Part shown: piece after piece, positions 1-64,000 of the stretch
How positions within the stretch are numbered: position 1 is the first letter of the stretch
Layout: every line of letters starts with the position of its first letter
Origin: an uncultured Nanoarchaeota archaeon
GTDB taxonomy: Archaea; Nanobdellota; Nanobdellia; Pacearchaeales; GW2011-AR1
Length of the DNA stretch: 64,000 nt
Reading direction: 5' to 3'
NCBI GenBank assembly: GCA_963743615.1
Contig: CAVUQF010000002.1
Location: 129,697 to 193,696, forward strand
Translations under genes and position numbers: made by a program
The notes under the pieces: model-generated
The model's database searches: none
Told to the model about the DNA's origin: nothing
What the model saw: the letters and a program-made list of their open reading frames with translations, nothing else

Positions 1-72
1 CGCACGAAATCCTTTCGCGGATACTGTATAATGCCCCGGATTAGACTCGTCCGATGTTATTTTATATTCCAT
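1..72 (-). CDS. 3' fragment of an unidentified gene whose start lies beyond the window edge
   Basis: The minus strand reads open to the window edge, with M-E-Y-K-I-T-S-D at about position 72. Confidence 0.2.
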   Translation of the reverse strand, partial: MEYKITSDESNPGHYTVSAKGFRA

Positions 73-327
73 GAATGTAAACCCTGGGAGATTCTTCAAG
101 TTTATCAAAAAGACAACTTGAAGCTTCTCCTGGGGAAAAAGAGGTGATAGTAAACCTATAATTATCCGCTATATAAACCTTTCGGTTTTGTTACCCTTAA
201 AGAATGACAAGGACTTGTCAATATAGAGTAGTAATCTCCGCTACCTTTTTCATTGAAAAATAGGTACTACATCTGACAAAATGTAGGAACTACAAATATT
301 TATATAGAACTTTCATTTATATACTTA

Positions 328-1239
328 ATGGAAAAACAAGAGGAAAATAAGGCAAAGCCAGAGGTTAGCTCTAAACAAGAACAGATTCATGACTTATTAT
401 TTAGCAGAGAAATTAGTTGGCAGGAGATAATTTATGATTTGATCAACACAGAGCAGTTAGATCCCTGGGATATTGATATTGGGGTCCTAGCAAACAAATA
501 TTTGGAGAAATTAAGACGTCTTGAGGATGAAGACTTCTTCGTTTCAAGCAAAGTTTTGCTCGCAGCTGCTTTTCTTCTTAGGATAAAATCGGAATTATTG
601 CTAAGTAAGTATCTTAAAAGCATTGATGAGATCCTTTTTGGAAAGAAAGAAGAGAAAATTCAAAAAATAAATCTAGATGAACTTGACTTTGAGGACATTC
701 CTGATTTGATCCCTAAAAGTCCGCTGCCAAGATTCAAGAAAGTTTCATTAAAAGAGCTTATAGAATCTCTAAATAAGGCTATTATCACGGAAAACAGGAG
801 AATAAAGAAGGAAATAGTAAATACCAATGCGCTTAGAGAAACATCCATATCTCTTCCAAAAAGAAGGTTTAATCCAACAACCAAATCGAAGGAAATATAT
901 GAAAAGTTGCTTGATTACATAAAACAGAACTTTGCCGATAAAATTCCATTCTCGGAGCTTACTGGAGCAGATAAGGAAGAGAGGATTATTTCATTTTCAA
1001 TGCTTCTTAATCTAGAAAATCAGAGAAAGGTCTGGCTCGAACAGTTAGGTCATTTTGAGGAATTTTATATTTGGCCAAGAAGTCTTTATTTTAAGAAAAA
1101 TCCTGATTTTTTTGTTGATTTGATAAAAGAGTATGGGAAGGCATTGGATGAGGAAGCTAAAATTGCAGAAAATGTGGAAGATCCAGATATTTTTGAAAGT
1201 GAGATTATAGAATCTGAAAATTTGGGCAATAATCCTTAA
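328..1239 (+). CDS. scpA: Segregation and condensation protein A (ScpA-like kleisin)
   Basis: The N-terminal motif LDPWDIDIGVLANKYLEKL is typical of ScpA. A TATA-like ATATTTATATA lies about 29 nt upstream. Confidence 0.55.
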   Translation: MEKQEENKAKPEVSSKQEQIHDLLFSREISWQEIIYDLINTEQLDPWDIDIGVLANKYLEKLRRLEDEDFFVSSKVLLAAAFLLRIKSELLLSKYLKSIDEILFGKKEEKIQKINLDELDFEDIPDLIPKSPLPRFKKVSLKELIESLNKAIITENRRIKKEIVNTNALRETSISLPKRRFNPTTKSKEIYEKLLDYIKQNFADKIPFSELTGADKEERIISFSMLLNLENQRKVWLEQLGHFEEFYIWPRSLYFKKNPDFFVDLIKEYGKALDEEAKIAENVEDPDIFESEIIESENLGNNP

Positions 1240-1264
1240 ATATAGTTGATTTTTGTAGAAGCTT

Positions 1265-1573
1265 ATGAATGAAGATGATGTAATACATTATGATAACGAA
1301 AAAGTTATACTAAAATATTGCTTCGATCCTGAGAAGGGCTTGTCTAAAATAGCAAGTTTTGTTCCAGTTTCATCAGGTACTATCTTTAGGAATGGTGATT
1401 ATGAGGTGATGGAGGAGATAGCACAAATCTATCTAGTAAAAGATGCATTAGATAAAAGAGGACTAAGATCTCTTATAGAAATTGAGGAAATTATGCAGGA
1501 TCTTGAAGTTGATACTTCAGGAAAGATGGTATTAACTCTAAGGGGAAAGGCAGTCTACAAAAAACATAGATAG
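1265..1573 (+). CDS. Hypothetical small protein
   Basis: A 102-aa ORF sits in operon-like spacing after scpA. It ends with a TAG stop. Confidence 0.4.
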   Translation: MNEDDVIHYDNEKVILKYCFDPEKGLSKIASFVPVSSGTIFRNGDYEVMEEIAQIYLVKDALDKRGLRSLIEIEEIMQDLEVDTSGKMVLTLRGKAVYKKHR

Positions 1574-1625
1574 TGAGTCATGCACCTAGCGCTTATTATA
1601 TAAATCATTTCTTACATATAAAAAT

Positions 1626-2309
1626 ATGAAACTAGGAGTTCTATTTTCGGGAGGGAAAGACTCTACTTACGCTGCATGGCTTGCAAAAAAGCAGGGTTAT
1701 GAAATAACTTGTCTTATTTCTATAGTTTCTTTGAACAAAGATTCCTACATGTTTCACACACCATCTATATCTTCCACAGAAGTTCAGGCGAAAGCTATGA
1801 ATATCCATATAATTATTCAGAAAACAGGAGGAAAAAAGGAAGAGGAATTGAAAGATTTGAAAGATGCGATAAAAAAGGCGATTAAAGAGTACAAAATAGA
1901 GGGAATTGTTACGGGAGCTGTAGAAAGTGTTTATCAAGCTTCTAGAATTCAAAAGATTTGTAATGAGCTAGGTATTGAATGTTTTAATCCATTATGGCAG
2001 AAAAATCAATTTGAACTTTTGGAAGATTTGATAAAAAATAAGTTTAAAGTTATAATCACCGGAGTTTTTGCTTTTCCTTTTGATGAGAAATATCTTGGAA
2101 GACAAATTGATAAGAAATTTATTGAAGAAATGAAAGTTTTGAATCAGAAATATAAAATCTCTCCTGCCGGTGAAGGCGGAGAGTTTGAGAGTTTTGTTCT
2201 TGATTGTCCCTTATTTGAAAGACCATTAAAAATAAAGGGTTTTGAAAACATTGAAGAAGGGAAAAATAGCTGGAGAAGAGAGCTAAAGTTTGGATTATAT
2301 CTGAATTAG
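1626..2309 (+). CDS. PP-loop ATP pyrophosphatase (MJ0570-like, diphthine-ammonia ligase-like)
   Basis: An SGGKDS PP-loop motif sits at the N-terminus. The roughly 227-aa size is typical of the archaeal DPH6-like ATPase domain. Confidence 0.65.
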   Translation: MKLGVLFSGGKDSTYAAWLAKKQGYEITCLISIVSLNKDSYMFHTPSISSTEVQAKAMNIHIIIQKTGGKKEEELKDLKDAIKKAIKEYKIEGIVTGAVESVYQASRIQKICNELGIECFNPLWQKNQFELLEDLIKNKFKVIITGVFAFPFDEKYLGRQIDKKFIEEMKVLNQKYKISPAGEGGEFESFVLDCPLFERPLKIKGFENIEEGKNSWRRELKFGLYLN

Positions 2310-3736
2310 TGCACCTTTCTTTTATTATATTTAACCACAAATCTTTTTTTAGTACTTATTCTCCGAGTTGGAATGAACTTTTTTATTACTACCACCAAAA
2401 GAACAATTCCTACCCCCGCTATTATTATAACTTGCCACCAAACTAGATTATTCTGATTGAATGGTCCCTTAATTTGCAATGTATTGTTACTCAAATTAGT
2501 TTGGTGGTTACCGTATGGTACAATAACTGACTGTCCTCCAATAGCAAAGTAGCTAAATGAATTAACGTTTGTTTGATAATAATAAAAGTTGCTATCTGTT
2601 TTATTTAAAGCGGTAGGAAGGGCTACCCATTGGTTATTTGTTAAATTATCTAACTTGTAAATTGATATCTTAGCGGGAGAAATATTATTTTCAGAAATCC
2701 AAGACTTATTTACTTTGAAAATTAGATTTGCATTTTGTAACAGTGCTAAGACCTGAGGATTATTAAAACTTATTTGGAGATATTGATATACTCGGCTTGA
2801 ATTTATGGAAGGTATTCCTGAAGGAGCGGAGGAATATTTATTTATGATTACATTCGTGCTCACTTCCCCGTTTGTAGTTATACTCATCTCATCCAAACTA
2901 AGCATTGGATCAAAACCGAGGGAAGGATTAGAGAAATTTAATACAGGGGTGTTTTGCGGGGTTAGTGTCGTTTGCAGGCTTGACTGGGTTGTTGCTGACG
3001 AACTTCCTCCTGAAGGACTAGAACCAATCCCTGAAGGAGTAGGGTTGACAGAATAGGTTGCACTTGAGGTTGCACTATTTCCTGCATTGTCGACTACAGT
3101 GCATGTGTAAGTATAAGTTCCGGAATTTAATGTACTTGGACTAGATGACAAAGTTGTAGAACTAACTCCTGAAGTTGCATCGGTTCCCGAACAACTGCAA
3201 TTAATTGAAGCACCAGTGTAAACAATAGAAGGGTTACATAAGGCCACTGCAAGGGGGGGAGTATTATCAATGATAAATGGATCAGAAAAATCAAAACTAG
3301 TCTGGTTTAAACTGTCTGTTGCCACGACTTTTACAAGATAATTTCCATCCGTAACTCCAATAGTGTTCCATGAATAGTTAAGATTTAAAGAATTATTGGA
3401 GACTATTGTCTGATTATAAGATTCATCAGGGTTGCTTAAGGTGATATTATAGAATGAGATATTATATCCGTTGGGGGAAATTGATTGTATATAAGAGATA
3501 TTGATAATGCCACTATAGCTGGTATTTGCCGGAATATAAACATGAGGAACGCTTGGAGGTTGCCCTGCTTCTTGTAATAAATCACTACTTACAGAAGAGC
3601 AGCTGGTGTTCCCTGTGTTATTGGTTGCGCAGGCATAATAATAAAATGTGGTTGTATTATCATATTGATGAAGATGTGCATCCACGGTATATGTTTGATT
3701 TGTCCATGTCCCCCCATTATTTCCCGATGTTTGCAT
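2306..3736 (-). CDS. Surface glycoprotein, C-terminal part (S/T/N-rich, C-terminal TM anchor plus basic tail)
   Basis: The ORF has no signal peptide of its own, is S/T/N-rich, and carries a C-terminal TM (IIIAGVGIVLLVVVI) followed by a KR tail. Its frame stays open upstream to 3856. Confidence 0.55.
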   Translation of the reverse strand: MQTSGNNGGTWTNQTYTVDAHLHQYDNTTTFYYYACATNNTGNTSCSSVSSDLLQEAGQPPSVPHVYIPANTSYSGIINISYIQSISPNGYNISFYNITLSNPDESYNQTIVSNNSLNLNYSWNTIGVTDGNYLVKVVATDSLNQTSFDFSDPFIIDNTPPLAVALCNPSIVYTGASINCSCSGTDATSGVSSTTLSSSPSTLNSGTYTYTCTVVDNAGNSATSSATYSVNPTPSGIGSSPSGGSSSATTQSSLQTTLTPQNTPVLNFSNPSLGFDPMLSLDEMSITTNGEVSTNVIINKYSSAPSGIPSINSSRVYQYLQISFNNPQVLALLQNANLIFKVNKSWISENNISPAKISIYKLDNLTNNQWVALPTALNKTDSNFYYYQTNVNSFSYFAIGGQSVIVPYGNHQTNLSNNTLQIKGPFNQNNLVWWQVIIIAGVGIVLLVVVIKKFIPTRRISTKKRFVVKYNKRKVH

Positions 3737-3753
3737 TGCTCCTATTCTTGAAG

Positions 3754-4512
3754 TTACGGGAACGTTATAAACTTCCCAAGTACCCCCCCTCCATTTCTTA
3801 AGACAAGATAAGACACGGGAGTAACATAAACTGCATTTTCTGCTAATCCTGTGGTGGTATTAACTGCCAAACTAACCAATTGATATTTAGAGTTATTTAA
3901 TCCTTGTTCACTAGTGTTGAAGGTTGGGTTTCCTGCAATAGAACCAAATTGTATACAATTTGAATTTATTGTAACAGTTCCAGATGAATAAGTTGAATTG
4001 CAATAAAAAACAAACAAGGAAGATGTCCCCGTTGTAGCATTAGCCATAAATTCAAATAAGTTATAAGCTGTGGTGTTAGAAACATTTAGAAATTGTATTT
4101 TTACAGCATTATTATTTGTCAAACCAACTATTGAGTGGGGTGTGTTTTCCATAATTTCTTGATTAATGTTGGTGTCTATTGGATACACATCGTTATCATC
4201 CAAATAAAAACTCCAATTCGTAGACGTATTTGTTCCGGATTCGTTGAAAAATCCAGAATAAGAAGTTCCATTTGAGTAATAATCCACATTGCTTGTCGAG
4301 GTGTTAGTCTTATAATACAAGGACACATTGGAAGCATTTATTGCTCCGGAAGTGGTATCCGTGATATTGTAACTTATGTTTACCCCGTTAGTATAAAGAT
4401 TTGTTGTATTTATATCGGCAGGGATCTGACTGATTATGATAAATAAGGGTGTACAGATAACAAAACTTACCAAAAAAACTATTAGAAAAGCAAGCACCAA
4501 CTTTTTATTCAT
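3754..4512 (-). CDS. Surface glycoprotein, N-terminal part (signal peptide plus N-x-S/T-rich ectodomain)
   Basis: The N-terminal signal/TM is MNKKLVLAFLIVFLVSFVIC and the protein is very rich in N-x-S/T sequons. It ends 17 nt before the next ORF, which is in another frame. A C7 tract lies at 3783-3789. Confidence 0.55.
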   Translation of the reverse strand: MNKKLVLAFLIVFLVSFVICTPLFIIISQIPADINTTNLYTNGVNISYNITDTTSGAINASNVSLYYKTNTSTSNVDYYSNGTSYSGFFNESGTNTSTNWSFYLDDNDVYPIDTNINQEIMENTPHSIVGLTNNNAVKIQFLNVSNTTAYNLFEFMANATTGTSSLFVFYCNSTYSSGTVTINSNCIQFGSIAGNPTFNTSEQGLNNSKYQLVSLAVNTTTGLAENAVYVTPVSYLVLRNGGGVLGKFITFP

Positions 4513-4622
4513 CGTCTTATACTATGAAGTATATATTTAAAAATATATTTACAACTCTTTATCGCTTCTATTATATTTGAACCCTTCAAATTGTTTATAA
4601 ATAATATTTTTGTATATTAACT

Positions 4623-5237
4623 ATGGTAGATGAAGACAAATTTATAATGGTCTCTTTGGATGATGAAAAATCAAAAGCAGTAGCAGAAGTTTTATCTTCA
4701 AAAACCTGCAAGAGTATCATAGGATATCTAGCAGAAAATAAGGAGGCAAGTGAGAAAGATTTATCTGACAAACTGAACATACCCCTTAATACGATTGAAT
4801 ACAATCTCAAAAAACTTATTGAGTCTGGATTTGTACAAAAAAGAAAGAATTTCTTTTGGAGTAAAAAAGGAAAAAAAATTGCAATGTATGAGCTTTCAAA
4901 CAAATCAATTATAATCTCACATAAAAAACCAACAAAAGAAAAGATAAAATCAATTGTTCCAACAGTTATACTTACCTCTGTGGGGGCATTTGCCATATGG
5001 GCTTATGAGAAAATATCCGCTTCATTATCTTCATGTAGTTCTAGTATCCTTGGGAGAGGTACAGCGGCCTGTGCATATAACTCAGCAAGTATAGCTGCTC
5101 CTGTTGCAACTCAGATAGTCTCTCAGGCAACTTCTGGAACTACGGTCATAGCGTCATATCCTCTATGGGAATGGTTCTTACTTGGGGGATTAATTGCCAT
5201 ATTTATCTTTTCGGTTATAAATTGGAGAAAATTGTAA
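4623..5237 (+). CDS. ArsR-family winged-helix regulator with C-terminal transmembrane segments
   Basis: The N-terminal wHTH reads ...KSIIGYLAENKEASEKDLSDKLNIPLNTIEYNLKKLIESGFV. Two predicted C-terminal TM helices follow. Confidence 0.5.
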   Translation: MVDEDKFIMVSLDDEKSKAVAEVLSSKTCKSIIGYLAENKEASEKDLSDKLNIPLNTIEYNLKKLIESGFVQKRKNFFWSKKGKKIAMYELSNKSIIISHKKPTKEKIKSIVPTVILTSVGAFAIWAYEKISASLSSCSSSILGRGTAACAYNSASIAAPVATQIVSQATSGTTVIASYPLWEWFLLGGLIAIFIFSVINWRKL

Positions 5238-5248
5238 GGAGGTTTAAA

Positions 5249-6022
5249 ATGAAAAAAGAAAATAACGCCATTATTGTAACTTCAATAATTGCAGGTACAA
5301 TAATAATTTTGGGATTGCTGGCAATGTTTGTTTTTGTTCCTATGCTCTCGACAACAGGGAACACAATAAGTGTTCAGGGAACTTCCACGATACAAGCTAC
5401 TCCCGACTTGGTTGCAGTGTATTTTAACATACAAACAAATGGGACTACTAGTTCAGAGGCAAATGATGCAGACGCCGTTATTTACGGTAATTTAACCTCT
5501 GCTTTGCTCTCAATGGGATTTAATAATAGCCAAATTGGGACAGACAGTTTTACAATTTATCCTAATGTTGTTTATGATAGCCTTGGTAATGCAACGAACG
5601 AAGGGTATATAGCAAGTCAGACTGTAAAGCTTGAATTTTCTGCAAATGATACAAATAAACTTGCCTCAGTTATTGATGCTGGTGCAAATGCCGGTGCGGG
5701 AGTATCCTCAATAGACTTTGAATTAAGTCAAGCATTACAGAATCAGTACAAGTCGCAAGCTCTTACTTTAGCTTCGCAGGATGCAAAAGTAAAAGCAGAC
5801 GCCGTTGCCTCTGGTCTTGGAAAATCTGTGGGAAATTTGGTATCTGTGAGCGTGGATAACTTTGAATATGCTCCTTTTGTTGTATACAATGGGGTAGCAT
5901 CTGGAGGAGCATTAGCGGGACCAATGGTTGGAGCTACATCCGCAAAAACTGCTATAATGAATATTTCCCCCACAACACAGGATGTAAGTGCAAGTGTTAC
6001 AGCAGTATATAAGATTGTTTAG
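5249..6022 (+). CDS. SIMPL/DUF541-like membrane-anchored protein
   Basis: A GGAGG sits 7 nt upstream of the ATG at 5249. The protein has an N-terminal TM and an A/S/T-rich body with a DUF541-like pattern (PDLVAVYFNIQT...). The track ORF starts earlier, at 5165, in the same frame. Confidence 0.45.
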   Translation: MKKENNAIIVTSIIAGTIIILGLLAMFVFVPMLSTTGNTISVQGTSTIQATPDLVAVYFNIQTNGTTSSEANDADAVIYGNLTSALLSMGFNNSQIGTDSFTIYPNVVYDSLGNATNEGYIASQTVKLEFSANDTNKLASVIDAGANAGAGVSSIDFELSQALQNQYKSQALTLASQDAKVKADAVASGLGKSVGNLVSVSVDNFEYAPFVVYNGVASGGALAGPMVGATSAKTAIMNISPTTQDVSASVTAVYKIV

Positions 6023-6058
6023 GAAGTTAGATTTTTAACTTCCTTTTTTCTTTATTTT

Positions 6059-6556
6059 TTGATGATTTTGATAGTTAGTATTTGCAAAGAAGAACTTCAT
6101 TATTTTGAGTTTGTAAAGCCTGTTGAAGATATTTTAACAAACAGCAAAATATCTTTTTTTACAAAATTTTATCTTGAAGTTAAGGATTCAGATATAATAA
6201 AAGCTGATAAGATCATAATTTGTGGTACTTCCCTTAAAGACAATGATTTTATTATGCATATTGACAAATTTAGTTGGGTAAAAACGTTCAGCAAACCTAT
6301 CTTAGGTATTTGTGGTGGAGCTCATGTTATTGGATTAATGTTAGGATATAAATTAAAAAGTAATAGAGAAATAGGGTTTAAAGAGCTGGAGATCAAGGAA
6401 GAGTTCTTGGGAATTAGAGGTAAACTGGAAGTCTATCATTTACATCAATTTTCAGCACTTCCTGAAGTTTTTCACAAAGGAAATATATATGCAACTTTAT
6501 TTCACCCTGAAGTAAGAAACAAGAGTATTATAGAAAACTTTGCTAGAAAGATATAA
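6059..6556 (+). CDS. Class I glutamine amidotransferase-like protein
   Basis: A GICGGAH nucleophile-elbow-like motif and a C-terminal FHPE (His-Pro-Glu) motif are characteristic of GATase1. Confidence 0.5.
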   Translation: MMILIVSICKEELHYFEFVKPVEDILTNSKISFFTKFYLEVKDSDIIKADKIIICGTSLKDNDFIMHIDKFSWVKTFSKPILGICGGAHVIGLMLGYKLKSNREIGFKELEIKEEFLGIRGKLEVYHLHQFSALPEVFHKGNIYATLFHPEVRNKSIIENFARKI

Positions 6557-7316
6557 CTCTCAGAGGGCTGTCTGAAGCCTTTATTTCAACAGTATCTCCC
6601 CTATTGAACTCAAATATAGAATCGTTTATTGCTATTATCCCTCCATGATCCCTTGTTGACTCAATTATCAATTTTTCTTCCTCATTTATATCTCCATTAA
6701 GAAGAGTGGGTTTGAAGACTCTTTTTCCGAAATAAGGTTCTCTAACAATAAATTTCAGCTTTTTATCTGAATAGTGAAATGGTTTTCCTCCTGCAGACAA
6801 AAACCAAGCTTCAGATCCTGTTCCCGTTGAGACAATTACCCCAGAGCTCCTTTGTTCTTCTTTTTTACCTTTGAAATTTATTTTATACCTTGAACTATGA
6901 AATTGTGAAAATGCCCCAATATAAACTTCATTTAGGGCTTTTTCATCCAAAAGTCTTCCATTTATAATTACATCTGCCCTTTCCCTGATTATTATCTTGA
7001 AATTCCCTCTAGCTAGCTCCTTTAGCTTTCCAATTTCCCCAATTGTTATTGATGTCAAAGCCCCCTCGCTTTTTTTGGGATTTGAATTTATTCCCAGGAT
7101 CAAAGAACTATGGACAATATGAGCCGCCCTTGTAAATGTGCCATCTCCTCCTAAAGTTATTACAAGATCTTTATCTTCAAGGATATCTCTATTCATTGAA
7201 GTATAATCAATTACGGAAAAATTAGCTTCCGGAAAATTCTTTTTTATTTCTTCTATTTTGTTAAATAACTCTTCTTCAAGATCTTCTTTATGTAGTAGAA
7301 CTATATTTTTGAACAT
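6543..7316 (-). CDS. nadK: NAD(+) kinase
   Basis: The GGDGT motif, the NEVYI motif and the 257-aa length are typical of ATP-NAD kinases. Confidence 0.8.
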   Translation of the reverse strand: MFKNIVLLHKEDLEEELFNKIEEIKKNFPEANFSVIDYTSMNRDILEDKDLVITLGGDGTFTRAAHIVHSSLILGINSNPKKSEGALTSITIGEIGKLKELARGNFKIIIRERADVIINGRLLDEKALNEVYIGAFSQFHSSRYKINFKGKKEEQRSSGVIVSTGTGSEAWFLSAGGKPFHYSDKKLKFIVREPYFGKRVFKPTLLNGDINEEEKLIIESTRDHGGIIAINDSIFEFNRGDTVEIKASDSPLRVISF

Positions 7317-7340
7317 TTTTACAGAATTAATTCTGGCTAT

Positions 7341-7883
7341 TTATCTCTTTTCTTTCCTGTATATTACAACTAGATCTTCATCAGTTCCCGGTGATTTCCT
7401 TGATTTGTCAAAAATTCTTTTTGAGATAGATATGAATTTATTTGGTTTTTCTCCAGAGTTATGAACGTAAATAGTATTTGTATCATACCCTACGACAGGA
7501 ACGAAATGACCCTGATATCCTTTCTTTTTTTTGATAACATTCCAATCCAGAAGGATAATTGGAATACAATCTTTTCTGACAAATTTCAATATTTCTTTTA
7601 GGGAAAGTTCCCTTTCGGTTATTATCACCCCCGCCTTTTTGGCATCTTCAATCAGTTGCTTCATATACTTAATCAAGTTCATATCCAAATATTGTTTGTA
7701 AAAATCCATTTTTAGATTTTCTTCATTAAATAAGACATGTTTTGAATAGAATTGTGTTTTATACCCCAATTTTGATGCCGCTTCTGCAATTTGGATAGTT
7801 GCGACCCCCTTTCCTTCCTTTTTACCCATCAATCTCCCTAGTTCTTTAAGAGTCCTATTCTCTTTAAAATAGGCAAGGACCAT
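7341..7883 (-). CDS. Papain-like (peptidase C39-like/BtrH-like) domain protein
   Basis: The His motif GHFVPVVGYD is typical of the C39-like fold. The expected catalytic Cys position is not clear. Confidence 0.35.
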   Translation of the reverse strand: MVLAYFKENRTLKELGRLMGKKEGKGVATIQIAEAASKLGYKTQFYSKHVLFNEENLKMDFYKQYLDMNLIKYMKQLIEDAKKAGVIITERELSLKEILKFVRKDCIPIILLDWNVIKKKKGYQGHFVPVVGYDTNTIYVHNSGEKPNKFISISKRIFDKSRKSPGTDEDLVVIYRKEKR

Positions 7884-7945
7884 CTTTAGAGCAGCTGGTC
7901 AGCAATCTGATGATGCTATTTGTTTATAGAAAGGAACTCTCAGCT

Positions 7946-8554
7946 TCATTTTCTTCTTTTTTCATGCCTTTTCTTATGCCTTTCAAAAGATTTATTCAAA
8001 GAATCTCCAATATTGTAGAATAAAATCCTAAACTGATTTTCAACATCATCCCATCCAATATCTTTTCCTCTATTTGCTTTATTCAACTTTTCTCTTATTT
8101 TCTCCTTTTCTTTTTCCCATTTAATATCTCCAAGTTTTTTTAATTCAAATCCTTCTTTTGCCAATTTTGCATATCCCGCGATAAGTACAATTATGAAAAC
8201 GACGGCAGAAATTAGCCCTGGATGGATTAAAACTCCTGAATTTGTATAAATTTCCATAAACTGCCATATTTTATACAAGAACGAGACGATTATTGTGCTC
8301 AGTATCGCGCTTGTTATGGGTGCTAGAAGATTGAAAGGAGATTCAAAATTCCAAAAAATTTCATTTATTACCCCAAAGAAGAAAAGTGAAAAAAATAAGG
8401 GGATATTTGCATTGAAGAAGTTTATCACATTAGAATACACAGAATTCTGAACACTCGTTGCAAGTATGCCCGCAACTAGAATTAAAGTCACAAGGATAAT
8501 GAATCCGACGCTTCTCCCAATAATTATTGACAATGCAGAATGGTGTCTCTTCAT
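7946..8554 (-). CDS. Integral membrane protein, hypothetical
   Basis: Four predicted TM helices are followed by a C-terminal K/E/R-rich tail. Confidence 0.4.
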   Translation of the reverse strand: MKRHHSALSIIIGRSVGFIILVTLILVAGILATSVQNSVYSNVINFFNANIPLFFSLFFFGVINEIFWNFESPFNLLAPITSAILSTIIVSFLYKIWQFMEIYTNSGVLIHPGLISAVVFIIVLIAGYAKLAKEGFELKKLGDIKWEKEKEKIREKLNKANRGKDIGWDDVENQFRILFYNIGDSLNKSFERHKKRHEKRRK

Positions 8555-8587
8555 TGCAGAAAATAGTTTTGGAAATTTATAAACCTT

Positions 8588-9730
8588 TTATAATTTTAAT
8601 TCCGATTCTCTTCCGGAGTCCATCTCTTTGACTTTAAACTTGCCCGATTGGACCTCTTTTTCTCCTACAAAAATAACTTTACTTATTTTGTATGAATTTG
8701 CGTATTCCAATGCCTTCGTCGGCTTGCCGTAGAATATTGAAACTTCTCTATTTTCCCTTCTTAATTTTTGTGCAAGTTTTATTGAATCTCTGTCTTCCCC
8801 AAGTGAAACAATTAGATATCTTTCTCTGTTGGGCTTGAGATTCGCAACTGCAGATAGCCTCTCAACTCCGAATGAAATTCCAGTACATTTCACACTATTA
8901 AATTCATAACTTCCCCCTGCAATTATAGTCTCTTTTATTCCTGAGGCTTTTATTTCAAATACCATCCCATTGTAATAACTTAGACCTCTTATCAAAGTTG
9001 GAGAGAATTTAACTTCCATTCCGTAAATTCTGCAATAGTCCATTAGGCTGATAATTTCTTTATATCCTTTAAATTTGTTAAAATAATCTTCATTCCGCTT
9101 TAATGCGTCAATAACTTTCTCTGCTTTTAGCTTTTTCAGATTTGCTTTTATATCCTTTTCTGGAATTTTGTCAAATTTGTCGATCTCTCTAAGAACGTCT
9201 TCTCTGCTGTTTTTTATCTTAAGATCATCAAGTATTTCATTGAGTAGCCTTCTGTTGTTAATAATAACAATAGGTTTTACATTTACCTCTCTCAAAATAT
9301 CATCCGCAAGAGAGAGAACCTCTGCTTCATCTCGAGTTGGAATATCAGAAACTCCAACTATATCTACATCACATTGAGTAAATTGCCTTAATCTATTCAA
9401 AGAAACGGGTTCATCACGAAAAACGGGTCCTACTTCATACCTCTTGTAAGGAAGTTTTTTATTATTCATGAGCCTCTTAAGCTGAAAGGTAAACTCATAC
9501 CTTAGTGCAAGGTTTCTCTTTCCCTTATCTTTTAACCTGAATATATCTGAAACAGCTTCATCCTTTTCATTCTCTCCTCTTACAAAATCTTCATGTTCAA
9601 TCACAGGAGTTTCTGCAGGTTGGAAACCGTATCTTTCAAAGTTTCTTAGAATTATTTTTTTTATTTCTGCAATCTTCTCAGCCTCTTCACCTGTAAAATC
9701 TTTAAATCCCTTTACTAATTCACTAGTCAT
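8588..9730 (-). CDS. hisS: Histidyl-tRNA synthetase
   Basis: The class II motifs are present: KGFKDF..EE at the N-terminus, RYEFTFQLKR, and GPVFRDE. A C-terminal anticodon-binding region is present. Confidence 0.8.
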   Translation of the reverse strand: MTSELVKGFKDFTGEEAEKIAEIKKIILRNFERYGFQPAETPVIEHEDFVRGENEKDEAVSDIFRLKDKGKRNLALRYEFTFQLKRLMNNKKLPYKRYEVGPVFRDEPVSLNRLRQFTQCDVDIVGVSDIPTRDEAEVLSLADDILREVNVKPIVIINNRRLLNEILDDLKIKNSREDVLREIDKFDKIPEKDIKANLKKLKAEKVIDALKRNEDYFNKFKGYKEIISLMDYCRIYGMEVKFSPTLIRGLSYYNGMVFEIKASGIKETIIAGGSYEFNSVKCTGISFGVERLSAVANLKPNRERYLIVSLGEDRDSIKLAQKLRRENREVSIFYGKPTKALEYANSYKISKVIFVGEKEVQSGKFKVKEMDSGRESELKL

Positions 9731-9781
9731 TTTCTTCTCTGATAAAATAATATTTTCCTGCTTTTATACTTTTTCAAAAGA

Positions 9782-10018
9782 CTACCCTATTTTTAGAAAT
9801 AGGCTAATGGCAGTGAAGATTATTGTGGCTATAGACAAACTCCAGGTTGCAAAGACCAATTTTCTATTAACTAGTTCATCTCTGTAAGCAATATATTGTG
9901 GAAGAAGTTTTTTATGCAATTCCGAAGTGCTTAACCCTATATTGTGCTCCTTAAAATTCTTCTCTTCCATCTCGAGCATTCTTTCAAAACCCTCAACCCA
10001 ATCTTCAAACTTATCCAT
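9782..10018 (-). CDS. Small membrane protein, hypothetical
   Basis: A 78-aa ORF with a single C-terminal TM. Confidence 0.3.
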   Translation of the reverse strand: MDKFEDWVEGFERMLEMEEKNFKEHNIGLSTSELHKKLLPQYIAYRDELVNRKLVFATWSLSIATIIFTAISLFLKIG

Positions 10019-10122
10019 ATATCTAAAGGAGATTTATTACTTAAATAATTTTCGAAATAATGAGATTATTATATATTATATAAGAGAACAATCCTTAAGT
10101 ATAAACTTTAGTCTATTAGTTT

Positions 10123-10416
10123 ATGGATAAAAGTACACCAAGATTAGATGATCCTCTGGGTCTCTGTAGATATCTAATAATGATAGAAAGGCCTTATGAT
10201 GTGATAGATCTGAAGGGATCTCAGCTCTACAGTTTAGATAAGGAAGCCGGGGGATTTGTCTCCGTGTATAAAATTGTTGAAGGGCGAGCCCCTGCGGAGG
10301 GGAGAGTGGGTCATATTACTAGTCAATGGGGATTTCAATTAGACCCCAAGTCTGATAAAACTATTCCTGAGCTTATGCAGGAAATTAGAAAGGGGCTTAT
10401 CCATCTTATTTCTTAG
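10123..10416 (+). CDS. Hypothetical protein in a locally GC-richer stretch
   Basis: A 97-aa ORF with a locally higher GC and hairpins. It could alternatively be structured RNA, but no family was recognised. Confidence 0.3.
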   Translation: MDKSTPRLDDPLGLCRYLIMIERPYDVIDLKGSQLYSLDKEAGGFVSVYKIVEGRAPAEGRVGHITSQWGFQLDPKSDKTIPELMQEIRKGLIHLIS

Positions 10417-10429
10417 TTATGTAAAAAAG

Positions 10430-10501
10430 GGTGGAAAGCGAGAATCGAACTCGCGTTACACGAGCCACAGTCGTGCGTTCTGCCACTGAACTACATCCAC
10501 C
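10430..10501 (-). tRNA. tRNA-His (anticodon GUG) with genomically encoded G-1
   Basis: A manual cloverleaf fits. The acceptor is GUGGAUG/UUUCCAC, the D-arm GUUC/GAAC, the anticodon stem CACGA/UCGUG with loop CUGUGGC, and the T-arm GCGAG-UUCGAUU-CUCGC. An extra 5' G pairs with the discriminator C. Confidence 0.8.
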
Positions 10502-10570
10502 ATGAAAAACTATAGAAAAAATACTATAAAAAGATTCTTATGGATGATACCTTTGGAAACAAGTATATTC

Positions 10571-11032
10571 TTAAACTAACTGAACTGTTGTGTATTTCTC
10601 AGCACCACTGCATGGGCTCTTATTACCTGCAGAATCTGTGTAGTAGACAGCTGCATCTATCTCTGTAGTATTTGCTACACCTGCATTGATATCTGATCCT
10701 GTTATGGATTGTAAAGTTGTTACGCTTCCATTGATATCCCAGACATTACTACCAGATGTTGCATTTATGAAAACTAACCTTACTCCACCAATAGCGTCAG
10801 TTCCAAGAGTTCTCTGAACAGTAACATTACAGTCGGTTCCATCCATGCTGCAAACAGCGGAAGTTACCTGAACAGCCGAATTTAAGCACTGAGCGCCGGA
10901 AGAAATCTGTTTAGTAGAATTGGTTACTATATTATTTACAACAATCCAAACAACTCCTATTAAGACAATAGTTAGAAGAACTAATATCAATGTAGCGATT
11001 ATTGTGGATATACCTCTCTTGTTTTTTTCCAT
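10571..11032 (-). CDS. Archaeal type IV pilin-like protein (class III signal peptide)
   Basis: The N-terminus MEKNKRG|ISTIIATLILVLLTIVLIGVVW matches the prepilin-peptidase (PibD/FlaK-type) signal. The body is T/S-rich with N-x-S/T sequons. Confidence 0.55.
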   Translation of the reverse strand: MEKNKRGISTIIATLILVLLTIVLIGVVWIVVNNIVTNSTKQISSGAQCLNSAVQVTSAVCSMDGTDCNVTVQRTLGTDAIGGVRLVFINATSGSNVWDINGSVTTLQSITGSDINAGVANTTEIDAAVYYTDSAGNKSPCSGAEKYTTVQLV

Positions 11033-11084
11033 TGTTCTCTTTTGAATGTCATATAAAGAAATATTGTATTTATAAATATTTCTA

Positions 11085-12287
11085 TTAATCTTTATTAAAC
11101 TGATTAATTATCTGAAAAAATTCTTTGCTCTCGATAACTTTGTCTACCTCTGTGAGCCCTCTTTGCTCGACGAATTTTGCAAAAGCCTCTGGGCTGTATC
11201 CTCTTTTTCTCAAGGATGCAATTGTTGGAAGTCTTTCATCTTCCTCTCCTGAAAATTCTCCGCTCTGAATGGCAGCTGTTAACTTTCTTTTAGATAATAC
11301 TAAATCTGTAAACTTGATTCTCCCTATAAAAAAGGTCCATGGAAATTTCTTATTGAAAACTTTGTAAATCATTTTCTGTCTTTCAGCATTGTCACGATGA
11401 TCCTTACCTCTTATAATATGAGTCATCTTAAGTTCGATATCATCCGTAGCTACCGCGAGATTCATAAGAGGCCACACTTTGTATTTGTCTTTCTGTAAAG
11501 GATGTTTTGTTTTGTTAATTCTTGCCAATGGAAAATCTCTCATTGCAGGATTTTTGTGTTTCATATCGGACTTGAATCTTAAAACAGCTTCGCCCTCATC
11601 AAATCCATTTTTATCTAGCATTTTCCCCCACCTTTCTAAATTGTCCCGGATATTCAATTTTCTGCAAGGACACTCTTTTTCTTCCTCAATGTATTTTTTG
11701 AAGGTATTAGAACTACAAGTGCAAATATAAGCTGCATCTTTTTTGATTAAGTCTTCCGCATATTTATAATACAACTCCATTCTGTCTGATGCGTTAAGAT
11801 ACTGATAGACATTTCCGAAGACCCAATCGCAATCTTCCTTTATTCTTTTGTACGACTCTGGAACTATTGTCTCGGGATTTGTATCATCAATTATAATATA
11901 GAACTTCCCCCCATATTCTTTGACATATAACGAGGAAATCAGTGTCGAAATTAGATGCCCTACATGGAGAGGTCCAGATGGTGAGGGTCTGAATCTTGTT
12001 ATAATCCCTGTTTTTGGAACGTCCGGAAGTTCCTGAAGCCCCTCTCTTGAAGGTCTTTCACTTGTAAAATCTTTTAATTTTTCAAATTCCTTTTTTTGTT
12101 CTTCTAAAGATAACGAATTAATTTTATCAACTATTTTGGAGATTTCTTTTGCATGTTTCTTTATGTCTTCTTTTTTCAATCCCTCATGAAATAGAGAGGA
12201 GATTACACTCCCTGTTTGCGCCCTTCCCCCATAGGACAAGGCATTTTTTAATGCATAGGCCTTTGCTACTTCCTCAAAGTCTTTCAT
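11085..12287 (-). CDS. gltX: Glutamyl-tRNA synthetase, archaeal/eukaryal type, catalytic domain only
   Basis: The motifs RFRPSPSGPLHVGH (HIGH) and LVLSKRK (KMSKS) are present. A roughly 95-aa N-terminal extension precedes the catalytic domain, and the protein ends at about 400 aa with no anticodon-binding domain. Confidence 0.7.
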   Translation of the reverse strand: MKDFEEVAKAYALKNALSYGGRAQTGSVISSLFHEGLKKEDIKKHAKEISKIVDKINSLSLEEQKKEFEKLKDFTSERPSREGLQELPDVPKTGIITRFRPSPSGPLHVGHLISTLISSLYVKEYGGKFYIIIDDTNPETIVPESYKRIKEDCDWVFGNVYQYLNASDRMELYYKYAEDLIKKDAAYICTCSSNTFKKYIEEEKECPCRKLNIRDNLERWGKMLDKNGFDEGEAVLRFKSDMKHKNPAMRDFPLARINKTKHPLQKDKYKVWPLMNLAVATDDIELKMTHIIRGKDHRDNAERQKMIYKVFNKKFPWTFFIGRIKFTDLVLSKRKLTAAIQSGEFSGEEDERLPTIASLRKRGYSPEAFAKFVEQRGLTEVDKVIESKEFFQIINQFNKD

Positions 12288-12328
12288 AGTAAAAGAAGGT
12301 GACCGAAGATTAATAAATATTTGTTCTC

Positions 12329-14056
12329 TTAATCAATTCCAGTCTGCAATGAATATAATTTCTGATAAATTCCTCTCTTTTTTATTAATTCATCATGCGT
12401 TCCTATCTCAGCAATTTTTCCTTCAGATAACACTACTATTCTGTCTGCTTTTCTTACTGTAGAAAATCTGTGTGCTATTATTATGGTCGTTCTTCCCCTT
12501 ATTAACTCGTTAATTCCTTCTTGAACTTTTTCTTCTGACTCTGCATCAAGTGCAGAAGTGGGTTCATCAAGTATCAAGATCTTTGGATTCTTGAGAAAGG
12601 CCATTGCAATTGCAATTCTCTGCCTTTGTCCCATTGAGAGTTTCAGTCCTTTGTCTCCAATAACAGATTTGTAGCCTTTAGGGAATTTCATTATGAATTC
12701 ATGTGCCAAAGCAGCCTTTGATGCTTCAATTACTTCATCAGGTGTTGAATCTGGTTTTGCATATCTTAGATTATCTAGAAGGCTCTCATTGAATAATTCC
12801 AAACTTTGTGGAACGATTGCGATCTGATCCCTGAGCCAACTTAACTTCAATTTTGAAATATCGACACCATCGAGCATTATTTTTCCCTTCTTGGGTTGAT
12901 AATATCCCATAACCAACTCGGAAAATGTTGTTTTCCCGACACCGCTTCTTCCAACAAGAGCAATGGTCTCTCCGGGTTTAATCTTTAAGTTAATATCTTT
13001 TAGAACTTCTTTTTCATGGGCATATTCAAAAGTCACATCCTTGAAAGTTATTTCCCCCTTAACGTTATCAATTGTTTGGTTACCATGCTTCATTTCTTCA
13101 GGAGCTACCTTGTTCAATTTTACAAGTCTCTTTACAGCAGTGGAAGATTTTTTGATGGTTTTGTATATGCTGGCGATGTATGTGAATGGGGAAAATGCTA
13201 GGTTTGTATATCCAAAAAACATAACAAATTCGCTACTTGAAATGATCCCGCTCTGAAGGAAGAAAATTGCTGTTCCAAGAACAAGAACGAAACTAATACT
13301 ATATATGAGCCCCTGAATTGTAGATAGTTTTGTATCTTTTCTGCTTGTCTTTTCGCTTATTGGAACTAACTTGTCAACTAAGGAGTTTGTAAATTTCTCT
13401 CTCTCAGCCTTTTCCATAGAGAAATTTTTCACTAAAAATATATTGTAAAGTTTGTCATAGACATTACCATATTGCTTTTCGTATTCTTTGTTCTCATTAT
13501 CCTGAATTTTTATGAGGTTTTTTGTCATTCTTATTGTAACAAGAGAATATATTGCAAACGAAAAGAGGACTATTAATGCGAGCTGCCATTCCAGGACAAA
13601 CATTACAATGACAGAAAATAAAAGTACCAAAAATTGAGGTAGAACCCCTGAGAAAAAGTCAATGGCATGTTGTATATTCCAAGCTCCTCTTGAAATTTTG
13701 TTTAATATCTGGCCTTTTCTCTCTTTCTTGTGGAAGGGAACGGGCAAAGTCAAAAAATGGGCGTAGGCATCAGCTTCAACGGCAAGAGACACTTTTATGC
13801 TCAAAATTGATCCTCTAAATGAAGCTCTATTCTGTATAAAAGTTGAGAGAACGTTTAGGGTAAGCCAAAGAAGGATTAGAGTTAGCAAAAGAGTTACCGG
13901 GGTTTTGGGTACGATAGCCAAACCAAAAAGACGTCCATACAGATAAGGAGTAACTGTAACCATCAATGATCCGATAACGGATATTATTGTAATTAGTGTT
14001 ATTTCTTTTTTGTAATTCTTAAGAGTATCAAGTGTAAATTTAGTTGTTGGCTTCAT
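12329..14056 (-). CDS. ABC transporter, fused permease/ATPase (exporter, MsbA-like)
   Basis: Six N-terminal TM helices are followed by Walker A GRSGVGKT, the signature LSMGQRQR and Walker B ILILDEPTSALD. Confidence 0.85.
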   Translation of the reverse strand: MKPTTKFTLDTLKNYKKEITLITIISVIGSLMVTVTPYLYGRLFGLAIVPKTPVTLLLTLILLWLTLNVLSTFIQNRASFRGSILSIKVSLAVEADAYAHFLTLPVPFHKKERKGQILNKISRGAWNIQHAIDFFSGVLPQFLVLLFSVIVMFVLEWQLALIVLFSFAIYSLVTIRMTKNLIKIQDNENKEYEKQYGNVYDKLYNIFLVKNFSMEKAEREKFTNSLVDKLVPISEKTSRKDTKLSTIQGLIYSISFVLVLGTAIFFLQSGIISSSEFVMFFGYTNLAFSPFTYIASIYKTIKKSSTAVKRLVKLNKVAPEEMKHGNQTIDNVKGEITFKDVTFEYAHEKEVLKDINLKIKPGETIALVGRSGVGKTTFSELVMGYYQPKKGKIMLDGVDISKLKLSWLRDQIAIVPQSLELFNESLLDNLRYAKPDSTPDEVIEASKAALAHEFIMKFPKGYKSVIGDKGLKLSMGQRQRIAIAMAFLKNPKILILDEPTSALDAESEEKVQEGINELIRGRTTIIIAHRFSTVRKADRIVVLSEGKIAEIGTHDELIKKRGIYQKLYSLQTGID

Positions 14057-14086
14057 AAATACCTAAACCAGGAAGAATTAATAAAT

Positions 14087-14479
14087 TTATTCAAAGCCGC
14101 CGCTTCTTGTTTTTCTCTCCAGAACTTCAACCCTCTGCTGGAGATGATAAATTTGCGTTGAGATCTCTTCCAGCTTTTCCGTAATGTCCATTAATCTTGT
14201 TGCCAATTTTTTTCTTTTTTCATCTGAATTCTCTTCGCTTTCAGAATAAGAAGGCATCTGTGATTCAGAACTCATTGATGCTGCAGCCATCTGACCGAGA
14301 AATCCAAAACTATTCTGAGTTGAAGAAGTTCTAGGAATTATTTCTTTAGAAATGGGAGTAGCTGTCTTCCCCTGAACTTTGTTTACCAACCCCTGAATAT
14401 TTTCCATCTTCTCCTTTTGCCGGTCATACCTTCCACTGAAATCAACTGTCTTCTTCTTGTTTTTGTCAAACAAACCCAT
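14087..14479 (-). CDS. Coiled-coil protein, hypothetical
   Basis: A 130-aa ORF with C-terminal heptad-rich acidic/basic segments. Confidence 0.4.
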   Translation of the reverse strand: MGLFDKNKKKTVDFSGRYDRQKEKMENIQGLVNKVQGKTATPISKEIIPRTSSTQNSFGFLGQMAAASMSSESQMPSYSESEENSDEKRKKLATRLMDITEKLEEISTQIYHLQQRVEVLERKTRSGGFE

Positions 14480-14549
14480 TACTTCAGAAGGTATATGCTA
14501 TTTTTAAAATTATTGAGAGAGAATATTTTTTAAACACATAAGTATTATT

Positions 14550-16034
14550 TTGTTGATGGCCACGCTTCATCAGGTTATCGGAAAAGTTAATCCCTACCTA
14601 TATGCCAAAAACAGAGATGCTCTTCTCAAAAAATATGTTACTCCAGACAAAATTCCCGCAGATGAGGTAGAACCCAAGCCTCTTACCCAGCACCAATTAG
14701 TCTATGATTCATCTTCAGAAACTTTAGAACCAATTTATTTCTTCCTTCTTGATTTGATGAATGATATGAGGCTGGCACCAGAAAAGATATTTGATAATTT
14801 TACATCTTCTCCCGGAAGTGGGCATTTTGCAGAACTTGGGCAAAGGGCAACGGCAATGCAGCAGCAGGCAACAAAAATGTTGGGGGATATAAATAATGTT
14901 ATGAGAAGTATACTAAATTTAGTTTATGATTTAAAAGAATTCAAGATTAGAATAGAAAGCTATGACAATTTAAAATCACAAAATAAAGACACAAAAGAAG
15001 GTGCATTGCTTTCATTGAAGCAGATATGGATGGATAAAGTGGATATCCTTAAGGGAAATTCAAGTATGAAAGCAATGGCTTTCGGAGGACAAATGGGGTA
15101 TCAGACATTAGTTGATGCATTTTTATTTGTACAAGATGAGAAACAGGCCGATAAAGTTGACCTGAACGATAGAGTAAAGAGGATAGTAAAACAAAGAATT
15201 AACGAATTTAATATCTGGCTTTCTGAATCTGAAAAAGAGCTAAGAAAAAGATATGAAATTGAAAGGAAATATCTTAAGAGTCAGGTTAGTAGTGTGCAAC
15301 TTTATTCTCGTTGGGCAAAGCCATATCTAAAATCAGCGCAGCAGTTGGAAATGAAAGATAATTCAAGATCTGCGGCTCTTGTCAAAGCTTTCAACACAAT
15401 CCTTCTTGAATTAACTCTTCTTGGAAAATCGAAATTGGATATTAAGGGAGCAGTTGAAGAAGGAAAACTTGCGAAAGAGGTCCTTGTGATGGATCAAAAA
15501 AAACAATTGAAAAGGCAATACATTAGTTGTATCATTGTTGAATTTAATTTTAGAGGGATACCTCAGAAAACTTCTCCTTACCAGTCTCATTATGTCTTTG
15601 GAGGTAGAACAGAGGTAACCTTTTCATCTTACACTTTGAATAGTGATGAACTGAAGTTAGTTAATGAGGAATTAACAAAGTCAGATGTTGGGGATGCGAT
15701 GAAACTGATAGAGGATGCGACAACAGGTAGTATTGAAGAATTGCAGAAAGATATTGATGAATTTCTTAAGGAAGAAGACAAAGCCGAGAAAAAGCAGGAA
15801 GAGAAGAAAGATATGTCCAATCCCTTTTTAGCTTTACTTGGATTTTATAATAAGTCTGCTACAAATCCTAGTTCAGGATCAAAATCAAAGAAGGAAGAGT
15901 TGAAAGTTGCAAAACCTGAAGATTATATTGAGAAAAGTTTGCTTAGACCATTGGCTGACGAAAACGCCAAAAAAACCGCCTATGATCTGTTTGATATTTA
16001 CAAGAAGGCGCATGGAATGGCAAGTTATCCTTAA
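14550..16034 (+). CDS. Hypothetical protein (494 aa), first gene of a co-directional cluster
   Basis: A long ORF with no recognisable motif. It is tightly linked to the downstream genes. Confidence 0.5.
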   Translation: MLMATLHQVIGKVNPYLYAKNRDALLKKYVTPDKIPADEVEPKPLTQHQLVYDSSSETLEPIYFFLLDLMNDMRLAPEKIFDNFTSSPGSGHFAELGQRATAMQQQATKMLGDINNVMRSILNLVYDLKEFKIRIESYDNLKSQNKDTKEGALLSLKQIWMDKVDILKGNSSMKAMAFGGQMGYQTLVDAFLFVQDEKQADKVDLNDRVKRIVKQRINEFNIWLSESEKELRKRYEIERKYLKSQVSSVQLYSRWAKPYLKSAQQLEMKDNSRSAALVKAFNTILLELTLLGKSKLDIKGAVEEGKLAKEVLVMDQKKQLKRQYISCIIVEFNFRGIPQKTSPYQSHYVFGGRTEVTFSSYTLNSDELKLVNEELTKSDVGDAMKLIEDATTGSIEELQKDIDEFLKEEDKAEKKQEEKKDMSNPFLALLGFYNKSATNPSSGSKSKKEELKVAKPEDYIEKSLLRPLADENAKKTAYDLFDIYKKAHGMASYP

Positions 16035-16035
16035 C

Positions 16036-16458
16036 ATGAGTAAAGTGAAGAAAAAGAAAAAAGTAGAGATTATCAAAAAGAAATTGAATTTGGAGAATGA
16101 GCTTAAAGAGGTCAAAAGAAACATCACTGAGATAAAACCGAATAAAAAGGATGCTCTCCCTGAATTTATTGATGATGAGTTTGAGGATGACGAAATAGAA
16201 TTTGGAACAGACTTCTCCAGTTTGTTGGATAAGAGTACAAGAACGTCTCCCGGGCTGGAAAATATTCAATTTGGAGATTCCCTTGAAGGAGGAATCATCT
16301 TTGCACCAAGATTTAAAACTACAACTGAATCCGAAGGGAAAGTTTATTTTGGTAACTACGATCCTAAATATGCTGAGAAAAATTATGCTAAGCAGACCCC
16401 CGGAGTTTATGGAGATAAAAAGAGTTCCGATGAAAATTCAAGCAGTAAAAATAAATAG
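16036..16458 (+). CDS. Acidic K/E-rich hypothetical protein
   Basis: The ATG at 16036 lies 2 nt after the upstream stop. The track ORF extends 5' from 15907 in the same frame, overlapping the upstream gene. Confidence 0.4.
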   Translation: MSKVKKKKKVEIIKKKLNLENELKEVKRNITEIKPNKKDALPEFIDDEFEDDEIEFGTDFSSLLDKSTRTSPGLENIQFGDSLEGGIIFAPRFKTTTESEGKVYFGNYDPKYAEKNYAKQTPGVYGDKKSSDENSSSKNK

Positions 16459-16497
16459 ATTAATAAATTAAAATTTGTTCATCAGACAGAGGTAAAA

Positions 16498-18264
16498 ATG
16501 GGTGATTATCATATAGAAGACATTTATCAGGGGGGGTATTCTTCTTTAAATCCCAATTCTGGAATGTATTACAAGGGCGAAAGATCTTATGCTGGAAAAT
16601 TTGGTCTGACTACAGATTTTAGGACGGCAAATATTCTTCAGGAAGTTTCCTCAAAATTGCAATCAGGAGCAAGGCAAATCGAGGTTACCCAGATTCAGCC
16701 GGAAGTTTTTGAATCAATTCCCAATCAGCAATTAAAGGAAGTTGAAAGGTTAAGCAAACTTACAGGGGTTGATGTTTCTCTTCATGGAATTTTAGTTGAG
16801 CCCTCCGGATTCTCAACTCAAGGAGGATATAGTGAATATGCAAGGGAAGAGGCTGAAAGGCAAATGCTCTCAAATGTTATGAGGGGTCATGAACTGAATC
16901 CAAAAGGAAATATTCCTATAACTTTCCATTCTTCGCAGGGATGGCAGAGTCCGGAGTATAGAAAAACAAAGATTGGAGGAAAAGAAGTTGAGCAGGTAGT
17001 TATGATACCTGTTATCAATCAGGAGACAGGGCAGGTTGCAGTAGCTAGACAGGAAAAAAGATATTATCCAGATATGAGTGAGGAGGATTTTGAGAAAGGA
17101 GAAGAAAAAAGCGCACTTGATCAAGTTAGAATTAGAAATTTAACCGAATGGGGTGATTCAATATCAAATCTTGTTGCAATAAAAGAGAGAGCGGACAAAA
17201 TGATAAATGAAACAGAACCTTTGTATGTGGAAATAGAGAAAGAATTGCATTCAGGTACAAACTTTGAGAATTTGAATCCTATGAAGCAGAATGTTTATCA
17301 TAGGTACAAGAATGCAGGTATTGAACTGGGTGAGATCCATAAGCACCTGAATAATATCTTTGAGAGGGGATATAAGTACGGAGATAAGGCGCAGATGGTT
17401 CAGGTTTCTGACAATTTTAAAAAGTCTCTTAAGGAAAATGAAGGAATGGGTCTTTCAGGATCATCAAGAGCAATGGATACTTTGATGGATGATTTAAATA
17501 AAGTTAAGGTACCAGAGTTATACAAACCTCTTGAAGATTTTGCTATTGAAAAAACAGCAACTACTTTTGCGAATGTTGCGTTAAACTCTTATAAAAAGTT
17601 CAAAGATACGGCTCCAATAATTAGTATTGAAAATCCCCCCGTTGGAATGGGCTTATCAAGGGGAGAAGATTTGAGAAAACTTGTTGATTTAGCTAGAACC
17701 AAATTTGTTGAGAATGCAAAAAATTCTGGGATAAACGAGAGAGAGGCAACAGATCAGGCGAATAAATTAATTGGAGTAACTTGGGATGTAGGGCATATAA
17801 ATATGCTGAGAAAATATGGTTATAATGAGCAAGATATTGTCAAAGAATCTGAAAAAATTGCACCTTTACTTAAGCACATACACTTGTCTGATAACTTTGG
17901 ATTTGAACATACTGAGCTTCCAATGGGAATGGGAAATGTTCCAATAAAACAGATAATGGAGAAATTAGGTGATAAAGGATTTGAAGCAAGAAAAGTTATT
18001 GAAGCAGCAGGCTGGTGGCAGCATTTCAAGTCCGCTCCATTTCAAGAAACTCTAGAAGCATTCGGATCTCCTATTTATGGAATGAAAATGGCTCCTTACT
18101 GGAACCAGTCCATAGGAGTGCAAGGATATTTCGGGGGCTATGGGCCGATGCTTCCAACGGTAAACTATGAAACATTTGGTTCTGGATTTTCATCACTTCC
18201 ATCCGAGCTTGGAGGGCAGAGGCAGACCGGAAGAAGCAGGATGTCCGGAAATAGCTTAGAATAA
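16498..18264 (+). CDS. Large hypothetical protein with xylose-isomerase-like (AP endonuclease 2-type) TIM-barrel signature
   Basis: The motifs GVTWDVGHINML and HIHLSDNFGFEHTELPMGMGNVP resemble the metal-binding motifs of sugar-phosphate isomerase/epimerase TIM barrels. The remainder of the protein is not recognised. Confidence 0.45.
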   Translation: MGDYHIEDIYQGGYSSLNPNSGMYYKGERSYAGKFGLTTDFRTANILQEVSSKLQSGARQIEVTQIQPEVFESIPNQQLKEVERLSKLTGVDVSLHGILVEPSGFSTQGGYSEYAREEAERQMLSNVMRGHELNPKGNIPITFHSSQGWQSPEYRKTKIGGKEVEQVVMIPVINQETGQVAVARQEKRYYPDMSEEDFEKGEEKSALDQVRIRNLTEWGDSISNLVAIKERADKMINETEPLYVEIEKELHSGTNFENLNPMKQNVYHRYKNAGIELGEIHKHLNNIFERGYKYGDKAQMVQVSDNFKKSLKENEGMGLSGSSRAMDTLMDDLNKVKVPELYKPLEDFAIEKTATTFANVALNSYKKFKDTAPIISIENPPVGMGLSRGEDLRKLVDLARTKFVENAKNSGINEREATDQANKLIGVTWDVGHINMLRKYGYNEQDIVKESEKIAPLLKHIHLSDNFGFEHTELPMGMGNVPIKQIMEKLGDKGFEARKVIEAAGWWQHFKSAPFQETLEAFGSPIYGMKMAPYWNQSIGVQGYFGGYGPMLPTVNYETFGSGFSSLPSELGGQRQTGRSRMSGNSLE

Positions 18265-18298
18265 ATAAATATATTAAAGTGAAAAGGTTAAATTAAAT

Positions 18299-19102
18299 AT
18301 GGCTAAGAAAACTAAAAAACACTCAGATCCTAAACAGGAAATAATTACCTCTGCAATAAATTTAGGAGTTGGAGAGGTTATAAGGCTTCACCCTCGATTT
18401 GTCAATTCAGGTTATTACATATTAAGCCACATTAATTCTGACAATTTAAGTAAGATGTTTGATGAGCTCTATACATTTGCTCAAAAAAACGAAGTTCCTA
18501 AAGAGAGAATTGGAGAGTATATTACAAAAGGTCTTGCAAATTACATTGCAAGTGGGAAAGCTCTTGATGATTCTGGAAAGGAGCGCATTTTAAGAAATGG
18601 TTTGGAGGAAAAAGCAACCAGAGGGTTATTTGGTAGAGGAAGTGCAAGGAGAGAATTGGAAGGAGATAGATATTTAGATCAGGTAATTGGTGCATGGAAT
18701 AAGATAAATGAACTTGCAAAAGAGGGAGGAAGTGAACTTCCGGAAGAGATGACCAGACCAATGCAGTATCTAAGCAGACTTGGCTTTGCAATCCCTGCCA
18801 CAGAAATCTTAGAAGAAAATGGTTTGATTGACAAGTCTCAATATTCTCAAATAAAAGAGAACATAAGAAAAGGCGCTTACGAAAGTCATAACGAAGGTCT
18901 TAAAAGATTAGAAGAATATTCAAAATATCAAAAAGTTGCAGCTTTAATACTCGGAGTGATTGGGGTTTCTTTACTTCTTGCATCAGGTCTAAATCTGACT
19001 GGAGGAGTTATTGGAACAGCTGTTGGAAAAAATATTTTATTAAGCTTGATTGGAACCGTTTCATTTTTGGCTTCATTGGTTTTGTTGATTAAAAAGAGAT
19101 AA
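18299..19102 (+). CDS. Membrane protein with soluble N-terminal domain and two C-terminal TM helices
   Basis: The C-terminus reads VAALILGVIGVSLLLASGL ... LLSLIGTVSFLASLVLLI. Confidence 0.45.
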   Translation: MAKKTKKHSDPKQEIITSAINLGVGEVIRLHPRFVNSGYYILSHINSDNLSKMFDELYTFAQKNEVPKERIGEYITKGLANYIASGKALDDSGKERILRNGLEEKATRGLFGRGSARRELEGDRYLDQVIGAWNKINELAKEGGSELPEEMTRPMQYLSRLGFAIPATEILEENGLIDKSQYSQIKENIRKGAYESHNEGLKRLEEYSKYQKVAALILGVIGVSLLLASGLNLTGGVIGTAVGKNILLSLIGTVSFLASLVLLIKKR

Positions 19103-19163
19103 TACAAAATATATTTTCGAAAATATTTAAAAACAAGCTATATTTATCATAGTAATACAAAAG

Positions 19164-20108
19164 ATGGCGAAAAAGAGAGCGAAATCTAAAAGATCCGTCA
19201 AGAAAAATAGGAATAATAAGACTGAAAAATTATCTTATAAAGTAAAGTCCAAAAGTTCATCTGCTCCAAAAGATTTTCCTACACTAAACATAAATAAGGA
19301 TTCTGAGATTGCAATGGATTTTGCAACAAAAGCTTATGAGAGATTTAACAAAATAATAAAGTCTGTTGTGCTCTTCGGTTCAACCGCAAAGCAGACTACT
19401 GTACCTGGTTCCGATATTGATATAATAATCATACTAGATGATGTGTCAATAGATTGGGATCAAGAACTTACATCTTGGTATCGGGAAGAGTTGGACAAAT
19501 TGTTGAGGAGAAATCCTTACAAGAAAAATTTGCATATTAATACTGTAAAGTTAAGCACGTGGTGGGAAGATCTGATGAGGGGGGATCCGGTAGTTATTAA
19601 TGTAATCAGATATGGAGAATCTATGATCGATTTCGGAGGATTCTTTGAACCACTAAAATTTTTATTGTTAAGAGGGAAAATAAGATCCACTCCTGAGGCT
19701 GTTTATAGTTGTCTTCAGCGAGCTCCTCAGCATTTCTTAAGAAGTAAGACTGCAGAACTTGGTGCTGTTGAGGGTTTGTACTGGGCGATGGTCGACTCCG
19801 CTCATGCAGCACTTATATCTCGTAATATTCTTCCACCATCACCAGAACATATCCCTCTAAATCTGAAAGAAACATTTGTTAATGAAGGGACCTTAAAAAT
19901 GAAATATGTGACTTGGTATAGAGATCTGTTATTTTTATACAAGAAGATTTCTCACGGGGAATTGGGTGATATGAAAGGCATAGAAATCGATATGTGGCAG
20001 GATAGAACAAATGAATTTATGGGGGTTATGGCAAAATTAGTTGATATGACTATAACCGGAGATAAGAGTATAAACTTAGAAACAAAACCGGAAGAGGAAA
20101 AAGAATAA
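19164..20108 (+). CDS. Pol-beta superfamily nucleotidyltransferase with basic N-terminal tail
   Basis: The NTase motif is LFGSTAKQTTVPGSDIDIIIILDD (hG[GS]x9DhDh). A K/R-rich N-terminus is present. The C-terminal helical domain is homologous to that of 23658..25472. Confidence 0.6.
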   Translation: MAKKRAKSKRSVKKNRNNKTEKLSYKVKSKSSSAPKDFPTLNINKDSEIAMDFATKAYERFNKIIKSVVLFGSTAKQTTVPGSDIDIIIILDDVSIDWDQELTSWYREELDKLLRRNPYKKNLHINTVKLSTWWEDLMRGDPVVINVIRYGESMIDFGGFFEPLKFLLLRGKIRSTPEAVYSCLQRAPQHFLRSKTAELGAVEGLYWAMVDSAHAALISRNILPPSPEHIPLNLKETFVNEGTLKMKYVTWYRDLLFLYKKISHGELGDMKGIEIDMWQDRTNEFMGVMAKLVDMTITGDKSINLETKPEEEKE

Positions 20109-20157
20109 AATTGATTCGTTCTGTTATCCAATATCGAGTTGGCTTAACTCTTTAAAA

Positions 20158-20709
20158 TTATTTTTTTTCTTCAGCTTTCTCTGCTTCTGCAAGAACCTTT
20201 TCCAATCCTGCAGTGATATTTTTAGTTGAATCTCCAACTAACTTTGAAACAATATTGCCGGTAGTATAACTCATACACATTCCAATTATCCCTTTTCTTT
20301 CTTCCTCTCCCAATTCAAAGAGATATTTTCCTGCGTATTTACTTTTAAGAGGCTTGCTGGAGCCAACATATTCCAAAGCATCTTTAGCTGTTATTCTTGC
20401 AAAATCTTGCAGCAATATTGAGACTGAAGTAGTTTGAATGTACGGAGAAGTTAATGCCCCCCCTTCCTGAGATAATGGAGGGAAGAATATTTTTTCATAA
20501 GTATCTTGATCTGGAGCCTTTGATAATGTTTCCAAGTATCTTACTTCAGCTAATTCAGAAATTTTACCAAATTCCTGTGGAGTTACTAATTTTGGAAGTG
20601 CATAATTCCAAAATCCACTTTTTGGATTTGTAGTGTTAAGAGCAGCCTTTCTATCCTTTTCCCTTCCGGCTTTAATTTCTTCTTCAGTTAATTTCTTTTC
20701 TTCTGCCAT
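20158..20709 (-). CDS. Hypothetical protein
   Basis: A 183-aa ORF with K/E-rich termini and no recognised motif. Confidence 0.4.
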   Translation of the reverse strand: MAEEKKLTEEEIKAGREKDRKAALNTTNPKSGFWNYALPKLVTPQEFGKISELAEVRYLETLSKAPDQDTYEKIFFPPLSQEGGALTSPYIQTTSVSILLQDFARITAKDALEYVGSSKPLKSKYAGKYLFELGEEERKGIIGMCMSYTTGNIVSKLVGDSTKNITAGLEKVLAEAEKAEEKK

Positions 20710-20710
20710 G

Positions 20711-21073
20711 TTAATATTGACCTACCCTCTTTTCAATATATTCATTAAATCTTTTGACCATCTCTGACTCTCCTAAATTTCTGACTCCTTCCAGTACTTT
20801 CTTCTGTAAATTTCTATCTCTAAAAACTAGTTCACTAAAAGGTACATCTTCTCCCGTAAGCTTTTTGATACCTGCCTTGTAAAGATCAAGATTGTCGGAG
20901 TCTATTAAATTCAAAGGTTCAAATACTTGGTACATTGCAACTTCCAACGGATCAGTCGAGTTCCACCAGTGATTATTACCATATTCTTCCTTTGCTTTTT
21001 CTATACTTTGAGCACTGCCTACACCAAGCTTTTCCCTTATTTTCTCCTTTATCCTATTTGATAAGTCTCCCAT
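20711..21073 (-). CDS. Hypothetical protein
   Basis: A 120-aa ORF lying 1 nt upstream of the previous gene, which suggests an operon. Confidence 0.4.
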   Translation of the reverse strand: MGDLSNRIKEKIREKLGVGSAQSIEKAKEEYGNNHWWNSTDPLEVAMYQVFEPLNLIDSDNLDLYKAGIKKLTGEDVPFSELVFRDRNLQKKVLEGVRNLGESEMVKRFNEYIEKRVGQY

Positions 21074-21136
21074 AATAAACCGATAAATCCTCTATTTATA
21101 AACTTTATGGATGTTACTACTTTGTAGTAAATAGAA

Positions 21137-21700
21137 TTAAACTGTCTTAGGCAAGGGCATCTCTTCAGTCTTCATTTCCGCAACAATTTTTATGCTTCCA
21201 GGCATTTTTGGCTTTATTTCTTTCAGAATGGTCCTTAGAATCCTAATTCCATTGTCATTTTGGACTGCAAAGAAGAATATTCTGCTACCTGGTTTTAAAA
21301 TAGCTGATCTCCCCACAGATTTTCCAAAAGATAGTGCCATTCCTGTTTGCATTCTATCTGCTCCAGCTCCAGTAAGCATTTTATTTTCCCTTTGTATGTG
21401 ATGTGGGTAAGGGAGTATTTTGAATAGATATTTTCCAAGCAACAGCTTATCAAGCTCCTTGTTTATATACTGCCTGCAGGCTTCAAGAGCATTATGCCTT
21501 ATCTGCACACTTTCTGCTGAGACAACTGTTAGCTGATAAGGGAATTTCCCGTCCCTGAAAGCCTTCCAATCTCCCATGGTAAATTTAACAATTTTTGAAG
21601 GAGGAACTACCTTTACATATGAGTACTTTTTCTTCTTACTCTTTCTTGTGAAAGGAACAACTGTCTTTCTTGAATATGCAGATGCTTTTCTTAATCCCAT
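21137..21700 (-). CDS. rpl10e: 50S ribosomal protein L10e (uL16)
   Basis: The motif GAGADRMQTGM and an overall L10e-like sequence. Confidence 0.85.
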   Translation of the reverse strand: MGLRKASAYSRKTVVPFTRKSKKKKYSYVKVVPPSKIVKFTMGDWKAFRDGKFPYQLTVVSAESVQIRHNALEACRQYINKELDKLLLGKYLFKILPYPHHIQRENKMLTGAGADRMQTGMALSFGKSVGRSAILKPGSRIFFFAVQNDNGIRILRTILKEIKPKMPGSIKIVAEMKTEEMPLPKTV

Positions 21701-21701
21701 T

Positions 21702-21962
21702 TTACTTTATTTCAACCCCTGTTGTGACTGCCTGTCCCGGCAGACCTTTTTCGAATATAGCCCTTATTACTCCTTTGTTTCCGTGAGCTGAAGAAACCTT
21801 TCCCATAATTACCTTCCCGGCTGGAGATTTCCACTCAACTTCTTTTCCGACAAACTTTTCAGCGTCTTTCCTTGTGTGAATTCCTTCAACTTCTATTAAA
21901 AAATGTCTTTTATGGACGGTATGATTACCTCTTCTAAACTGTACAACGAGACCTTTTGTCAT
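21702..21962 (-). CDS. rpl35ae: 50S ribosomal protein L35Ae (eL33)
   Basis: The protein starts with a QFRRG-like motif and contains WKSPAGKVIMGKV..HGNKGVIRAIFEKGLPGQA, matching archaeal L35Ae. Confidence 0.85.
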   Translation of the reverse strand: MTKGLVVQFRRGNHTVHKRHFLIEVEGIHTRKDAEKFVGKEVEWKSPAGKVIMGKVSSAHGNKGVIRAIFEKGLPGQAVTTGVEIK

Positions 21963-22038
21963 TTTTATTGATAATTTACTAAAACATTTAGATATAGAGA
22001 TATTATAAAATCAGTTTAAAAAGATTGCCTTTCTAAGG

Positions 22039-22494
22039 TTAGGAGAACGCCTGCTTTACGTTCTTGCTGAATAATAGATATCCTCCAATTAGCCCGTTTA
22101 TAACAGCTAAAATAGTCCCCCAGATAACACTTGTTGTAATCGAGAAAATTGATCCCAAAACAGCAATACATTCAAAGATTATCACAATGACTCTTGACCA
22201 TTTCTGTCCTTTCCACAAACCCCTTCCTATGAAAAAGTAAAGTAAACCAAAGGCGATGATTATAATGCCTGCAACAACAAACAAGCCAGAACCCAGAGTG
22301 CTTAGCAAAGGAATGGAGCTAAACATTGAACTGATAAGCCCCCCTCCAAGAATCAAAGCTAAACCTGCAAAAACAGAAATAACTGAACCAATATAATATA
22401 ATATGGAAAGAATCTTCACAAGCGCCGGAATGCCCACCTTGACGGCTGGACTAACAGGATTAACTTGAGGACTCAAAGCCGGATTATTATCCAT
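22039..22494 (-). CDS. Integral membrane protein, hypothetical
   Basis: Four predicted TM helices in 151 aa. Confidence 0.4.
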   Translation of the reverse strand: MDNNPALSPQVNPVSPAVKVGIPALVKILSILYYIGSVISVFAGLALILGGGLISSMFSSIPLLSTLGSGLFVVAGIIIIAFGLLYFFIGRGLWKGQKWSRVIVIIFECIAVLGSIFSITTSVIWGTILAVINGLIGGYLLFSKNVKQAFS

Positions 22495-22552
22495 AAACTA
22501 AACCTCTTTTCATTTCCATTGCGCAATTATAAAAAATTCTTATTATAAAAAC

Positions 22553-23674
22553 TTATCTTTCTAAAACAATAATACTTCTTCCAATAATTGAATCTTTCCT
22601 GAACTCATTTATCGGGCCCTCTACAATTTTCAATTTTGTAGCGGAACTGATTTTTTTGAAATCACAAGAGATCTGGCCTCTTCCTGTGAAGATAAGGGGG
22701 GCAGTAAATACTATCTTTCCGTTTACATAACTCTTAAGATTTTTCAGCGTTTTTATTATAAGTTCCTCGAAATTATTTTTTATTTTGTTTGCTTCTTCTT
22801 TCGAAGGATTGTTTTTCTGCAATTTTCCAAGTTCTGGCTCTGTAGCAACCCCATTAACCTTAGAAATTCTTGCAACAGAAGAATCTTCATTTAATATCTT
22901 GTATTGATCTCTTTCAAAGCCAAACCATCCAAGATTTTTTCTTGCATCTTCAACAGCTTTTTTATCTTTATCAATTCCAACGGCCTTTATTTTTTGGAGC
23001 AAAGCCTCCTCTAGTATCACTCCAATCCCACAAAAAGGATCAAGGATAACTTCTTCATCTTTTACTTCTGATAAATTTATTAAAATCTTTGCAAGTCTAG
23101 GAGATATAGAAAGCTCATTCCTTCTTATCGGTTTTTTCATGTCTCTTTCTTCAATTTGTTCGTAATCAATTTTTTCAATTATTCTTCCAAAATTATCTTC
23201 AAAAATAAAATATTGCTCATCAATATTTTTTGATGAAACGTTGGGAACAAACTCTCCATCCTGTAATTTTATATTTCCTGTCAGTTTCTTTTCAGTAGCT
23301 TTTAATCCCTCTTTTTTTAATTTTTGCTTCAAATAAAATAGAACATCGCTGAAGTCTTTTCCATTGAAATTATATAGAACATAATTTAATTTGTTATCTT
23401 CCGAATAATAAATTATTTTCTTTTCTAGCTCATCAAAAATATTTTTTCCAGTCCCTGAGGCAAGAACCTCTCCTATTGAAATAACTCCTCCAAATTTTTC
23501 AACTGTTCCTCTTTCAAATTTTTTATTTGTTTCTACTAATAGCCCATTATCGAAAAGTCCAATCTGCTTAAAGTCAAGATTATTTTTCCTGAAAAAAGCC
23601 TTTACTTCCGCAATAGATAGTTCTATATTTCTTCCGAGAATAAAAAGATATTTCATTTTAGAACAAGATTTCAA
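22553..23674 (-). CDS. THUMP-domain tRNA (guanine-N2) methyltransferase (Trm11/TrmG10-like)
   Basis: An N-terminal THUMP-like region is followed by the SAM-binding motif DPFCGIGVILEEA. The true start may be the second Met at 23656. Confidence 0.65.
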   Translation of the reverse strand: MKSCSKMKYLFILGRNIELSIAEVKAFFRKNNLDFKQIGLFDNGLLVETNKKFERGTVEKFGGVISIGEVLASGTGKNIFDELEKKIIYYSEDNKLNYVLYNFNGKDFSDVLFYLKQKLKKEGLKATEKKLTGNIKLQDGEFVPNVSSKNIDEQYFIFEDNFGRIIEKIDYEQIEERDMKKPIRRNELSISPRLAKILINLSEVKDEEVILDPFCGIGVILEEALLQKIKAVGIDKDKKAVEDARKNLGWFGFERDQYKILNEDSSVARISKVNGVATEPELGKLQKNNPSKEEANKIKNNFEELIIKTLKNLKSYVNGKIVFTAPLIFTGRGQISCDFKKISSATKLKIVEGPINEFRKDSIIGRSIIVLER

Positions 23675-25472
23675 AATCGCCTAATTCTTTCTTTAGTAAG
23701 GCAAAAGCTTCCGAAGAAATATTCGCAGCTTTCTTGTATTTCTGCTGTTCCGCAGCCTTAGAAACCTCTTCCATATTTGATTCTGATATCTTGTCAGTAA
23801 TTTTCTTTATTTTTCCTTCCTCAAACAAAAATAATTCTTTGTCATAAACCAATACTTCAGCAGTTTTATCCTTGTCTTTTTCTCGGTATTTAATTGTCAT
23901 TCTTCTCTTGTCGAGTTCGGCCAAATCCTTTCTCTGAGAAAATTCAATAAGACTGTTAATTAAAGTGGTTGCTTCTCTCCTTATGTTGTCTATTGCATGA
24001 AGGCTAGATTTTTCTTTGCCAAATTCTTTTTTTGCCGCAATTATATTATTTATAATCTTAAGATGTTGGGAACTGAATTTCCCTCCCCCGACCATCTTCT
24101 GAAATTCTTCTATTATTGCAGGATTGGAAGCCTTACCAGTTACCGACTTGAGTAATTCAAAAACTTGCTGATAAATTTCTTCAATAGTTTTTTTCTGTGC
24201 CCTTTTTTCAATCTGTTCTCTTAGTTCTTTCAATCTTTTTAAGTACTCTTCAGTGCCGCTGATGAACTCATCCAAAGCGGCTCCTTTTATTTCCTTGAGC
24301 TTTTCATGCTCATACTCTTTATATTTTTCAATGACCTTTTCCAGTATTGTAACATATTTCGCTTCAAGCATTTTTTCCTTATCGACGAAGATTTCTCTCA
24401 TTTCCTTGACCGTTTGCTTTGGTGTTGGGGGAGGCAATCCGTAAAGCATAAGCAATGCCTGACTCGGAGTTATAACTCCCCAATAAATCTCATGAACAAG
24501 TATATCTAATAGTGCCCCTTTTGCTCTCTGCACGGTCTTATCTCCCATAGACATAAACATATCAATTGCTTCTGGAGAAGGTTTTAGCTTTCCCATCTTC
24601 AATAGAATTTTCCAAGGCATGAATGTTCCTCTATCATAAAGTGGAACTCCGTCTCTTATAAAAGTAAAAATGACTGGTTCTGCATCTTTAACTTTCTCCC
24701 AAAACTCAGTAAGAAGGTAAACCTGAACATTCAGGATATTCTCTTTGACTCCTGCAATGGCATAAGCCTCAGAGATGTACTGATAAATAATTCCTCTCAA
24801 TCTTTCTTTTAATTCCAATCTTGGCATTCTTTTTACATCCGTATCATTGATAATTATGAAGACATCAACATCTGAAGTCTTTGAAGCTTCACCCCTTACA
24901 ATGCTTCCAGCAATTACATAGCTGACAACGTATCTCTCAAACTTTTGAAGAACAAGCGTTTTATGAACTTCAGCTACTCTTAATGATTTCAAGAATCCTT
25001 TGTCATAGAGGGGGAAAGACATGGCAATTGCGCTGAGAATCTCAAACTTGCTATCCATTCCATATTCCCAAACATCTCCATTTGTTTTTACATAAACCCA
25101 GATATCTTGTTTTTCCTTTTCAATCTCTTTTACAACTTCTTCTTTTATCTTGGTTATCTCTTTAACCTTATCATCCGGAATAATAATACACAAATGAATT
25201 TTTTTTAGCAATTTTTCTAACTGATCTTTTGGAGTGTCTTCACCAAGTTCTTCTTCAATAACTATCTTAAGAGCTTGCGATGGAAGAACTCCAATTGCTT
25301 TTACAAATGGATATTTCTTTGTTATAAACAACTTAAGTTTATTCAGTTCTTTTTTTGTTTTATCGATATTCTTCTGTGTCTCTGTAGGACTGGGTAGATT
25401 AGTCTTATTGGAAGATGAGTAGTTATTGTTAAGATTCATCTCAGGAATATCTTTGCTGCTTTCTTCGGGCAT
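23658..25472 (-). CDS. Large nucleotidyltransferase-domain protein (paralog of 19164..20108)
   Basis: The central NTase motif is IAGSIVRGEASKTSDVDVFIIIND. The following helical domain aligns with the 19164 protein (TEFWEKV..EPVIFTFIRDGVPLYD..LPPPTPKQ versus STWWEDL..DPVVINVIRYGESMID..LPPSPEHI). Confidence 0.55.
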   Translation of the reverse strand: MPEESSKDIPEMNLNNNYSSSNKTNLPSPTETQKNIDKTKKELNKLKLFITKKYPFVKAIGVLPSQALKIVIEEELGEDTPKDQLEKLLKKIHLCIIIPDDKVKEITKIKEEVVKEIEKEKQDIWVYVKTNGDVWEYGMDSKFEILSAIAMSFPLYDKGFLKSLRVAEVHKTLVLQKFERYVVSYVIAGSIVRGEASKTSDVDVFIIINDTDVKRMPRLELKERLRGIIYQYISEAYAIAGVKENILNVQVYLLTEFWEKVKDAEPVIFTFIRDGVPLYDRGTFMPWKILLKMGKLKPSPEAIDMFMSMGDKTVQRAKGALLDILVHEIYWGVITPSQALLMLYGLPPPTPKQTVKEMREIFVDKEKMLEAKYVTILEKVIEKYKEYEHEKLKEIKGAALDEFISGTEEYLKRLKELREQIEKRAQKKTIEEIYQQVFELLKSVTGKASNPAIIEEFQKMVGGGKFSSQHLKIINNIIAAKKEFGKEKSSLHAIDNIRREATTLINSLIEFSQRKDLAELDKRRMTIKYREKDKDKTAEVLVYDKELFLFEEGKIKKITDKISESNMEEVSKAAEQQKYKKAANISSEAFALLKKELGDFEILF

Positions 25473-25557
25473 ATCTAAATTATCAAGATAATACTTTTAA
25501 ATGTTTTTAAGTGCGCGGACCGAGCTGATTACCATTTTGGCATTCTTCTAAGATGTA

Positions 25558-26019
25558 TTATTTGTAGTATATACTTATGTTTATAATTCCATCTGTTATC
25601 CAATCATTTCCGAAAGTTGCATCAAGTCGTTCTAACCGACTCTGCAATTCTTGATCATTTTTGTAATGAACAAACATAGAGCGAATTGGTAGATCAGAAT
25701 TATCTCTTGTAATAATATTTTTAATTAGCTTAGTATATTCTTCAAGTTCCTCTTTTTTAAATTCAAATCTAAAACCAAATTCTATCTCTACAAGGAAAGG
25801 AATCATTTCTGGGTGCCCTTTTTTTCTAGATATGTTAAACTTTTCCATCCAAGATCTTATTTCAGATAAATTATTTTTATGATCTTCTTCAGATTGAACT
25901 CTCTTAATTATCATTCCCATCGTTTCAACATTTAATCCATATACAAATTTCTTTGTTTTAACTTGATTACTGCCATTACTAGTAATTTTCCAAATTCTTT
26001 TCCATCCCTTAGGTTTCAT
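25558..26019 (-). CDS. Hypothetical protein
   Basis: A 153-aa ORF with no recognised motif. Confidence 0.35.
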   Translation of the reverse strand: MKPKGWKRIWKITSNGSNQVKTKKFVYGLNVETMGMIIKRVQSEEDHKNNLSEIRSWMEKFNISRKKGHPEMIPFLVEIEFGFRFEFKKEELEEYTKLIKNIITRDNSDLPIRSMFVHYKNDQELQSRLERLDATFGNDWITDGIINISIYYK

Positions 26020-26185
26020 ACTAGCCTTTTCTTTTTTGATAAAGCCTTTTAATTCAAGTTTTTTCCTTCCATCTATAGAATGTTTCTTTGCGTTTGTAGG
26101 GATCTATTTTCATATTTCTTTAAGCTTAATTTTATTTTTAAGCAACTGGTATATACTACCCTACAAAAATGCCAAGAAGATTAGG

Positions 26186-26256
26186 TGCGCGGACCGGGAG
26201 TCGGACCCGGCTCACCTCGTTGGCAACGAGATATTCTACCGATTAACTACCCGCGC
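26186..26256 (-). tRNA. tRNA-Gly (anticodon GCC)
   Basis: A manual cloverleaf fits. The acceptor is GCGCGGG/UCCGCGC, the anticodon stem UCUCG/CGAGG with loop UUGCCAA, and the T-arm CCGGG-UCCGACU-CCCGG. The discriminator is A and no CCA is encoded. Confidence 0.7.
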
Positions 26257-26286
26257 TTAATTTATCATTAATTGCCAAAGACAAAA

Positions 26287-26357
26287 TGGTCCTAGGAGGA
26301 GTCGGACCTCCCCTTCCTCGGTGTAAACGAGGTGTTCTACCGATAGACTATAAGACC
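26287..26357 (-). tRNA. tRNA-Val (anticodon UAC)
   Basis: A manual cloverleaf fits. The acceptor is GGUCUUA/UAGGACC, the anticodon stem CCUCG/CGAGG with loop UUUACAC, and the T-arm GGAGG-UCCGACU-CCUCC. The discriminator is A. Confidence 0.7.
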
Positions 26358-26495
26358 TTAATCTGTGAAATTTTAAGAATTTGAGCACTTTTAAAATTTT
26401 GGTTTGTGGGATATAATCCCTACATTTGATAAAAGAAAAAGATTTTAAATGATTAAATAATAAATTAATAAAATGAATAAAAAAGGGGATTTGTT

Positions 26496-27815
26496 ATGGT
26501 GATTAGTCATGAGGAGAAAGTTGAAAAGATTTCTAATCAATTAAAATCTTACAAGAGCAAAGAGCCAATTTCATTGAAGAAAAAGAGTGTTCCGCATCAG
26601 GTTCCGAAGCCTCAGGATAAATTTTATTCGGATAACAAGATATACATTGGAGATTTGGACGAGATAATAAGCATAGATCCTGACGAAAAAACTTGTATTG
26701 CAGAGCCAGGGGTCATGTTTGTGGATTTGGTCAAGGCAACACTGAAATATAACCTCGTTCCGCTAACTGTGCCGGAACATAAAACGATAACAATTGGCGG
26801 GGCGGTTGCAGGATGTTCAATTGAGTCTATGTCTTATAAATATGGAGGATTTCATGATAGTTGCTTGGAATATGAAGTAATAACTGCAAAGGGGGATGTA
26901 ATAATTTGCTCCCCAAAAGATAATAATTTATTATTCCAGATGATGCAAGGAACATTTGGAACTCTGGGGATAATTTCGAGGCTCAAATTCAAGCTTGTTC
27001 AGGCAAAGCCCTTTGTTAAGGTAACACACGAAAAGTATGGCAGTTTGAAAGATTACAAATCTGCAATTTGGAAGCATTTTAAGAATAAAGACATTGATTT
27101 TATGGATGGATTCATCAATGGCACTGAAGAGATGATGTTAAGCATAGGAAATTTTGTTGATAAAGCTCCGTATTCTCATAGTTATGATTGGACAAGAGTA
27201 TATTATTCACAAAGTATTATGAAAAGAAGGGAAGATTATCTTAAGACAAAAAATTATCTTTTTAGATATGATAAAGGGCACGCAACTCCAACTCGAAAGA
27301 CATTCATTGGAAGACTACTATTTGGTAAATTTAGCGGTTCTAATTCGATACTGAAACTGGCCAATGAATTTCACTGGCTGATTCCTCCGGACAAAATTCC
27401 GATTATCGTTGATTTGTTTATTCCATTTTCAAAGATGGAAGAATTTATGGATTGGTATGTAAAGCAAATTGATTTTTTCCCATTATGGTGTGTTCCCTAC
27501 AAGCCCCAGCATAATTATGAATGGTTATCTCCTGAATTTGTCAGCAAGAAAGATGATGGACTAGTTCTGGATATTGCAATTTATGACATGAAAAAAAATA
27601 AAGACAAGAATTACTATAGAATGATGGAGCAAGAATTAATGAAAATAAAGGGAATAAAGACGCTTATATCGAATAACTATTATTTTGAGAAGGAATTCTG
27701 GAAAATTTGGAACAAAAAGAATTACTACAAGATAAAAAAGATAACCGATCCAGCCAACATTCTCAGAGATTTATATGAAAAAACTTGCCAAGCATCAATG
27801 GGGCTTGGGAGATAG
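26496..27815 (+). CDS. FAD-linked oxidase (FAD_binding_4/PCMH-type FAD-binding domain)
   Basis: The region PGVMFVDLVKATLKYNLVPLTVPEHKTITIGGAVAGCSIESMSYKYGGFHD ... GTFGTLGIISRLKFKL matches the PCMH FAD-binding fold. Confidence 0.65.
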   Translation: MVISHEEKVEKISNQLKSYKSKEPISLKKKSVPHQVPKPQDKFYSDNKIYIGDLDEIISIDPDEKTCIAEPGVMFVDLVKATLKYNLVPLTVPEHKTITIGGAVAGCSIESMSYKYGGFHDSCLEYEVITAKGDVIICSPKDNNLLFQMMQGTFGTLGIISRLKFKLVQAKPFVKVTHEKYGSLKDYKSAIWKHFKNKDIDFMDGFINGTEEMMLSIGNFVDKAPYSHSYDWTRVYYSQSIMKRREDYLKTKNYLFRYDKGHATPTRKTFIGRLLFGKFSGSNSILKLANEFHWLIPPDKIPIIVDLFIPFSKMEEFMDWYVKQIDFFPLWCVPYKPQHNYEWLSPEFVSKKDDGLVLDIAIYDMKKNKDKNYYRMMEQELMKIKGIKTLISNNYYFEKEFWKIWNKKNYYKIKKITDPANILRDLYEKTCQASMGLGR

Positions 27816-27930
27816 TTGGAATTTAGTGATAATCCTCCAAAATTCTTACATTTTAATGTTGTAAATTGATGTAATTATGTAATAATAACATTATACAAAT
27901 CTTTATAAATAATTCAATGATGAAAGGAAC

Positions 27931-29151
27931 ATGAAGAAGCCATCTCGCGCTAAAGGAATTATAGCCTCCTTAGGTTTAATAGTTGGAGGATCATTGCACG
28001 GACAAAGTTCTGCTGTTCCCTTACCCGCTCCAATATATAGAACAAATGACGGAGTTTTTGCTACGCCTGAAAAACTTCCTTTTTCTAAAGATAGAGAATA
28101 TTCACTAAGATCTCTTTTGGGTGATGGAAAGGATGCTAGCTTTTATGCTATGGATCCTGTGGTTTTAATCAAGGGTAAAATAAACTTCTTGGAAGGAAAT
28201 AGTCCTGAAGTGAAAAAACATTATACTGATGATGCAAGACAGCGTGAGATAAGAGAGTGCGAATCTCTTTTAACGCAAGTAGGAAATGAAAAAAGAGATC
28301 CGGGATATGCCCAATCTTTGAAAAATCTTGATGATGCAGTAAAGGATGGAATAATCACTCCCAAAGAGATGAAAGGCCTTGAGCAAAATGTTACTTACGG
28401 GATTGGCGAACGAGGCAAGAATTTTGATGCTCCAATGCTTGTATATTTTCCCTCACTAGAGCCAAAGCCGGACATTGAAAGTATTGTAGCGCCAAAAAAA
28501 ATAATTTATGATGAGGCAAAACAACCTCTACCCCTGCCAAAAATTCCAAAGGATCACGGAAAATCTCCACGATTAACGACTGAAGATGGCCCCGCACTGA
28601 TTTTTGGGGCAGAGACAGGAATTCCTTTTCAATATGGAGCAACAATAGGGGGAAAATGGAATAATCTAGCACTAACTTTAACTTTAGATAGAATTCCAGA
28701 TGAGAATATTATTAATATAAACAAGAGTCTAGGTGGAAATATTTCTTATATAGCCAGTGAGGATTATACTAATATTACCTCTATTACAGGCGCTGTTACT
28801 GGATATATCCCAATTACAAAAAGCCTTTCTCTGTCTGTTGGGCCATCATTTGGGGCAAAGATGTATACAAGAAAAGATACAGCCGCAATTGCGGACGTTA
28901 CAGATCCAAGCAATCCAGTATATATTAATCAGGGCAACGGCCCAATAACATCTTCTTATTTGCAAGAGCAGTGGGTATTAGGAGGAAATGTAGGTATGAA
29001 CCTTAGGGTAGGCCCATTTGGAATTAATCCTTATGTTGGATACAGGAGGGTATACGGAGAGGGTTTAACTGATCTGTTAAACGGTTCGGATGAATTTGTC
29101 GGAGGAGCTAACTTAATATTCTATCTTGGTAAAAGAAAGAGTGAAAAATGA
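27931..29151 (+). CDS. Secreted protein with bacterial-type Sec signal peptide and beta-barrel-like C-terminal region
   Basis: The signal peptide is MKKPSRAKGIIASLGLIVGGSLHG. The C-terminal roughly 180 aa show an alternating hydrophobic pattern (LALTLTLD, ISYIAS, LSLSVG, NLRVG, VGYRRVY). Local GC is about 43% by eye. Confidence 0.45.
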   Translation: MKKPSRAKGIIASLGLIVGGSLHGQSSAVPLPAPIYRTNDGVFATPEKLPFSKDREYSLRSLLGDGKDASFYAMDPVVLIKGKINFLEGNSPEVKKHYTDDARQREIRECESLLTQVGNEKRDPGYAQSLKNLDDAVKDGIITPKEMKGLEQNVTYGIGERGKNFDAPMLVYFPSLEPKPDIESIVAPKKIIYDEAKQPLPLPKIPKDHGKSPRLTTEDGPALIFGAETGIPFQYGATIGGKWNNLALTLTLDRIPDENIININKSLGGNISYIASEDYTNITSITGAVTGYIPITKSLSLSVGPSFGAKMYTRKDTAAIADVTDPSNPVYINQGNGPITSSYLQEQWVLGGNVGMNLRVGPFGINPYVGYRRVYGEGLTDLLNGSDEFVGGANLIFYLGKRKSEK

Positions 29152-30950
29152 ATTTTCTGAAATTTGCCTATGCGTTTACACTGGGAATAATTCTCATCGC
29201 TACGATTAGTGCAACTATTGTTACCGGAGGATTGTGGATTAATAATCAGCAAAGTATGAGCATAACCAGCGGGCAGAATGCAAACTTTAGTGCATATTTT
29301 GGGACAATTCCCTGGAATTCAATGACTGTAACTATAAAATTGTATGATGCAAATCATCACTTAATTTATACTTTTGAAAATAACAGAGCAATAAATTCGA
29401 ATACTTTTTCTAATACTTACTTGATAACTCCTGCAATCTATAAAAATGTCGGAGCTTACACTGTGGTTATTCAGGGAACGGATAATGATGGGACACAGTC
29501 ATACACACTAAGTCTTATTGTAAACCCCGTTCCAGATTCAATACCGGTAATATCTTCTTCTCCAATAACACAGGTTAATGAAGGAGCTGCATATTTATAT
29601 CAGGTAGTTGCATCTGATGCTGACGGAGATACTCTTGCTTATTCGCTTTCACAATCTCCATCATGGCTTTCAATAAATCCTTCAACAGGGCTTATATCAG
29701 GAACAGCACCATCAGTTACAGCAAACACAAATTACGCTGTTTCAGTAAATGTTTCAGACGGAGTTAACATTGTAACACAAAGCTACACTCTAACAGTAGA
29801 TTACATTGCTCCAGCAAATATTCCTCCGGTAATATCTTCTTCTCCAATAACACAGGTTAATGAAGGAGCTGCATATTTATATCAGGTAGTTGCATCTGAT
29901 GCTGACGGAGATACTCTTGCTTATTCGCTTTCACAATCTCCATCATGGCTTTCAATAAATCCTTCAACAGGGCTTATATCAGGAACAGCACCATCAGTTA
30001 CAGCAAACACAAATTACGCTGTTTCAGTAAATGTTTCAGACGGAGTTAACATTGTAACACAAAGCTACACTCTAACAGTAGATTACATTGCTCCGATTAT
30101 ATCTGATACAATTCCTCCAGTAGTTAATTTGATTTCTCCATCAAATAATTTTGATTCAAATAAGTCAATGCAGACATTTAATGCTAGTGCAACAGACAAT
30201 GTGGCCTTGTCAAATCTTACTTTATATATTTGGAACTCAACTGGCTTAGTATCTTCAAATACAAAATCAGTTACAGGAATTTCCAACTTAACTTCCTGGA
30301 TATTAAGTTTTGCTTCTGACGGGAATTATATCTGGAATGTTCTTGGTATGGATGCAGCAGGAAATGCCAATTGGAGCCAGCAGGGAAATTATACTCTTTT
30401 GATTGATACTACCTCTCCTCAGGTTCAGTTTGTTAACCCAACTCCAAGTGAAAATTCTGTTTTAACGTCTACAACCATCTCTGCAAATCTCACAGCCTTA
30501 GATCTTCTTAGCGGGCTGGACACTCTTAATATTTATCTTTATAACTCAACAAGCATAATAGGCAATGTAAGCAAGGATTCATCTCCATTTGCTTTCAATT
30601 TCATTAATCTTCAACCAGGGGTTTATTATCTTAATGCTACAGCAATGGACAACTTTGGAAATATGAATTCAACTCAGACACTAACTATTACTCTCCAGAG
30701 TTCTTCTCTCTCTCCTGAGACTCCGATTTCCTATTCAGCAAGCCCATACACTTATACAGATGTATACGGCCCCCAATATCCCCAGCAGCAGATAAATAAT
30801 AACGCTCCCTCTGAATCATCAACTGGAGAGGTATTACCTCAAACGCAGTCCTCTCAAGGATATGTTGTTGTATTAATAATTGGAACAATACTTATTGCAC
30901 TCGTTCTGATAGCAACAATTGTAATAGCTGCAAGAAGATTAAAGAGATGA
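29148..30950 (+). CDS. Surface protein with tandem He_PIG (putative Ig/dystroglycan-type cadherin-like) domains and C-terminal TM anchor
   Basis: An N-terminal signal/TM is followed by two identical He_PIG domains carrying the motif SLSQSPSWLSINPSTGLISGTAP. Further Ig-like modules follow, then an S/T/P/Q-rich stalk and a C-terminal TM (VVVLIIGTILIALVLIATIVIA) with an RRLKR tail. Confidence 0.6.
   Translation: MNFLKFAYAFTLGIILIATISATIVTGGLWINNQQSMSITSGQNANFSAYFGTIPWNSMTVTIKLYDANHHLIYTFENNRAINSNTFSNTYLITPAIYKNVGAYTVVIQGTDNDGTQSYTLSLIVNPVPDSIPVISSSPITQVNEGAAYLYQVVASDADGDTLAYSLSQSPSWLSINPSTGLISGTAPSVTANTNYAVSVNVSDGVNIVTQSYTLTVDYIAPANIPPVISSSPITQVNEGAAYLYQVVASDADGDTLAYSLSQSPSWLSINPSTGLISGTAPSVTANTNYAVSVNVSDGVNIVTQSYTLTVDYIAPIISDTIPPVVNLISPSNNFDSNKSMQTFNASATDNVALSNLTLYIWNSTGLVSSNTKSVTGISNLTSWILSFASDGNYIWNVLGMDAAGNANWSQQGNYTLLIDTTSPQVQFVNPTPSENSVLTSTTISANLTALDLLSGLDTLNIYLYNSTSIIGNVSKDSSPFAFNFINLQPGVYYLNATAMDNFGNMNSTQTLTITLQSSSLSPETPISYSASPYTYTDVYGPQYPQQQINNNAPSESSTGEVLPQTQSSQGYVVVLIIGTILIALVLIATIVIAARRLKR
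29544..30094 (+). repeat. Perfect tandem duplication inside a surface-protein gene
   Basis: A 269-nt unit is repeated twice with a 282-nt period (94 aa) and is 100% identical by direct comparison. Copy 1 is 29544-29812 and copy 2 is 29826-30094. Confidence 0.9.
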
Positions 30951-30951
30951 A

Positions 30952-32550
30952 TTAGTAATCGTTCATATTGAGGTGTGTATCGCTTTTTTTGCCCTTTGAT
31001 CCTGCGATAACATCGTCTATTCTCAATATCATTATTGCAACTTCGCTCGCGGAATTTATTGCCTGGCTTTTTATCTTTGATGGTTCAACTATTCTTGCCT
31101 TCAATGTATCCTCAATCTTGTTTGTAAATAGATTAAGGCCAATGTTTTTCTGTCCAGAATCATGAAGAAATTTAAGTTCGGTAAGAATATCAATTTGATC
31201 AAGCCCAGCGTTTTCAGCAAGTGTTAAAGGGATAAATTCTAAAGCTGATGCAAATTCATCAACTGCAAGCTGCTCTCTTCCACTAAGTGTCTGCCCAAAC
31301 TGCCTAAGTCTTCTCGCAAGTTCAATCTCTACAGCCCCTCCTCCGGGAACAATTTTTCCGGAATTTAAGCAGCAGATAACATCTCCAAGCCCATCCTTCA
31401 TCGCCCTCTCAATCTCATCAATAACATGCTCACTTCCTCCATGAATTAAAATGGTCATTGATTTTGGATTCTGGCATCCCTTTACATAAGTCAGAACTGA
31501 ATCTCCATGCTTTTTCTCCTCGACAACATCAGCATTTCCTAGCTCTTGAGAGCTCAATTCATTAAGATTATTTACAATTTTAGCTTTTGTTGCCTTTGAG
31601 ATTTTTTCCATATCATCTTTTGCAACTCTTCTGCATGCAAATATACCTTCCTTTGAAAGCAGATACTCCGCAAAATCGTCAATTCCTTTCTGGCAGAATA
31701 CGACATTAGCTCCTGAAGATTTTATCTTGTTAATCATGGATTTTATTGACTCTTCTTCCTGTTCAATGAAGCTTCTCAATTGTTCAGGAGAAGATATTGA
31801 AACCTTAGTATCAATTTCAGGATTCTTTAACTCGAGAGGGAATCCAACAAGGGCAATTTTTGCATTCTTCACAAAAGAGGGCATGTCATGTGAAATTTTT
31901 TCTTTTTCAAATACAATCCCGGAGATCAATTCGCTATCCTTTATTCCGTCACCTTTTACTTTTTCGATTTTAATATCTTTTATATCAACTTTGCCATTTT
32001 CCTGAATTTGCTTCACTGCTTTTACAAGAATCTCTGCGAATCTTTCCCTTGAATCTTCGGCCCCTTTTCCAGTCATTGCGGTCATGGCAATCTGCTTAAG
32101 AATATTTTCATCTTGAGGAGTTATTTTTATGGAGATATCATTGAGTATTTTTTGGGACTTTTCTGCTGCAAGCCTGTATCCTTTGGTTATAACAGTAGGG
32201 TGTATCTTTTGATCGAGAAGTTTTTCAGCATTTTCAAGAAGTTTTCCTGCAATCATGACTGCCGTTGTTGTTCCATCTCCTATCTCGTCCTCCTGTGTTC
32301 TTGCGATTTCCACCATCATCTTTGCAGCGGGATGCTCTATCTGCATTTCTTCAAGAATTGTAACTCCATCATTAGTGATGATAATTTCATCTGTAGGGGA
32401 GACAATCATTTTATCCATTCCTTTGGGTCCAAGAGTCGTTTTTACAACCTCTGCAACCATTCTTGCAGCCTGAATATTATTCCTTTGTGCATCCTTTCCT
32501 ATAAGTCTTTGAATATCTTCTGGCATTAATACAATTGGTTTATCTGTCAT
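30952..32550 (-). CDS. ths: Thermosome subunit (group II chaperonin)
   Basis: The motifs [20 protein letters not shown] and GDGTTTAV are present, along with a C-terminal Gly/Met-poor tail. The protein is 532 aa. Confidence 0.9.
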
Positions 32551-32692
32551 TTTTAAGATTCTGCTATGTAGTAATCCCCAATGTTCTCTATTTAAGAATT
32601 ATTGTAGTGAAAAATATCCGAACAGGAATATCTGCACACGCTTCTTTAATACAGGAGAATATTTAAATAATCTCCCTATCTTTTATAAAAAG

Positions 32693-33202
32693 ATGGCTGA
32701 AGAAGAAACAATTTTTTCAAGCAAGGTGAAATATGATGGAATTTTCACGTTCAAGGATTTCTATAAGTTTTGCTACGATTGGCTTACTGAAGAAACAGGA
32801 CTAAATGAATTTTCTGAAGGGAAGTATGCAGAGAAGTTAACAGGAGATATAAAAAACATAGATATCGAGTGGGAAGGTATGAAAAAGATTACGGATTATT
32901 TCAAAGCAAAGGTCAAGATAGTATTTGCAATAAAGAATTTAGCTCAGATTAAAATAAAGAAAGAAGGAATTGAAGTTGATGCAAATAAGGGAAGTGTCGA
33001 GATAAAAGTTAAGGGGATAATTATAACGGATTATCAGGGAAAGTTTGAAATGACTGCATTCAAGAAATTTTTAAGAAGTATTTATGAAAAATATGTGATC
33101 GTTTCGATGGTTAAGGAAATGAAGAGGAGAATCGTGGAAGATTGCGACGAATTTTTGGGTCAGGCAAAGGCGTATCTGGATTTAGAAGGAAGAAAAGGAT
33201 AA
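32693..33202 (+). CDS. Hypothetical protein
   Basis: A 169-aa ORF with no recognised motif. Confidence 0.4.
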   Translation: MAEEETIFSSKVKYDGIFTFKDFYKFCYDWLTEETGLNEFSEGKYAEKLTGDIKNIDIEWEGMKKITDYFKAKVKIVFAIKNLAQIKIKKEGIEVDANKGSVEIKVKGIIITDYQGKFEMTAFKKFLRSIYEKYVIVSMVKEMKRRIVEDCDEFLGQAKAYLDLEGRKG

Positions 33203-33248
33203 ATTTTCATACCGAAATACTTAAATAGAAATATTTTGTAGTTTTCAC

Positions 33249-34628
33249 ATGAAAAAGGTGATTTTACTGTTTTGTTTGGCTGTTTTCATTCTTCCAGCGA
33301 TATATGCATTGGACCTTAATGTGACCACAAACAGTACAAATGTTGTTCTTATAAATAATGTTAATGAACCCGCAGTCTTTAATTTACAGGTTACAAACAA
33401 TGGAATGCCGGATAATCTTCAATTTTATAATCTCCTTGGATTTAACATGTTCCCGGAAGGGACTGTGCCAATTCAGTTGGGTCAAACTATAAATGTTCCC
33501 CTTATGATTTATCCAAGACCTGATTTAAACTACAACGGATTCTATATTTTCAATTATATTATCCAGGGGCAGGCCGGTGACCAGCTTCCAGAGTCAGTTA
33601 ATTTCAAGATAATAAATCTGCAGGATGCATTTAACATTGGTGCCTCCGAAATTGATCCACAATCTGATTCGATAACGATTTTTCTAAAGAACAATGTAAA
33701 TTTTAATTTTGCAAATATCAATGCTACTTTCAATTCCCCATTCTTCACAGATTCTGAAAAGTTTTCACTTGCTCCTTACGAGGAAAAGGATTTTCAAATT
33801 ACACTTAATAAGGATCAGTTCAAAAGCTTGCTTGCAGGATTTTACACACTATCCTCAGAAATAACAACTGGGGGACAAACAGTAACAGTTCAGGGAAACA
33901 TAAACTTTTCCGAGAAAAATATACTTAATGTAAGCCAGAATACAAAGGGATTTTTGATACTTACAATGTTGATGCAGAAGACGAATAATGGAAATGTGGT
34001 CGTAAATTCTCAAACTGTAATAAAAAAGAATATTATCTCTAGACTTTTTACGACATTTAGCCCTGAACCAGACATGGTAAACCGACAGGGATTGCTCGTT
34101 TATTATACTTGGGAAAACCAGATAGAACCTGGAGACACTTTAACTATAACTACAACAACGAATTGGCTTCTTCCTTTGTTCATAGTCTTATTTGTCATAG
34201 CAATAATTATCCTTGTAAAACAATACTCTAAGACCGCACTAAGCCTTGAGAAGAGAGTGTCATATGTGAGAGCAAAAGGTGGAGAATTTGCCTTAAGAGT
34301 TAATGTCACGGTAAAGGCAAGGAAGTTTGTTGAAAAAGTTACGGTTACAGAGAGACTTCCTCTTCTTGTAAAACTTTATGAAAAATTCGGAGCAGAGAAG
34401 CCAGTAAGAATAGATGAAAAGAGCAGAAGAATTGAATGGCACTTTGATAAACTCCTTCCAGGAGAAATGAGAACTTTAAGTTATATAATTTATTCGAAAG
34501 TTGGAGTATTGGGGAGATTTGCCCTTCCAGTAGCAAGAGCTGTTTACCAGAGAGAGGGAAAAGTTTACGAAGCCGGATCAAATCAAGCTTTCCTTGTAAC
34601 AGAGCAAAGTGTTAGGGAAGAAAAGTAG
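33249..34628 (+). CDS. Membrane-anchored secreted protein, hypothetical
   Basis: A signal peptide (MKKVILLFCLAVFILPAIYA) and a large ectodomain with sequons are followed by a TM (LLPLFIVLFVIAIIILV) and a roughly 140-aa cytoplasmic tail. Confidence 0.5.
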   Translation: MKKVILLFCLAVFILPAIYALDLNVTTNSTNVVLINNVNEPAVFNLQVTNNGMPDNLQFYNLLGFNMFPEGTVPIQLGQTINVPLMIYPRPDLNYNGFYIFNYIIQGQAGDQLPESVNFKIINLQDAFNIGASEIDPQSDSITIFLKNNVNFNFANINATFNSPFFTDSEKFSLAPYEEKDFQITLNKDQFKSLLAGFYTLSSEITTGGQTVTVQGNINFSEKNILNVSQNTKGFLILTMLMQKTNNGNVVVNSQTVIKKNIISRLFTTFSPEPDMVNRQGLLVYYTWENQIEPGDTLTITTTTNWLLPLFIVLFVIAIIILVKQYSKTALSLEKRVSYVRAKGGEFALRVNVTVKARKFVEKVTVTERLPLLVKLYEKFGAEKPVRIDEKSRRIEWHFDKLLPGEMRTLSYIIYSKVGVLGRFALPVARAVYQREGKVYEAGSNQAFLVTEQSVREEK

Positions 34629-34680
34629 ATACTAAGCTTTTATAAGAATCTTTAAAATATGTTATAGTTACTTCTGATAT

Positions 34681-34705
34681 CCCTGCATAGCTCAGGGAAT
34701 GATCT
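34681..34705 (+). repeat. Degenerate copy of tRNA-Tyr 5' end (old att remnant)
   Basis: CCCTGCATAGCTCAGGGAA matches the CCCCGCATAGCTCAG of tRNA-Tyr at 40783 with one mismatch. It cannot be folded into a full tRNA. Confidence 0.5.
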
Positions 34706-35018
34706 CTAAAATAGCATATATAGGATAATGGTCCGACGCCTTCTTAGAGTTAAATTTCATATAATTTTAATCTCTCAATTATATATAAAATCTTAGCTGA
34801 TTATAATATTTATCAAGATGGTTCCAAAAACTATCAAAATCCAAACTTTTAAATATAAATTTGTTAACTAGATATAGTTTTAAGGCATTAAAAATACCCA
34901 AAACTTAATAACTGACAACCCCATAAGTTGCCAAATCAAATCCCCGCATAGCTCAAGGGAACACATATTACAAACCTTATGCGGTTAGTTTTATAAAGAC
35001 TAAATCCTCTTTTATCCT

Positions 35019-36179
35019 ATGCTTAAAGAATATCCTCAATTCAAGAAAGGAGAAGTAGAAGAAGTTTATAGCAGACTCTCAAAATCTGAAAAGGAATTAT
35101 TGAAAGATTATCTGACTTATAGAAAAGCCAGAGGGTTAAAATCGGATGACAAGGTTAATGATGTAAGAAGATATATACTTCACTTAAGGTATATTTTTGA
35201 TAAGGATTTCAAAAAAGTTGATTTGAAAGACTTGAGAGAGATCCTCTCAATTATTAATAGCTCCAAATTATCCGGTAATGTCAAGAACCATATTAAAACA
35301 GACTTGCAGAATTTCTTAAAATATCTGTTTCCTGATTGGAGTATTAAGTTTTCTAATTTTGATGATGTAAGATTGGGAACTTCCCGAAATGAAGAAAAGA
35401 TAAATTCTTCTACAATTTTCAGCAAAGAAGATATAGAAAATTTAATGAAGCACGAAACTTCTCTTTTTTGGAAAGCCTTTTTAATGCTACAATATGAGGG
35501 AGGACTAAGAACTATTGAAGCTCGAACTATTGAATGGAACAAGATCAAATTAGATGTTGATAAGGGAATTTCTGAAATAAATGTCTTTGCTTCCAAAACA
35601 GAACACGCTCGAACTATATTTGTTAAAGAAGCTACTTATTATTTGCAGAGGTTAAAAGAAGAGCAAGAGAATACTAAGGATAAAGGAATTTATGTTTTTC
35701 ATTCTAAGTCCGATAAAAATAAGCCGATAGATAAAGGCTCGGTTTCTATATGGTTTAGAAATCTAACAATGAAAGCATTAGGGCGTGAAGGCTGGGCTTA
35801 CTTGCTTAGACATTCAAGAGCTACGGAACTCTATAAATTGGCTGATGAGAACAAGATATCCAAAGAAACTGCAATAAAATTTATGGGACACTCTAAGGAT
35901 ATGAGCGCAACTTACACGCATTTGAATAAAAAAGATGTTGAGGATATGCTGAAAAACCAAGTCTATCATATCGAGGAATTAAGTCCTAAAGAAGAAAACA
36001 AGTTAAAGAAAATAGAGAAAGAACTTTCTGAACTTAAAGAAAAGCAAAAATTAGTAGATAAATTCTTAGAAGAAATGAAGCCTTTTCTCGAAGCTAAAAG
36101 AAAAGTTATTAATGGAAAAGAATATTTAGTAATGCCTCCACAAAAGAGGGCTAATAAAGAGGGGGAGAAGAATGGCTGA
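35019..36179 (+). CDS. int: Tyrosine recombinase/integrase (intact, not partitioned)
   Basis: The catalytic C-terminal region contains LLRHSRAT and GHS..ATYTHL (R-H-R-Y residues). An N-terminal SAM-like region is present. Confidence 0.8.
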   Translation: MLKEYPQFKKGEVEEVYSRLSKSEKELLKDYLTYRKARGLKSDDKVNDVRRYILHLRYIFDKDFKKVDLKDLREILSIINSSKLSGNVKNHIKTDLQNFLKYLFPDWSIKFSNFDDVRLGTSRNEEKINSSTIFSKEDIENLMKHETSLFWKAFLMLQYEGGLRTIEARTIEWNKIKLDVDKGISEINVFASKTEHARTIFVKEATYYLQRLKEEQENTKDKGIYVFHSKSDKNKPIDKGSVSIWFRNLTMKALGREGWAYLLRHSRATELYKLADENKISKETAIKFMGHSKDMSATYTHLNKKDVEDMLKNQVYHIEELSPKEENKLKKIEKELSELKEKQKLVDKFLEEMKPFLEAKRKVINGKEYLVMPPQKRANKEGEKNG

Positions 36180-36381
36180 AAGAAATGATAATACGCTCAT
36201 TGGAGGAATAATAGCCTTGTTTATAGGAATAATCTTAGCCTTGGCTTTTTTTCCTATAATAACAAATTCCAATGGTCAAGAAACAGGAACATTTTCAGTA
36301 ACTAACCAGACGTTCAACATAACATCTGCTTACAATGCTACGGGAGTAATTCCCAATAGCACGATACTAACGCGCTCTTGA
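36172..36381 (+). CDS. Small membrane/pilin-like glycoprotein (possibly the 5' part of a frameshifted gene)
   Basis: A hydrophobic N-terminal stretch (LIGGIIALFIGIILALAFFPII) is followed by an N-x-T-rich region. The next ORF (36378..36593, TTG start) continues in the +1 frame with similar composition. Confidence 0.3.
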   Translation: MAERNDNTLIGGIIALFIGIILALAFFPIITNSNGQETGTFSVTNQTFNITSAYNATGVIPNSTILTRS

Positions 36382-37290
36382 CCTTGAATGGAGCAAACGT
36401 TCAGGGAGGTTTCTCCAATATTTTTGTAGGAAACCAGACTAGAAATATAACCAGTGGAGATTATACTGTAACCGAACCAACAACAATAGGGCAGAACGGA
36501 TATATCCAAATCCTGAATACTTCAATAACTAACGGACTTGGAAACGGCTCTTTGATATCATTATGGTATCAGTATAATATGGTTGGTAATTGACTCTCGT
36601 TCTGAATTATCTCAAAAAGTGAGAGTTAGCAAAAAGAGGCTTTTAAGTCTTGTAGATTTTGAATTTTGAACAGCATGCAGGGGATTATGCCAAATCAAAC
36701 GGGCGTATATTTAGTTTCAAATTTGTTCGTTAATATTGCCAGATAATTCGGGGGGGGGTTTGTTTTTCCATCCTATGAACTCCTTTGGTTTTTTTCTCTT
36801 CTTGCCTTCTTTCGTTCCCTCGAAGATATCATACATTCGATTTATCTTCTCGCTTGATGAAAGCTCTTCTTTTGGTTCTTTTTCATCTTTGTTATGATCT
36901 ATTATTTCCTTCTCTCAGAAGCTCAGCGCAGACTGCTCGCTGTTTCCACCTCCTTTTTTATGGAACCACCCCTTGTTCTCTTTTTGATCTATCTTTCCAG
37001 GCAGCCTTGCCTGAAGGCTCTTTCTTTCGGATATTGCAAGCATAAGCAGGAATCTTCCTTAGCTCCATTACTTCTTTTAGGACGCCTTGATTATTGTTCC
37101 AGGCAGAGGCGAAGCTCTGCTCAGTTACATTTTCTTCCATACTATGAGTGTTAAATCAATATTAGCAACCATCAATAACAGCATTTTACTGCAACCTCCT
37201 CCTTTCACCAATCTTTCGCCATAAAATTCCATATCCTCTTCCCGAATTTTGTCAAGTAAACCTGCTAAAAAAAAATTATTTTGCTCCATC

Positions 37291-37581
37291 CTATTGAATT
37301 TTCCTCAGGTTTTTGATTGTTTGATCCAGTTCGCCTGCTGCAATGCGGAGATGTGAAAGCCAGGAGATATCCTGGCGCAAATCCGGGGTAGTTATCTTCC
37401 GAATTGTTTCCCGGGCGGATTTTATTATGACTAAATTTTCTTCAGCACAAGAAATATAATTTTCTAGTTCCTCACCTTCTACTTCTTCTGGCTCGGCCAA
37501 TAAATCAGAGTTTATAGCTTCTGGGATTTGAGGTTCTTCAGACATCTCTAAATCCCCCACTTTTGATACAGGCTGCAACAT
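37291..37581 (-). CDS. Hypothetical acidic protein (element cargo)
   Basis: A 96-aa ORF. Confidence 0.35.
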   Translation of the reverse strand: MLQPVSKVGDLEMSEEPQIPEAINSDLLAEPEEVEGEELENYISCAEENLVIIKSARETIRKITTPDLRQDISWLSHLRIAAGELDQTIKNLRKIQ

Positions 37582-37710
37582 AACGGATTATTCTTTTGGA
37601 GATTGAGATAAATTCAGAGCTAAATCCGGCATTCAATAATTCCTGATAACCACAGCCATTTTCAATAGCCCTAATGCAATTAAGGACCCTTTCGGGAGAG
37701 CTTAAATCAT

Positions 37711-38379
37711 TCATTTTAGAGCCTCCTCCATTTCTGCAATAGAATTATAGCCCAAAAGTTTAGCCTGTTCTAACTTTAAGTCATCTAAAGAGTTAGACGG
37801 ATTAGACACTTCTGTTTTTATTATATCTAATGACTCCTTATATATATGACCATTACTCATATTATTTTTAGATGTGTCTAAAGTGTCTAATTTCTTCTTC
37901 CATTCTGACTTTAAGATTACATTATCCCAAAATCGAATTTTTTCATTTGCTTTAGGAACTAAATAAGTAATTTTCGTGTTTAATCTCCGACCTAATTGCT
38001 CTTTGCTTAAAAGCGGCTTTTTATTTTCGTTAGCCCATAAAGAATAAACTAAATACATTTCTTCTTTAGTTATCTTTTTGGTTTTCATCATTTCCAAACA
38101 TTCTGCCCCAAACTGAATTAAAGGATCTCCCGACATTTCCATAATTGTTTTTACTTCTTCGGGAGTTTTTTTATAAGAAAATTCCCCTTCTTCTAAAAGT
38201 CGATACAATCCCTCCAAAGCCCAATTAAGAATTCCTGAAAGTTCTTTTTTTATTTTGTCATTCAAAAATAAATCTTTTTTTTCAGGCAGATTGTCATATC
38301 TCAAAACTATCCAGCGGGAATAATAAGCCATATCATCATTATCTTTAACAGGGGGAATTTTGTTTGTGGCAAAAGTCAA
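37711..38379 (-). CDS. D5/P4-family primase-helicase, C-terminal part (continuation in another frame)
   Basis: The ORF begins with a TTG. The motif RWIVLRYDN is typical of the region downstream of the SF3/D5 ATPase core. Its frame is open upstream and overlaps the previous ORF. Confidence 0.55.
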   Translation of the reverse strand: MTFATNKIPPVKDNDDMAYYSRWIVLRYDNLPEKKDLFLNDKIKKELSGILNWALEGLYRLLEEGEFSYKKTPEEVKTIMEMSGDPLIQFGAECLEMMKTKKITKEEMYLVYSLWANENKKPLLSKEQLGRRLNTKITYLVPKANEKIRFWDNVILKSEWKKKLDTLDTSKNNMSNGHIYKESLDIIKTEVSNPSNSLDDLKLEQAKLLGYNSIAEMEEALK

Positions 38380-39311
38380 TTTAGCATAATTTTCAAATTG
38401 GGAATAATCCCGAACTTTTCCTCGCCGCTAATGAAACCGCCGCCTGTTGCAACCTTAAAATTTCCGCCATCATTCAAATCCTTGCTGCTTAAATCATCAT
38501 AAATGTTGGAATACTTATCCTTTAAGGATAATCTATTAAAATCCGTTCCATTGCTGATTTTTTGGAGGCTTAATCCAGTTTTATTAAATTCTCCGATGAA
38601 AGAAGTGAGAGCATTAAGGGTTATTGTTTTTCCCGTATCTTTTTCCCCAAAAATTATGAGGGCTTTTTTAATCAGATATTTCCTATAAAGTTGAAACCCA
38701 AACCATTCCTGAAGAACAGGAACATCCTCAGGGTATAATGATTCTTCAATGAATTTCAACCAATTCGGACAAACAGCTGACGAATCATACTCGATGGGAA
38801 TTATATTCTTAAAATGATTTTTAGGAGAGTGAGGATCTAAACTTTTAGTTGCGAAATTAAAAATCCCATTAACAAGAGGAAGGCAGTTAATATTTGTTTT
38901 ATCAAATTCTTCCTGCGTTATATGATTTCTTCGCTTAATTTTTGCGATTATTTCACTAACAGGATTAATTTTTGCGAATTTTCCCAGAATTTCCTCACAC
39001 TTTTTTTTAACAAAGCTCTCTGCCATGTAATCCCAAGTTTTTCCATTAAAGATCATCAAAGTTTCTTTTGTCTTTCCAATAATCGTTAGAAGAGAGTGAT
39101 TTTCACAGAGATAATTAGCCAGAGAATCAATATCTATGAAATATTGCTGTAATTTTTTACTCCAAACAACAAAATTAGATTCTTCTTTTTTGTCCAGAGC
39201 AATATATTCCTCTCCATTCTCATTTTTCTCTATGGTTGCAGCTCTGCCTCTACTTTCCTGAAGTTTTCGCAAGGCTTCCAATTCTTCATGAGTAAGCTTT
39301 TCTTCAGGCAT
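38376..39311 (-). CDS. D5/P4-family primase-helicase, N-terminal part including Walker A
   Basis: A P-loop IIFGEKDTGKTITLNALTSF is present in a P4-primase C-terminal-like context. The ORF ends 4 nt into the next ORF. Confidence 0.6.
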   Translation of the reverse strand: MPEEKLTHEELEALRKLQESRGRAATIEKNENGEEYIALDKKEESNFVVWSKKLQQYFIDIDSLANYLCENHSLLTIIGKTKETLMIFNGKTWDYMAESFVKKKCEEILGKFAKINPVSEIIAKIKRRNHITQEEFDKTNINCLPLVNGIFNFATKSLDPHSPKNHFKNIIPIEYDSSAVCPNWLKFIEESLYPEDVPVLQEWFGFQLYRKYLIKKALIIFGEKDTGKTITLNALTSFIGEFNKTGLSLQKISNGTDFNRLSLKDKYSNIYDDLSSKDLNDGGNFKVATGGGFISGEEKFGIIPNLKIMLN

Positions 39312-39573
39312 TCTTAGCGCCCCCTAAAATTAGTTTTTCTTTAGTTCCTATGCTTAAATTTTGAGAAATTTTGAAAGATTTTTCATTATTTGAAGAATAA
39401 TCCCTAAACCTAAACTTTCTGATTTTTCCATGCTTCTTAGCGCATGGTTGACAGCAGAAGCAATCTTCCCCTGTTTTATTATCTAACAAGCAGCCGAAAG
39501 TTAAGTTATAACAGAACCAACAGCGGCCCGGAATCTCATCATCTACAATCTTGAAATAAGAGAAGTGCTTCAT
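39304..39573 (-). CDS. Small Cys-rich (zinc-ribbon-like) protein
   Basis: The motif CWFCYN...CFCCQPCAKKHGK gives about 8 Cys in 89 aa. Confidence 0.35.
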   Translation of the reverse strand: MKHFSYFKIVDDEIPGRCWFCYNLTFGCLLDNKTGEDCFCCQPCAKKHGKIRKFRFRDYSSNNEKSFKISQNLSIGTKEKLILGGAKNA

Positions 39574-40085
39574 CTTGAAACCTCCCTAATAGCTAAAATA
39601 TAACTTTCTTTTAGAGTTATTAAATACCCCAACTTATCTTTTATAACAAGTTCTTCTTTAGATGTTTCAGGAAGAACAAAGCCGAGATAATAATTTCCGT
39701 TTGGGATCTCAACCTTAACCCATTTACCGACATACAAACTAAAATCCATGAAAAAAGTTAATCCTAAGGATTACCCTCCTCTTTTAGAATCTTCTTAGCC
39801 CCTTTTAGAGAATTTAATCTGATAAGAACAGCTCTCTTTAATCCTGATATTTTAGAAGCTTGGTCTAATATAGAAATTTCTTCAGGAGTAAAATTTGTTA
39901 GAATATGAATTGTGCGAAAAACCATACTGAGAGGTCAGCTAATAAAAATTAGACTTGACTTCTCAACTCCTCTAAAATAGAAAATCTTGCGGTTTTCATA
40001 ATATCCATTATAATGTATTCTTTAAATATTTTTCTATCTTTTGAAAGAAGAAATAGTTTTTTAAAATTAGTTTCTATAAAAGTAA

Positions 40086-40580
40086 ATGGGAGCAAGAAGA
40101 TTTGACTATTATGTTTTTATAGATTATTCAGAGAATTTATTAGGATATCTCATAATAAACCAAGATAAGATAGATGAATTCCTTCCTAATATATCCAAGT
40201 TTGCTCATTATAAAGAATTAAAACACAAACCAGAGTATATCCATTCTATAAAAAAGATAATTGAGAAAAATAAAATTCAATCTTATCTTTTAAAGACTAA
40301 AATTAGAAAGAGTGCAGACACGCCCGAAATATACTCGGATATCCTGGATTTTTTGAAAAGAAATGATAATTGTCTAATTTTTATTTCAATAGATAATAAA
40401 CAATATTCTAACTTTGAAAAATTGGTTAGAATCATTGATGGAAAAAATATTAAGGTAGTTAAAGAAAGTGAATTAAAGAAAGATACATTTGAATTTAGGA
40501 TAAGCCTTGTACTAGACACTTTGCTAAATATTAATCGATTGAAAAGTATAAACTTAAGTAAAAAATCTAAAATAAGATAG
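40086..40580 (+). CDS. Hypothetical protein (element cargo)
   Basis: A 164-aa ORF. Confidence 0.4.
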   Translation: MGARRFDYYVFIDYSENLLGYLIINQDKIDEFLPNISKFAHYKELKHKPEYIHSIKKIIEKNKIQSYLLKTKIRKSADTPEIYSDILDFLKRNDNCLIFISIDNKQYSNFEKLVRIIDGKNIKVVKESELKKDTFEFRISLVLDTLLNINRLKSINLSKKSKIR

Positions 40581-40782
40581 GGTAAGGAGATCCGTCAATC
40601 CTAATAACCACGTCAGGCGTGGGGTTCGTCAGGTTCTGTTTCCCTACGAATTATATAGATAAATGAGGATTATAAACTTTACGAAATTAAAATAGCTTAT
40701 CCAAAAACATTTAAAAGTTAGAGTTATATTCTCTTTAAATCAACCTTTAGAGTTCAAACAATCTAAAGTTTGTAAATCATAT

Positions 40783-40940
40783 CCCCGCATAGCTCAGTGG
40801 TTAGAGCGCTTGGCTGTAGTTGCGAGACACTTTTAGTGTTTAACTAGGATGGATATTCCACAAGGAAATTAGATGAAGTCTGAAAAGCCAGAAGTTCAAC
40901 AGGACCCGAGAGATCCCCAGTTCGATTCTGGGTGCGGGGA
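40783..40940 (+). tRNA. tRNA-Tyr (anticodon GUA) with an approximately 85-nt intron at the canonical 37/38 position
   Basis: Exon 1 is 40783-40819. Its acceptor is CCCCGCA with a C1-G72 pair, the D-arm is GCUC/GAGC, and the anticodon arm is CUUGG-CUGUAG. The intron is about 40820-40904. Exon 2 is 40905-40940 with CCGAG, T-arm CCCAG-UUCGAUU-CUGGG, acceptor UGCGGGG and discriminator A. The intron boundaries are approximate. Confidence 0.65.
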
Positions 40941-40972
40941 TCCATTATATTAGTCTCTTATTAGTAGTAACG

Positions 40973-40990
40973 TTTCATAAGATTTATAAA
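40973..40990 (+). promoter_or_regulatory. Promoter (BRE-like TTCATAAGA plus TATA box TTTATAAA) for 41012
   Basis: The TATA box starts exactly 29 nt upstream of the ATG. The same 17-mer recurs upstream of the next two genes. Confidence 0.6.
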
Positions 40991-41011
40991 GCCTAAAATT
41001 CTAGAAGTATT

Positions 41012-41338
41012 ATGAAAGTGTTATCTAAGCAGAAAGCTAATGAAAAAGATAAAGAATTGAGAAGTATAGAGGAGTTAGTTAAAAATACGGGATTTGCTGC
41101 ACTCATTATAAGTATGGGTTGTTATGTTCTTAATGGCTCTCCCCTTATCATGGCTGCAGGAATGGCCAGTATTCCAATTACAAATTATATAGCTAGTAGG
41201 ATTAGTTATACTGCAGATAAGTATCATGATCAATCTCTATCAAACAGAGAAAGGTGCAGGAAGCACTTGGTTGGATATTATGAACCTTCTATTATTGAAG
41301 ATACGTTAAACGAGATGAAATCAGATAACATTTTATAA
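41012..41338 (+). CDS. Small membrane protein, hypothetical
   Basis: A 108-aa ORF with two TM helices. Confidence 0.4.
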   Translation: MKVLSKQKANEKDKELRSIEELVKNTGFAALIISMGCYVLNGSPLIMAAGMASIPITNYIASRISYTADKYHDQSLSNRERCRKHLVGYYEPSIIEDTLNEMKSDNIL

Positions 41339-41608
41339 ATTATCTTAGATTTAGCTCTCAAAAGAACACTTTTTATAGGAGATTAGTCTATAATGAAGTA
41401 CATAAATCCTTGTCTGAAAGATAAGCCTGACTACCAGCCAGTTTTCCCATTACAGACCCTCCATTTTTTAGAGAGTTAACACTAGAAAGGGGATTTTCTC
41501 TAGAAATTCTTAATACTTCTTCCATTAAAGAGTCATAGTCCATGGAGATCATAAGCAGTAAATTAATTTTTAAATGTTTGTATCTGTAACTACTATTAAG
41601 TAAAGATA

Positions 41609-41626
41609 GTTCATAAGATTTATAAA
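41609..41626 (+). promoter_or_regulatory. Promoter (same BRE/TATA 17-mer) for 41648
   Basis: GTTCATAAGATTTATAAA, with the TATA box starting 29 nt upstream of the ATG. Confidence 0.6.
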
Positions 41627-41647
41627 TAATAGATTTTTCTGAAAATC

Positions 41648-42556
41648 ATGAAAATAATGAGCATGTCTGATATTCATGGAGACTTTGAATCGCTGGACAA
41701 AGCACTTGAAATTGTAAATAAAAGCCATGCAGACGTCCTTACAATAAGCGGAGACTTAAATGGGGAAAACCTCGATGAGGAAGATAAAAAACAATTTTAT
41801 GAATCATATAGAGAGTTGCTGAGAGTAAATTCCCAAATTAACCAGTTATCTAACGGGCAGAAAAGGCTCAATTGTTATGATACCGCAAACTTAGTCATGT
41901 CAAGGCAACTTAGGCTGGATAATAACGTTGCAGATAATGAGCTAATGAAAAAAGCAGCAAATTACCTAAGCATTGGAGAAAAGGCAAAAGGAAGAATCAT
42001 AGAAAATTATAATAAATTCAGAGACAGATTTAGTAAATTGGAGCAGAAAGTTTTTGTTGTTCCTGGAGATTGGGATACTAAATGTATGGATGATGTACTA
42101 GCCCCAAACAATCTTCATCTTAAATATCCTGAAGAAGTTGGTGGGTTCAAGTTTATAGGGTATGGGGGAGCATCAGAAGTGCCTTTTGACATCCCTCAAG
42201 AGTCTGTAGTTGATTATAATATTAAGGAGGAATTTGATTATCTTTGTCAGCATGAAGATGCAAGTATTGTCTTAACTCATGTTCCTCCAACAGACTTTGA
42301 AGGTAAGGGATCAGAGGGGAATCCATTGCTCCTTGCTTATCTTTATAGGATGGAACCGGATTTAATTCTATGCGGGCATAATCACGTCCCATTCGCACTA
42401 AAAGAGCCAAAAACAGGGACTATCGTTGTAAACCCAGGACTTCTTGGAAAGTACAAAAATGAACCTCACGGAACATTTTTGGAAATTGATGTTGATGAAT
42501 ATAAAGTATCTCCTGTAAGGTTATACTCCATTAATGGGCAAACTAAAGATTTATAG
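41648..42556 (+). CDS. Calcineurin-like metallophosphoesterase
   Basis: The metallophosphoesterase motifs DIHGD, GDLNGEN and CGHNHVPF (GNH-like) are present. Confidence 0.7.
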   Translation: MKIMSMSDIHGDFESLDKALEIVNKSHADVLTISGDLNGENLDEEDKKQFYESYRELLRVNSQINQLSNGQKRLNCYDTANLVMSRQLRLDNNVADNELMKKAANYLSIGEKAKGRIIENYNKFRDRFSKLEQKVFVVPGDWDTKCMDDVLAPNNLHLKYPEEVGGFKFIGYGGASEVPFDIPQESVVDYNIKEEFDYLCQHEDASIVLTHVPPTDFEGKGSEGNPLLLAYLYRMEPDLILCGHNHVPFALKEPKTGTIVVNPGLLGKYKNEPHGTFLEIDVDEYKVSPVRLYSINGQTKDL

Positions 42557-42579
42557 TTATTACTAATAAGTAATTACAT

Positions 42580-42596
42580 TTCACAAGATTTATAAA
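42580..42596 (+). promoter_or_regulatory. Promoter (same BRE/TATA 17-mer, one mismatch) for 42618
   Basis: TTCACAAGATTTATAAA, with the TATA box starting 29 nt upstream of the ATG. Confidence 0.6.
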
Positions 42597-42617
42597 TAGT
42601 AAAATCCTTGGATTATT

Positions 42618-43298
42618 ATGAAAAACTTGATACAAAAGATTGGTAGAATGGCTGTTCCATTGGCCCTAGTTGGGGCTGTTGGAAGTGCTCTTTATGCCCA
42701 GCCAAATATCGAAAGGCAAAGAGGGTATGTTGACGTAAAAAATCCTGCATTCGTGAAAGATGGAATGTTATATACAGTTGGATCTAGCGGGGTTTATTCT
42801 AGTGAACGTGGTGCAAGGGATAATGCTTATATGAATGCAATCCTTAAGGATAATGAAATATCCGGAGAAAGTGCAAGAGGAGTTCTGCCTATAGCTAATG
42901 AAATTGACACTACAGAAGTAAATGGGCAGCAGGATTATGTGGCAGAGGTTATGACACAGGTTCCAATTTCAAGCTTTGATACTAAGGGTCAGGCTAATAT
43001 TAAACAAAAAGACTTGGATATAAGCTCAAAATATGTAAGAGTTGGAGACTATCTTGTTGATCCAAAAGTTATGAGTGTTTTAAAGGATTATTTTGGTGTA
43101 TATGCTACTCATGAATCTAGAACTACAACTAATACCGTAAATGGTAAAACTCAGACAAATACTGAAGTTACAGATAGCCAAAAGTCGGCTATAGACGGGG
43201 GAAGATTAGAAGGAATGTTAAAAATGTTTGATGTATCTAATGATAAGGTTATTACCCCTGAAGGAATGAGTTATCTAGCAAAAAATAAGGGCAACTAA
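42618..43298 (+). CDS. Secreted protein with bacterial-type signal peptide (LPP20-like?)
   Basis: The signal peptide is MAVPLALVGAVGSALYAQP. Assignment to the LPP20 family is tentative. Confidence 0.45.
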   Translation: MKNLIQKIGRMAVPLALVGAVGSALYAQPNIERQRGYVDVKNPAFVKDGMLYTVGSSGVYSSERGARDNAYMNAILKDNEISGESARGVLPIANEIDTTEVNGQQDYVAEVMTQVPISSFDTKGQANIKQKDLDISSKYVRVGDYLVDPKVMSVLKDYFGVYATHESRTTTNTVNGKTQTNTEVTDSQKSAIDGGRLEGMLKMFDVSNDKVITPEGMSYLAKNKGN

Positions 43299-43310
43299 TA
43301 GTATAATCTT

Positions 43311-44054
43311 CTAAATTTGTTGGCTAAAATAGTCTCCAGAGCAATTCGCTTTATCAAAATCATCCGAAGAAAAGTTTCCCATGCTCCATAGATTTAACAT
43401 TATCGCAAGGTCACTAGTACTAAACTGGCATGTTCCGTTTCTTCCTTCAAGGCTATTGTACAATGCCTGTTGCTGACTAATCACTCTCTCAGAAGTTCCA
43501 GAAGGGAAGGTTAAACTTATGTTTTCTGTTTGAATATAAAAGATACACTTGCCTTGCTGCAGGCCCCTGATTTCATAATAGGAAGTTGTTGTTTGGTTGA
43601 CACCTAACAAGTCCATAGTCTCCACATTCGTAATATTTTCAAGGCTACAATTCTGTGAAAATGCAGCAAAACAGATTAAATTACTTCCACAATCAACAGG
43701 ACTCTTGTTTTGAGTAAAATTATTAACTTTAGGAGTGTTGTTATTGGTTACTTGGTTTTGATAAGGATTATTAATCGTAGGAATATTCTTCTGATTTAGT
43801 ATGAAAAAAGATACTAAAAGTATTATTACTACAGAAGCTAGAATAATCCATAAAAGTTTTTTTGGTTTTTTCTTCTCAGTTCCATCCTAATTAACCTTCG
43901 GATTTACCACTTTTGGCTGGTTGGCCGCTTTTATTGCTTCATCAATATCATAGTCAGACCACCCTCTAGCCAATAAATTTTGTTTTATTTGATCTGGGAA
44001 AAGACCTTTTGATAACTGGGAATTTATCCAATTTATAAGTCTGCCATCAGTCAT
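43311..44054 (-). pseudogene. Membrane-anchored N-glycosylation-sequon-rich surface protein interrupted by an in-frame TAG at 43887-43889
   Basis: The reading frame is continuous from the ATG at 44054 to the stop at 43311 except for a single TAG. The upstream 55 aa look cytoplasmic. Downstream of the TAG lie KKKPKKLLWIILASVVIILLVSFFIL (signal-anchor) and an N-x-S/T-rich ectodomain. The track shows only 43311..43625, from a GTG. Confidence 0.45.
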
Positions 44055-44146
44055 AAGGGTTATAGTACTATTGATTTTATAAATACATACTTTAGTGTAA
44101 AGAAAATATCTATTATTTAGTAGAGTATAGTCAAAATTGAATAGTC

Positions 44147-45022
44147 TTACTTAAAAAAAGATTTATCCATTTCTAGAACATCTAGCACATCTTGAATTCC
44201 TTCAAGGTTATGTTGCAATTTCTTTAAAATAGCATCGACTCCGCTGTTGTTTGAAGTAAATGAGTAGTTATTCAATTCATCCGGTTCTTCTTTTTTTATT
44301 TTTGTTACATTATCCAAAAAGGAGATGATCTTTTCCAGATTTTCCAAATCTTCATTAGAATATTGAGAATTCATTAGAGAGAATATGCAGTCCGCAATTT
44401 TTTCCAGCCTTCTAATCAATTCCAGATAAGTATACATAATATATTTGTCCTTTATCTGATTATCCTCTGAATAAACTTTATTTTCCATGCACATAAAAAG
44501 AATCTTTTTTGATAAATTATTCATCGAGTCTACAGAATTTTCAAGTTTTTTTAATTCTTCAAAATTTCTCTTCTTAAGTTGCTCTAGCATCAAGTTTATC
44601 AGATAAATCTCTCTCTTCATTATTTTTTCAAGATTAATATCAACATCTTTGAATAAAAAAGAGATTTCCACAGAATTGTCATCTTCATTTAGTATGTTAT
44701 ATCCCTTAAAACGCTCTAAAATATCTCGGATTTTGCTCAATTCTTTGTCTTTCTTGTTTGAAAATGAGATCTTAATATTATCAATCCCTTTTATATAACA
44801 CATTCTTATGAACTCTTTCAGCTTTTTTATTTTTTGATAGTCAACAGATACAGAACTATTCTTGCCTGACTTTGTGCCTCCCGTGTCAATTATAAGGCGA
44901 TTATCTAGACTCTCTATTGAAACAAAATCTTTTTCTTTCAAATGATTATGAACTATCCACTCTTTTGGAAGGGAAATGGAATAGGATCCTTTACCTACCG
45001 ATTGTATCTTTCTTACTTCCAT
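44147..45022 (-). CDS. AbrB/SpoVT-domain plus PhoU-like domain regulator
   Basis: The N-terminal VRKIQSVGKGSYSISLPKEWI resembles a swapped-hairpin AbrB domain. The rest is helical and PhoU-like. Confidence 0.45.
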   Translation of the reverse strand: MEVRKIQSVGKGSYSISLPKEWIVHNHLKEKDFVSIESLDNRLIIDTGGTKSGKNSSVSVDYQKIKKLKEFIRMCYIKGIDNIKISFSNKKDKELSKIRDILERFKGYNILNEDDNSVEISFLFKDVDINLEKIMKREIYLINLMLEQLKKRNFEELKKLENSVDSMNNLSKKILFMCMENKVYSEDNQIKDKYIMYTYLELIRRLEKIADCIFSLMNSQYSNEDLENLEKIISFLDNVTKIKKEEPDELNNYSFTSNNSGVDAILKKLQHNLEGIQDVLDVLEMDKSFFK

Positions 45023-45216
45023 GCAAATTATCTACTTCTCCGGTTTTAAATGTTTTATTTGATATGATATATACTTTCACTATTAATTAAACAATCCCTC
45101 TAGAGTATATAGTAGTAAATACTTCTATCAAGAATATCGAGCCAAGTGATATAATCTTTTGTTCTTTTTATCTATAAAGATGAAATGGGTGAAATAACTC
45201 CCAATGTTATGAGGGT

Positions 45217-45495
45217 ATGGTAATAAACAAGTTAGAGAAAGTGAGTGAAGAAGAATTTTTGTGTGTGATAAATGATGCAATAGCTTATTATGATTCTATT
45301 ATTTTGAAGCATTGGAAACCATTAGAAAAAGCACAGAGTTCAAAATTTGAATTTATTGATCTTTATAAAAGATATATAGAGGCGAAGAAAAATTCTGTAT
45401 TAGAGTTTACTTTAGAGTCGGATTATCTTCTAGATTTTAAAATAATAAGAAAAAAAGAGGAAATATCTCCAGTTTTATGGCATAGGTATCATTAA
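45217..45495 (+). CDS. Hypothetical protein
   Basis: A 92-aa ORF. Confidence 0.35.
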   Translation: MVINKLEKVSEEEFLCVINDAIAYYDSIILKHWKPLEKAQSSKFEFIDLYKRYIEAKKNSVLEFTLESDYLLDFKIIRKKEEISPVLWHRYH

Positions 45496-45500
45496 TAGTA

Positions 45501-46889
45501 ATGGGAAAATACAGTACAAAAACATACATAATCACTAGTGCTCAAGCCTTGGCTAGACCAAACAATGAATTCTTAGGCTCCCTGGAGAATTGTGTTGAAA
45601 AATTAGAAGGAGAACTAATTGTCCTCCCAATGATTGGAAATTCTGCTAAGCCAAAGCAGGACTATGACTTTAGGAATTTTTGTTCTAGAATAAAAGAATA
45701 TGGTCTTCAATATTTAAAAAAAGATTTTAATAATAATATTGGAATTGAACAATTTAATGTTAGGCCTTATCAAATTGATCCTATTACTGGCTTGCAACGT
45801 TTTGCACAGCGTGAAAAAAGTCTCATCTTTGCAAGTCCTAAACAGAGATGGGCATATATCCCACATTCGAATTCTAAGATGCCTAAGGCTCTTATTACTC
45901 CCGGATCGGCAACAAGACCTAATTACGCAACCTCAAAAGATGTTAGTGCTGAGAGGCGACGTCTTGGAGGAATTGCAAGAAGAGATCACGAATATGGTGC
46001 GATTATAGTTGAAGTTATGGGAGATAATAAATATCATTGGAGAAATATTATCTCTCAAGTTGATGGCAAGTTCAATGATTTGGGAACGGAATATGATGGA
46101 AAGGAAACAAAGTCTGTAAAACCTCTTGCAATGGTCTGCGGAGACTGGCACACAGGTTATACCGACAAGAAAGTACGTAAAGCTACATTGAGGATGATTG
46201 AAGAGTTCAAGCCAGACAAATTAATTCTTCATGATTTTTTTAATGGGCATAGTGTTTCCCATCATATGCAAAGACAGTTGATATATCAGATGATCAGAGA
46301 GGGAGCAGACAAAAACCATCTCTCTCTCGAGGTAGAACTTGCATTATGCGGAAAAGAGCTTGAAAAAATTGCAAATGCTGTTGGAAAAGGTCATATTTAC
46401 ATACCTGCATCAAACCATCTCGAATTTTTGGACAGATATCTTGATGAAGGGAGGTTTGTAAAAGATGCATTAAATGCAAAAATTGGATTAAGGATGGCTC
46501 TTGCTTATTCTGAAGGACTAAATCCTGTAGAAGAAGGGATTCGTTATGTTTATGGTATCCCTGAAAATGTTACATTCCTGACACGTTGGAATGATCTGAA
46601 GATTGATGGATATCAATTTGGTAATCACGGAGATACAGGGCCGGATGATGGCAGAGGTAGTATACTTACAAAAGAAAAAGACTTTGGAAAGAGTATAACT
46701 GGACATGTTCATAAATCTGAAAAATTGAGACAGACATTTACAGTGGGAACGATGCTCCCATTTAATACTTTTTACATAAAGGGAAATCCTATTGCCTGGA
46801 CACATAGCCATGCTTTCATATACCCCACGGGAGTTCAGATGATTAATATAATTGATGACCACTATTCAAGAGAGGATTCAGGAGCATGA
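45501..46889 (+). CDS. Metallophosphoesterase-domain protein with unknown 200-aa N-terminal region
   Basis: The ordered motifs VCGDWHTG, LHDFFNGH, GNHGD and GHVH match the calcineurin-like phosphoesterase fold. Confidence 0.5.
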   Translation: MGKYSTKTYIITSAQALARPNNEFLGSLENCVEKLEGELIVLPMIGNSAKPKQDYDFRNFCSRIKEYGLQYLKKDFNNNIGIEQFNVRPYQIDPITGLQRFAQREKSLIFASPKQRWAYIPHSNSKMPKALITPGSATRPNYATSKDVSAERRRLGGIARRDHEYGAIIVEVMGDNKYHWRNIISQVDGKFNDLGTEYDGKETKSVKPLAMVCGDWHTGYTDKKVRKATLRMIEEFKPDKLILHDFFNGHSVSHHMQRQLIYQMIREGADKNHLSLEVELALCGKELEKIANAVGKGHIYIPASNHLEFLDRYLDEGRFVKDALNAKIGLRMALAYSEGLNPVEEGIRYVYGIPENVTFLTRWNDLKIDGYQFGNHGDTGPDDGRGSILTKEKDFGKSITGHVHKSEKLRQTFTVGTMLPFNTFYIKGNPIAWTHSHAFIYPTGVQMINIIDDHYSREDSGA

Positions 46890-46924
46890 GATATTTTTAA
46901 AAATCCAATAATCTTAGTTGTAAA

Positions 46925-47185
46925 ATGAAAAAGGATGATATGGAAATCCTAAAGCATGCGAACTGGATTGAATACCTTGCAAATAAAAATATTGATGTCA
47001 GTGAAAGGAAAGATAAAAAAACAGGCGAAAGATTTCTGCATTTGAGCAAGCCTGTTGAAGAAAAGCTAAAAAGGAAGATTATAAATCACCTTCTTAGGGA
47101 TTACGACGATGTAGAATCAATAAATCGTGCGCTAGAAGATTACAAGTTTGAAAATGGATTGGGCAAGAAAAAGCCCAAGAAATAG
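46925..47185 (+). CDS. Hypothetical protein
   Basis: An 86-aa ORF. Confidence 0.35.
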   Translation: MKKDDMEILKHANWIEYLANKNIDVSERKDKKTGERFLHLSKPVEEKLKRKIINHLLRDYDDVESINRALEDYKFENGLGKKKPKK

Positions 47186-47358
47186 GTTCATTATAAAATA
47201 GCAAAAATAGAACAGAAATATTTAAAAATAAAATCTTTTTTTACAATTTAGTACGAAATCAAAAAGAGGTAAAATGAAGAAAAAAGATTTTGATGAGAGT
47301 GAAGAGGAATCGGACTCTATCGACAGCTTTGTTGATGATCTTGATCTTGATGAATAAT

Positions 47359-48282
47359 TTATTTATTCACGGTTAAGTTTATCTGGTTATTGCTATTATT
47401 TAACTCCGTAAAGTTAGATTGTATTGTGTATTCAAGATCGTTTACATTTATCTCTGGAATGAATATGTTTTTGAAAACAAAATTAATACCTCCTCCAATA
47501 TCTATTGGATTCATTGTTTCTTGCTCAATCTGATTTCCATCAGCAGAGATTATAACTTCTGACTGTGGAGCGTCTACTAATCCATTATTAGAAACACTAA
47601 AATTAGTATCAAGATATCTGCCGTGGATAAATGCGGAAATATTTGTGAAAAGTAAGTCTGGGTAGGAAGAGATTGAATAAAGATTATTTATTAAGTTTGG
47701 AATATCTTGACCGATTGTTTCATCGCAGCTTGTAACGGGATACATTATATTATTAGGATTTGAAGAATGCATAAATCCAAGAGCATGCAGAAGTTCATGA
47801 ATTGCAATATTGGGGTTGGGACATTCTGAATCTCTTAAGAGAAGTACTTTTCCTTGTGTTATAATATTATAAGGTCCTGATTGGGTTATATTGACTGGCC
47901 CTCCCTCTCCAGCTATGAAATAAGTTTCATTTACAATAACTTTCTCATCGCAGGTGACCGAAATTTCAGGATCAACATCAGTTTGATAAAAAGTTAGGCT
48001 AGTTACATTCTCAATTGCGCTAAATGCTCTTTTCATATCATCTTGCCTCTGGAGGCTGCAAACACTTGAATTTATACTATACGAAATATTTGAGGAAGGA
48101 TATCTTAAATTGGGATAAAATTGCATTTGTGAACTAGATAGATTTAAGCTAAAATTTGAATTAACATTCGAGAAATACTGATTCGAACTAATCGGACCAA
48201 ACCAGTACACGGCTAGTAAGCCAAAAATCAGCAGGGCAAATAAAAAGCCCAATATTGCCTTAATCCATTTCATTTTCAGCAA
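47359..48282 (-). CDS. Membrane-anchored metzincin-like zinc metalloprotease
   Basis: An N-terminal TM is followed by HELLHALGFMHS (HExxHxxGxxH) and a downstream NIMYP Met-turn. Confidence 0.65.
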   Translation of the reverse strand: MLKMKWIKAILGFLFALLIFGLLAVYWFGPISSNQYFSNVNSNFSLNLSSSQMQFYPNLRYPSSNISYSINSSVCSLQRQDDMKRAFSAIENVTSLTFYQTDVDPEISVTCDEKVIVNETYFIAGEGGPVNITQSGPYNIITQGKVLLLRDSECPNPNIAIHELLHALGFMHSSNPNNIMYPVTSCDETIGQDIPNLINNLYSISSYPDLLFTNISAFIHGRYLDTNFSVSNNGLVDAPQSEVIISADGNQIEQETMNPIDIGGGINFVFKNIFIPEINVNDLEYTIQSNFTELNNSNNQINLTVNK

Positions 48283-48737
48283 AGATTAGACTTTGAAACC
48301 TCTTCCAAATTGCCGTCGGATTTGCATATAAACACATATGGAGATTTTGTTCCGCTAGAGCTATCCAATCTTGTTGCAACCAAAACAATAGGGTAAGAAG
48401 TCACATTATAATTTGAAATATTTCCTGATTGTACAGAGCTTTTCCAAGTTGAAAGAAAGCTATTTGCATCATCAGCGGTTTGAGCCTGAGAATCATTTAG
48501 TATTGTAACATTGGAATCATACTTGGAGTTTATTATTGCTGAACAATCATCAACTTTCTGTATGCATGCCTGAACAGAACTATTTGAACTGCTTAAACTA
48601 AAATTTCCAAGATTAGGAAGAGACAAATGAATTAATCCCTGGCTATTTGCATAGATTACCACACAAACAATTATTATCAGAACTATTATCCATATCCCGC
48701 CGCTTCTTCTTTGATAATATTGACCTTTCTTGTACAT
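48276..48737 (-). CDS. Membrane-anchored extracellular protein, hypothetical (overlaps protease start by 7 nt)
   Basis: An N-terminal TM and an S/N-rich ectodomain. The overlap suggests translational coupling. Confidence 0.4.
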   Translation of the reverse strand: MYKKGQYYQRRSGGIWIIVLIIIVCVVIYANSQGLIHLSLPNLGNFSLSSSNSSVQACIQKVDDCSAIINSKYDSNVTILNDSQAQTADDANSFLSTWKSSVQSGNISNYNVTSYPIVLVATRLDSSSGTKSPYVFICKSDGNLEEVSKSNLC

Positions 48738-48775
48738 AATCTGAGAAGTTAAGCTGTAATTATAAATATTATGAT

Positions 48776-49387
48776 TTAATCGGGGACATCATAATCATTA
48801 TATCTTGGAGCAGGCTTGGATGAAGTCTTGCTTGGAGCTTCCTTTATCTTGATATACTTATCTATCATTCCTAATGTCTTGTACAGATCCATCAACTTTT
48901 TATTTGCAAACTCCTTCTCTGAATCAGAAATCTTCATTGTAAGAAGTTTCTCATACACTTCTGCCGCTTTGCTTCTTCTTTTCTCTTTCTCATAAAGATC
49001 GGCCTGTCTTTTATAGAAATCTATAATTGAAGCAGTCACTTTTGCCTTGTCTGTGAATTTTACAGTCTCGCTGATAAGTTTGTTCATGGTCAAATCTGCC
49101 ATATCAAAAAACCCTGATCGAACATAATTCTCAACCTGCTTTGCAAGATATCCTGATCTTTCCGAAGAATTCATCGAAATCTCTGCAAGCTTTCCATACA
49201 AATCTGCAGCCTCTGAAAACATTTTTCTATTCTCATAGATTAAAACAAGTTTCATGAGAGAAAATTTCTTTACATCCAAAGGTAGATTCTCTTTTAAAAA
49301 TCTCCTCAAACTATCTATCTGAACATAGTCTCCTTTTCCCTGAAGCTCTTTTTCAACCTCAGACTTGCTCATTTCTTTTTTCAACAT
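48776..49387 (-). CDS. Hypothetical helical protein
   Basis: A 203-aa ORF with helical-repeat-like composition. Confidence 0.4.
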   Translation of the reverse strand: MLKKEMSKSEVEKELQGKGDYVQIDSLRRFLKENLPLDVKKFSLMKLVLIYENRKMFSEAADLYGKLAEISMNSSERSGYLAKQVENYVRSGFFDMADLTMNKLISETVKFTDKAKVTASIIDFYKRQADLYEKEKRRSKAAEVYEKLLTMKISDSEKEFANKKLMDLYKTLGMIDKYIKIKEAPSKTSSKPAPRYNDYDVPD

Positions 49388-49445
49388 ATTAGATTGAACA
49401 AAAATAGGTATTTAAGGATTATTGCCAAATTAAGTATATTAACAA

Positions 49446-50285
49446 TCAAAATCTTTCAAGTCTTATCTTCCCTTCTTGCCACTCTCTCAGTATATGTTTG
49501 GCGGTTCTTATCTCATCTACAACATTACTTTTTTTTAGATATTTGAGCTTTTTCCCAAGTGATTCAATCAAAAGCTCAGAATCTCCCTTTGCGTTGATAT
49601 TGTAATGCTTTTCAAGAAGATTTGGATACTCTTTCATTATACTATTTATCACAATATCAGGATCTCTTATTCTATTCCAATCAATTGCTCCAATCTGAGA
49701 GTGCCTTACAGTACTTTCTCGATTCATTAACAGCTTTTCTTCAAACTGGATTATCCCAGGAGTGTCAATGAGATAAATCCCTTTGGAAAGCCTTATTTTT
49801 TGTATTGATTTTGTAAATCCCGCAATGGAAGAGACTTTTGCGGATGGTTTTCCTATAAGTACGTTTATCAGAGAACTCTTGCCCGTATTGGGATATCCTA
49901 TAATTCCAACATTAACCGCATCTTTCTTTATTTTTTTTGCTTCTCTCTTGATGAAATTCCTCAGAATAGCAGTTCCCTTTCTCTCTTTTGATGAGAAGAA
50001 GATATGAGGATTAATATCTTTCAATTCTAACTGCCTTTCAACTTCCTGTTTGTTGACGAGATCAGATTTATTCAGAACAAAAATTATTCTTTTTCCCATA
50101 TCTGTTATCCTTTTTTCTATGTCTTTGTGTCTGGTTTTTTCAATAAATCTAGCATCAAGAATTTCTAGTATTATATCTGACTGTTCTATAATATTCTTAA
50201 TCATAAGGAGAATAGGCTCTTTATGCTTGTTAGTAGAATTGCTTTTTCCTCTTTGTTTCTTCGCCTTCCCGAGTGTATTTGCCAT
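49446..50285 (-). CDS. Circularly permuted GTPase (YlqF/RbgA/Nug1-like ribosome biogenesis GTPase)
   Basis: G4 (NKSDL) precedes G1 (GYPNTGKSSLIN), and DTPGI (G3) follows. This is the permuted motif order. Confidence 0.75.
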   Translation of the reverse strand: MANTLGKAKKQRGKSNSTNKHKEPILLMIKNIIEQSDIILEILDARFIEKTRHKDIEKRITDMGKRIIFVLNKSDLVNKQEVERQLELKDINPHIFFSSKERKGTAILRNFIKREAKKIKKDAVNVGIIGYPNTGKSSLINVLIGKPSAKVSSIAGFTKSIQKIRLSKGIYLIDTPGIIQFEEKLLMNRESTVRHSQIGAIDWNRIRDPDIVINSIMKEYPNLLEKHYNINAKGDSELLIESLGKKLKYLKKSNVVDEIRTAKHILREWQEGKIRLERF

Positions 50286-50307
50286 AGTTTATTATAGGAA
50301 TAATAGT

Positions 50308-51177
50308 TTAAAAATTAGAAGAACATGTTGCTCCGGAAGGACATCCGCAAATGGAACACTTATAAGAAAAATAATTAAGAGAATTTATTCCAAGAACAGT
50401 ATTGCAATAATATGGTTTATCTGGGGAACATTGATTAACAGGAGTTCCATCAGAACAGGTTGATGAAGATGAAGTTGACGAGGGAGTATTGGCAGTTGAA
50501 CCAGATGAAGGATTATTTCCTTCAGAAGACTGTGAATTTGTACATTGATAGGTAGCATTGCATGTCTGATCACCATCACAGCATGAAGAACCGCAAGCTG
50601 TCTGTCCAAGGCCCGTGCATACCGCAGGAAGGCAATATCCATTACTGCATCCATTAGGGCAAATATAAGTGCTCATATCAACATTCATACCCGAGCAGTA
50701 ATATTTATCCAGAGTTTTCCCATCAGAAAGACATGCATCTGTGCCAGAACCATAAGGTCCATTTACTGCCCCTCCGACATAATAGTTCAACGTACCGTCA
50801 GGCAAAGCAGGAACAGAAGCAGTGCACACATTAGAAACAATTGCGAAAGTGGAATTAACCCAGCCAGCATTTGAAGGATCCTGTGAAAAAACGGAAATCA
50901 GATAATTCCCAACGGGAAAAGAGTCTGAAGAAAAAGTGTAAGAATAAGTATTTGGCTTGCAAACATTGCTGCATCCTAAATCTAGATTTACATTAACAGG
51001 GGTGGTAGAGCCTTGTGGATAAAAATAAACATAGTTGTTATAGCTTGACAGACTGATAGTTATATTTGCTGAACTGCCCTCAACTATCGAAGAAGGAAGA
51101 CTTATTCCTGATGCAGAAATATAACCTAAGGAAATAATAAGGATCGTTCCAAGAAGAAATAATTTTGGATTTAGCAT
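50308..51177 (-). CDS. Secreted cysteine-rich protein
   Basis: A signal peptide and more than 30 Cys in the C-terminal half (CSNGYC, CGSSCCDGDQTC, CSICGCPSGATC). Confidence 0.5.
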   Translation of the reverse strand: MLNPKLFLLGTILIISLGYISASGISLPSSIVEGSSANITISLSSYNNYVYFYPQGSTTPVNVNLDLGCSNVCKPNTYSYTFSSDSFPVGNYLISVFSQDPSNAGWVNSTFAIVSNVCTASVPALPDGTLNYYVGGAVNGPYGSGTDACLSDGKTLDKYYCSGMNVDMSTYICPNGCSNGYCLPAVCTGLGQTACGSSCCDGDQTCNATYQCTNSQSSEGNNPSSGSTANTPSSTSSSSTCSDGTPVNQCSPDKPYYCNTVLGINSLNYFSYKCSICGCPSGATCSSNF

Positions 51178-51677
51178 AAGGTTATATCTCCTGCCTTAAT
51201 CACCTGCTCTTCTTCATAACAATTAACATTCTGACCGTTTAGTTCCACTTGAGGAGAAACATGAACTTCAGTTATTGGGCTGGTGTTTGATAAAAAGTCA
51301 GAAGTAAGCTGCTTTCCTCCAGGAATAGAAGGAGCTTCACTGTAAGGAATGGTTGAGATTATTGTTGAGTTCCCAGATTCTTCATCAACTACCAGCAAAA
51401 AGCTGGAAATGTTTTCGGACGCATCATTCTCCACGTCAAATCTGATACGAGTAGACCACTCTTGAGTATTGGTATTAACATTTGTTGTCAAAACGGTGCT
51501 ATAACAAAAATCAGCAGAAATGAACTGGGTACTGGAACAAATTTGCTCAGAAGATCCTTGTGTAGATGTCTTTGAAAGATAAGCTCTCGACCATACAAAA
51601 AATCCAACGCCGAGGAAGACAGTAAGGGCAACAAGAAGCAAAACTGCGATAACAGGATCAACACCTCTTTCATCCAT
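51171..51677 (-). CDS. Archaeal pilin-like protein (class III signal peptide)
   Basis: The N-terminus is MDERGVDPVIAVLLLVALTVFLGVGFFVW. Confidence 0.5.
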   Translation of the reverse strand: MDERGVDPVIAVLLLVALTVFLGVGFFVWSRAYLSKTSTQGSSEQICSSTQFISADFCYSTVLTTNVNTNTQEWSTRIRFDVENDASENISSFLLVVDEESGNSTIISTIPYSEAPSIPGGKQLTSDFLSNTSPITEVHVSPQVELNGQNVNCYEEEQVIKAGDITLC

Positions 51678-51717
51678 GCGACAACTATAAGAAATTACTT
51701 TATAATCTTTTTTATAA

Positions 51718-54438
51718 TCAATCTGTTAAGGTTAGATTATCCAAATCAGCGTAAGTTCCATTTGGCTGTCTGAACTGAGGAAGATTAAGTATGTCCGAAG
51801 GATAAGTTGTCTTCCAGATTTTTAGTGGAGCAAGTAAATTTCCCTGGTAGTACAGGAAATCTCCCACATTAATTCCATGACTTCTCAATTCAGTTACGAT
51901 ATTATTTTCCTGAATGTTCGCAAGACTAAATGTTGTATACTGCTTATAAGGATCATTCATCAAGTATAATCTTGCATACAAAGTCTGCTGAACTTTTGGA
52001 GAAAGGTAAATTCCCGCACCAATTGGATCAACCTGAACCTGCCCGTTTTGTGAGACATTTAAGCTTGGAATAATCATAAAAGTAGCATTTATCCCACTTC
52101 CAAAATCTTCCATGGTGTTGTTATAATAAACATATCTCATTGGAAGAGCATACCTTTGATTATTGTAATAAAATACTGCCTGAGGCTGTTGAATCCCTAT
52201 GGAACCATTGGTTTGCAAATAAGTGATCGTTGCCCCAATTACATACGAACCATAACCAGACACCTGTCCGTTCGAGGAAGATGGTCCAGGCAAGAAAGTT
52301 CCCTGATAAACTATATCCTGATCAACAAATGTCTCGCCTGCATAGGCTCTTAATGTTCCGTTGCCGGTGTTATAATCTTGGCTAGGATCTGCAGCCATAA
52401 CTGTTGGGGAAGCAAGCCTGTCAATTCCAGATGCATCGCTTCCTATACTTGAAAATGCAGAATACTTTCCAAAATCAGTAAAATCAATCAGAAGATAAGA
52501 GACATTCTGGGATTTCATGAACGCGAATGCAGTATTTGGATTTGGTGTAGTAAGAACATATCTTCCCATCAAATGATCCCAATATGAATCATAATTACCT
52601 CCATCCAGCACCGTTGGTCTCAGCCCAATTGTCTGCAGAATATACCCATAATCCCACCAATGAAGGAAAACACTTCCAATAGGAGTATCATTTCTAACCC
52701 AAGCCATTGCATTTTCCCACTGATCATTCAATAAAGAACCAACTTGTGTTGCCTGCTGTGAAGAAAGCACATAGGAACCAGCACTCTGTGTCAAGGGATT
52801 TCCAGCCAGATAGACAAATGATAATAATAAAGCTATAATCAACAGCCCACCCGTGATATATACTCTTTCATGTCCTTTTGCCTTTTTAGTATATTCAGCA
52901 GTTTTCACAACCAGATACGCTCCTGCAAGAGCCATAAATGGAGCTAGCATAAATACTGTTCTTGCGGCTGCTCTAACAGTTACTAGCATAATCATCATAA
53001 AGCAGAAGATGAAAATCGTTGAATTATCAAGCTTATGCTTTCCCTTATAATACATCCACAACAAGCAAAAAACAAGAATTGCAAAACTTAGGAAGTAAAT
53101 TGATTGACTTAGGAAGCTTACTCCATTAAGAATAGTGCTCGATGGAGAATATCTGCTGTATAATATTCCTACAACTGCAGCAATTCCTGCAATAGATAGC
53201 CAGACTCTATGTTTGACAGACTTAATTCCCTTTGTCATCTCAATGCAAATTATCGCCGTGCCAAGAAGGAACAGCCAAAAGAAAGAAAGAAGTACCTGCG
53301 ACTGAACATCTGTGAGGTAAGGCTGTGCATAGTAAGCCACGGTCAAACCGACCCTGCTCGTTCCGATAGGATGCAACAGCGACTGATAAATACTTGATAT
53401 TAAACTAAAACCTCCTTTTCCTTCAGCAGTCAATCCTAAAAATCCAAGAACTACCGTTACCACCCCAGAAATAGCCAACCTGAACTTTGATTTCTCCACA
53501 GACTTAGAATAACCCAAAATGCTGTCAACAAGTATGAACAAGAATACAATAGGCACAAGAGCTCCAGCAGATCCTGAAAAGACGGTGATTAAATTAGAGG
53601 GGGTGGAATGAACCAGTAAAGTTCCAAGTATTGCGCTCACTACCCACACAAAATAAAACACAATCAGCTTAGATTTTAATTTTATCTCTTCTCCTTCAAT
53701 ATTAAAGAGGTAATACAGGAATAGTGCAAGAGGCAAAATAAGGAATATGAAATTTATTGTTCCTCCCCATGATGCAAAAGATACCGCAGTAAGTAATCCT
53801 ATAACAATACTCCAAATAACAGTTTGCTTCCAGTTTTTGTGGAATCCTTTCAATCCCAAGACAAACGTGAGGAAAACTGCAAACAGGAACATTATTCCAA
53901 GAGCTTCATGTCCAGATACTCCCGACATAGTTCTAAACAAATAGGCAGGAGAATAAGCTAAAAATGCGCTTGCAAGAATCGCGGCGGTCTTAGAATTCGT
54001 AAGTACATAAATCAGGAAAAAGAAAATTATCATTCCAATCAGAAAGGCATAAGCAGGATAAACTGCATCTACAAATTGATAAGTAATGTGGCTGTCAAAA
54101 GAGCTTACAAATTTGTACGCATCAACAACAACATAAACAAGAAGTTCATGGCTGTAAGTCACATTGAGAAAAGGATATCTCATGGTATCAATTCCGTTAA
54201 GATTACCTGTCTGAATAAGATGCCCTTCCAATCTTAGCCATAATAATGCATCAGGATCAGATAAAGTATAGTTGCCTGAAGTTGGATCTATAAGACCAGA
54301 AACATTTGAAAGCCTTATGCTTGTGGATGTAAAAAGAATAACAAGCAGAATTATCGCAGTTATAATCCATTGAACGTTCTTTTTGCTGAGAAATTTTTTT
54401 GATTTTTCATAAAAGTCCTTCGTCTGTTGGGAAACCAT
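51718..54438 (-). CDS. aglB: Oligosaccharyltransferase AglB (STT3 family)
   Basis: A multi-pass N-terminal membrane domain (about 13 TM) is followed by a C-terminal soluble domain carrying the hallmark WWDYG motif (FLHWWDYGYIL). The protein is 906 aa. Confidence 0.9.
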   Translation of the reverse strand: MVSQQTKDFYEKSKKFLSKKNVQWIITAIILLVILFTSTSIRLSNVSGLIDPTSGNYTLSDPDALLWLRLEGHLIQTGNLNGIDTMRYPFLNVTYSHELLVYVVVDAYKFVSSFDSHITYQFVDAVYPAYAFLIGMIIFFFLIYVLTNSKTAAILASAFLAYSPAYLFRTMSGVSGHEALGIMFLFAVFLTFVLGLKGFHKNWKQTVIWSIVIGLLTAVSFASWGGTINFIFLILPLALFLYYLFNIEGEEIKLKSKLIVFYFVWVVSAILGTLLVHSTPSNLITVFSGSAGALVPIVFLFILVDSILGYSKSVEKSKFRLAISGVVTVVLGFLGLTAEGKGGFSLISSIYQSLLHPIGTSRVGLTVAYYAQPYLTDVQSQVLLSFFWLFLLGTAIICIEMTKGIKSVKHRVWLSIAGIAAVVGILYSRYSPSSTILNGVSFLSQSIYFLSFAILVFCLLWMYYKGKHKLDNSTIFIFCFMMIMLVTVRAAARTVFMLAPFMALAGAYLVVKTAEYTKKAKGHERVYITGGLLIIALLLSFVYLAGNPLTQSAGSYVLSSQQATQVGSLLNDQWENAMAWVRNDTPIGSVFLHWWDYGYILQTIGLRPTVLDGGNYDSYWDHLMGRYVLTTPNPNTAFAFMKSQNVSYLLIDFTDFGKYSAFSSIGSDASGIDRLASPTVMAADPSQDYNTGNGTLRAYAGETFVDQDIVYQGTFLPGPSSSNGQVSGYGSYVIGATITYLQTNGSIGIQQPQAVFYYNNQRYALPMRYVYYNNTMEDFGSGINATFMIIPSLNVSQNGQVQVDPIGAGIYLSPKVQQTLYARLYLMNDPYKQYTTFSLANIQENNIVTELRSHGINVGDFLYYQGNLLAPLKIWKTTYPSDILNLPQFRQPNGTYADLDNLTLTD

Positions 54439-54488
54439 GAGACTTAATAGGAAATTAATTTAAAAATCTTCTGGATAACGAATGAACT

Positions 54489-55766
54489 TTATCTTCTTCT
54501 GAAATTTCTTCTTGGCTTATCTCTGCTATTTGGCCTAGATCTACTAAAACTTCTTTGTCCGCCTCTCCTTTGATGTCTTCCAGAATCTTCTCTTCTTGAG
54601 CCAGATCTGTCGCCTCTTGAAAAATTCCTTCCTCTAGACTCTGAAGTTGTTCCTATAAAATCAAACCTAGGGACTTTTTCGCAGCTGATCTTAAGGGAAG
54701 AATCTTTCAGAATATTCTTAAAATTCTCATAGTCCTTATTGGATAAAAGGCTTATAGCTTCCCCTTCCTCTCCTGCTCGTGCAGTCCTGCCAATTCTATG
54801 TATGTACTCATTGCTTGTAGCGGGAAGATCATAATTATAGACATGGCTTACATTTTTGATATCAAGACCTCTTGCTGCAACATCTGTGCAAACTAAAACA
54901 CTGGTTCTCTTTTCATGGAATTCTTTTAAGACTTTTATTCTTTTGTTCTGATCAAGCCCTCCATGGATTGCATTTGCATTGATGCCGTTCAGAACTAAGT
55001 TTTTAGCAATAAAATCAGTATTTCTTCTTGTGCTGCAGAAAACCATTACTGAATCTGCATTTTCTTCCTTCAATAGATGGAAAAGAAGGGAAAACTTATC
55101 TTTTGAATCAATATCATAATAAATCTGTCTTAATTTTGAGCTGTCAATGTAAGATTTAACTAATATTTTTGTAGCATCTTTCGTATACTTGCTTATAAAA
55201 TGGTTTATATCCTCTGAAATTGTAGCAGAAAACATCATTGTCTGTCTCTCTTTTGGGCAATCTTTCAGAATTTTTTCAATATCTCTATAAAAACCCATAT
55301 CAAACATCCTGTCAACCTCGTCCAACACAAGGACTTTCACGTTTTTTAGTGTTAGAGTTTTTCTTTGCATATGATCCAGAATCCTTCCGGGAGTCCCGAC
55401 AACCACATCTGTTAAGGCAAGTTTTCTTATTTGCGATTCAATATTTACTCCGCCATAAACAGCCAGAACATTCAAATTTGTATTTTTTGAAAACTTTCTT
55501 ATCATTACTGAAACCTGCTCAGCAAGTTCTCTTGTGGGAGTCAATATAAGCGCTTGAACTTTCCTTGTCGGTTTTAAATTTTCAATAATTGAAGCTGAAA
55601 ATGCCAGCGTCTTTCCGCTTCCCGTAGCAGAACCTCCGACAATATCTTTTCCGGCAAGTGCTAAGGGAATTGCCTTCTCCTGAATCTCTGATGGAGATTC
55701 AAATCCTTCTTCTTTAATGATATTAAGCAAATTTTTGCTTAATCCAAGCTCTTCAAATTTCTTCAT
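54489..55766 (-). CDS. DEAD-box ATP-dependent RNA helicase with RG-rich C-terminal tail
   Basis: The motifs GSATGSGKTLAF (I), PTRELA (Ia), DEVD (II variant), SAT (III) and HRIGRTARAG (VI) are present. Confidence 0.85.
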   Translation of the reverse strand: MKKFEELGLSKNLLNIIKEEGFESPSEIQEKAIPLALAGKDIVGGSATGSGKTLAFSASIIENLKPTRKVQALILTPTRELAEQVSVMIRKFSKNTNLNVLAVYGGVNIESQIRKLALTDVVVGTPGRILDHMQRKTLTLKNVKVLVLDEVDRMFDMGFYRDIEKILKDCPKERQTMMFSATISEDINHFISKYTKDATKILVKSYIDSSKLRQIYYDIDSKDKFSLLFHLLKEENADSVMVFCSTRRNTDFIAKNLVLNGINANAIHGGLDQNKRIKVLKEFHEKRTSVLVCTDVAARGLDIKNVSHVYNYDLPATSNEYIHRIGRTARAGEEGEAISLLSNKDYENFKNILKDSSLKISCEKVPRFDFIGTTSESRGRNFSRGDRSGSRREDSGRHQRRGGQRSFSRSRPNSRDKPRRNFRRR

Positions 55767-55944
55767 TTTTACAATTTATTTGTTATCTGCAAGAATTCTA
55801 TCTTGAGTTAAAAGTCCTTTAGAACTAAGCCCAAGAACTTACCAAACATGTAAGCCTAACTATTTTGATTTATAAAGGTATGTTATTCAAAAAGACCCGA
55901 AATTAGTCTGTGGACTTAAGCTGCATAATCTTTATTATTCCAAA

Positions 55945-57114
55945 ATGCTAGCTGATACTATGTCAATAGTGGACTTTTTCAGGCGCAAAAGAAAGGCAGA
56001 GGAAACAACACAAAAAAAGTACACCCTAAAAGATCTTCCTTCTTTAATTGAAGAGGAAACCAAAATTCTTAATGACAAATCTGAAAGACTTAAAAATGAA
56101 CTGAAAAACATGATTCGCCAGATATCTTCAGAAATAAAGCAAAAAATTCCCAAACTGAAGGAACTTAGCCTTGATAAAAGGAAGGGGGAAGATCGGCTGA
56201 AGGAGATTGTTACCACAAGTCTTTATGATTATATTTCTTATCTTGAAAGACTAGTCGAAGATTTAGATAAAATAGAACCAATGGAAACAAGGCAGTATAT
56301 CAAAGAAGTGCAGTCCATTTTTAATCGTTTCAAGAAAAATTCAAGCATGATTTATGAAAGGGCAACCATTTTAATCGGGAAAGATCTTGCAGAAGTCCGT
56401 AATGTGATTGATGATTTTGCGAAAGAGTTTAATGAGAAACTGGCATTAAACAAGGAAAATTTTGAAAGAATGAATTTTATTAAAACTATCCAAGACAATT
56501 TGAATAAGCTAGAAGAGACAAAAGAAACACAAAGGCAAATTGAAGAATTTATAAGTGATTTTGAAAGGAAAATCGCCAAAATTGAAGAAGAAAAAGGGTT
56601 ATTTGAGAAAAAATATGAAGAATATCAAAAAAGTGACGAGTCAAAAAAATTTATTGAAGAGCAAAAAAAGATAGAACAAGAAAATAATGTTATAAACGAA
56701 GAAATAAAAAAATTTAAGCAAACTATTAACTTTAAGGATTTAGCAAAATATTTTCATGAAGACAAGAAAAAAAACAAGATAATAAAAGATTATTCTGATA
56801 ATTTTCAGAATTCCTTAAAGCAGGACAGCAACTTTAACATTATTGATATTTTGAAGGAAGCAAATCAGGATATAAGTAAAGAAAAAATAAGTGAATTAAG
56901 ACAAAAAGTTTTAGAAGAAAAAATCTTGAGTCTGGATAAAAAATTGAGGGAATTTGAAGAAAAAATAACTAAACTGGATCACGAATCAAAATATGAAAGA
57001 GAAGAGCTAGAACATGAAAAAGCTAAGGGACAAAAGTTTGAGGAAGATCAAAGGCAGATTCTTAAAAAAATAATGGAAGAATCAAAAAAAATCTGGCAAG
57101 AAATTGAATTTTAA
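55945..57114 (+). CDS. K/E-rich coiled-coil protein
   Basis: A 389-aa ORF with extended heptad character. Confidence 0.45.
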   Translation: MLADTMSIVDFFRRKRKAEETTQKKYTLKDLPSLIEEETKILNDKSERLKNELKNMIRQISSEIKQKIPKLKELSLDKRKGEDRLKEIVTTSLYDYISYLERLVEDLDKIEPMETRQYIKEVQSIFNRFKKNSSMIYERATILIGKDLAEVRNVIDDFAKEFNEKLALNKENFERMNFIKTIQDNLNKLEETKETQRQIEEFISDFERKIAKIEEEKGLFEKKYEEYQKSDESKKFIEEQKKIEQENNVINEEIKKFKQTINFKDLAKYFHEDKKKNKIIKDYSDNFQNSLKQDSNFNIIDILKEANQDISKEKISELRQKVLEEKILSLDKKLREFEEKITKLDHESKYEREELEHEKAKGQKFEEDQRQILKKIMEESKKIWQEIEF

Positions 57115-57178
57115 CGCTATTTGACGTAAACATTTTAATCCATAAAGTTTAAAAAAAATTATTACTTGTAAGATTATC

Positions 57179-58327
57179 ATGAATAAGGAGGGTGGAGGAA
57201 TTGTTATCTTCTATATCTTAATTTTTATTATCATATTGGGAAATGTTGGGAATATTATAGCTGATCCAACAATAATAGGAACACCCTCAAGTATGAATAT
57301 TTCTGCAGTAAACTCCTCTGGAACTAGAGTAACTTATCCATTACCAACTGCAACGGACAGTGCCGACATTACAGATCCTGTAGTTTGTATTCCAGTGTCA
57401 GGCTCAATATTTCCCATAAGAACTACATTCGTAACCTGTACTTCCCAAGATAGTAACAACGAAATAAATACTACCAAATTTTATGTAAACGTCACCGCCC
57501 CTACAACTCCTCCAATAATATCTGGAGTGCCAACAATATCACAGCAAGCTACATCTCCATCTGGGGCAGTTACAATTTATAGCTTACCAAATGCAACAGA
57601 TGTTTTTGGAAATCATGCTGCTGTTTCTTGTAATCCCCTATCTGGTTCATTATTTCCAATAGGAACAACAGGTGTAAATTGCACCGCAACAGATGTTTAT
57701 GGCAATAAAGCCACGACTTTGTTATATGTAGTCGTTGAAGCTCCAAAGAATCTTCCAAAGATATCTAGAGTCCCAGCAACTATCACAAAACAGGCTGCTT
57801 CATCTTCGGGGATATCAGTAGTTTATCCCTCCCCTACTGCAATTGATTTATATGGTAATAGCGTTGGTGTTTCATGCAATCCTCCATCTAGTTCAATATT
57901 CCATATAGGTGCAACAAATGTAAATTGCATCGCAATAGACTCTTACGGGAATGAGGTCACATCCTCATTTGACGTCATAATCACCGTTCCTAGAATTCTC
58001 CCAACAATAATAGGAACACCTTCAGATATAACTCAAACCGCAACAAATTCATCTGGTAATGTTATTATATATACAAATCCAACCGCGACGAACGAATTTG
58101 GAGCATCAATTCCCATAAGTTGTAGTCCCAAATCAGGATCACTCTTCCCGATTGGAACATCTGAAGTAACCTGCATGACAGAAGATTCTTATGGAAATAT
58201 CGCAATTTCACATTTTAGTATAATCATCGAAACAAAACTCGCAGAAATTTTAGAATTCTCTGGGATTGTTATAGTTCTTGTGTCAATAGTTATAATTATT
58301 GTATCAAAGAAAAGAAAATCTAAATAA
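57179..58327 (+). CDS. Surface protein with four tandem HYR-like domains and C-terminal TM anchor
   Basis: The module YPLPTATD...C.P.SGS.FPIGTT.V.C...D.YGN is repeated four times. A C-terminal TM (IVIVLVSIVIIIV) with a KKRKSK tail follows. Confidence 0.6.
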   Translation: MNKEGGGIVIFYILIFIIILGNVGNIIADPTIIGTPSSMNISAVNSSGTRVTYPLPTATDSADITDPVVCIPVSGSIFPIRTTFVTCTSQDSNNEINTTKFYVNVTAPTTPPIISGVPTISQQATSPSGAVTIYSLPNATDVFGNHAAVSCNPLSGSLFPIGTTGVNCTATDVYGNKATTLLYVVVEAPKNLPKISRVPATITKQAASSSGISVVYPSPTAIDLYGNSVGVSCNPPSSSIFHIGATNVNCIAIDSYGNEVTSSFDVIITVPRILPTIIGTPSDITQTATNSSGNVIIYTNPTATNEFGASIPISCSPKSGSLFPIGTSEVTCMTEDSYGNIAISHFSIIIETKLAEILEFSGIVIVLVSIVIIIVSKKRKSK

Positions 58328-59303
58328 TCTTTATACCTTTTAAGATCTCTTTAGCGTCTTTATATCCCATAGATATTGCCTTCTTTGCTTTGTCTGAAGA
58401 AAAATCTAAAACTCCAATAGGTAGTTTCTCTTTTGGATTAATTTCAATAATATTTAACCCCTCATAATTTTTATACTCATCGTATAACTTCTTTATCTTC
58501 TTAGTTCTTTTCTTAGAAAGTAGATTTGGGGGGAAGATTTTTGTCTTAAGTAGCTCCTTTAGCACATTTGCCAGTCTTATTTTTTCTCTTATTCCATTTA
58601 TCTCACTTAAATAAGAAGCGGTAAAAATAGTTTCAAGAACTCTCATCCCTGTATGAAATATACTTTTAGATTCAGAGCTCTCCGTTTCAGGAACGTTCAA
58701 AGAAACAGTAAAAAAAGTCTTGCACAATCCGGATTTAATTGCCTCATTTAATGGGAAATTATTTACAAAGCCACCGTCAACTAAGGGATTTGCTATTTCA
58801 TTCTTTTTTAACCCTCCAGATAATTTGTGAGAAGGAAAAATAATAGGAATTGAACAGGAAGACATTAAAGAGTGTATAATCTGCTCATAATCTTTAAAGT
58901 CTTTATTGACTATCTCTCGCTTGCTCTTGAGATCACATGAAATAACAATTAACTTTATTGAAGAATCGATTATCTTTTTGGCTGATTTTTTATCTATTTC
59001 CTCACGCACCAAGTTTTCTAAAGGAGAATTATTAAATAAAGCGCCTCTACCAAAAATATTCTGACTGAAACTTAAAACTCTCTTTGGGCTAATACTCTCC
59101 CAAAGTTCAGTGATTCTACTAATCTTCCCTGCTGCTATTAAAGATGCATTTAATGCCCCCACAGAAGTTCCTGCCGCAAGCTTAAAGGTTACGCCCGCTT
59201 CATTAAGCGCTTTTATAACGCCTGCTTCATAGGCTCCGCCAGTTCCACCTCCTGAAAGAACAATACCAAATCCTTCTTCAGAGTCCAAAGTTATTTCGGT
59301 CAT
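58320..59303 (-). CDS. Patatin-like phospholipase
   Basis: The motifs GGGTGGAYEAG (oxyanion) and GTSVGALNA (GxSxG) are present. Confidence 0.8.
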   Translation of the reverse strand: MTEITLDSEEGFGIVLSGGGTGGAYEAGVIKALNEAGVTFKLAAGTSVGALNASLIAAGKISRITELWESISPKRVLSFSQNIFGRGALFNNSPLENLVREEIDKKSAKKIIDSSIKLIVISCDLKSKREIVNKDFKDYEQIIHSLMSSCSIPIIFPSHKLSGGLKKNEIANPLVDGGFVNNFPLNEAIKSGLCKTFFTVSLNVPETESSESKSIFHTGMRVLETIFTASYLSEINGIREKIRLANVLKELLKTKIFPPNLLSKKRTKKIKKLYDEYKNYEGLNIIEINPKEKLPIGVLDFSSDKAKKAISMGYKDAKEILKGIKII

Positions 59304-59363
59304 AGTATTATATCAATACCAAATTATTTAAGAGTTGTTATTGCTGGAGATAAAGATAATTAA

Positions 59364-59924
59364 TCAAATTTTATCTTTTGTTATCAATCTTTTCGGGAGA
59401 TGAGAGAAATTATTCATGTATTCCATATTCCAGTTATTATATCGTTTGCTCCATAACATACTATGTATCCCCGCATTATGTTGTCTGAAACGGAGTAATT
59501 GCCTTCCCAACGGAATTTGCAGAAGATAACCTACAATTATCTTATTCGTAATTCCGTGAGCAACGATTAGAATTGTCTGATCTTTTTCCTTATCTTGAGA
59601 GATTTTGTCTAGCAGCTTTCTTAATCTCCTTAATCTTCCATTAAACAAGATTTTTAGTCTTGACCTTAAATTCTCACTAGGATATTCATTTAGCTCATCA
59701 AAGGATTCTTTAATTGAAACTTTGATTATTTTAGAAATAATTTCTCCCGTTTGCTTGGCTCTTAATAAATTACTTGTAAAGATCATAGAAATATTCTCTT
59801 TTTTTAGGCTATTTCCAAGATATTTTGCTTGCAGCCTTCCCTTCTTTGTCAGCGCAGAGTCCTCATCTTCACTTATTCCTACATTATTCTCAGATTCACC
59901 ATGCCTTGCAAAGATAATCTTCAT
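59364..59924 (-). CDS. Histidine phosphatase superfamily protein (phosphoglycerate mutase-like)
   Basis: The N-terminal RHGESENN motif and a downstream AHG are present. Confidence 0.7.
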   Translation of the reverse strand: MKIIFARHGESENNVGISEDEDSALTKKGRLQAKYLGNSLKKENISMIFTSNLLRAKQTGEIISKIIKVSIKESFDELNEYPSENLRSRLKILFNGRLRRLRKLLDKISQDKEKDQTILIVAHGITNKIIVGYLLQIPLGRQLLRFRQHNAGIHSMLWSKRYNNWNMEYMNNFSHLPKRLITKDKI

Positions 59925-59990
59925 TGTAGCATAATCTAAAGATTATTATTAAATATTTGCAAAAATTATTAGCGGAACAAACAATTTATT

Positions 59991-60794
59991 CTAATTCTTA
60001 GGATCAATCTCTATTCCTGCCTTTATACCCAATTTTAAACCAGGATTACTGGAACTTAATCCAACCTTGCTTCCAAGGTTAGTTGTGCTTGTTATCTCTG
60101 AAAATTCTGCTCCACCATATAGTTCAACGAAATTGATAATCCCCTTGTCTTTAAGAGGAATATGGACTCCAACATTTAATGAATGATCAATATAAGTCCC
60201 CAAAGTATAATAATCATTTATATCAATCTTTGAAGTGATATTCATAGGCGCATTATTAACTGTATAAGTCTCAGTACCGCTGAACATTGAAACTTCATTC
60301 CCAAAACTAGCAGAGTATTCAGCAAAAAATATATCATCCAAAAAGGAGGCCCTTGCGAAAACACCCGGATTAAAAGAATATTGCGGCGTTTTTATCAAAC
60401 CATAACAACTTTCAGAGTTATCTATTTCCATGCCTTCTGTTACTACACCAATCCCAGAAGTTCCATTAGCCGAAAAATCTGCTTTTGGCCCTACCTTAAA
60501 GCTGAACCAGTCAAAATTAGGATTTCTATATTCTACACCGAGTCTAAGCTCTAAGCTTGCAGCACCAATAAAACCATTCAAACCCATATCTTGCTGTGGA
60601 CTATCTCTAAAGGGGTCACTAACATAATCTGGAACATGTTGTACCGAGAGTGAAGAAGAAGAATTTACATCAGCCGCTAATTGTCCATAAAAGTGAAAAT
60701 CTGAAGCACTTGCTTCTTTTACCGGAACAAAAAGCAAACTACCCGCGAGGACTGCTGCTGCCATTCCAGCCAGTCTGTTTTTCATGCTATTCAA
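59991..60794 (-). CDS. Secreted beta-barrel-like protein with bacterial-type signal peptide (paralog A)
   Basis: The signal peptide is MAAAVLAGSLLFVPVKEASA. Amphipathic beta-strand periodicity runs throughout. It shares motifs with the 60868 protein (KVGPKA, FARASF). Confidence 0.45.
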   Translation of the reverse strand: MNSMKNRLAGMAAAVLAGSLLFVPVKEASASDFHFYGQLAADVNSSSSLSVQHVPDYVSDPFRDSPQQDMGLNGFIGAASLELRLGVEYRNPNFDWFSFKVGPKADFSANGTSGIGVVTEGMEIDNSESCYGLIKTPQYSFNPGVFARASFLDDIFFAEYSASFGNEVSMFSGTETYTVNNAPMNITSKIDINDYYTLGTYIDHSLNVGVHIPLKDKGIINFVELYGGAEFSEITSTTNLGSKVGLSSSNPGLKLGIKAGIEIDPKN

Positions 60795-60867
60795 AACAGC
60801 AGGATATATATAAATCTTATGAAATGTAATTCTTATAAAGTTACAACAGAATTTTTAAAATTCAGAA

Positions 60868-61473
60868 TTATTGGGTTTCCATTCCGAACTCTATCCCAAT
60901 TAAAGGCTTGGCAATCAAAGCTTTACCAGCTTCTTGAAGATCCAATCCAGCAGAAACCTCGCCAAAACCACCATTCATCTTACCAGAAGATGCACCAAAC
61001 ATAGGAACATGAAATCCTGTCTTTGCCCTGTAATCAACACCAGTAGGCTCAGAAGAACCCAGAGTATATCCTTCTAAACTAGTAGAAACCTCGCCAAAAA
61101 CCATCTTTCTGAAAGCAGATGCCCTTGCAAAAAGGCCAAAATTTAGAGAAGGACCATAAGAAGAAACATCACCTTCCTGTGCCGGAAGAGACAAATATGC
61201 CTTAGGGCCAACCTTTAAATCAATTTTACCAAAATCATATCCTAAAGCGGCCTTCAACTCTATGCTACTATTCATAGGAGTTCCCTTGAAAGGGTCGTCA
61301 CCCATGCTAATGTTTCCAGCAGAGTTATTCTGAGCATAAGAAGAGGGACAATTATCTAGACCTGCTCCTGCTCCTACATAACCATAAAGACCTTCAGCAC
61401 CCAATGAAGCGGCAGATAATGCTGCTACCAAAGCAGAGGTACTTGCAATCTTTGCGATTGATCTATTTTTCAT
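60868..61473 (-). CDS. Secreted OMP-type beta-barrel-like protein (paralog B)
   Basis: The signal peptide ends ...AASLGA, followed by EGLYGYVGAGAGLD, which resembles the first strand of bacterial OmpA-like/OmpW 8-strand barrels. Alternating strands include IELKAALGYDFGKIDLKVG and SLNFGLFARASAF. Local GC is about 44%. Confidence 0.45.
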   Translation of the reverse strand: MKNRSIAKIASTSALVAALSAASLGAEGLYGYVGAGAGLDNCPSSYAQNNSAGNISMGDDPFKGTPMNSSIELKAALGYDFGKIDLKVGPKAYLSLPAQEGDVSSYGPSLNFGLFARASAFRKMVFGEVSTSLEGYTLGSSEPTGVDYRAKTGFHVPMFGASSGKMNGGFGEVSAGLDLQEAGKALIAKPLIGIEFGMETQ

Positions 61474-61602
61474 GTTTTTCAGAAGAATTGTGACTATTTA
61501 AATGTTGTGGAATGTAATTCCTATTCAGTTACTACAACTCTCTTTTTTAATTCAAACTCGCAAGTACAATAATATTTAAAAAATCTAGAACCTCTCTTAA
61601 TT

Positions 61603-63204
61603 ATGCACCGAAAGTACATCGTAGTAACGGGGGGAGTTCTTAGTGGTCTTGGAAAAGGTGTCGCTCTTGCAAGCATTGGAAATTTACTTTCTTCGACATA
61701 TAAGGTAATTCCAATTAAATGTGATGGTTATCTTAATGTAGATCCGGGGACCATGAATCCAATAGAGCATGGAGAAGTCTTTGTCCTTGATGACGGTACC
61801 GAAGTGGACATGGACTTTGGGCACTATGAAAGATTTCTTGGAATAAACTGCAAAAATGAATGGAATTTAACAATGGGGAAAGTCTTCAATGCAATCAGGG
61901 AAAAAGAGCGCAGAGGAGACTATCTTGGAAAAACGGTGCAGCTGATTCCTCATGTCTCTAACTATATTACTGAACATTACTTAAAAGTCGGTGAAGATGC
62001 TAATGCTGATGTCGTTTTGATTGAAATTGGAGGCACAGTGGGAGATATGGAAAGTGAACTGTTTATTGAGGCTGCCAGAAATCTTGCGAGAAGAGTGGGG
62101 AAAGAGAATATTATGTATGTACATCTAACTTATATCCCAATACCTTCAGGAGTAAACGAGCAAAAATCAAAACCAACACAGCAAAGTATTCAGATGTTGC
62201 GTCAGAGAGGGATAGAACCTGATTTGATCATTGCAAGATGCAGCGAAATGCTTACAGAGAACATTAAAAACAAAATCGCAATAAGTTGCAACTTAAATCC
62301 TCATGATATCTTAACAGGGCTTGATGTTGATAATCTTTACAAAATCCCTTTGCTATTTGAAGAGCAGGGAATTTGCAAAATTATTTCTAGAAAACTGAAT
62401 ATAACCGTCAATCCCAATCTTGAGAAAGTAAAGGTTCTGATTAATAATTTAGATAATGCCAAAAAAGAAGTTACGATTGCAATAGCAGGGAAGTATACCG
62501 CGTTAGGAGACGCTTATGCAAGTATAATTGAGGCGCTCCACCACTGCGCAGCACATCTCTCAACAAAAATAAACGTAAAATGGATTGAAACTAGCCAGAA
62601 CAATTTTGACTTTAACGGTATTCACGGTTTAATCGTCCCGGGAGCCTTTGGAAGCAGAGGAGCTGAGGGAAAAATTCTTGCAATAAAATATTGCCGTGAA
62701 AATAAAATCCCTTTTCTAGGGATTTGTTATGGTTTACAGATGGCGGTTGTTGAATTTGCCAGAAATGTATGTGGACTTTGTGCAAATAGCACTGAAATTG
62801 ATAAAAACTGTTCAGATCCAGTCATTAATATTTTGGAAGAGCAGAAGAAAGTAATGGATAAAGGAGGAACAATGAGATTAGGAGATTATCCCTCAATTAT
62901 TAGGGCAAATTCATTAGTGCAGGAGTTATATGGTTGTCAAGAGGTTCATGAAAGACATAGGCATCGTTATGAAGTAAATCCAAAATATCAAGAAATACTT
63001 GAAAACAAAGGTTTAATTCTATCCGGAAAATCCCCCGATCAAACTCTTGTTGAATTTATTGAATTATCAAAAGAAGAACATCCCTACTTTGTCGCAACAC
63101 AGGCGCATCCTGAGTTAAAGAGCAGCTTACTTAAACCAGCCCCCTTATTCTTAGGGTTAGTTAATGCTGCATTAAAATTTTCTGAGAAAAATCAGAATAT
63201 ATGA
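61603..63204 (+). CDS. pyrG: CTP synthase
   Basis: The N-terminus YIVVTGGVLSGLGKG belongs to the synthetase domain. A C-terminal GATase domain carries the GICYGLQ motif. Confidence 0.9.
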   Translation: MHRKYIVVTGGVLSGLGKGVALASIGNLLSSTYKVIPIKCDGYLNVDPGTMNPIEHGEVFVLDDGTEVDMDFGHYERFLGINCKNEWNLTMGKVFNAIREKERRGDYLGKTVQLIPHVSNYITEHYLKVGEDANADVVLIEIGGTVGDMESELFIEAARNLARRVGKENIMYVHLTYIPIPSGVNEQKSKPTQQSIQMLRQRGIEPDLIIARCSEMLTENIKNKIAISCNLNPHDILTGLDVDNLYKIPLLFEEQGICKIISRKLNITVNPNLEKVKVLINNLDNAKKEVTIAIAGKYTALGDAYASIIEALHHCAAHLSTKINVKWIETSQNNFDFNGIHGLIVPGAFGSRGAEGKILAIKYCRENKIPFLGICYGLQMAVVEFARNVCGLCANSTEIDKNCSDPVINILEEQKKVMDKGGTMRLGDYPSIIRANSLVQELYGCQEVHERHRHRYEVNPKYQEILENKGLILSGKSPDQTLVEFIELSKEEHPYFVATQAHPELKSSLLKPAPLFLGLVNAALKFSEKNQNI

Positions 63205-63944
63205 GAAAACCAGTTAACAATTGCATTCCACACGTTAACAATCCAACTTGAAGATTGTGTAGGCTGAGTACTTGCCGACGAACTATTATTCTCTTGTGAA
63301 ACAGGGGGAACATTCTGATTGGTGTTGTTTACAAATGTATTCCCCATTCCCGATGGAGAAGAAGAACTGCTGACGGGAATATATCCTGGCCCAGAGTATC
63401 CTATAACACTATATGAAGCAGTTGTAGTTGCCACATTTCCTGAATTACTTGTTACGCTGCATGAGTAAGAATATGCTCCAGGAACGGTTGTTATTGTTGA
63501 GGTTGGTGTTGATGACGCTACTCCAGAGAGTGCACTCCCAGAACAAGTGCACGTAACATTCTGACCAGGAGACAGTGAAGAGGGAGAGCAAGACGCAGAA
63601 ACTGCAGGTGTGCTTGAATCCATGAGCACAACAAAAGAGTTGTTTAATCCTGTATTATTAACACTATCATTAGCATAAACATTTACAACATTATTTCCAT
63701 TGGATAATCCTGTCAAGCTCAGAGTATTATTGCACCAGCCACTTGAAACAGCAACGGTTTGATTAGTCCCTCCATTGATATTCATAATGCACGCACTTCC
63801 GGTTATCCCAGATCCAGCATCGCTAACAAGAACATTTAAAGGTAAAGTAGAGGCGCTATTTTTGGCCGTTGCGTTTGTGTAAACAGGCAAAGTTATGGTT
63901 GGAGGCACAGCATCTACTTCGGTATTCCATGAACTAAGCGTCAT
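63192..63944 (-). CDS. S/T-rich surface protein, likely 5'-truncated by the window edge (paralog of 2306..3736)
   Basis: The protein is S/T/N-rich. It shares the module NVTCTCSGSALSGVASS...YSYSCSV.SNSGN...ASYSV with the 2306 protein. Confidence 0.4.
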   Translation of the reverse strand: MTLSSWNTEVDAVPPTITLPVYTNATAKNSASTLPLNVLVSDAGSGITGSACIMNINGGTNQTVAVSSGWCNNTLSLTGLSNGNNVVNVYANDSVNNTGLNNSFVVLMDSSTPAVSASCSPSSLSPGQNVTCTCSGSALSGVASSTPTSTITTVPGAYSYSCSVTSNSGNVATTTASYSVIGYSGPGYIPVSSSSSPSGMGNTFVNNTNQNVPPVSQENNSSSASTQPTQSSSWIVNVWNAIVNWFSHIF

Positions 63945-64000
63945 TACAGGTATAGTCGAATTATCTAGAGTAGTAATGTTCCAAGTCTGATTTATCTGTG

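What the first reader, a model, noticed from the sequence alone, without database searches (positions are those of the whole stretch)
14550..20108. Uncharacterised five-gene operon ending in a Pol-beta nucleotidyltransferase and a 2-TM protein
Five co-directional genes have intergenic gaps of 2-60 nt. They are a 494-aa unknown, an acidic protein, a 588-aa protein with sugar-isomerase-like TIM-barrel metal motifs, a protein with two C-terminal TM helices, and an NTase with the GS..DIDI motif and a basic tail. An NTase adjacent to a small 2-TM protein is reminiscent of nucleotide-second-messenger defence modules, but nothing else matches a known system. The module could be novel.
Basis: inference. 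Interest (0 to 1): 0.55.

Follow-up and report, generated by a model that had tools for sequence, protein, structure and literature searches.

The report
Conserved Nanoarchaeota gene cluster, not defence
The five genes are real, but they are not a mobile anti-virus module: three of them (an orphan coiled-coil protein, an endonuclease-IV-like three-metal enzyme with a large insertion, and a kanamycin-nucleotidyltransferase-like enzyme) form a vertically inherited cluster of still unknown function found across the tiny-celled Nanoarchaeota.

Summary
There are five co-directional genes at 14556-20108, with gaps of 1-61 nt, on a low-GC archaeal chromosome.

The defence reading does not hold.
- g1 has thousands of full-length homologues, all from Nanoarchaeota/Woese-/Pacearchaeota MAGs. 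It occurs in 317 species-level genomes and in no viral contig.
- The locus sits in the same chromosomal place, between GluRS and ribosomal protein L10e, in dozens of genomes.
- The order g1→g3→g5 survives in a deep clade where the proteins are only 24-38% identical and the flanks have changed.
- The 2-TM gene (g4) is present in only about 11 of 75 loci.

What the parts are:
- g5 is a KNTase-like NTase joined to a HEPN-like helical domain, with an intact active site. It is not a CD-NTase.
- g3 is a PF01261 TIM barrel whose nearest solved relative is MJ1311. All nine endonuclease-IV metal-ligand positions are conserved, and a ~200-aa insertion lies between β4 and β5.
- g1 has no Pfam match and no fold match.

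My best guess is a housekeeping nucleic-acid end-processing or repair module (about 0.4). The function remains open. Interest is moderate.

The parts
14087..14479 (-). cc130: a 130-aa protein with an N-terminal 'MGLF' motif and a C-terminal coiled coil, transcribed divergently from g1. It is a conserved neighbour and a possible partner of g1.
   Evidence: tblastn finds it upstream of g1 in 76 of 80 close loci. A similar 'MGLF...coiled coil' ORF sits upstream and divergent in 18 distant loci. It has no family match.
14556..16034 (+). g1: a 492-aa orphan protein, with two long helices (residues 93-139 and 205-266), a five-stranded sheet, a disordered acidic/Lys linker and a conserved C-terminal helix. 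It is probably a non-enzymatic scaffold.
   Evidence: - It has 2631+ homologues, and the top 120 are 58-88% identical.
- The family has 712 representatives at the 50%-identity cluster level.
- It occurs in 317 species-level genomes.
- The AF2 model has mean pLDDT 70.
- There is no significant Foldseek hit in the PDB (best E 0.15) or in BFVD.
- No Pfam family recurs among 23 diverse members.
- Residues conserved across the deep clades are mostly W/Y/P/G/L.
16036..16458 (+). g2: a 140-aa, probably disordered protein with a Lys-rich N-terminus, an acidic core and a Tyr/Gly-rich C-terminus. It evolves fast and sits directly upstream of g3.
   Evidence: Composition is. Sequence similarity is detectable in only 5 of 80 loci. 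A positional 140-230 aa ORF, often acidic, precedes g3 in most loci and stays next to g3 when other genes are inserted after g1. g2-like ORFs occur in about 22 distant loci. It is absent where g1 and g3 abut (L094, L123, L143).
16498..18264 (+). g3: a 588-aa PF01261 TIM-barrel protein of the endonuclease-IV/MJ1311 type. All nine three-metal ligand positions are occupied: H96, H144, E378, D430, H433, H462, H471, E473 and E502.
   Evidence: - Pfam PF01261, E 1.3e-10.
- The nearest solved relative is MJ1311 (3wqo), E 1e-7.
- MAFFT alignment with E. coli Nfo places 7-8 of the 9 ligands on invariant g3 residues.
- All nine positions are invariant in 32 homologues that are only 24% identical. Positions 471 and 473 are D and H there, as in Nfo D229/H231.
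- There is an SD-like AGAGGT 5 nt before the ATG.
16945..17622 (+). The g3 insertion: about 200-225 aa (residues ~150-375), mostly helical by weak sequence matches, placed between barrel strands β4 (H144) and β5 (E378).
   Evidence: Pfam covers only residues 392-503. Removing residues 171-359 leaves a sequence that aligns to the 285-aa Nfo. Weak PDB profile hits in this region are to helical bundles. No structure was predicted for g3.
18299..19102 (+). g4: a 267-aa basic protein anchored by a C-terminal two-helix membrane hairpin (nt ~18935-19093). It is an accessory, not a core, component.
   Evidence: The 2-TM hairpin type occurs in about 11 of 75 loci that have both g3 and g5. The nearest relative has an 88-aa version that keeps only the basic N-terminus and the same hairpin. 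It has no family match.
19164..20108 (+). g5: a 314-aa protein with three parts: a Lys/Arg-rich N-terminal tail (residues 1-45), a minimal Pol-β-type NTase (~46-156) and a HEPN-like helical bundle (~177-298). This is the kanamycin-nucleotidyltransferase-like architecture.
   Evidence: - Pfam PF01909 and PF18765.
- JGI names homologues 'nucleotidyltransferase/UPF0332'.
- The AF2 model has mean pLDDT 68.
- Foldseek top hits are ANT(4')/KNTase at E 3e-4. The C-terminal domain matches the HEPN protein AF_0298 with TMt 0.82.
- G72, S73, D84, D86, D141, D156 and H214 are invariant in the deep clade; R186 and H190 are not.
23658..25472 (-). NT604: a 604-aa paralogue of g5. Its residues 172-417 correspond to the g5 NTase plus helical module. 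It is a conserved neighbour 3.5 kb downstream.
   Evidence: BLASTP of g5 against NT604 gives 28% identity over 253 aa, E 1e-27. It is present in the same relative position in many of the 80 close loci. Pfam finds PF01909 at residues 174-228.

Best explanation
Tier 1 (well supported, about 0.9). This is a vertically inherited, lineage-wide housekeeping cluster of Nanoarchaeota (the Woese-/Pacearchaeota-type DPANN archaea). It is not a mobile or defence element.
- The conserved core is g1 + g3 + g5.
- A small coiled-coil gene lies divergently upstream, and a disordered g2-like gene usually lies just before g3.
- The 2-TM gene g4 is an optional accessory.

Tier 2 (inferred; the 0.4 applies here). 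The cluster is a nucleic-acid end-processing or repair module.
- g3 uses an endonuclease-IV-type three-metal centre to hydrolyse a phosphoester. Candidate substrates are an abasic site, a 3'-blocking group, or a 3'/2',3'-cyclic phosphate on DNA or RNA.
- g5 is a dimer-type KNTase-like nucleotidyltransferase with a nucleic-acid-binding basic tail. It transfers a nucleotide to the hydroxyl that g3 exposes.
- g1 carries no catalytic-looking conserved residues. It would act as a coiled-coil scaffold that holds the enzymes, possibly through the conserved aromatic tails of g3.

Shown: gene structure, homology, fold class of g5, conservation of the ligand positions, and synteny. Inferred: the substrates, the coupling of the two enzymes, and the scaffold role.
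For: Conservation and synteny:
- g1, g3 and g5 each have 1700-3900+ homologues at 48-88% identity, all from Nano-/Woese-/Pacearchaeota MAGs.
- g1 occurs in 317 species-level genomes.
- Among close loci, g3 follows g1 within 6 kb in 45 of 47, and g5 follows g3 within 2.6 kb in 43 of 43.
- In a deep clade (g1 24%, g3 24%, g5 38% identical) the figures are 22 of 27 and 19 of 22. There the L10e and NT604 flanks are mostly gone, so the triad is held together beyond ordinary synteny.
- No relatives are found in viral contigs.

g3:
- It matches PF01261, and its nearest solved relative is MJ1311. PMC2770678 lists MJ1311 as the predicted M. jannaschii Nfo homologue.
- All nine Nfo ligand positions are conserved across both clades. 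The third-site pair is D/H in one clade and H/E in the other. Ordinary sugar isomerases and epimerases of this superfamily use only four ligands (established knowledge).

g5:
- It has a KNTase-like fold, an intact GS/DxD/D active site and an N-terminal tail of pI 11.

Context:
- Translation and RNA genes surround the locus: GluRS, HisRS, tRNA-His, L10e, L35Ae and an RNA-methylase-type MTase.
- An HhH-GPD base-excision glycosylase lies about 1.8 kb upstream in 10 distant loci.
Against: - There is no biochemical or interaction evidence.
- g3 does not reach any Nfo model in NCBIfam, and hhalign against E. coli Nfo is insignificant.
- From my memory of Uechi et al. 2014 (Acta Cryst F, not retrievable here), MJ1311 keeps the nine residues but lacks the DNA-binding groove of Endo IV. 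A non-DNA substrate is therefore quite possible.
- KNTase-like enzymes classically act on small-molecule hydroxyls, and MntA-type enzymes act on protein tyrosines, not on nucleic acids.
- Unrelated genes (an ABC transporter, on either strand) are inserted between g1 and g2-g3, or between g3 and g5, in several genomes. A few genomes have g1 without g3/g5 nearby. So co-transcription is not universal.
Confidence: 0.4

Rival explanations
1. The genes are independent housekeeping genes that share only inherited gene order. Each of g1, g2-g3 and g5 has its own role, and their adjacency reflects slow genome rearrangement in this lineage rather than a common function.
For: - Genes that are clearly not in the operon and lie on the opposite strand (GluRS, cc130, L10e, NT604) are conserved in place over the same 80 genomes. 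Synteny here is therefore not specific to operons.
- Unrelated genes are inserted inside the cluster in several loci.
- g5 has a TATA-like AT-rich stretch of its own upstream.
- Five to seven loci have g1 without g3/g5 downstream.
Against: - In the deep clade the outer flanks are largely lost, yet g1→g3→g5 stays co-directional and close: 22 of 27 and 19 of 22.
- g3→g5 is adjacent in 43 of 43 close loci, with a median gap of 354 nt, and 122 nt in the distant clade.
- g1 and g3 abut or overlap in some genomes (L094, L123).
Confidence: 0.25
2. The cluster is a nucleotidylation writer/eraser pair. g5, like MntA or KNTase, adds an NMP to a hydroxyl of a protein or a small molecule. Candidate protein targets are the conserved Tyr-rich tails of g3 or g2. 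The three-metal phosphodiesterase g3 removes the NMP. g1 would be the regulated target or a scaffold.
For: - The g5 fold and its best family hits are MntA antitoxin (NCBIfam E 2e-6) and aminoglycoside NTases. Both transfer NMP to non-nucleic-acid hydroxyls.
- g3 and g2 carry conserved Tyr/Gly-rich segments, such as DIYQGGYSS, SPIY and GYFGGYG. The SPxY and SYFG motifs persist in the deep clade.
- MJ1311 reportedly lacks a DNA groove (from memory).
Against: - No example is known of an Endo-IV-type barrel acting as a de-AMPylase.
- The tails could simply be docking peptides.
- The basic N-terminal tail of g5 fits nucleic acid better.
Confidence: 0.15
3. The cluster makes a sugar or envelope precursor. 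g3 acts as a sugar (phosphate) isomerase or epimerase, as annotated. g5 nucleotidylates the sugar. g4 ties the pathway to the membrane.
For: - Sources annotate g3 homologues as 'sugar phosphate isomerase/epimerase'.
- PDB sequence hits include ketose 3-epimerases at E 0.004.
- KNTase-type enzymes adenylylate sugar hydroxyls.
- g4 is membrane-anchored.
Against: - The full nine-ligand three-metal set is not a feature of the sugar isomerases and epimerases of PF01261.
- g4 is missing from most loci.
- These organisms have minimal metabolism, yet the genes are conserved at a level typical of information-processing proteins.
- Sugar-nucleotide synthesis normally uses a different NTase fold (established knowledge).
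Confidence: 0.1
4. The cluster is an anti-virus defence or toxin-antitoxin module. This could be a CBASS-like NTase with a 2-TM effector, or a fused MNT-HEPN toxin-antitoxin.
For: - The NTase core gives weak hits to PADLOC candidate systems (PDC-S09, E 3e-9) and to CBASS cyclases (E 1e-3 to 0.04).
- A 2-TM protein is adjacent in this genome.
- The MNT plus HEPN domain combination is typical of type VII TA systems.
Against: - The hits cover only about 45-60 residues of the generic NTase core and lie far below the family cut-offs.
- Fold search prefers KNTase over CD-NTases.
- The HEPN-like domain lacks a conserved Rx4-6H motif. R186 and H190 form an Rx3H and are not conserved.
- g4 is absent from most loci.
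- The gene is single-copy, syntenic and 65-85% identical across species.
- It is not found in viral contigs, and the locus shows no GC anomaly.
Confidence: 0.03

Closest known systems
Endonuclease IV (Nfo) and the MJ1311-type proteins of the xylose-isomerase-like TIM-barrel superfamily (PF01261)
   Same: g3 has the PF01261 barrel. Its best solved relative is MJ1311 (E 1e-7). Conserved metal-competent residues occupy all nine positions that hold the three zinc ions in E. coli Nfo.
   Different: - g3 is twice the size, at 588 aa against about 285.
- A ~200-aa insertion lies between β4 and β5.
- It has conserved aromatic/Gly-rich N- and C-terminal extensions.
- It does not reach any Nfo family model.
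- In the window's clade the third-site ligands are His/Glu instead of Asp/His.
- No Nfo-type DNA-recognition residue is evident, for example the Tyr72 equivalent.
- Activity is untested.
Kanamycin nucleotidyltransferase ANT(4') and related two-domain NTases (AadA, ANT(9), LinB)
   Same: g5 has the same two-domain plan, a minimal Pol-β NTase followed by a helical HEPN-related domain. These are its best Foldseek matches (E 3e-4 to 1e-3, TM 0.4-0.49). The GS...DxD active site is intact.
   Different: - Sequence identity is only about 11%.
- The NCBIfam ANT(4')-I model scores 21 bits against a cut-off of 350.
- g5 has an extra 45-residue basic tail.
- It is a single-copy, syntenic core gene of an archaeal lineage rather than a resistance gene.
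- Its substrate is unknown.
MNT-HEPN (MntA/HepT) type VII toxin-antitoxin modules and archaeal MNT/HEPN pairs (UPF0332)
   Same: The domain families are the same. The NTase core hits MntA (E 2e-6), and the C-terminal domain superposes on the HEPN protein AF_0298 (TMt 0.82). JGI labels homologues NTase/UPF0332.
   Different: The domains are fused in one chain. There is no conserved Rx4-6H RNase motif. The gene is not mobile or variable but universally conserved and syntenic.
CBASS / CD-NTase plus transmembrane effector defence systems
   Same: Only the generic Pol-β NTase core is shared, together with the adjacency of a small TM protein in this one genome.
   Different: - g5 does not have the CD-NTase fold (CdnE E 0.08, TM 0.22).
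- No SMODS or CD-NTase family hit passes its threshold.
- The TM gene is missing in most orthologous loci.
- The locus has no island context.
Bacterial/archaeal PolX (a Pol-β-type polymerase fused to a PHP three-metal phosphoesterase domain)
   Same: This is an analogy in function only. It pairs a Pol-β-superfamily nucleotidyltransferase with a barrel-type three-metal phosphoesterase for DNA end cleaning and filling (established knowledge).
   Different: The two activities are on separate proteins. The barrel is Endo-IV-type, not PHP. g5 lacks the finger, thumb and 8-kDa domains of a templated polymerase. No homology is claimed.
'Module 98' lineage-specific protein families of Pacearchaeota + Woesearchaeota (Castelle et al. 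2021, PMC8204110)
   Same: That study catalogued 51 families widespread in these two groups and mostly absent elsewhere, most of unknown function. g1 has that distribution.
   Different: I could not check whether g1, g3 or g5 are among the 51 families. That paper gives no gene-cluster, structural or mechanistic analysis of them.

Membership tests
CD-NTase (cGAS/DncV-like, CBASS cyclase) | Sequence match to CD-NTase/SMODS family models above the family threshold | tested here: not met
   NCBIfam CBASS_cyclase_b gives E 0.037 and 13.6 bits against a cut-off of 200, over 35 residues. PADLOC cyclase models give E 1e-3 to 0.02 on the NTase core only. There is no SMODS hit in Pfam.
CD-NTase (cGAS/DncV-like, CBASS cyclase) | CD-NTase fold (NTase core plus the characteristic C-terminal helical lobe) as the best structural match | tested here: not met
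   Foldseek against the PDB gives CdnE/CdnC at E 0.08-0.34, prob 0.2-0.4, TM 0.22-0.24. KNTase scores E 3e-4 with prob 1.0. The model pLDDT is only 68, so this is indicative rather than final.
CD-NTase (cGAS/DncV-like, CBASS cyclase) | Conserved pairing with an effector gene, in variable/island context | tested here: not met
   The 2-TM gene is present in about 11 of 75 loci. The flanks are conserved, and there are no relatives in viral contigs.
Endonuclease IV (Nfo) | PF01261 TIM barrel | tested here: met
   PF01261 at E 1.3e-10 over residues 392-503. The N-terminal half is assigned by alignment only.
Endonuclease IV (Nfo) | Nine residues forming the trinuclear metal site (E. coli H69, H109, E145, D179, H182, H216, D229, H231, E261) | tested here: met
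   MAFFT with E. coli Nfo aligns 7 positions in all three modes. H69 aligns to H96 in one mode, and E261 to E502 by inspection. The g3 positions are invariant in 41 close and 32 distant homologues. Positions 471 and 473 are H and E in the close clade and D and H in the distant clade. Metal binding itself was not tested.
Endonuclease IV (Nfo) | Match to the Nfo family model / significant profile similarity to Nfo | tested here: not met
   There is no Nfo hit in NCBIfam. hhalign of A3 against E. coli Nfo gives probability 0.3%. hmmsearch of the trimmed profile against Nfo is insignificant.
Endonuclease IV (Nfo) | AP-endonuclease / 3'-diesterase activity on DNA, and a DNA-binding groove with flipping residues | not testable with these tools
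No Tyr72/Leu73-type motif is seen after H96 (sequence HG[PI][LV]).
Ketose 3-epimerase / sugar isomerase branch of PF01261 | Four-ligand single-metal site (Glu, Asp, His, Glu) without the extra His/Asp ligands | tested here: not met
   g3 conserves five further ligand-type residues at the Nfo-specific positions: H96, H144, H433, and 471/473. The definition of the epimerase site is from established knowledge.
Kanamycin nucleotidyltransferase ANT(4')-I | Two-domain fold: minimal NTase plus a C-terminal helical domain | tested here: met
   Foldseek matches 6nmk, 6p06, 6un8 and 1kny at E 3e-4 to 9e-4, TMt 0.45-0.49.
Kanamycin nucleotidyltransferase ANT(4')-I | Family-level sequence membership | tested here: not met
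   NCBIfam ANT_4p_I scores 21.3 bits against a cut-off of 350. The PDB sequence search finds nothing at E≤0.1.
MNT-HEPN toxin-antitoxin (type VII) | HEPN RNase motif Rx4-6H | tested here: not met
   The only candidate, R186-x3-H190, has the wrong spacing. In 26 distant homologues it is replaced by M/L/K and S/T.
MNT-HEPN toxin-antitoxin (type VII) | MntA family model above threshold | tested here: not met
   NF047752 scores 27.5 bits against a cut-off of 60.
Archaeal class I CCA-adding enzyme | Match to the cca_archaeal model / head-neck-body-tail architecture | tested here: not met
   TIGR03671 gives E 0.017 and 13.9 bits against a cut-off of 281 for g5. g5 is 314 aa with a KNTase-like C-terminal domain. 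The tRNA-His gene in the window does not encode CCA, so a CCA-adding activity must exist somewhere in the genome.

The most novel reading that the evidence does not exclude
g1, g3 and g5, together with the small coiled-coil and disordered partners, form a previously undescribed multiprotein machine specific to Nanoarchaeota. It would be built on an orphan-fold coiled-coil scaffold that couples an Endo-IV-derived three-metal phosphoesterase, remodelled by a 200-aa insertion, to a KNTase-like nucleotidyltransferase. It could be a new kind of DNA/RNA end-repair or nucleotidylation cycle that these minimal-genome archaea cannot do without.
Probability: 0.3. Interest if true: 0.7.

Novelty: new variant of a known kind. 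Interest (0 to 1): 0.45.

Why it matters
Woese- and Pacearchaeota-type Nanoarchaeota are abundant, uncultivated archaea with tiny genomes, and much of their conserved gene set has no assigned function.

This cluster is among the most strongly conserved of those unknowns. g5 is about 70% identical, and g1 about 60%, across many species-level genomes. It combines two recognisable chemistries, a three-metal phosphoesterase and a nucleotidyl transferase, with an orphan protein.

That makes it a concrete, testable entry point into lineage-specific core biology of DPANN archaea. It could also reveal a new use of the endonuclease-IV active site.

For the scan itself, the value is negative. An NTase next to a small TM protein is not enough to call a defence module, and checks of conservation and synteny settle the matter quickly.

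Tried and rejected
- PADLOC, PHROGs and NCBIfam scans of all five proteins returned only sub-threshold generic NTase hits.
- Foldseek of the g1 model found nothing usable. The PDB gave a best E of 0.15 with TM about 0.1. BFVD gave levivirus maturation proteins at E 1.6e-3 with TM 0.09 and prob 0.28, which I treat as noise.
- A PDB profile search with g1 gave only coiled-coil noise.
- Pfam scans of 23 diverse g1 relatives found no recurring family.
- The N-terminal extension of a 688-aa g1 homologue was tested as a possible informative fusion and matched no family.
- hhalign and hmmsearch of g3 against a single E. coli Nfo sequence were insignificant and aligned only one helix. I therefore relied on ligand-position conservation instead.
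- A PIP-box reading of the g3 tail (QETLEAFG) was rejected because the Q is not kept in the deep clade.
- A HEPN RNase motif in g5 was rejected.
- Literature searches for DPANN plus endonuclease IV, and for the MJ1311 structure paper, found nothing retrievable.
- The first metagenome scan, with a very diverse g1 alignment, failed for lack of a conserved stretch and was repeated with a subgroup.
- Taxon names for distant g1 relatives were mostly missing. The few named ones are all Nanoarchaeota/Nanoarchaeia.

Full report
**1. What is in the sequence**

The window is a low-GC (30-40%) archaeal chromosome segment. It carries:
- an intron-containing tRNA (40783-40940);
- tRNA genes without encoded CCA;
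- GluRS, ribosomal protein L10e, a thermosome subunit, STT3/AglB, CTP synthase and a DEAD-box helicase.

Between 14550 and 20108 there are five + strand ORFs.

| Gene | Coordinates | Length | Note |
|---|---|---|---|
| g1 | 14556-16034 | 492 aa | ATG start, as in a 100% identical database entry |
| g2 | 16036-16458 | 140 aa | |
| g3 | 16498-18264 | 588 aa | |
| g4 | 18299-19102 | 267 aa | |
| g5 | 19164-20108 | 314 aa | |

The gaps are 1, 39, 34 and 61 nt. g3 has an SD-like AGAGGT before its ATG, which fits internal initiation on a polycistronic RNA. g5 has TATA-like AT-rich boxes of its own upstream. Co-transcription is plausible but not shown.

- g2 has only an acidic core.
- The basic tail of g5 is N-terminal.

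**2. Not a variable island and not a defence module**

Conservation:
- g1 has at least 2631 database homologues. The best 120 are full-length, 58-88% identical, and every named one is a hypothetical protein of Nanoarchaeota, Nanoarchaeia, Pacearchaeota or Woesearchaeota MAGs.
- g3 (1731+ homologues, 48-78% identical) and g5 (3932+, 68-85%) behave the same way.
- A scan of one genome per species found g1 in 317 genomes.

Synteny in the 80 best loci:

| Feature | Loci with a tblastn match (of 80) |
|---|---|
| Small coiled-coil gene upstream | 76 |
| GluRS | 64 |
| g3 | 63 |
| g5 | 50 |
| L10e | 41 |
| 604-aa NTase (NT604) | 50 (some of these matches fall on g5 itself) |

- Most of the misses are at contig ends.
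- Where enough sequence is present, g3 follows g1 within 6 kb in 45 of 47 loci, and g5 follows g3 within 2.6 kb in 43 of 43.
- GC content is flat across the locus.
- No g1 relative exists in 2.9 million viral contigs.
- PADLOC, PHROGs and NCBIfam give nothing beyond sub-threshold hits to the generic NTase core.

**3. The conserved unit**

The 2-TM gene g4, which motivated the defence idea, is present in only about 11 of 75 loci that have both g3 and g5. In most loci g3 and g5 are less than 200 nt apart. In the nearest relative (85% identical g1), g4 is an 88-aa protein that keeps just the basic N-terminus and the same TM hairpin.

g2 is barely recognisable by sequence (5 of 80 loci). A 140-230 aa ORF, often acidic, nevertheless sits directly before g3 in most loci. 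It stays with g3 when other genes are inserted after g1.

An ABC transporter or other genes, on either strand, interrupt g1|g2-g3 or g3|g5 in several genomes.

To separate functional linkage from mere inherited gene order, I fetched a deep clade whose g1, g3 and g5 are only 24%, 24% and 38% identical to the window's.
- There the L10e and NT604 flanks are mostly gone, and LspA is the common upstream neighbour.
- Even so, g1→g3 holds in 22 of 27 loci and g3→g5 in 19 of 22 (three apparent exceptions were overlapping genes).
- An 'MGLF…coiled-coil' small gene is again found divergently upstream, in 18 loci.

The core is therefore g1 + g3 + g5, with g3-g5 the tightest pair. cc130 and g2 are frequent companions, and g4 is an accessory.

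**4. g5**

- Pfam sees only the minimal NTase (PF01909/PF18765).
- JGI labels homologues 'nucleotidyltransferase/UPF0332'.
- The AF2 model (pLDDT 68) shows a disordered basic tail (residues 1-45), an NTase α/β domain and a helical bundle.
- Foldseek against the PDB ranks kanamycin nucleotidyltransferase ANT(4') first (E 3e-4 to 9e-4, TMt 0.45-0.49). AadA, ANT(9) and HalB follow. The C-terminal bundle superposes on the HEPN protein AF_0298 (TMt 0.82).
- CD-NTases appear only at E≥0.08 with TM about 0.22.
- G72, S73, D84, D86, D141, D156 and H214 are invariant even in the deep clade. The only HEPN-like motif (R186x3H190) has the wrong spacing and is not conserved.

g5 is thus an active KNTase-architecture nucleotidyltransferase. 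It is not a cyclase and not a HEPN RNase.

It has a paralogue 3.5 kb away. NT604 residues 172-417 are 28% identical to g5 (E 1e-27).

**5. g3**

- Pfam PF01261 covers only residues 392-503.
- The only significant solved relative is M. jannaschii MJ1311 (3wqo; E 6e-7 with the single sequence, 1e-7 with the profile).
- Kiyonari et al. list MJ1311 as the predicted Nfo homologue of that organism (PMC2770678).
- From memory (Uechi et al. 2014, Acta Cryst F; not retrievable here), its structure paper reports that MJ1311 keeps the nine Endo IV zinc ligands but lacks the DNA groove.

I took E. coli nfo from MG1655 and aligned it with g3 after cutting out residues 171-359. The ligand positions correspond as follows.

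| E. coli Nfo ligand | g3 residue | Support |
|---|---|---|
| H69 | H96 | one MAFFT mode |
| H109 | H144 | all three MAFFT modes |
| E145 | E378 | all three |
| D179 | D430 | all three |
| H182 | H433 | all three |
| H216 | H462 | all three |
| D229 | H471 | all three |
| H231 | E473 | all three |
| E261 | E502 | by inspection |

The HMMER alignment to MJ1311 independently aligns the region from D430/H433 to E502.

The strongest point comes from 32 deep-clade g3 proteins (24% identity). H96, H144, E378, D430, H433, H462 and E502 are each 32 of 32. Positions 471 and 473 are Asp and His in 31 of 32, which is exactly the Nfo D229/H231 pair. The window's clade has His and Glu there instead. Two ligand-competent solutions at the same two positions argue that this is a real third metal site.

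Sugar isomerases and epimerases of the superfamily use four ligands (established knowledge). I therefore read g3 as an Endo-IV/MJ1311-type three-metal phosphoesterase.

It differs from Nfo in four ways:
- a ~200-aa insertion between β4 and β5;
- conserved aromatic/Gly-rich extensions, namely DIYQGGYSS at the N-terminus and SPIY…GYFGGYG at the C-terminus, with SPxY and SYFG kept in the deep clade;
- no match to Nfo family models;
- no evident DNA-flipping residues.

**6. g1**

- No Pfam family matches g1, either in the window protein or consistently in 23 diverse relatives.
- No PDB sequence hit was found.
- The family has 712 representatives at the 50%-identity cluster level. The few named ones are all Nanoarchaeota.
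- The AF2 model (pLDDT 70) shows a five-stranded sheet with flanking helices. Two very long helices (residues 93-139 and 205-266) project from it with a small helical tip. A disordered acidic/Lys linker and a conserved C-terminal helix follow.
- Residues conserved across both clades are mostly W, Y, P, G and L, with no catalytic-looking motif.

I take g1 to be a structural or scaffold protein of unknown fold class. This is an inference.

**7. How it most likely works**

Shown:
- a lineage-wide, vertically inherited triad;
- a KNTase-like NTase with an intact active site;
- a TIM barrel with a conserved Endo-IV-type ligand set.

Inferred (about 0.4): a nucleic-acid end-processing or repair module, in which g3 removes a phosphoester lesion or blocking group, g5 adds a nucleotide, and g1 organises them.

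In favour:
- the chemistry of the two enzymes;
- the basic tail of g5;
- the information-processing neighbourhood, with tRNA synthetases, r-proteins and an RNA-methylase-type MTase;
- an HhH-GPD glycosylase near the cluster in 10 deep-clade loci;
- the fact that minimal genomes keep mostly information-processing genes.

Against:
- MJ1311-type proteins may not bind DNA;
- KNTase/MntA-type enzymes normally modify small molecules or proteins;
- there are no interaction data.

Rivals:
- independent genes kept together only by inherited order (0.25);
- a nucleotidylation writer/eraser pair acting on protein tyrosines or a small molecule (0.15);
- sugar or envelope metabolism (0.1);
- defence or TA (0.03).

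**8. Comparison with known systems and novelty**

The parts are divergent variants of known superfamilies (Endo IV/MJ1311-type PF01261; KNTase/MNT-HEPN) plus an orphan protein. The combination matches no described system.

Castelle et al. 2021 (PMC8204110) catalogued a module of 51 families shared by Pace- and Woesearchaeota, mostly of unknown function. g1 has that distribution, but no analysis of this cluster exists in the literature I could search.

I rate it 'new variant of a known kind', with a 0.3 chance that it is a truly new machine.

Interest is 0.45. It is a solid, testable lead into DPANN core biology and an unusual Endo-IV derivative, but it carries no surprise that overturns current views.

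Noticed in passing
window 23658-25472 (-): A 604-aa protein (NT604) holds a g5-like NTase plus helical module at residues 172-417 (28% identical to g5, E 1e-27), flanked by unknown N- and C-terminal regions of 170 and 190 aa. It is conserved in the same neighbourhood in many genomes. It has no PDB sequence hit and no cca_archaeal match. The window's tRNA genes lack encoded CCA, so NT604 or g5 could be tested as an unconventional CCA-adding or tailing enzyme.
   Followed up: partly
g3 residues 471/473 (window 17908-17916); loci L081-L160: The third metal-site pair differs between clades. It is His/Glu in the window's clade and Asp/His, as in E. coli Nfo D229/H231, in a deep clade (31 of 32). 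This looks like a paired ligand swap at the same two positions.
   Followed up: yes
window 40783-40940 (+): Rfam finds a tRNA spanning 158 nt, so it contains an intron. ARAGORN in bacterial mode missed it. This fits an archaeal origin.
   Followed up: no
window 35019-36179 (+): A tyrosine recombinase (Phage_integrase, E 1e-14) lies among ORFs without family matches at about 33-40 kb, not far from the intron-containing tRNA. This may be an integrated element.
   Followed up: no
window 29148-30950 (+) and 51718-54438 (-): The first is a 600-aa protein with He_PIG, cadherin and Big_13 Ig-like domains, probably a surface protein. The second is a 906-aa STT3/AglB oligosaccharyltransferase.
   Followed up: no
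L081-L160, about 0.6 kb upstream of g1 (e.g. L114 1590-1973 -): In the deep clade a signal peptidase II (LspA, PF01252, E 2e-24) lies upstream of g1 on the opposite strand in 42 loci. Lipoprotein signal peptidase is a bacterial-type enzyme.
   Followed up: partly
L126 8717-9367 (-) and 9 other distant loci: An HhH-GPD base-excision glycosylase (PF00730, E 7e-16) with a C-terminal Cys cluster lies about 1.8 kb upstream of g1 in 10 deep-clade loci. This is weak circumstantial support for a DNA-repair context.
   Followed up: partly
L001 (DATJPO010000019.1), L076 (JAHYJW010000002.1), L080 (MWBV01000011.1): Contigs carrying this archaeal cluster together with archaeal GluRS/L10e are deposited as 'Omnitrophota bacterium', 'Patescibacteria group bacterium' and 'Diapherotrites archaeon'. 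These are probably mis-binned or mislabelled MAG contigs.
   Followed up: no
window 16498-16600 and 18025-18264 (g3 termini); 16336-16458 (g2 C-terminus): These are strongly conserved Tyr/Gly/Phe-rich, apparently unstructured segments (DIYQGGYSS; SPIYxMKMAPYWNQ…GYFGGYG…NYETFG; g2 YFGNYDPKY). Low-complexity regions are rarely this conserved. They may be docking peptides or modification sites.
   Followed up: partly
window 14087-14479 (-): cc130 begins with MGLFDK, like the membrane-binding N-terminal helix of PspA/Vipp1-type proteins (resemblance recalled from memory). It ends in a coiled coil. It is conserved divergently upstream of g1 in both clades, and no family matches it.
   Followed up: partly

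What the first reader, a model, noticed from the sequence alone, without database searches (positions are those of the whole stretch)
34940..40796. Integrated mobile element at the 5' end of an intron-containing tRNA-Tyr
A 16-nt exact direct repeat (ATCCCCGCATAGCTCA) occurs at 34940 and at the start of tRNA-Tyr at 40781. An intact tyrosine integrase sits just inside the left repeat, and a D5/P4-like primase-helicase lies in the cargo. This is the pNOB8-type arrangement in which the integrase stays intact, but the element targets the 5' rather than the 3' part of the tRNA. A second, more degenerate copy of the tRNA 5' end lies 260 nt further left at 34681, suggesting an earlier integration/excision or a decayed tandem element. 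The element also carries pilin-like small genes, so it may be a small conjugative or viral-type element of an uncultured archaeal lineage.
Basis: partly seen in the sequence, partly recalled or inferred. Interest (0 to 1): 0.7.

Follow-up and report, generated by a model that had tools for sequence, protein, structure and literature searches.

The report
Integrative plasmid-like element at tRNA-Tyr
A 5.8-kb mobile DNA element has inserted, by its own integrase, into the start of the tyrosine tRNA gene of an uncultured DPANN archaeon. Other strains show the same site empty or holding different elements, so this is a real but fairly ordinary integrative element of a rarer, already documented "5'-end" type.

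Summary
An exact 16-nt repeat (34940-34955 and 40781-40796) brackets a 5,841-bp element, and the right copy covers nt -2 to +14 of an intron-containing tRNA-Tyr(GUA) at 40783-40940.

Contigs from four other samples, with identical flanks, show the precise empty site: left flank, one core, tRNA. Other strains carry the same element with a nested 7.8-kb transposon, mosaics of it, or a different 8-kb element at the 3' end of the same tRNA.

The integrase (35019-36179) is an intact tyrosine recombinase with attP outside its gene. The P4/D5-family helicase is split by a 1-nt deletion in this copy and has no detectable primase domain. "Pilin-like" and "conjugative" are unsupported.

The third, degenerate copy (34679) is the original 5' end of the tRNA, still attached to the ancestral promoter. 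This is shown by a sister species. The tRNA therefore already sits behind element-derived DNA even in "empty" strains.

The integrase belongs to a clade of over 200 members in Woese-/Pace-/Nanoarchaeota. Its members carry a tRNA-5'-like segment at a fixed position upstream of int, flanked by inverted arms, and five are circular 6-10.5-kb contigs.

5'-end tRNA targeting is rare but documented, so this is a new member of a known kind.

The parts
34640..34694 (+). Displaced original 5' end of tRNA-Tyr (34679-34694, 1 mismatch) together with the ancestral promoter flank (ATAAGAATCTTTAAAATAT...).
   Evidence: The copy was found. The flank aligns with the 5' flank of the intact tRNA-Tyr of sister species L111. 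It is present in all strains, including empty-site ones.
34695..34939 (+). 245-nt remnant of an older insertion. It is the present 5' flank (presumed promoter region) of tRNA-Tyr in empty-site strains.
   Evidence: It is 100% identical in 13 contigs of this species and absent from sister species L111. Its last 15 nt (AAGTTGCCAAATCAA) resemble the element's right end (D11). The interior has no significant similarity to the present element.
34940..34955 (+). attL core (tRNA nt -2..+14).
   Evidence: Exact repeat. It is the junction defined by the empty sites.
34956..40780 (.). Body of the integrated element (5,825 nt; 5,841 nt with one core).
   Evidence: It is absent from empty-site contigs L003, L006, L015 and L016. 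Contig L110 (5,840 bp) equals window 34956-40784. Tetranucleotide distance to the host is 0.200, against 0.133 +/- 0.016 (maximum 0.171) for 48 host windows.
34968..34975 (+). Right inverted arm of attP (TTACAAAC).
   Evidence: It pairs with GTTTGTAA at 40768-40775 in the reconstructed attP. The geometry (7 nt, tRNA nt 1-15, 11 nt) matches the family rule found.
34989..34997 (+). TATA-like box (TTTTATAAA) about 26 nt before the integrase ATG. Presumed promoter of a leaderless int mRNA.
   Evidence: Read from the sequence. An A/T-rich TTTATAA-type box sits at the same place in nearly all homologous loci. Its function is inferred.
35019..36179 (+). Tyrosine integrase, 386 aa, intact.
   Evidence: PF00589 at 1e-14 and PHROG_1 at 6e-27. 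R164, E167, K193, Y261, R264, H291 and Y299 are invariant in 27 homologues. The profile hits P. abyssi XerA 4A8E at 3e-8.
36172..36593 (+). 140-aa ORF with an N-terminal hydrophobic segment and many N-x-S/T sites. Here it is split into 69 + 71 aa by a 1-nt deletion at 36364.
   Evidence: No family match.
36730..37289 (-). Three small ORFs (60, 60 and 54 aa in the intact allele). The first is disrupted here by 1-nt deletions at 36767 and 36909.
37291..37581 (-). 96-aa acidic ORF of unknown function.
37711..39311 (-). P4/D5-family SF3 helicase (D5_N + DUF5906 P-loop + D5 C-terminal). It is 533 aa in the intact allele and split here into 311 + 222 aa by a 1-nt deletion at 38408.
   Evidence: Pfam and PHROG matches on contiguous profile positions. 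The intact L001 protein matches TIGR01613 at 149 bits, above the 108.7 cut-off. L001, L005 and L027 carry the undeleted version.
39304..39925 (-). Three small ORFs (89 aa Cys-rich, 59 aa, 53 aa) upstream of the helicase in the same operon.
   Evidence: No family match.
40043..40051 (+). GAAAGAAGA, the unoccupied target site of a 7.8-kb cargo transposon present in the allele on ERZ25039471:contig_49550.
   Evidence: 9-bp duplication and 15-nt terminal inverted repeats GGCTTTGCACAATAA.
40086..40580 (+). 164-aa ORF of unknown function (123 aa in the L009 allele).
40768..40775 (+). Left inverted arm of attP (GTTTGTAA).
40781..40796 (+). attR core, which is the rebuilt 5' end of the tRNA.
40783..40940 (+). 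tRNA-Tyr(GUA). 5' exon 40783-40819, 85-nt intron 40820-40904, 3' exon 40905-40940.
   Evidence: Rfam 50.2 bits. Cloverleaf after splicing. Sequence identical to the gene at the empty site.
40926..40941 (+). TTCTGGGTGCGGGGAT, the 3'-end att core used by a second, different element in other strains. It is unoccupied in the window.
   Evidence: The 16-nt exact repeat lies at L002 11837-11852 and 19884-19899 and brackets an 8,047-bp element with a 374-aa integrase.

Best explanation
Window 34956-40796 is a small (5,841-bp) integrative, plasmid-like 'cryptic' element of a DPANN archaeon (Nanoarchaeia, Pace-/Woesearchaeota-like).

**Proposed cycle**
- In its free form it is a circle whose attP lies about 60 nt upstream of the integrase gene.
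- attP holds a copy of tRNA-Tyr nt -2..+14 (up to -9..+14) between two inverted arms, GTTTGTAA and TTACAAAC. Their dyad falls on tRNA nt ~10.
- The element's tyrosine integrase recombines this site with the identical sequence at the 5' end of the chromosomal tRNA-Tyr gene.
- Integration pushes the resident promoter and first 14 nt away to the far (left) end, forming attL next to int. The element's own copy of those 14 nt, plus its right-end sequence, become the new 5' end and 5' flank of the tRNA.
- The tRNA sequence is unchanged, and the integrase gene stays whole (pNOB8-type logic).
- Replication of the free form would depend on the P4/D5-family SF3 helicase operon.

**State of this copy**
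The helicase and two small genes carry 1-nt deletions, so this copy can probably still excise but not replicate. The alternative is that the deletions are assembly errors.

**History of the site**
The same thing happened before. The copy at 34679 is the original tRNA 5' end with the ancestral promoter, and 34695-34939 is what is left of the earlier element.

**Shown:** boundaries, empty site, polymorphism, integrase family, relic origin.
**Inferred:** circular intermediate of this particular element, crossover position, promoter function, replication role.
For: - **Repeat and tRNA.** The exact repeat is non-random. The tRNA is real and its 5' end is the right repeat.
- **Precise empty site.** Found in four samples with 100% identical flanks.
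- **Independent assemblies of the same element.** It appears at the same junctions in L001/L009/L026, L005 and L011. L110 is a 5,840-bp contig ending exactly at the element's ends.
- **Integrase.** Intact, with attP outside the ORF.
- **Helicase family.**
- **Composition.** The element is a tetranucleotide outlier.
- **Divergence pattern.** All 13 differences between the window and L001 over 10 kb lie inside the element, and none lie in 4,955 nt of flank.
- **Family context.** There are 217 homologues at 50-68% identity. 51 of 63 non-redundant loci carry a tRNA-5'-type motif at -90..-55 from int, against about 6% per strand expected. An inverted repeat of at least 8 nt flanks the core in 51% of loci against 3% in controls, with constant geometry.
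- **Free forms.** Five circular contigs of 6-10.5 kb carry int plus a single core. They share a replication-protein homologue with the elements at this locus.
- **Other complete 5'-end integrations.** L104 (tRNA-His, 17-nt repeat, 4.2 kb) and L021 (tRNA-Thr, 17-nt repeat, 8.3 kb, plus tandem relics).
- **Relic origin.** Shown by the sister species.
Against: - No attP (circular-junction) sequence of this particular element was found. An exact attP pattern gave 0 hits in IMG/VR, and read-level data could not be searched.
- L110 stops at the core on both sides, so it is equally compatible with an assembly-graph bubble.
- The helicase is frameshifted here, so autonomy of this copy is doubtful.
- The inverted arms are 33 nt apart. 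That is wider than classical core-type sites, so their role is uncertain.
- Promoter activity of the element's right end is only inferred from weak TATA-like motifs.
- In seven long related loci, no partner core or tRNA lies within 10 kb. Those family members could not be shown to be bounded elements.
Confidence: 0.88

Rival explanations
1. The element is a provirus (integrated viral genome) rather than a plasmid-like element. The 140-aa glycoprotein-like ORF and the small ORFs would be virion components.
For: Most cargo ORFs have no recognisable function. The 140-aa ORF has an N-terminal hydrophobic segment and many N-x-S/T sites. Small archaeal viruses can be this size (general knowledge).
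Against: No capsid, packaging or spike family was detected in Pfam, PHROGs or NCBIfam. The integrase family has no relative in IMG/VR, and the attP pattern is absent there too. Related circular contigs encode only integrase, a replication protein and ORFans.
Confidence: 0.12
2. The copy in this window is a dead, fixed remnant. Integration was real, but the element is now immobile and decaying.
For: Four 1-nt deletions unique to the window copy disrupt the helicase, the 140-aa ORF and a 60-aa ORF. L001, L005 and L027 have the intact versions. All differences from L001 lie inside the element.
Against: The integrase ORF and both att cores are intact and identical. Divergence from the intact allele is only 13 positions in 5.8 kb. 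The population is polymorphic for empty and occupied sites, so insertion is recent. The deletions could be consensus errors in a region of strain heterogeneity.
Confidence: 0.35
3. The structure is an assembly artefact or a non-integrase rearrangement, such as a duplicated tRNA fragment plus an unrelated island. It would not be a site-specific insertion.
For: The window and the comparison contigs are from metagenomic or MAG-type assemblies. Some contigs break at the tRNA (L007, L008, L013, L014, L017).
Against: The same junctions were recovered in independent assemblies from different samples. The empty site differs by exactly the element plus one core. The same architecture recurs in dozens of related loci and in circular contigs. 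Contig breaks at the tRNA are what strain polymorphism at this site predicts.
Confidence: 0.02

Closest known systems
pNOB8-type (type II) archaeal integrative elements (She et al. classification, as summarised in PMC8371274 and PMC6563490)
   Same: A tyrosine integrase whose gene is not interrupted by integration. attP lies outside the ORF, a tRNA gene is the target, and short direct repeats mark the ends.
   Different: The target is the 5' end rather than the 3' part of the tRNA. The att core is only 16-23 nt. Sequence relatedness to the pNOB8 integrase itself was not tested. No NCBIfam model, including archaeal XerA, matches the 386-aa protein at E<0.01.
[quoted passage not shown] Caldiarchaeum subterraneum (all listed in PMC6563490, section 'Integration into tRNA genes')
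   Same: The element carries the 5' portion of the tRNA and displaces the resident 5' end and promoter. The arrangement is rare compared with 3' targeting.
   Different: Here it is a property of a whole integrase clade in DPANN archaea, with a conserved attP layout. Those earlier cases involve other integrase lineages and hosts. I could not read the 2002 paper, so comparison with it rests on its title, the citing text and my memory.
Cryptic integrated elements (CIE) of Thaumarchaeota (PMC6563490)
   Same: They are small elements (from 2.6 kb) made of an integrase, a replication protein (often primpol/SF3 helicase) and ORFans. They have short att sites (median 17 bp), some carry R-M systems, and piggy-backed or nested elements and tandem arrays occur.
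   Different: The host phylum differs. All but one thaumarchaeal tRNA-integrated element use the 3' end.
Phage P4 alpha / poxvirus D5-type SF3 helicase replicons (TIGR01613, PF08706, PF03288)
   Same: The intact allele has D5_N, a P-loop SF3 helicase and a D5 C-terminal domain, and it passes the TIGR01613 cut-off.
   Different: No primase (AEP or toprim) domain was detected in the 533-aa protein. The gene is frameshifted in the window.
Archaeal XerA (P. abyssi, PDB 4A8E)
   Same: It is the only solved structure matched by the family profile, over the catalytic domain (3e-8).
   Different: The match is weak. XerA is a chromosome-dimer resolvase, not an MGE integrase. The 374-aa integrase of the 3'-end element is much closer to XerA (NF040815 at 1e-24, below cut-off).

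Membership tests
Tyrosine recombinase / phage integrase superfamily | Significant match to the catalytic-domain profile | tested here: met
   PF00589 at 55.1 bits against a 27.1 cut-off, and PHROG_1 at 6e-27. Family profile against 4A8E XerA at 3e-8.
Tyrosine recombinase / phage integrase superfamily | Catalytic residues R...K...HxxR...H/W...Y present | tested here: met
   R164, K193, R264, H291 and Y299 are invariant in 27 homologues, with spacing like XerD (from memory). The first His of HxxR is Tyr261 throughout the family. The assignment is by alignment position only; no structure was used.
pNOB8-type (non-suicidal) archaeal integrative element | attP lies outside the integrase ORF, so int stays intact after integration | tested here: met
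   The core ends 63 nt upstream of the ATG. The 386-aa ORF is full length against its homologues.
pNOB8-type (non-suicidal) archaeal integrative element | Integrase homologous to the pNOB8 integrase lineage | not tested
   No pNOB8 sequence was available in the tools used.
Site-specific integrative element (general) | Existence of an unoccupied attB differing by exactly the element plus one repeat | tested here: met
   L003/L010, L006, L015 and L016.
Site-specific integrative element (general) | Excised circular form carrying attP | tested here: inconclusive
   No attP hit in IMG/VR. L110 is an element-only contig ending at the cores. Five related elements are circular contigs with a single core. 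Read-level data are not searchable.
5'-distal tRNA-targeting elements | The duplicated segment is the 5' end of the tRNA, and the resident 5' end plus promoter are displaced to the far end of the element | tested here: met
   Core = tRNA nt -2..+14. Comparison with the empty site. The displaced ancestral promoter is seen at the relic.
5'-distal tRNA-targeting elements | The element supplies a functional promoter for the tRNA | not testable with these tools
   Only TATA-like motifs are seen at about -49..-42 and -38..-30. This needs transcription-start mapping.
P4-family primase C-terminal / D5 SF3 helicase (TIGR01613) | Score above the curated cut-off over the whole domain | tested here: met
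   Intact allele L001 14465-16066: 149.3 bits against 108.7. The window fragments match contiguous profile positions.
P4-family primase C-terminal / D5 SF3 helicase (TIGR01613) | Uninterrupted ORF in this window | tested here: not met
   A 1-nt deletion at 38408 splits it into 311 + 222 aa.
Primase-helicase fusion (AEP or toprim + SF3) | Recognisable primase domain | tested here: not met
   No primase domain in Pfam or NCBIfam. The N-terminal ~100 aa are unassigned.
Integrative conjugative element | Type IV secretion / coupling ATPase genes | tested here: not met
   The only hit is a sub-threshold TrwB_AAD_bind match (E 0.009, 15 bits against 20.5) on the 164-aa ORF. The element is 5.8 kb.
Archaeal type IV pilin | Pilin family match or a class III signal peptide | tested here: not met
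   No Pfam, PHROG or NCBIfam hit for the 140-aa ORF or its fragments. The N-terminus MAERNDNTLIGG... lacks the usual K/R-G cleavage motif (read by eye).

The most novel reading that the evidence does not exclude
The integrase represents an undescribed clade with more than 200 members so far, in Woese-/Pace-/Nanoarchaeota. The clade would be specialised as a whole on the 5' ends of tRNA genes.

- Its attP always places tRNA nt 1-15 between inverted arms, with the dyad on tRNA nt ~10, about 60-80 nt upstream of int.
- The central segment occurs in either orientation, which flips the direction of integration.
- Different subclades use different tRNAs (Tyr, His, Thr, Ser and others).

Every insertion replaces the promoter of a (probably single-copy) tRNA gene. 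These elements would therefore repeatedly rewrite tRNA promoters in reduced DPANN genomes. Here the 'native' promoter of tRNA-Tyr would itself be a fossil of such an element. The same gene is also attacked at its 3' end by a second integrase lineage that exchanges cargo modules with the first.
Probability: 0.5. Interest if true: 0.6.

Novelty: new member of a known kind. Interest (0 to 1): 0.4.

Why it matters
- **A well-bounded DPANN example.** Mobile elements of DPANN archaea are barely characterised. My literature searches found no description of integrative elements in Woesearchaeota. This locus has natural empty, 5'-occupied and 3'-occupied alleles of one tRNA gene in one population, and free circular relatives.
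- **A possible tool.** The element offers a compact integrase/attP pair with a 16-23-nt target, which could be tested as a genetic tool for organisms that have none.
- **A consequence of 5' targeting.** The promoter of an essential tRNA can be swapped for mobile-element DNA and stay that way after the element decays.

The mechanism itself, a tyrosine integrase with a tRNA att site, is textbook. 5' targeting is already on record.

Tried and rejected
- **Exact look-up of the window integrase.** It returned nothing. The identical protein P0001 is nevertheless in the collection, on a 202,516-bp NCBI/ENA contig.
- **Free form in IMG/VR.** The attP-specific pattern gave 0 hits, and the integrase family has no relative there. 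No evidence for a virus or a free form came from that source.
- **ARAGORN.** It misses the window tRNA-Tyr and calls few tRNAs in the related loci; in L033 its call (tRNA-Ile) looks wrong, since the flank sequence reads as tRNA-Tyr. Rfam confirms the tRNAs it was run on. I used Rfam and a 5'-end motif instead.
- **Partner cores in long related loci.** L035, L037, L039, L040, L046, L047 and L074 have none within +/-10 kb, even allowing 2 mismatches, and no tRNA downstream. Those elements are larger than 10 kb (L108 carries a DGR-like module) or not bounded. Family-wide 5' integration is therefore proven only for the window, L104 and L021. L033, L059 and L072 (Rfam- or ARAGORN-confirmed tRNAs) and L022 (tRNA read by eye from a truncated flank) show int next to the 5' end of a tRNA.
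- **Relic interior against the present element.** There is no similarity above shuffles and none to any other fetched locus. The relic's origin rests on the sister-species comparison instead.
- **Acceptor-stem symmetry idea.** The cores share ATCCCCGCA at the 5' end and TGCGGGGAT at the 3' end. I considered that 5' targeting arose from 3' targeting through this symmetry. The two integrases are only 27% identical and the orientations do not fit a simple flip, so this remains speculation.
- **Cargo ORFs.** Pfam, PHROGs and NCBIfam gave nothing for the cargo ORFs of the 5' element. For the 3' element's cargo, Pfam and PHROGs gave nothing, and NCBIfam (run only on its 549-aa protein) also gave nothing.
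- **Zhao & Williams 2002.** The paper could not be read.

Full report
**1. Observation**

- The 16-mer ATCCCCGCATAGCTCA is present exactly at 34940-34955 and 40781-40796. A third copy with one mismatch lies at 34679-34694.
- With up to three mismatches the window has 3 matches against 0.27 expected, and none of 100 shuffles reaches 3.
- ARAGORN does not call a tRNA at the right copy. The Rfam tRNA model hits 40783-40940 at 50.2 bits, against a gathering score of 29.
- Removing an 85-nt intron at the canonical 37/38 position (40820-40904) leaves a 73-nt sequence. It fits the cloverleaf and has anticodon GUA.

**2. The decisive test: empty sites and alleles**

An exact-protein look-up with the left-flank gene (33249-34628) and the right-flank gene (41012-41338) returned contigs of the same species from about a dozen samples. 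Their flanks are 100% identical to the window.

| Allele | Contigs | Evidence |
|---|---|---|
| Empty site | L003/L010 (ERZ25039473), L006 (SRR28003155), L015 (ERZ19043689), L016 (ERR10755936) | Read ...CCAAATCAA\|ATCCCCGCATAGCTCA\|GTGGTTAGAGC..., i.e. window 34939, one core, 40797 |
| Same element at the same junctions | L001/L009/L026 (ERZ25039471) | 99.87% identical |
| Same element, right part diverges after 39483 | L005 | Error-prone assembly |
| Mosaic | L011 | The element's right end joined to a different replication module |
| Element-only contig | L110, 5,840 bp | Corresponds to window 34956-40784 |

- The element is thus 5,841 bp including one core.
- Its tetranucleotide composition is an outlier: L1 distance 0.200 against 0.133 +/- 0.016 for 48 host windows, maximum 0.171.
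- GC differs little: 33.1% in the element against 35.0% in the rest.

**3. A second element at the other end of the same tRNA**

- In L002/L012 and L004 the 5' site is empty. An 8,047-bp element sits at the 3' end of the tRNA.
- It is bracketed by a 16-nt exact repeat, TTCTGGGTGCGGGGAT, which is tRNA nt 59-73 plus one base.
- Its 374-aa integrase is only 27% identical to the window's integrase. The exception is a shared C-terminal tail whose DNA is 95% identical.
- Other patches are 92-97% identical to the window element: 36691-36766, 37113-37322 and 37434-37916.
- The two element types therefore exchange modules. Integrase and att modules assort independently of replication modules; L011 is an example.
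- Sample ERZ25039486 holds both a 3'-occupied and a 5'-occupied haplotype (L004 and L011).

**4. Gene content**

- **Integrase (35019-36179).**
  - It matches PF00589 (1e-14) and PHROG_1 (6e-27).
  - R164, E167, K193, Y261, R264, H291 and Y299 are invariant among 27 homologues.
  - The family profile's only PDB match is P. abyssi XerA 4A8E, at 3e-8.
  - No NCBIfam model matches at E<0.01.
  - The att core ends 63 nt before the ATG, so the gene is not interrupted by integration.
- **Replication gene.**
  - It is a P4/D5-family SF3 helicase. The intact allele (L001, 533 aa) scores 149 bits on TIGR01613, above the 108.7 cut-off.
  - No primase domain is detectable.
- **Damage in the window copy.**
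  - A 1-nt deletion at 38408 splits the helicase into 311 + 222 aa.
  - Further 1-nt deletions at 36364, 36767 and 36909 split the 140-aa ORF and a 60-aa ORF.
  - L001 and L005 both carry the undeleted bases, and L027 has an uninterrupted helicase N-terminus.
  - All 13 differences between the window and L001 over 10 kb fall inside the element, and none fall in 4,955 nt of flank.
  - I cannot tell whether the deletions are real decay or consensus errors in a heterogeneous region.
- **'Pilin-like genes'.** These are the two halves of the 140-aa ORF. Neither it nor the other small ORFs matches any Pfam, PHROG or NCBIfam family. Nothing indicates conjugation.

**5. The degenerate third copy**

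- All strains, including empty-site ones, carry the 34679 copy and the 245 nt that follow it. These 245 nt are 100% conserved across strains.
- In a sister species (L111, GCA_049288015.1, thermosome 95% identical) the orthologous tRNA-Tyr lies downstream of the orthologous 459-aa gene. Its exons are identical to the window's.
- Its 5' flank (CATAAGAATCTTTAAAAATATACTATTGCTATTCCAAAT|ATCCCCGC) aligns with the flank of the 34679 copy (TATAAGAATCTTTAAAATATGTTATAGTTACTTCTGAT|ATCCCTGC). It does not align with the flank of the present tRNA.
- So the 34679 copy is the original 5' end with the ancestral promoter, displaced by an earlier integration. 34695-34939 is the residue of that earlier element.
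- That residue is now the 5' flank of the tRNA in 'empty' strains. Its last 15 nt resemble the present element's right end, but the interior has no detectable similarity.

**6. Host**

- The nearest named thermosome homologues are from 'Candidatus Nanoarchaeia archaeon' (95%), 'Nanoarchaeota archaeon' (87%) and 'Candidatus Pacearchaeota archaeon' (76-78%).
- Integrase homologues in species-representative genomes are mostly titled Candidatus Woesearchaeota or Nanoarchaeota. Three are titled 'uncultured bacterium', 'uncultured archaeon' and Candidatus Saccharibacteria, probably mis-binned.
- The host is a DPANN archaeon.

**7. The integrase family**

- There are 217 homologues with E<=1e-5, at 50-68% identity among the best 120. 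80 metagenomic loci and 8 genomic loci were fetched.
- **Fixed-position core.**
  - In 51 of 63 non-redundant loci a tRNA-5'-end motif lies 55-90 nt upstream of the integrase start. The motif is a 7-nt acceptor strand, U8, R9, D-stem and A14.
  - It is on the int strand in 43 loci and on the opposite strand in 8. The chance expectation is about 6% per strand.
  - Several of the 12 'misses' show such a segment by eye.
- **Core identity.** Cores differ between subgroups and track integrase similarity. Examples are Tyr-like CCCCGCATAGCTCA and CCCGCCATAGCTCA, His GGCGGTTGTAGTATAAC, Thr GCCTCTGTAGCTCAG, and others.
- **Inverted arms.**
  - An exact inverted repeat of at least 8 nt flanks the core in 51% of 49 loci, against 3.3% of control positions.
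  - In the loci with these close-flanking arms the right gap equals the left gap plus 4 nt. This places the dyad on tRNA nt ~10, and it flips when the core is inverted.
  - The window's reconstructed attP obeys this rule: GTTTGTAA, 7 nt, tRNA nt 1-15, 11 nt, TTACAAAC.
- **Other complete 5'-end integrations.**
  - L104: tRNA-His, 17-nt repeat at 9876 and 14055, 4.2 kb.
  - L021: tRNA-Thr, 17-nt repeat at 9941 and 18275, with two further relic copies.
  - In L033, L059 and L072 the integrase is next to the 5' end of an intact tRNA and divergent from it. L022 shows the same by eye on a flank truncated by the contig end, where neither ARAGORN nor Rfam calls a tRNA.
- **Free forms.** Five contigs have 123-127-nt terminal overlaps, the signature of circular assemblies. 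Each has a single core: L045 (6.0 kb), L049 (10.6 kb), L058 (8.2 kb), L086 (7.8 kb) and L087 (7.1 kb). L045 and L049 encode a homologue (33-39% identity) of the 549-aa protein of the 3' element L002.
- **Limit.** Seven long loci show no partner core or tRNA within 10 kb. One of them (L039/L108) is syntenic with the window and carries RVT_1, bAvd and Laminin_G_3 genes downstream of int. Some relatives are therefore large, or not demonstrably bounded.

**8. Mechanism (inferred from the above)**

- A circular form carries attP just upstream of int.
- The integrase recombines attP with the identical 16-23 nt at the tRNA's 5' end. The crossover is probably around tRNA nt 7-13, at the dyad.
- The resident promoter and first 14 nt are left at attL next to int.
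- The element's copy and its right-end sequence rebuild the gene, which stays identical in sequence.
- TATA-like motifs occur in the element's right end at about -49..-42 and -38..-30 from the tRNA start. This is comparable to other tRNA genes in the window, but promoter function is not shown.

**9. Comparison with what is known**

- Krupovic et al. [quoted passage not shown] They say 5'-distal recombination is 'considerably less frequent', citing Zhao & Williams 2002, TKV4/MVV, pTN3 and their own CalSub-E1.
- They describe short att sites (median 17 bp) and small 'cryptic integrated elements' with primpol/S3H replication proteins, R-M cargo and nested elements.
- The present element fits that description in a different phylum.
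- Full-text searches for DPANN or Woesearchaeota together with integrase and tRNA found no description of this family.

**10. Verdict**

It is a new member, and the first member I could find, of an undescribed DPANN integrase clade of a known but uncommon kind. Interest is moderate. The population-level polymorphism, the two-ended use of one tRNA gene, the fossil promoter replacement and the conserved attP geometry are the parts worth following up.

Noticed in passing
window 40043-40051; L009 1245-9032 (= L026 about 1300-9100, reversed): In the allele on ERZ25039471:contig_49550 a 7.8-kb block is inserted into the element. It has a 9-bp target duplication (GAAAGAAGA) and 15-nt terminal inverted repeats (GGCTTTGCACAATAA). 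It carries a DDE_Tnp_1 transposase, two DNA methyltransferases plus a PDDEXK nuclease, MJECL32/33 homologues and a 459-aa ORF. It is a cargo-carrying transposon nested in an integrative element.
   Followed up: partly
L002 11837-19899 (also L012, L004); window 40926-41941 region unoccupied (core 40926-40941): A different 8,047-bp element uses the 3' end of the same tRNA-Tyr in other strains, with the 16-nt repeat TTCTGGGTGCGGGGAT. It has a 374-aa XerA-like integrase, a 549-aa MTBMA_p00010-like protein and an HTH_3 protein. It shares 92-97% identical DNA patches and both proteins' C-terminal tails with the window element.
   Followed up: partly
L021 13661-13838 (-), L069 13500-13630 (-); L108 12609-21200: Rfam RT-16 RNA hits (87 and 74 bits) lie about 3.5 kb downstream of family integrases. 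L108 has RVT_1, bAvd and Laminin_G_3 genes (DGR-like) next to the integrase, at a locus syntenic with the window. Relatives of this element may carry diversity-generating retroelements.
   Followed up: no
window 40950-41018, 41586-41654, 42556-42624: Three paralogous ~70-nt upstream regions (...TTCAyAAGATTTATAAA...ATGAAA) precede the consecutive genes at 41012, 41648 and 42618. They are 61-75% identical and look like a repeated promoter/5' module (families D1/D2).
   Followed up: no
L059 9873-9955 (-) and 14718-14820 (+): Two tRNA-Ser(GCT) genes in inverted orientation flank a 4.7-kb segment that starts with a family integrase. One is intron-less and the other has a 20-nt intron. This arrangement is not explained by simple 5'-end integration.
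   Followed up: no
L040/L042/L047, about 70 nt upstream of the core; L021 20143 and 20710: Degenerate extra copies of the tRNA-5' core lie next to the functional core in other species (for example ATCCCCCCATAGCTCGA in L040). This suggests repeated integration and decay cycles at such sites, as at window 34679.
   Followed up: partly
window 40820-40904 versus L111 (sister species) tRNA-Tyr intron: The exons of tRNA-Tyr are identical between the two species. The intron differs in length (85 nt against about 65 nt) and sequence, apart from a shared GGATATTC...GATGAAG core.
   Followed up: no
window 35019-36179: The exact-sequence contig look-up reported the window integrase as 'not on record'. 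The identical protein P0001 is nevertheless listed from NCBI/ENA on a 202,516-bp contig. This is an index gap in the tool, not a biological signal.
   Followed up: yes

What the first reader, a model, noticed from the sequence alone, without database searches (positions are those of the whole stretch)
59991..61473. Tandem pair of bacterial-type outer-membrane beta-barrel-like proteins in an archaeal genome
Two adjacent paralogs have classic Sec signal peptides with Ala-rich cleavage regions. The first mature segment, EGLYGYVGAGAGLD, strongly resembles the first strand of OmpA-like/OmpW/opacity-family 8-strand barrels, and dyad-repeat amphipathic strands run throughout. Local GC (about 44%) exceeds the surroundings. 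Archaea normally lack outer membranes. This could mark a double-membrane archaeon (Ignicoccus- or Altiarchaeum-like), a horizontal acquisition from bacteria such as a host or partner, or a new archaeal use of the fold. The finding matters only because the surrounding informational genes are archaeal.
Basis: partly seen in the sequence, partly recalled or inferred. Interest (0 to 1): 0.6.

Follow-up and report, generated by a model that had tools for sequence, protein, structure and literature searches.

The report
OmpX-like beta-barrel pair in a nanoarchaeon
Two neighbouring genes of a tiny symbiotic-type (DPANN) archaeon encode exported proteins predicted to fold like the small beta-barrels of bacterial outer membranes. 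This protein type has not been demonstrated in archaea, so the pair raises the question of which membrane it sits in.

Summary
Two minus-strand genes (60868-61473, 201 aa; 59991-60785, 264 aa) are diverged paralogs. Each has a Sec signal peptide and eight long amphipathic strands.

AlphaFold2 gives eight-stranded up-and-down barrels (pLDDT 82.7, pTM 0.78 for the 264-aa protein). The top-ranked Foldseek PDB hits are bacterial outer-membrane barrels (OmpA, NspA, Ail, OmpX, OmpT), but superposition is only moderate (TM 0.3-0.55).

Across the family, the hydrophobic strand face is variable and almost free of charge. The Gly/Ser/charged face is conserved. This is the pattern of a membrane barrel, not a soluble one.

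The genes are native to a Nanoarchaeia (DPANN) genome:
- the same gene order occurs in at least 13 independently assembled contigs;
- synteny is conserved in a sister species;
- GC3 is normal for the window;
- both genes carry archaeal TATA promoters.
The "44% GC" clue is overstated.

The family is tiny and absent from Pfam. Through longer archaeal relatives it connects to homologs on bacterial contigs that end in the canonical OMP ...YRF motif, which the archaeal proteins lack. This points to an old inter-domain transfer followed by diversification in the archaeal lineage.

Not resolved: which membrane hosts the barrels (an archaeal outer membrane or a partner cell's membrane), and their function. 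My preferred reading is a loop-displaying adhesin or anchor.

The parts
60868..61473 (-). Gene A: 201-aa exported protein (=P0001), predicted 8-stranded beta-barrel with short loops
   Evidence: ORF. Identical protein found on 13 contigs. AF2 gives 8 strands: 29-41, 67-80, 84-96, 109-120, 125-136, 145-159, 168-182, 185-200, with pLDDT 67.8 and pTM 0.62 from a 5-sequence MSA. Foldseek top hits are NspA, Ail, OmpA-TM and OmpX.
61396..61473 (-). Signal peptide of gene A (aa 1-26, MKNRSIAKIASTSALVAALSAASLGA|EG)
   Evidence: Read from the sequence. AF2 places a helix at 5-22 with low pLDDT, and the first strand starts 2 residues after the predicted cleavage site. No predictor such as SignalP was available.
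59991..60785 (-). Gene B: 264-aa paralog (=P0005). The mechanical ORF from TTG at 60794 adds 3 codons.
   Evidence: ORF. Database and gene-caller form is 264 aa. AF2 with a 23-sequence MSA gives pLDDT 82.7 and pTM 0.78. Foldseek top hits are OmpA, Pla, NspA, pOmpT and Ail, with E 2e-4 to 3e-3.
60705..60785 (-). Signal peptide of gene B (aa 1-27, ...LLFVPVKEASA|SDF)
   Evidence: Sequence shows a classic AxA site. AF2 places a helix at 5-18 with low pLDDT.
60156..60329 (-). Long beta-hairpin of gene B (aa 153-210, strands of 25 and 29 residues). Its outer half is Ser/Thr/Asn-rich and carries an N-I-T sequon at the tip. It projects beyond the hydrophobic belt.
   Evidence: AF2 secondary structure. 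Per-strand face analysis. It appears as an insertion relative to gene A in the alignment.
61495..61502 (-). TATA-like box TTTAAATA, 21 nt upstream of the ATG of gene A (leaderless-type spacing, no Shine-Dalgarno)
   Evidence: Sequence.
60807..60814 (-). TATA-like box TTTATATA, 21 nt upstream of the ATG of gene B
   Evidence: Sequence.
61509..61537 (-). Conserved upstream motif TTGTAGTAACTGAATAGGAATTACATTCC of gene A, a possible regulator site
   Evidence: The 70 nt upstream of genes A and B match at 46/70 positions, and gene A matches the ortholog in L001 at 52/70. Background between other upstream regions is 23 +/- 4.7, maximum 45.
60821..60848 (-). Same upstream motif (TGTTGTAACTTTATAAGAATTACATTTC) of gene B
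58320..59303 (-). Patatin-like phospholipase with no signal peptide. It is a conserved downstream neighbour of the barrel gene(s) in close relatives. A functional link is unproven.
   Evidence: Pfam Patatin, E=4e-32. The adjacency is kept in L001-L003 and L012. It is 72% identical between species.

Best explanation
The two genes are native, duplicated genes of a DPANN (Nanoarchaeia) archaeon.

Shown or directly predicted:
- Each product has a Sec-type signal peptide.
- Each mature protein is predicted to fold into a small eight-stranded barrel of the OmpA-TM / OmpX / Ail / NspA kind.
- Five to seven alternating aliphatic or aromatic residues per strand form an outward belt about one bilayer thick.
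- The barrel interior is a conserved mix of Gly, Ser and charged residues that fills the lumen, so no large pore is expected.
- Three very short turns and both termini lie on one side of the barrel.
- Long, variable loops carrying N-glycosylation sequons lie on the other side. In the 264-aa paralog these include a projecting beta-hairpin.
- Through longer archaeal relatives the family links to homologs on bacterial contigs that end in ...YRF.

Inferred:
- The family entered DPANN archaea by an old inter-domain transfer, probably from bacteria. It then diversified vertically and rapidly.
- It lost the C-terminal aromatic residue that the bacterial BAM machinery recognises.
- After export the barrel embeds, without BAM, in a lipid layer outside the cytoplasmic membrane. 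That layer is either an outer membrane of the archaeon or the membrane of the cell it attaches to.
- The barrel anchors variable loops for cell-cell contact, as the adhesins Ail, OmpX, NspA and Opa do.
For: Fold:
- AF2 gives 8 long strands in strict up-down order, with pLDDT 82.7 and pTM 0.78 for the 264-aa protein and the same topology for the 201-aa protein.
- The top-ranked Foldseek PDB hits for both models are bacterial outer-membrane barrels, with probabilities up to 1.00.

Membrane-type polarity, from a 19-sequence alignment:
- The hydrophobic face has 45 columns, mean Kyte-Doolittle +2.62 and under 1% charged residues. Its entropy is 2.07 and only 3 columns are at least 70% conserved.
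- The polar face has 43 columns with 21.5% Gly and 36% charged residues. Its entropy is 1.56 and 16 columns are at least 70% conserved (Mann-Whitney p=0.005).
- The belt is limited to 5-7 alternating residues counted from the turn side. Beyond that the strands turn polar.
- Outside the signal peptide, all N-X-S/T sequons lie on the loop side.

Sequence hint:
- The ortholog P0006 matches PF13505 OMP_b-brl at 27.2 bits against a cut-off of 28.7, E=5e-6.

Native archaeal genes:
- 13 contigs carry the same arrangement.
- A sister species keeps the synteny. Its patatin is 72% identical, the DEAD helicase 76% and AglB 80%, but the barrel protein only 50%.
- GC3 is 26-27% against a window mean of 29 +/- 3%.
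- TATA boxes sit 21 nt from each ATG, and the duplicated promoter motif is also conserved in the ortholog.

Family:
- 18 representatives among 1.84 billion proteins.
- Members lie beside aEF-2, EF-1alpha, archaeal RecJ, RadA and Bud32 on other contigs.
- Homologs L030 and L037 end in ...IVYRF and ...FFGRF. L030 lies on a contig with TypA, peptide deformylase, HPF and Fmt; L037 is taken as bacterial only by its likeness to L030's protein.
Against: - Everything structural is prediction. Model coordinates could not be inspected, so barrel closure and the inward or outward direction of each face are inferred from sequence conservation.
- Foldseek TM-scores are only 0.3-0.55, with rmsd of 6-12 A.
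- The window proteins have no significant sequence match to any Pfam, NCBIfam or PDB entry.
- Both window proteins lack a terminal aromatic residue (...GMETQ, ...EIDPKN).
- No BAM-like or other conserved partner gene lies nearby. The rest of the genome could not be searched.
- Cultivated DPANN imaged so far show a cytoplasmic membrane plus an S-layer (PMC11329633).
- The link to bacterial members is transitive. Direct hhalign of the window-type group against L030+L037 gives only 32% probability.
- The adhesin role is an analogy with the structural neighbours, not a test.
Confidence: 0.55

Rival explanations
1. The proteins are secreted, soluble eight-stranded barrels of the lipocalin or YceI kind. 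Their hydrophobic face would line a lipid-binding cavity used to capture host lipids, which would suit a lipid-auxotrophic DPANN cell and the neighbouring patatin-like lipase.
For: - Dyad amphipathicity alone does not say which face points inward.
- The patatin neighbour is conserved in close relatives.
- There is no terminal aromatic residue and no BAM-like gene in view.
Against: - The polar face is the conserved one. It is 21.5% Gly, whereas the hydrophobic face varies freely among L, I, F, V and A. This is the reverse of a soluble barrel core.
- 45 mostly large hydrophobic positions on 12-16 residue strands would overfill an n=8 barrel (my estimate).
- No lipocalin, avidin or YceI structure appears in the top 50 Foldseek hits of either model.
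- No Pfam YceI or lipocalin match was found.
- The patatin has no signal peptide. The patatin adjacency is also absent in more distant members.
Confidence: 0.13
2. The proteins are not closed barrels. They would be amphipathic beta-rich envelope proteins, such as sheet, sandwich or fibril-forming proteins associated with the S-layer, which AlphaFold renders as barrels because of their alternating pattern.
For: - TM-scores to real outer-membrane proteins are modest, 0.3-0.55.
- Coordinates could not be checked.
Against: - With 23 sequences the second model reaches pLDDT 82.7 and pTM 0.78. The first and last strands, which would be the free edges of an open sheet, are both at pLDDT about 95.
- Strand number, order and the asymmetry between short turns and long loops are the same in both paralogs.
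- Bacterial relatives carry the OMP C-terminal motif.
Confidence: 0.15
3. The pair is bacterial DNA in an archaeal bin, through either mis-assembly or a very recent transfer from a bacterial host or partner.
For: - The fold type is typical of bacteria.
- GC is slightly raised, 38.6% against 34.8%.
- Distant homologs exist on bacterial contigs.
Against: - The same junctions on both sides occur in at least 13 contigs from different samples and assemblers.
- An ortholog sits in the same syntenic position in a sister species.
- GC3 is at or below the genome mean.
- The genes have archaeal TATA promoters with leaderless spacing.
- The nearest homologs are all on archaeal or low-GC contigs. No close bacterial homolog appears among 1.84 billion representatives.
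Confidence: 0.03
4. The barrels are offensive effectors. After export they would insert into the partner cell's membrane and oligomerise or perturb it, giving a porin- or toxin-like conduit for metabolites or lipids, rather than serving as adhesin anchors.
For: - There is no helical anchor, lipobox or archaeosortase signal, so the mature protein is free after export (sequence).
- The turn side and both termini are very short, which would allow that side to lead insertion.
- The proteins diverge faster than their neighbours: 50% identity against 72-80%.
- DPANN cells depend on host contact (PMC11329633).
Against: - Eight-stranded barrels with a filled, charged interior do not make useful pores (knowledge of OmpA and OmpX).
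- There is no evidence of oligomerisation.
Confidence: 0.12

Closest known systems
Small eight-stranded bacterial outer-membrane barrels: OmpA transmembrane domain (1bxw), OmpX (1qj9), Ail (3qra), NspA (1p4t), OprH, PagL
   Same: - Sec signal peptide.
- Eight long antiparallel strands in up-down order.
- Hydrophobic belt outside and a polar, Gly-rich, charged interior.
- Short turns plus both termini on one side, and long loops on the other.
- A protruding sheet in the longer paralog, like the OmpX 'fishing rod'.
- These structures are the top-ranked Foldseek hits.
   Different: - The host is an archaeon.
- There is no detectable sequence homology.
- The C-terminus is polar rather than aromatic.
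- Structural superposition is only moderate (TM 0.3-0.55).
- The membrane of residence is unknown.
Pfam PF13505 OMP_b-brl (clan MBB)
   Same: One ortholog (P0006) aligns over strands 4-8 at 27.2 bits, E=5e-6. Two other members give faint hits to PF13568 and PF13505.
   Different: - The hit is below the 28.7-bit gathering threshold.
- The window proteins, the family consensus and 30 other members give no hit.
Unnamed long-form relatives (about 270-350 aa) in DPANN archaea and some bacteria, with the motifs VPEYIRNVPxHPDD, ERNYxNxPGTxxRGxGAALTYY and ENGWDRYxxLE
   Same: - They are homologous to the window proteins. The window-type HMM hits them at 1e-27 to 1e-47, and the profile search gives E down to 1e-13 in a library of 1.84 billion.
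- They share the same signal peptide and strand layout.
   Different: - The window proteins have lost the three conserved loop motifs and are shorter.
- Bacterial members keep a terminal Phe.
Outer-membrane proteins of diderm archaea (Ignicoccus Ihomp1; predicted PopA-like protein in Altiarchaeales)
   Same: Both are archaeal proteins proposed to sit in a second membrane. Double membranes have been reported for Ignicoccus, ARMAN cells, Altiarchaeum and Methanomassiliicoccus (PMC4243693; PMC8871954). A possible distant PopA relative in Altiarchaeales is mentioned in PMC12228718.
   Different: - Ihomp1 is a small alpha-helical pore protein (my own knowledge).
- The Altiarchaeales case belongs to a different, oligomeric porin-like superfamily.
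- Neither is related in sequence to this family.
Soluble eight-stranded barrels (lipocalins, avidin, YceI)
   Same: Eight antiparallel strands, secretion, and a possible link to lipids.
   Different: The conservation and polarity pattern is the reverse of theirs. No Foldseek or Pfam match was found.

Membership tests
Bacterial 8-stranded OMP barrels (OmpA-TM / OmpX / Ail / NspA type) | N-terminal Sec signal peptide cleaved by signal peptidase I | tested here: met
   The n/h/c regions and AxA-type sites were read from the sequence in both proteins and all homologs. No dedicated predictor was available.
Bacterial 8-stranded OMP barrels (OmpA-TM / OmpX / Ail / NspA type) | Eight antiparallel amphipathic strands, nearest-neighbour meander, with termini on the short-turn side | tested here: met
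   AF2 secondary structure for both paralogs. The dyad pattern is conserved in 19 sequences.
Bacterial 8-stranded OMP barrels (OmpA-TM / OmpX / Ail / NspA type) | Lipid-facing hydrophobic belt about one bilayer thick, with a polar interior | tested here: inconclusive
   Face composition, conservation asymmetry (p=0.005) and a belt of 5-7 alternating residues fit this feature. Model coordinates could not be read, so the inward or outward direction is inferred.
Bacterial 8-stranded OMP barrels (OmpA-TM / OmpX / Ail / NspA type) | Structural superposition on solved members | tested here: inconclusive
Bacterial 8-stranded OMP barrels (OmpA-TM / OmpX / Ail / NspA type) | C-terminal beta-signal ending in an aromatic residue (BAM recognition) | tested here: not met
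   The window proteins end in ...GIEFGMETQ and ...GIEIDPKN. Of the archaeal members checked, none ends in Phe and most end in polar residues. L030 (bacterial contig) and L037 (similar to it) end in ...IVYRF and ...FFGRF.
Bacterial 8-stranded OMP barrels (OmpA-TM / OmpX / Ail / NspA type) | Residence in an outer membrane, with BAM/Omp85 present in the genome | not testable with these tools
   Only the 64-kb window and the flanks of related loci could be read. No Omp85-like gene lies in them.
Pfam PF13505 OMP_b-brl | Score at or above the gathering threshold (28.7 bits) | tested here: not met
   Neither window protein gives a hit at E<=10. The best family member, P0006, reaches 27.2 bits. The family consensus gives no hit.
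Soluble lipocalin / YceI-like lipid-binding barrels | Conserved hydrophobic interior, variable polar exterior, and a match to the family models or structures | tested here: not met
   The conservation pattern is the opposite. There are no Pfam hits, and none of these folds appears among the top 50 Foldseek hits.
Native archaeal gene (as opposed to assembly chimera or recent import) | Reproducible junctions, synteny in relatives, host-like codon composition and archaeal promoter | tested here: met
   13 contigs carry the arrangement. Synteny holds with GCA_049288015.1. GC3 is 26-27% against 29 +/- 3%. TATA boxes lie 21 nt upstream of each ATG.

The most novel reading that the evidence does not exclude
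A lineage of DPANN archaea maintains and rapidly diversifies true membrane-embedded beta-barrels that assemble without BAM. Either these Nanoarchaeia have an outer lipid membrane with a beta-barrel proteome, or they plant self-inserting barrels in the membrane of the cell they attach to. Either way this would be the first transmembrane beta-barrel family operating in Archaea. It would descend from a bacterial OMP family and would have shed the BAM-recognition signal.
Probability: 0.3. Interest if true: 0.85.

Novelty: new variant of a known kind. Interest (0 to 1): 0.66.

Why it matters
- Transmembrane beta-barrels are treated as a hallmark of bacterial outer membranes and of the organelles derived from them. 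As far as I know and could find in the searched literature, none has been demonstrated in an archaeon.
- Here a vertically inherited, diversifying archaeal family shows the full sequence logic of such barrels but lacks the BAM signal. That gives a concrete, clonable handle on three open questions.
  - Do some uncultivated DPANN archaea have a second membrane?
  - How do they physically engage partner cells?
  - Can small barrels function without an Omp85 insertase?
- The family also documents gene flow between bacteria and DPANN archaea for an envelope protein.
- It defines an uncharacterised family, with strongly conserved loop motifs in its long forms, that is missing from Pfam.

Tried and rejected
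Structure-library searches:

Sequence routes to known families all failed for the window proteins:
- Pfam and NCBIfam;
- PDB phmmer and profile searches;
- the family consensus against Pfam;

Locus and neighbour searches:
The close subfamily then found only the sister genome.
- An apparent conserved 88-90 aa neighbour gene in several loci turned out to be unrelated proteins.
- No other paralog exists in the window.
- An Rfam scan of related loci gave only tRNAs and did not help assign domains.

Ideas considered and dropped:
- Operon coupling between the patatin and the barrel genes. The patatin has no signal peptide, a histidine-phosphatase gene with its own TATA box lies between them, and the adjacency is lost in distant members.
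- GC content as a transfer signal.
Full report
**1. What is at the coordinates**

The interval holds two minus-strand ORFs, 60868-61473 (201 aa) and 59991-60794 (267 aa from a TTG). Database copies and gene callers start the second at the ATG at 60785, giving 264 aa. The two products are diverged paralogs: BLASTP E=3e-7 with 26% identity.

Both begin with a basic n-region, a hydrophobic core and an Ala-rich c-region (...SLGA|EG and ...EASA|SD). Neither has a lipobox, a helical anchor or a C-terminal sorting signal.

The pair is 38.6% GC (42.1% and 37.7% per gene) against 34.8% for the window. The excess lies in codon positions 1 and 2, because the proteins are rich in Gly, Ala and Ser. GC3 is 26-27% against a window mean of 29 +/- 3%.

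**2. The genome is archaeal and the contig is not chimeric**

The window encodes several archaeal markers:
- a thermosome (Cpn60_TCP1, 584 bits);
- an AglB/STT3 oligosaccharyltransferase;
- class I and class II aminoacyl-tRNA synthetases;
- a tRNA interrupted by an intron of about 85 nt.

The 201-aa protein occurs on 13 contigs read from ENA, Logan and NCBI assemblies. The six places shown, from six different samples, all keep CTP synthase upstream, and the five whose contig extends downstream keep the 264-aa paralog, histidine phosphatase, patatin, HYR protein and DEAD helicase.

A sister genome that NCBI names 'Candidatus Nanoarchaeia archaeon' (GCA_049288015.1) has one ortholog in the same neighbourhood. 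Identity to the window is 72% for patatin, 76% for the DEAD helicase and 80% for AglB, but only 50% for the barrel protein.

Each window gene has a TATA-like box (TTTAAATA, TTTATATA) exactly 21 nt upstream of its ATG and no Shine-Dalgarno sequence. The 70 nt upstream of the two genes match at 46/70 positions, and gene A matches the sister-species ortholog at 52/70. Background between other upstream regions is 23 +/- 4.7. The duplication therefore included the promoter, and the expression signals are archaeal. Mis-assembly and recent import are effectively excluded.

**3. Fold**

No Pfam, NCBIfam or PDB sequence match exists for either window protein.

AlphaFold2 on the 201-aa protein, with only five sequences, gave eight strands (29-41, 67-80, 84-96, 109-120, 125-136, 145-159, 168-182, 185-200). 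The strands scored pLDDT 85-90, with an overall pLDDT of 67.8 and pTM 0.62.

With a 23-sequence alignment, the 264-aa paralog reached pLDDT 82.7 and pTM 0.78 with the same eight-strand meander. Strands 4-6 are 25-29 residues long and form a projecting hairpin. The first and last strands are both at pLDDT about 95.

In Foldseek against PDB, both models are led by bacterial outer-membrane barrels:
- NspA, Ail, OmpA transmembrane domain, OmpX, OprH and PagL for the short protein;
- OmpA, Pla, NspA, pOmpT and Ail for the long one, with E of 2e-4 to 3e-3 and probabilities up to 1.00.

**4. Membrane-type or soluble barrel?**

Coordinates are not exposed by the tools, so I used the family alignment.
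- The hydrophobic face has 45 columns, mean Kyte-Doolittle +2.62. It is almost free of charge (under 1% D/E/K/R) and swaps freely among L, I, F, V and A. Its entropy is 2.07, and only 3 columns are at least 70% conserved.
- The other face has 43 columns with 21.5% Gly, 12.6% Ser and 36% charged residues. It is significantly more conserved: entropy 1.56, 16 columns at least 70% conserved, Mann-Whitney p=0.005.

Conserved small and charged residues facing inward, with variable aliphatic residues facing outward, is the signature of transmembrane barrels. It is the reverse of lipocalin-, avidin- or YceI-type barrels.

Three further observations fit:
- Counted from the short-turn side, each strand of the 264-aa protein carries 5-7 alternating hydrophobic residues and then turns Ser/Thr/Asn-rich. 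That is about one bilayer thickness.
- Aromatic residues cluster at the turn-side boundary (F30, Y86, F94, F148, F153).
- Outside the signal peptide, every N-X-S/T sequon lies in the long loops.

Loop geometry is also OMP-like. T1, T2 and T3 are 3, 4 and 8 residues long. Both termini are 1-8 residues long and lie on the same side as the turns. L1-L4 are long and variable.

**5. The family**

Word-index searches of 5.8 billion proteins found 4 relatives for the 201-aa protein and 1 for the 264-aa protein. An exhaustive HMMER profile search of 1.84 billion representatives found only 18 proteins. All have signal peptides and none is annotated.

One of them, the ortholog of the 264-aa protein (P0006), nearly reaches the Pfam OMP_b-brl threshold: 27.2 bits against 28.7, E=5e-6.

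Members whose flanks I could read lie beside archaeal genes:
- a DEAD helicase and GTPase orthologous to those of the window (L010);
- a SerRS 71% identical to the window organism's (L014);
- aEF-2 at 857 bits (L017).

A metagenome scan with the long-form subfamily added 21 loci. Several of these are also archaeal:
- L027 has EF-1alpha at 612 bits and an archaeal DnaG.
- L021 has archaeal RecJ, RadA and Bud32.
- L019 and L020 have Bud32.
- L026 has Spt5, prefoldin and ZPR1.

L030 (44% GC) is bacterial. It carries TypA at 583 bits, peptide deformylase above its cut-off, HPF above its cut-off, Fmt and CspA. L023 is probably bacterial, with PGK next to a bacterial-type TIM.

The L030 member and its close relative L037 end in ...GIVYRF and ...FFGRF, the canonical OMP C-terminus. 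No archaeal member checked ends in Phe, and most end in polar residues (...ETQ...DPKN...NTKK).

Long forms from both domains share three strongly conserved loop motifs: VPEYIRNVPxHPDD, ERNYxNxPGTxxRGxGAALTYY and ENGWDRYxxLE. The window proteins have lost them.

Homology of the window-type group to the long archaeal forms is strong, 1e-27 to 1e-47. Homology of the long forms to L030 is also solid (tblastn 2e-17). The direct window-to-bacteria comparison is weak, with an hhalign probability of 32%, so that link is transitive.

A neighbour-joining tree puts the window-type and most long archaeal forms in one group. A second group mixes archaeal and bacterial members. The tree is too shallow to give a direction of transfer. 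No member matches a Pfam family.

**6. Interpretation**

Shown:
- The genes are real, duplicated and native to the archaeon.
- They carry export signals.
- The eight-strand amphipathic architecture is conserved across the family.
- They are predicted to form OMP-like barrels.
- Homologs exist on bacterial contigs and carry an OMP terminus.

Inferred:
- The hydrophobic face points outward and sits in lipid.
- The family came from bacteria long ago and lost the BAM signal in a host without BAM.
- Insertion is spontaneous, as is known in vitro for small barrels such as OmpA and OmpX (my own knowledge).

Three observations fit a surface-contact role like that of Ail, OmpX, NspA and Opa:
- the proteins diverge faster than their neighbours;
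- tandem paralogs differ mainly in loop length;
- one relative (L012) retains only a 78-aa remnant of the short paralog.

Which membrane hosts the barrel is open. Double membranes have been reported for some archaea, including ARMAN-type DPANN cells (PMC4243693; PMC8871954). Cultivated DPANN imaged recently show a membrane plus an S-layer and contact their hosts through dedicated structures (PMC11329633). An own outer membrane and insertion into a partner's membrane both remain possible.

**7. Rivals**

- **Soluble lipid-carrier barrel.** This is disfavoured by the conservation asymmetry and by the absence of such folds among the top 50 Foldseek hits of either model.
- **Prediction artefact (not a closed barrel).** This cannot be excluded without coordinates. 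It is disfavoured by the high-confidence second model and by the bacterial relatives.
- **Contamination or recent transfer.** This is refuted by the evidence in section 2.
- **Pore or toxin role.** This is a variant of the main model. It is less likely for a filled eight-stranded barrel.

**8. Verdict**

Its GC clue and its specific family assignment do not. The pair is best described as a new, Pfam-absent variant of the small outer-membrane barrel, living in a DPANN archaeon. I rate interest at about 0.66. The finding rests on prediction, but it is reproducible and evolutionarily coherent, and it points to clear experiments.

Noticed in passing
L019-L039, P0009, P0013-P0020 (relatives; not in the window): Long-form relatives (about 270-350 aa) from both archaeal and bacterial contigs share three very strongly conserved motifs in the predicted loops: VPEYIRNVPxHPDD, ERNYxNxPGTxxRGxGAALTYY and ENGWDRYxxLE. 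Conserved loops are unusual for outer-membrane proteins and suggest a binding or catalytic site. No Pfam family covers them.
   Followed up: partly
window 61509-61537 and 60821-60848 (minus strand); L001 about 7935-7965: A motif of about 29 nt (TGTAGTAAC-N8-GGAAYTACATTCC) lies just upstream of the TATA box. It is shared by both paralogs and by the ortholog in the sister species, and may be a binding site for a transcription regulator.
   Followed up: partly
window 58320-59303 (minus strand): A patatin-like phospholipase, an ester-lipid hydrolase, is encoded in an archaeon. It has no signal peptide, is 72% conserved and stays next to the barrel genes in close relatives. This is odd for an organism with ether lipids and hints at the use of bacterial-type lipids.
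   Followed up: partly
window 40783-40940 (plus strand): Rfam finds a tRNA spanning 158 nt that ARAGORN missed, which implies an intron of about 85 nt after the anticodon loop.
   Followed up: no
window 57179-58327 (plus strand): A surface protein has four HYR (hyalin-repeat) domains, a signal peptide and a C-terminal membrane anchor. HYR domains are mainly known from animals and some bacteria.
   Followed up: no
L012 2037-2273 (P0008) and cluster member P0028: In one relative the short (201-type) paralog survives only as a 78-aa C-terminal remnant upstream of the intact long paralog. This indicates gene turnover in the tandem array.
   Followed up: partly
L007, L008, L009 (same organism as the window; corresponds to window 61603-63204): The CTP synthase gene next to the barrel pair is called as two ORFs in three of the assemblies and as one 533-aa ORF in the others. 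This reflects either strain-level frameshifts or assembly errors.
   Followed up: no
L034 6824-7549 and L033 1117-1842; L022 4208-4891: Other Gly-rich, signal-peptide-bearing, barrel-like ORFs sit next to or near family members in these loci. In L034 the neighbour shares an almost identical signal peptide, but the family HMM does not detect it. The envelope-barrel repertoire may be larger than this family.
   Followed up: no
window 63192-63944 (minus strand), overlapping the 3' end of pyrG at 63192-63204: This is the C-terminal part of a 408-aa Ser/Thr/Asn-rich secreted protein with no family match. It lies convergent to CTP synthase and overlaps it by 13 nt.
   Followed up: no
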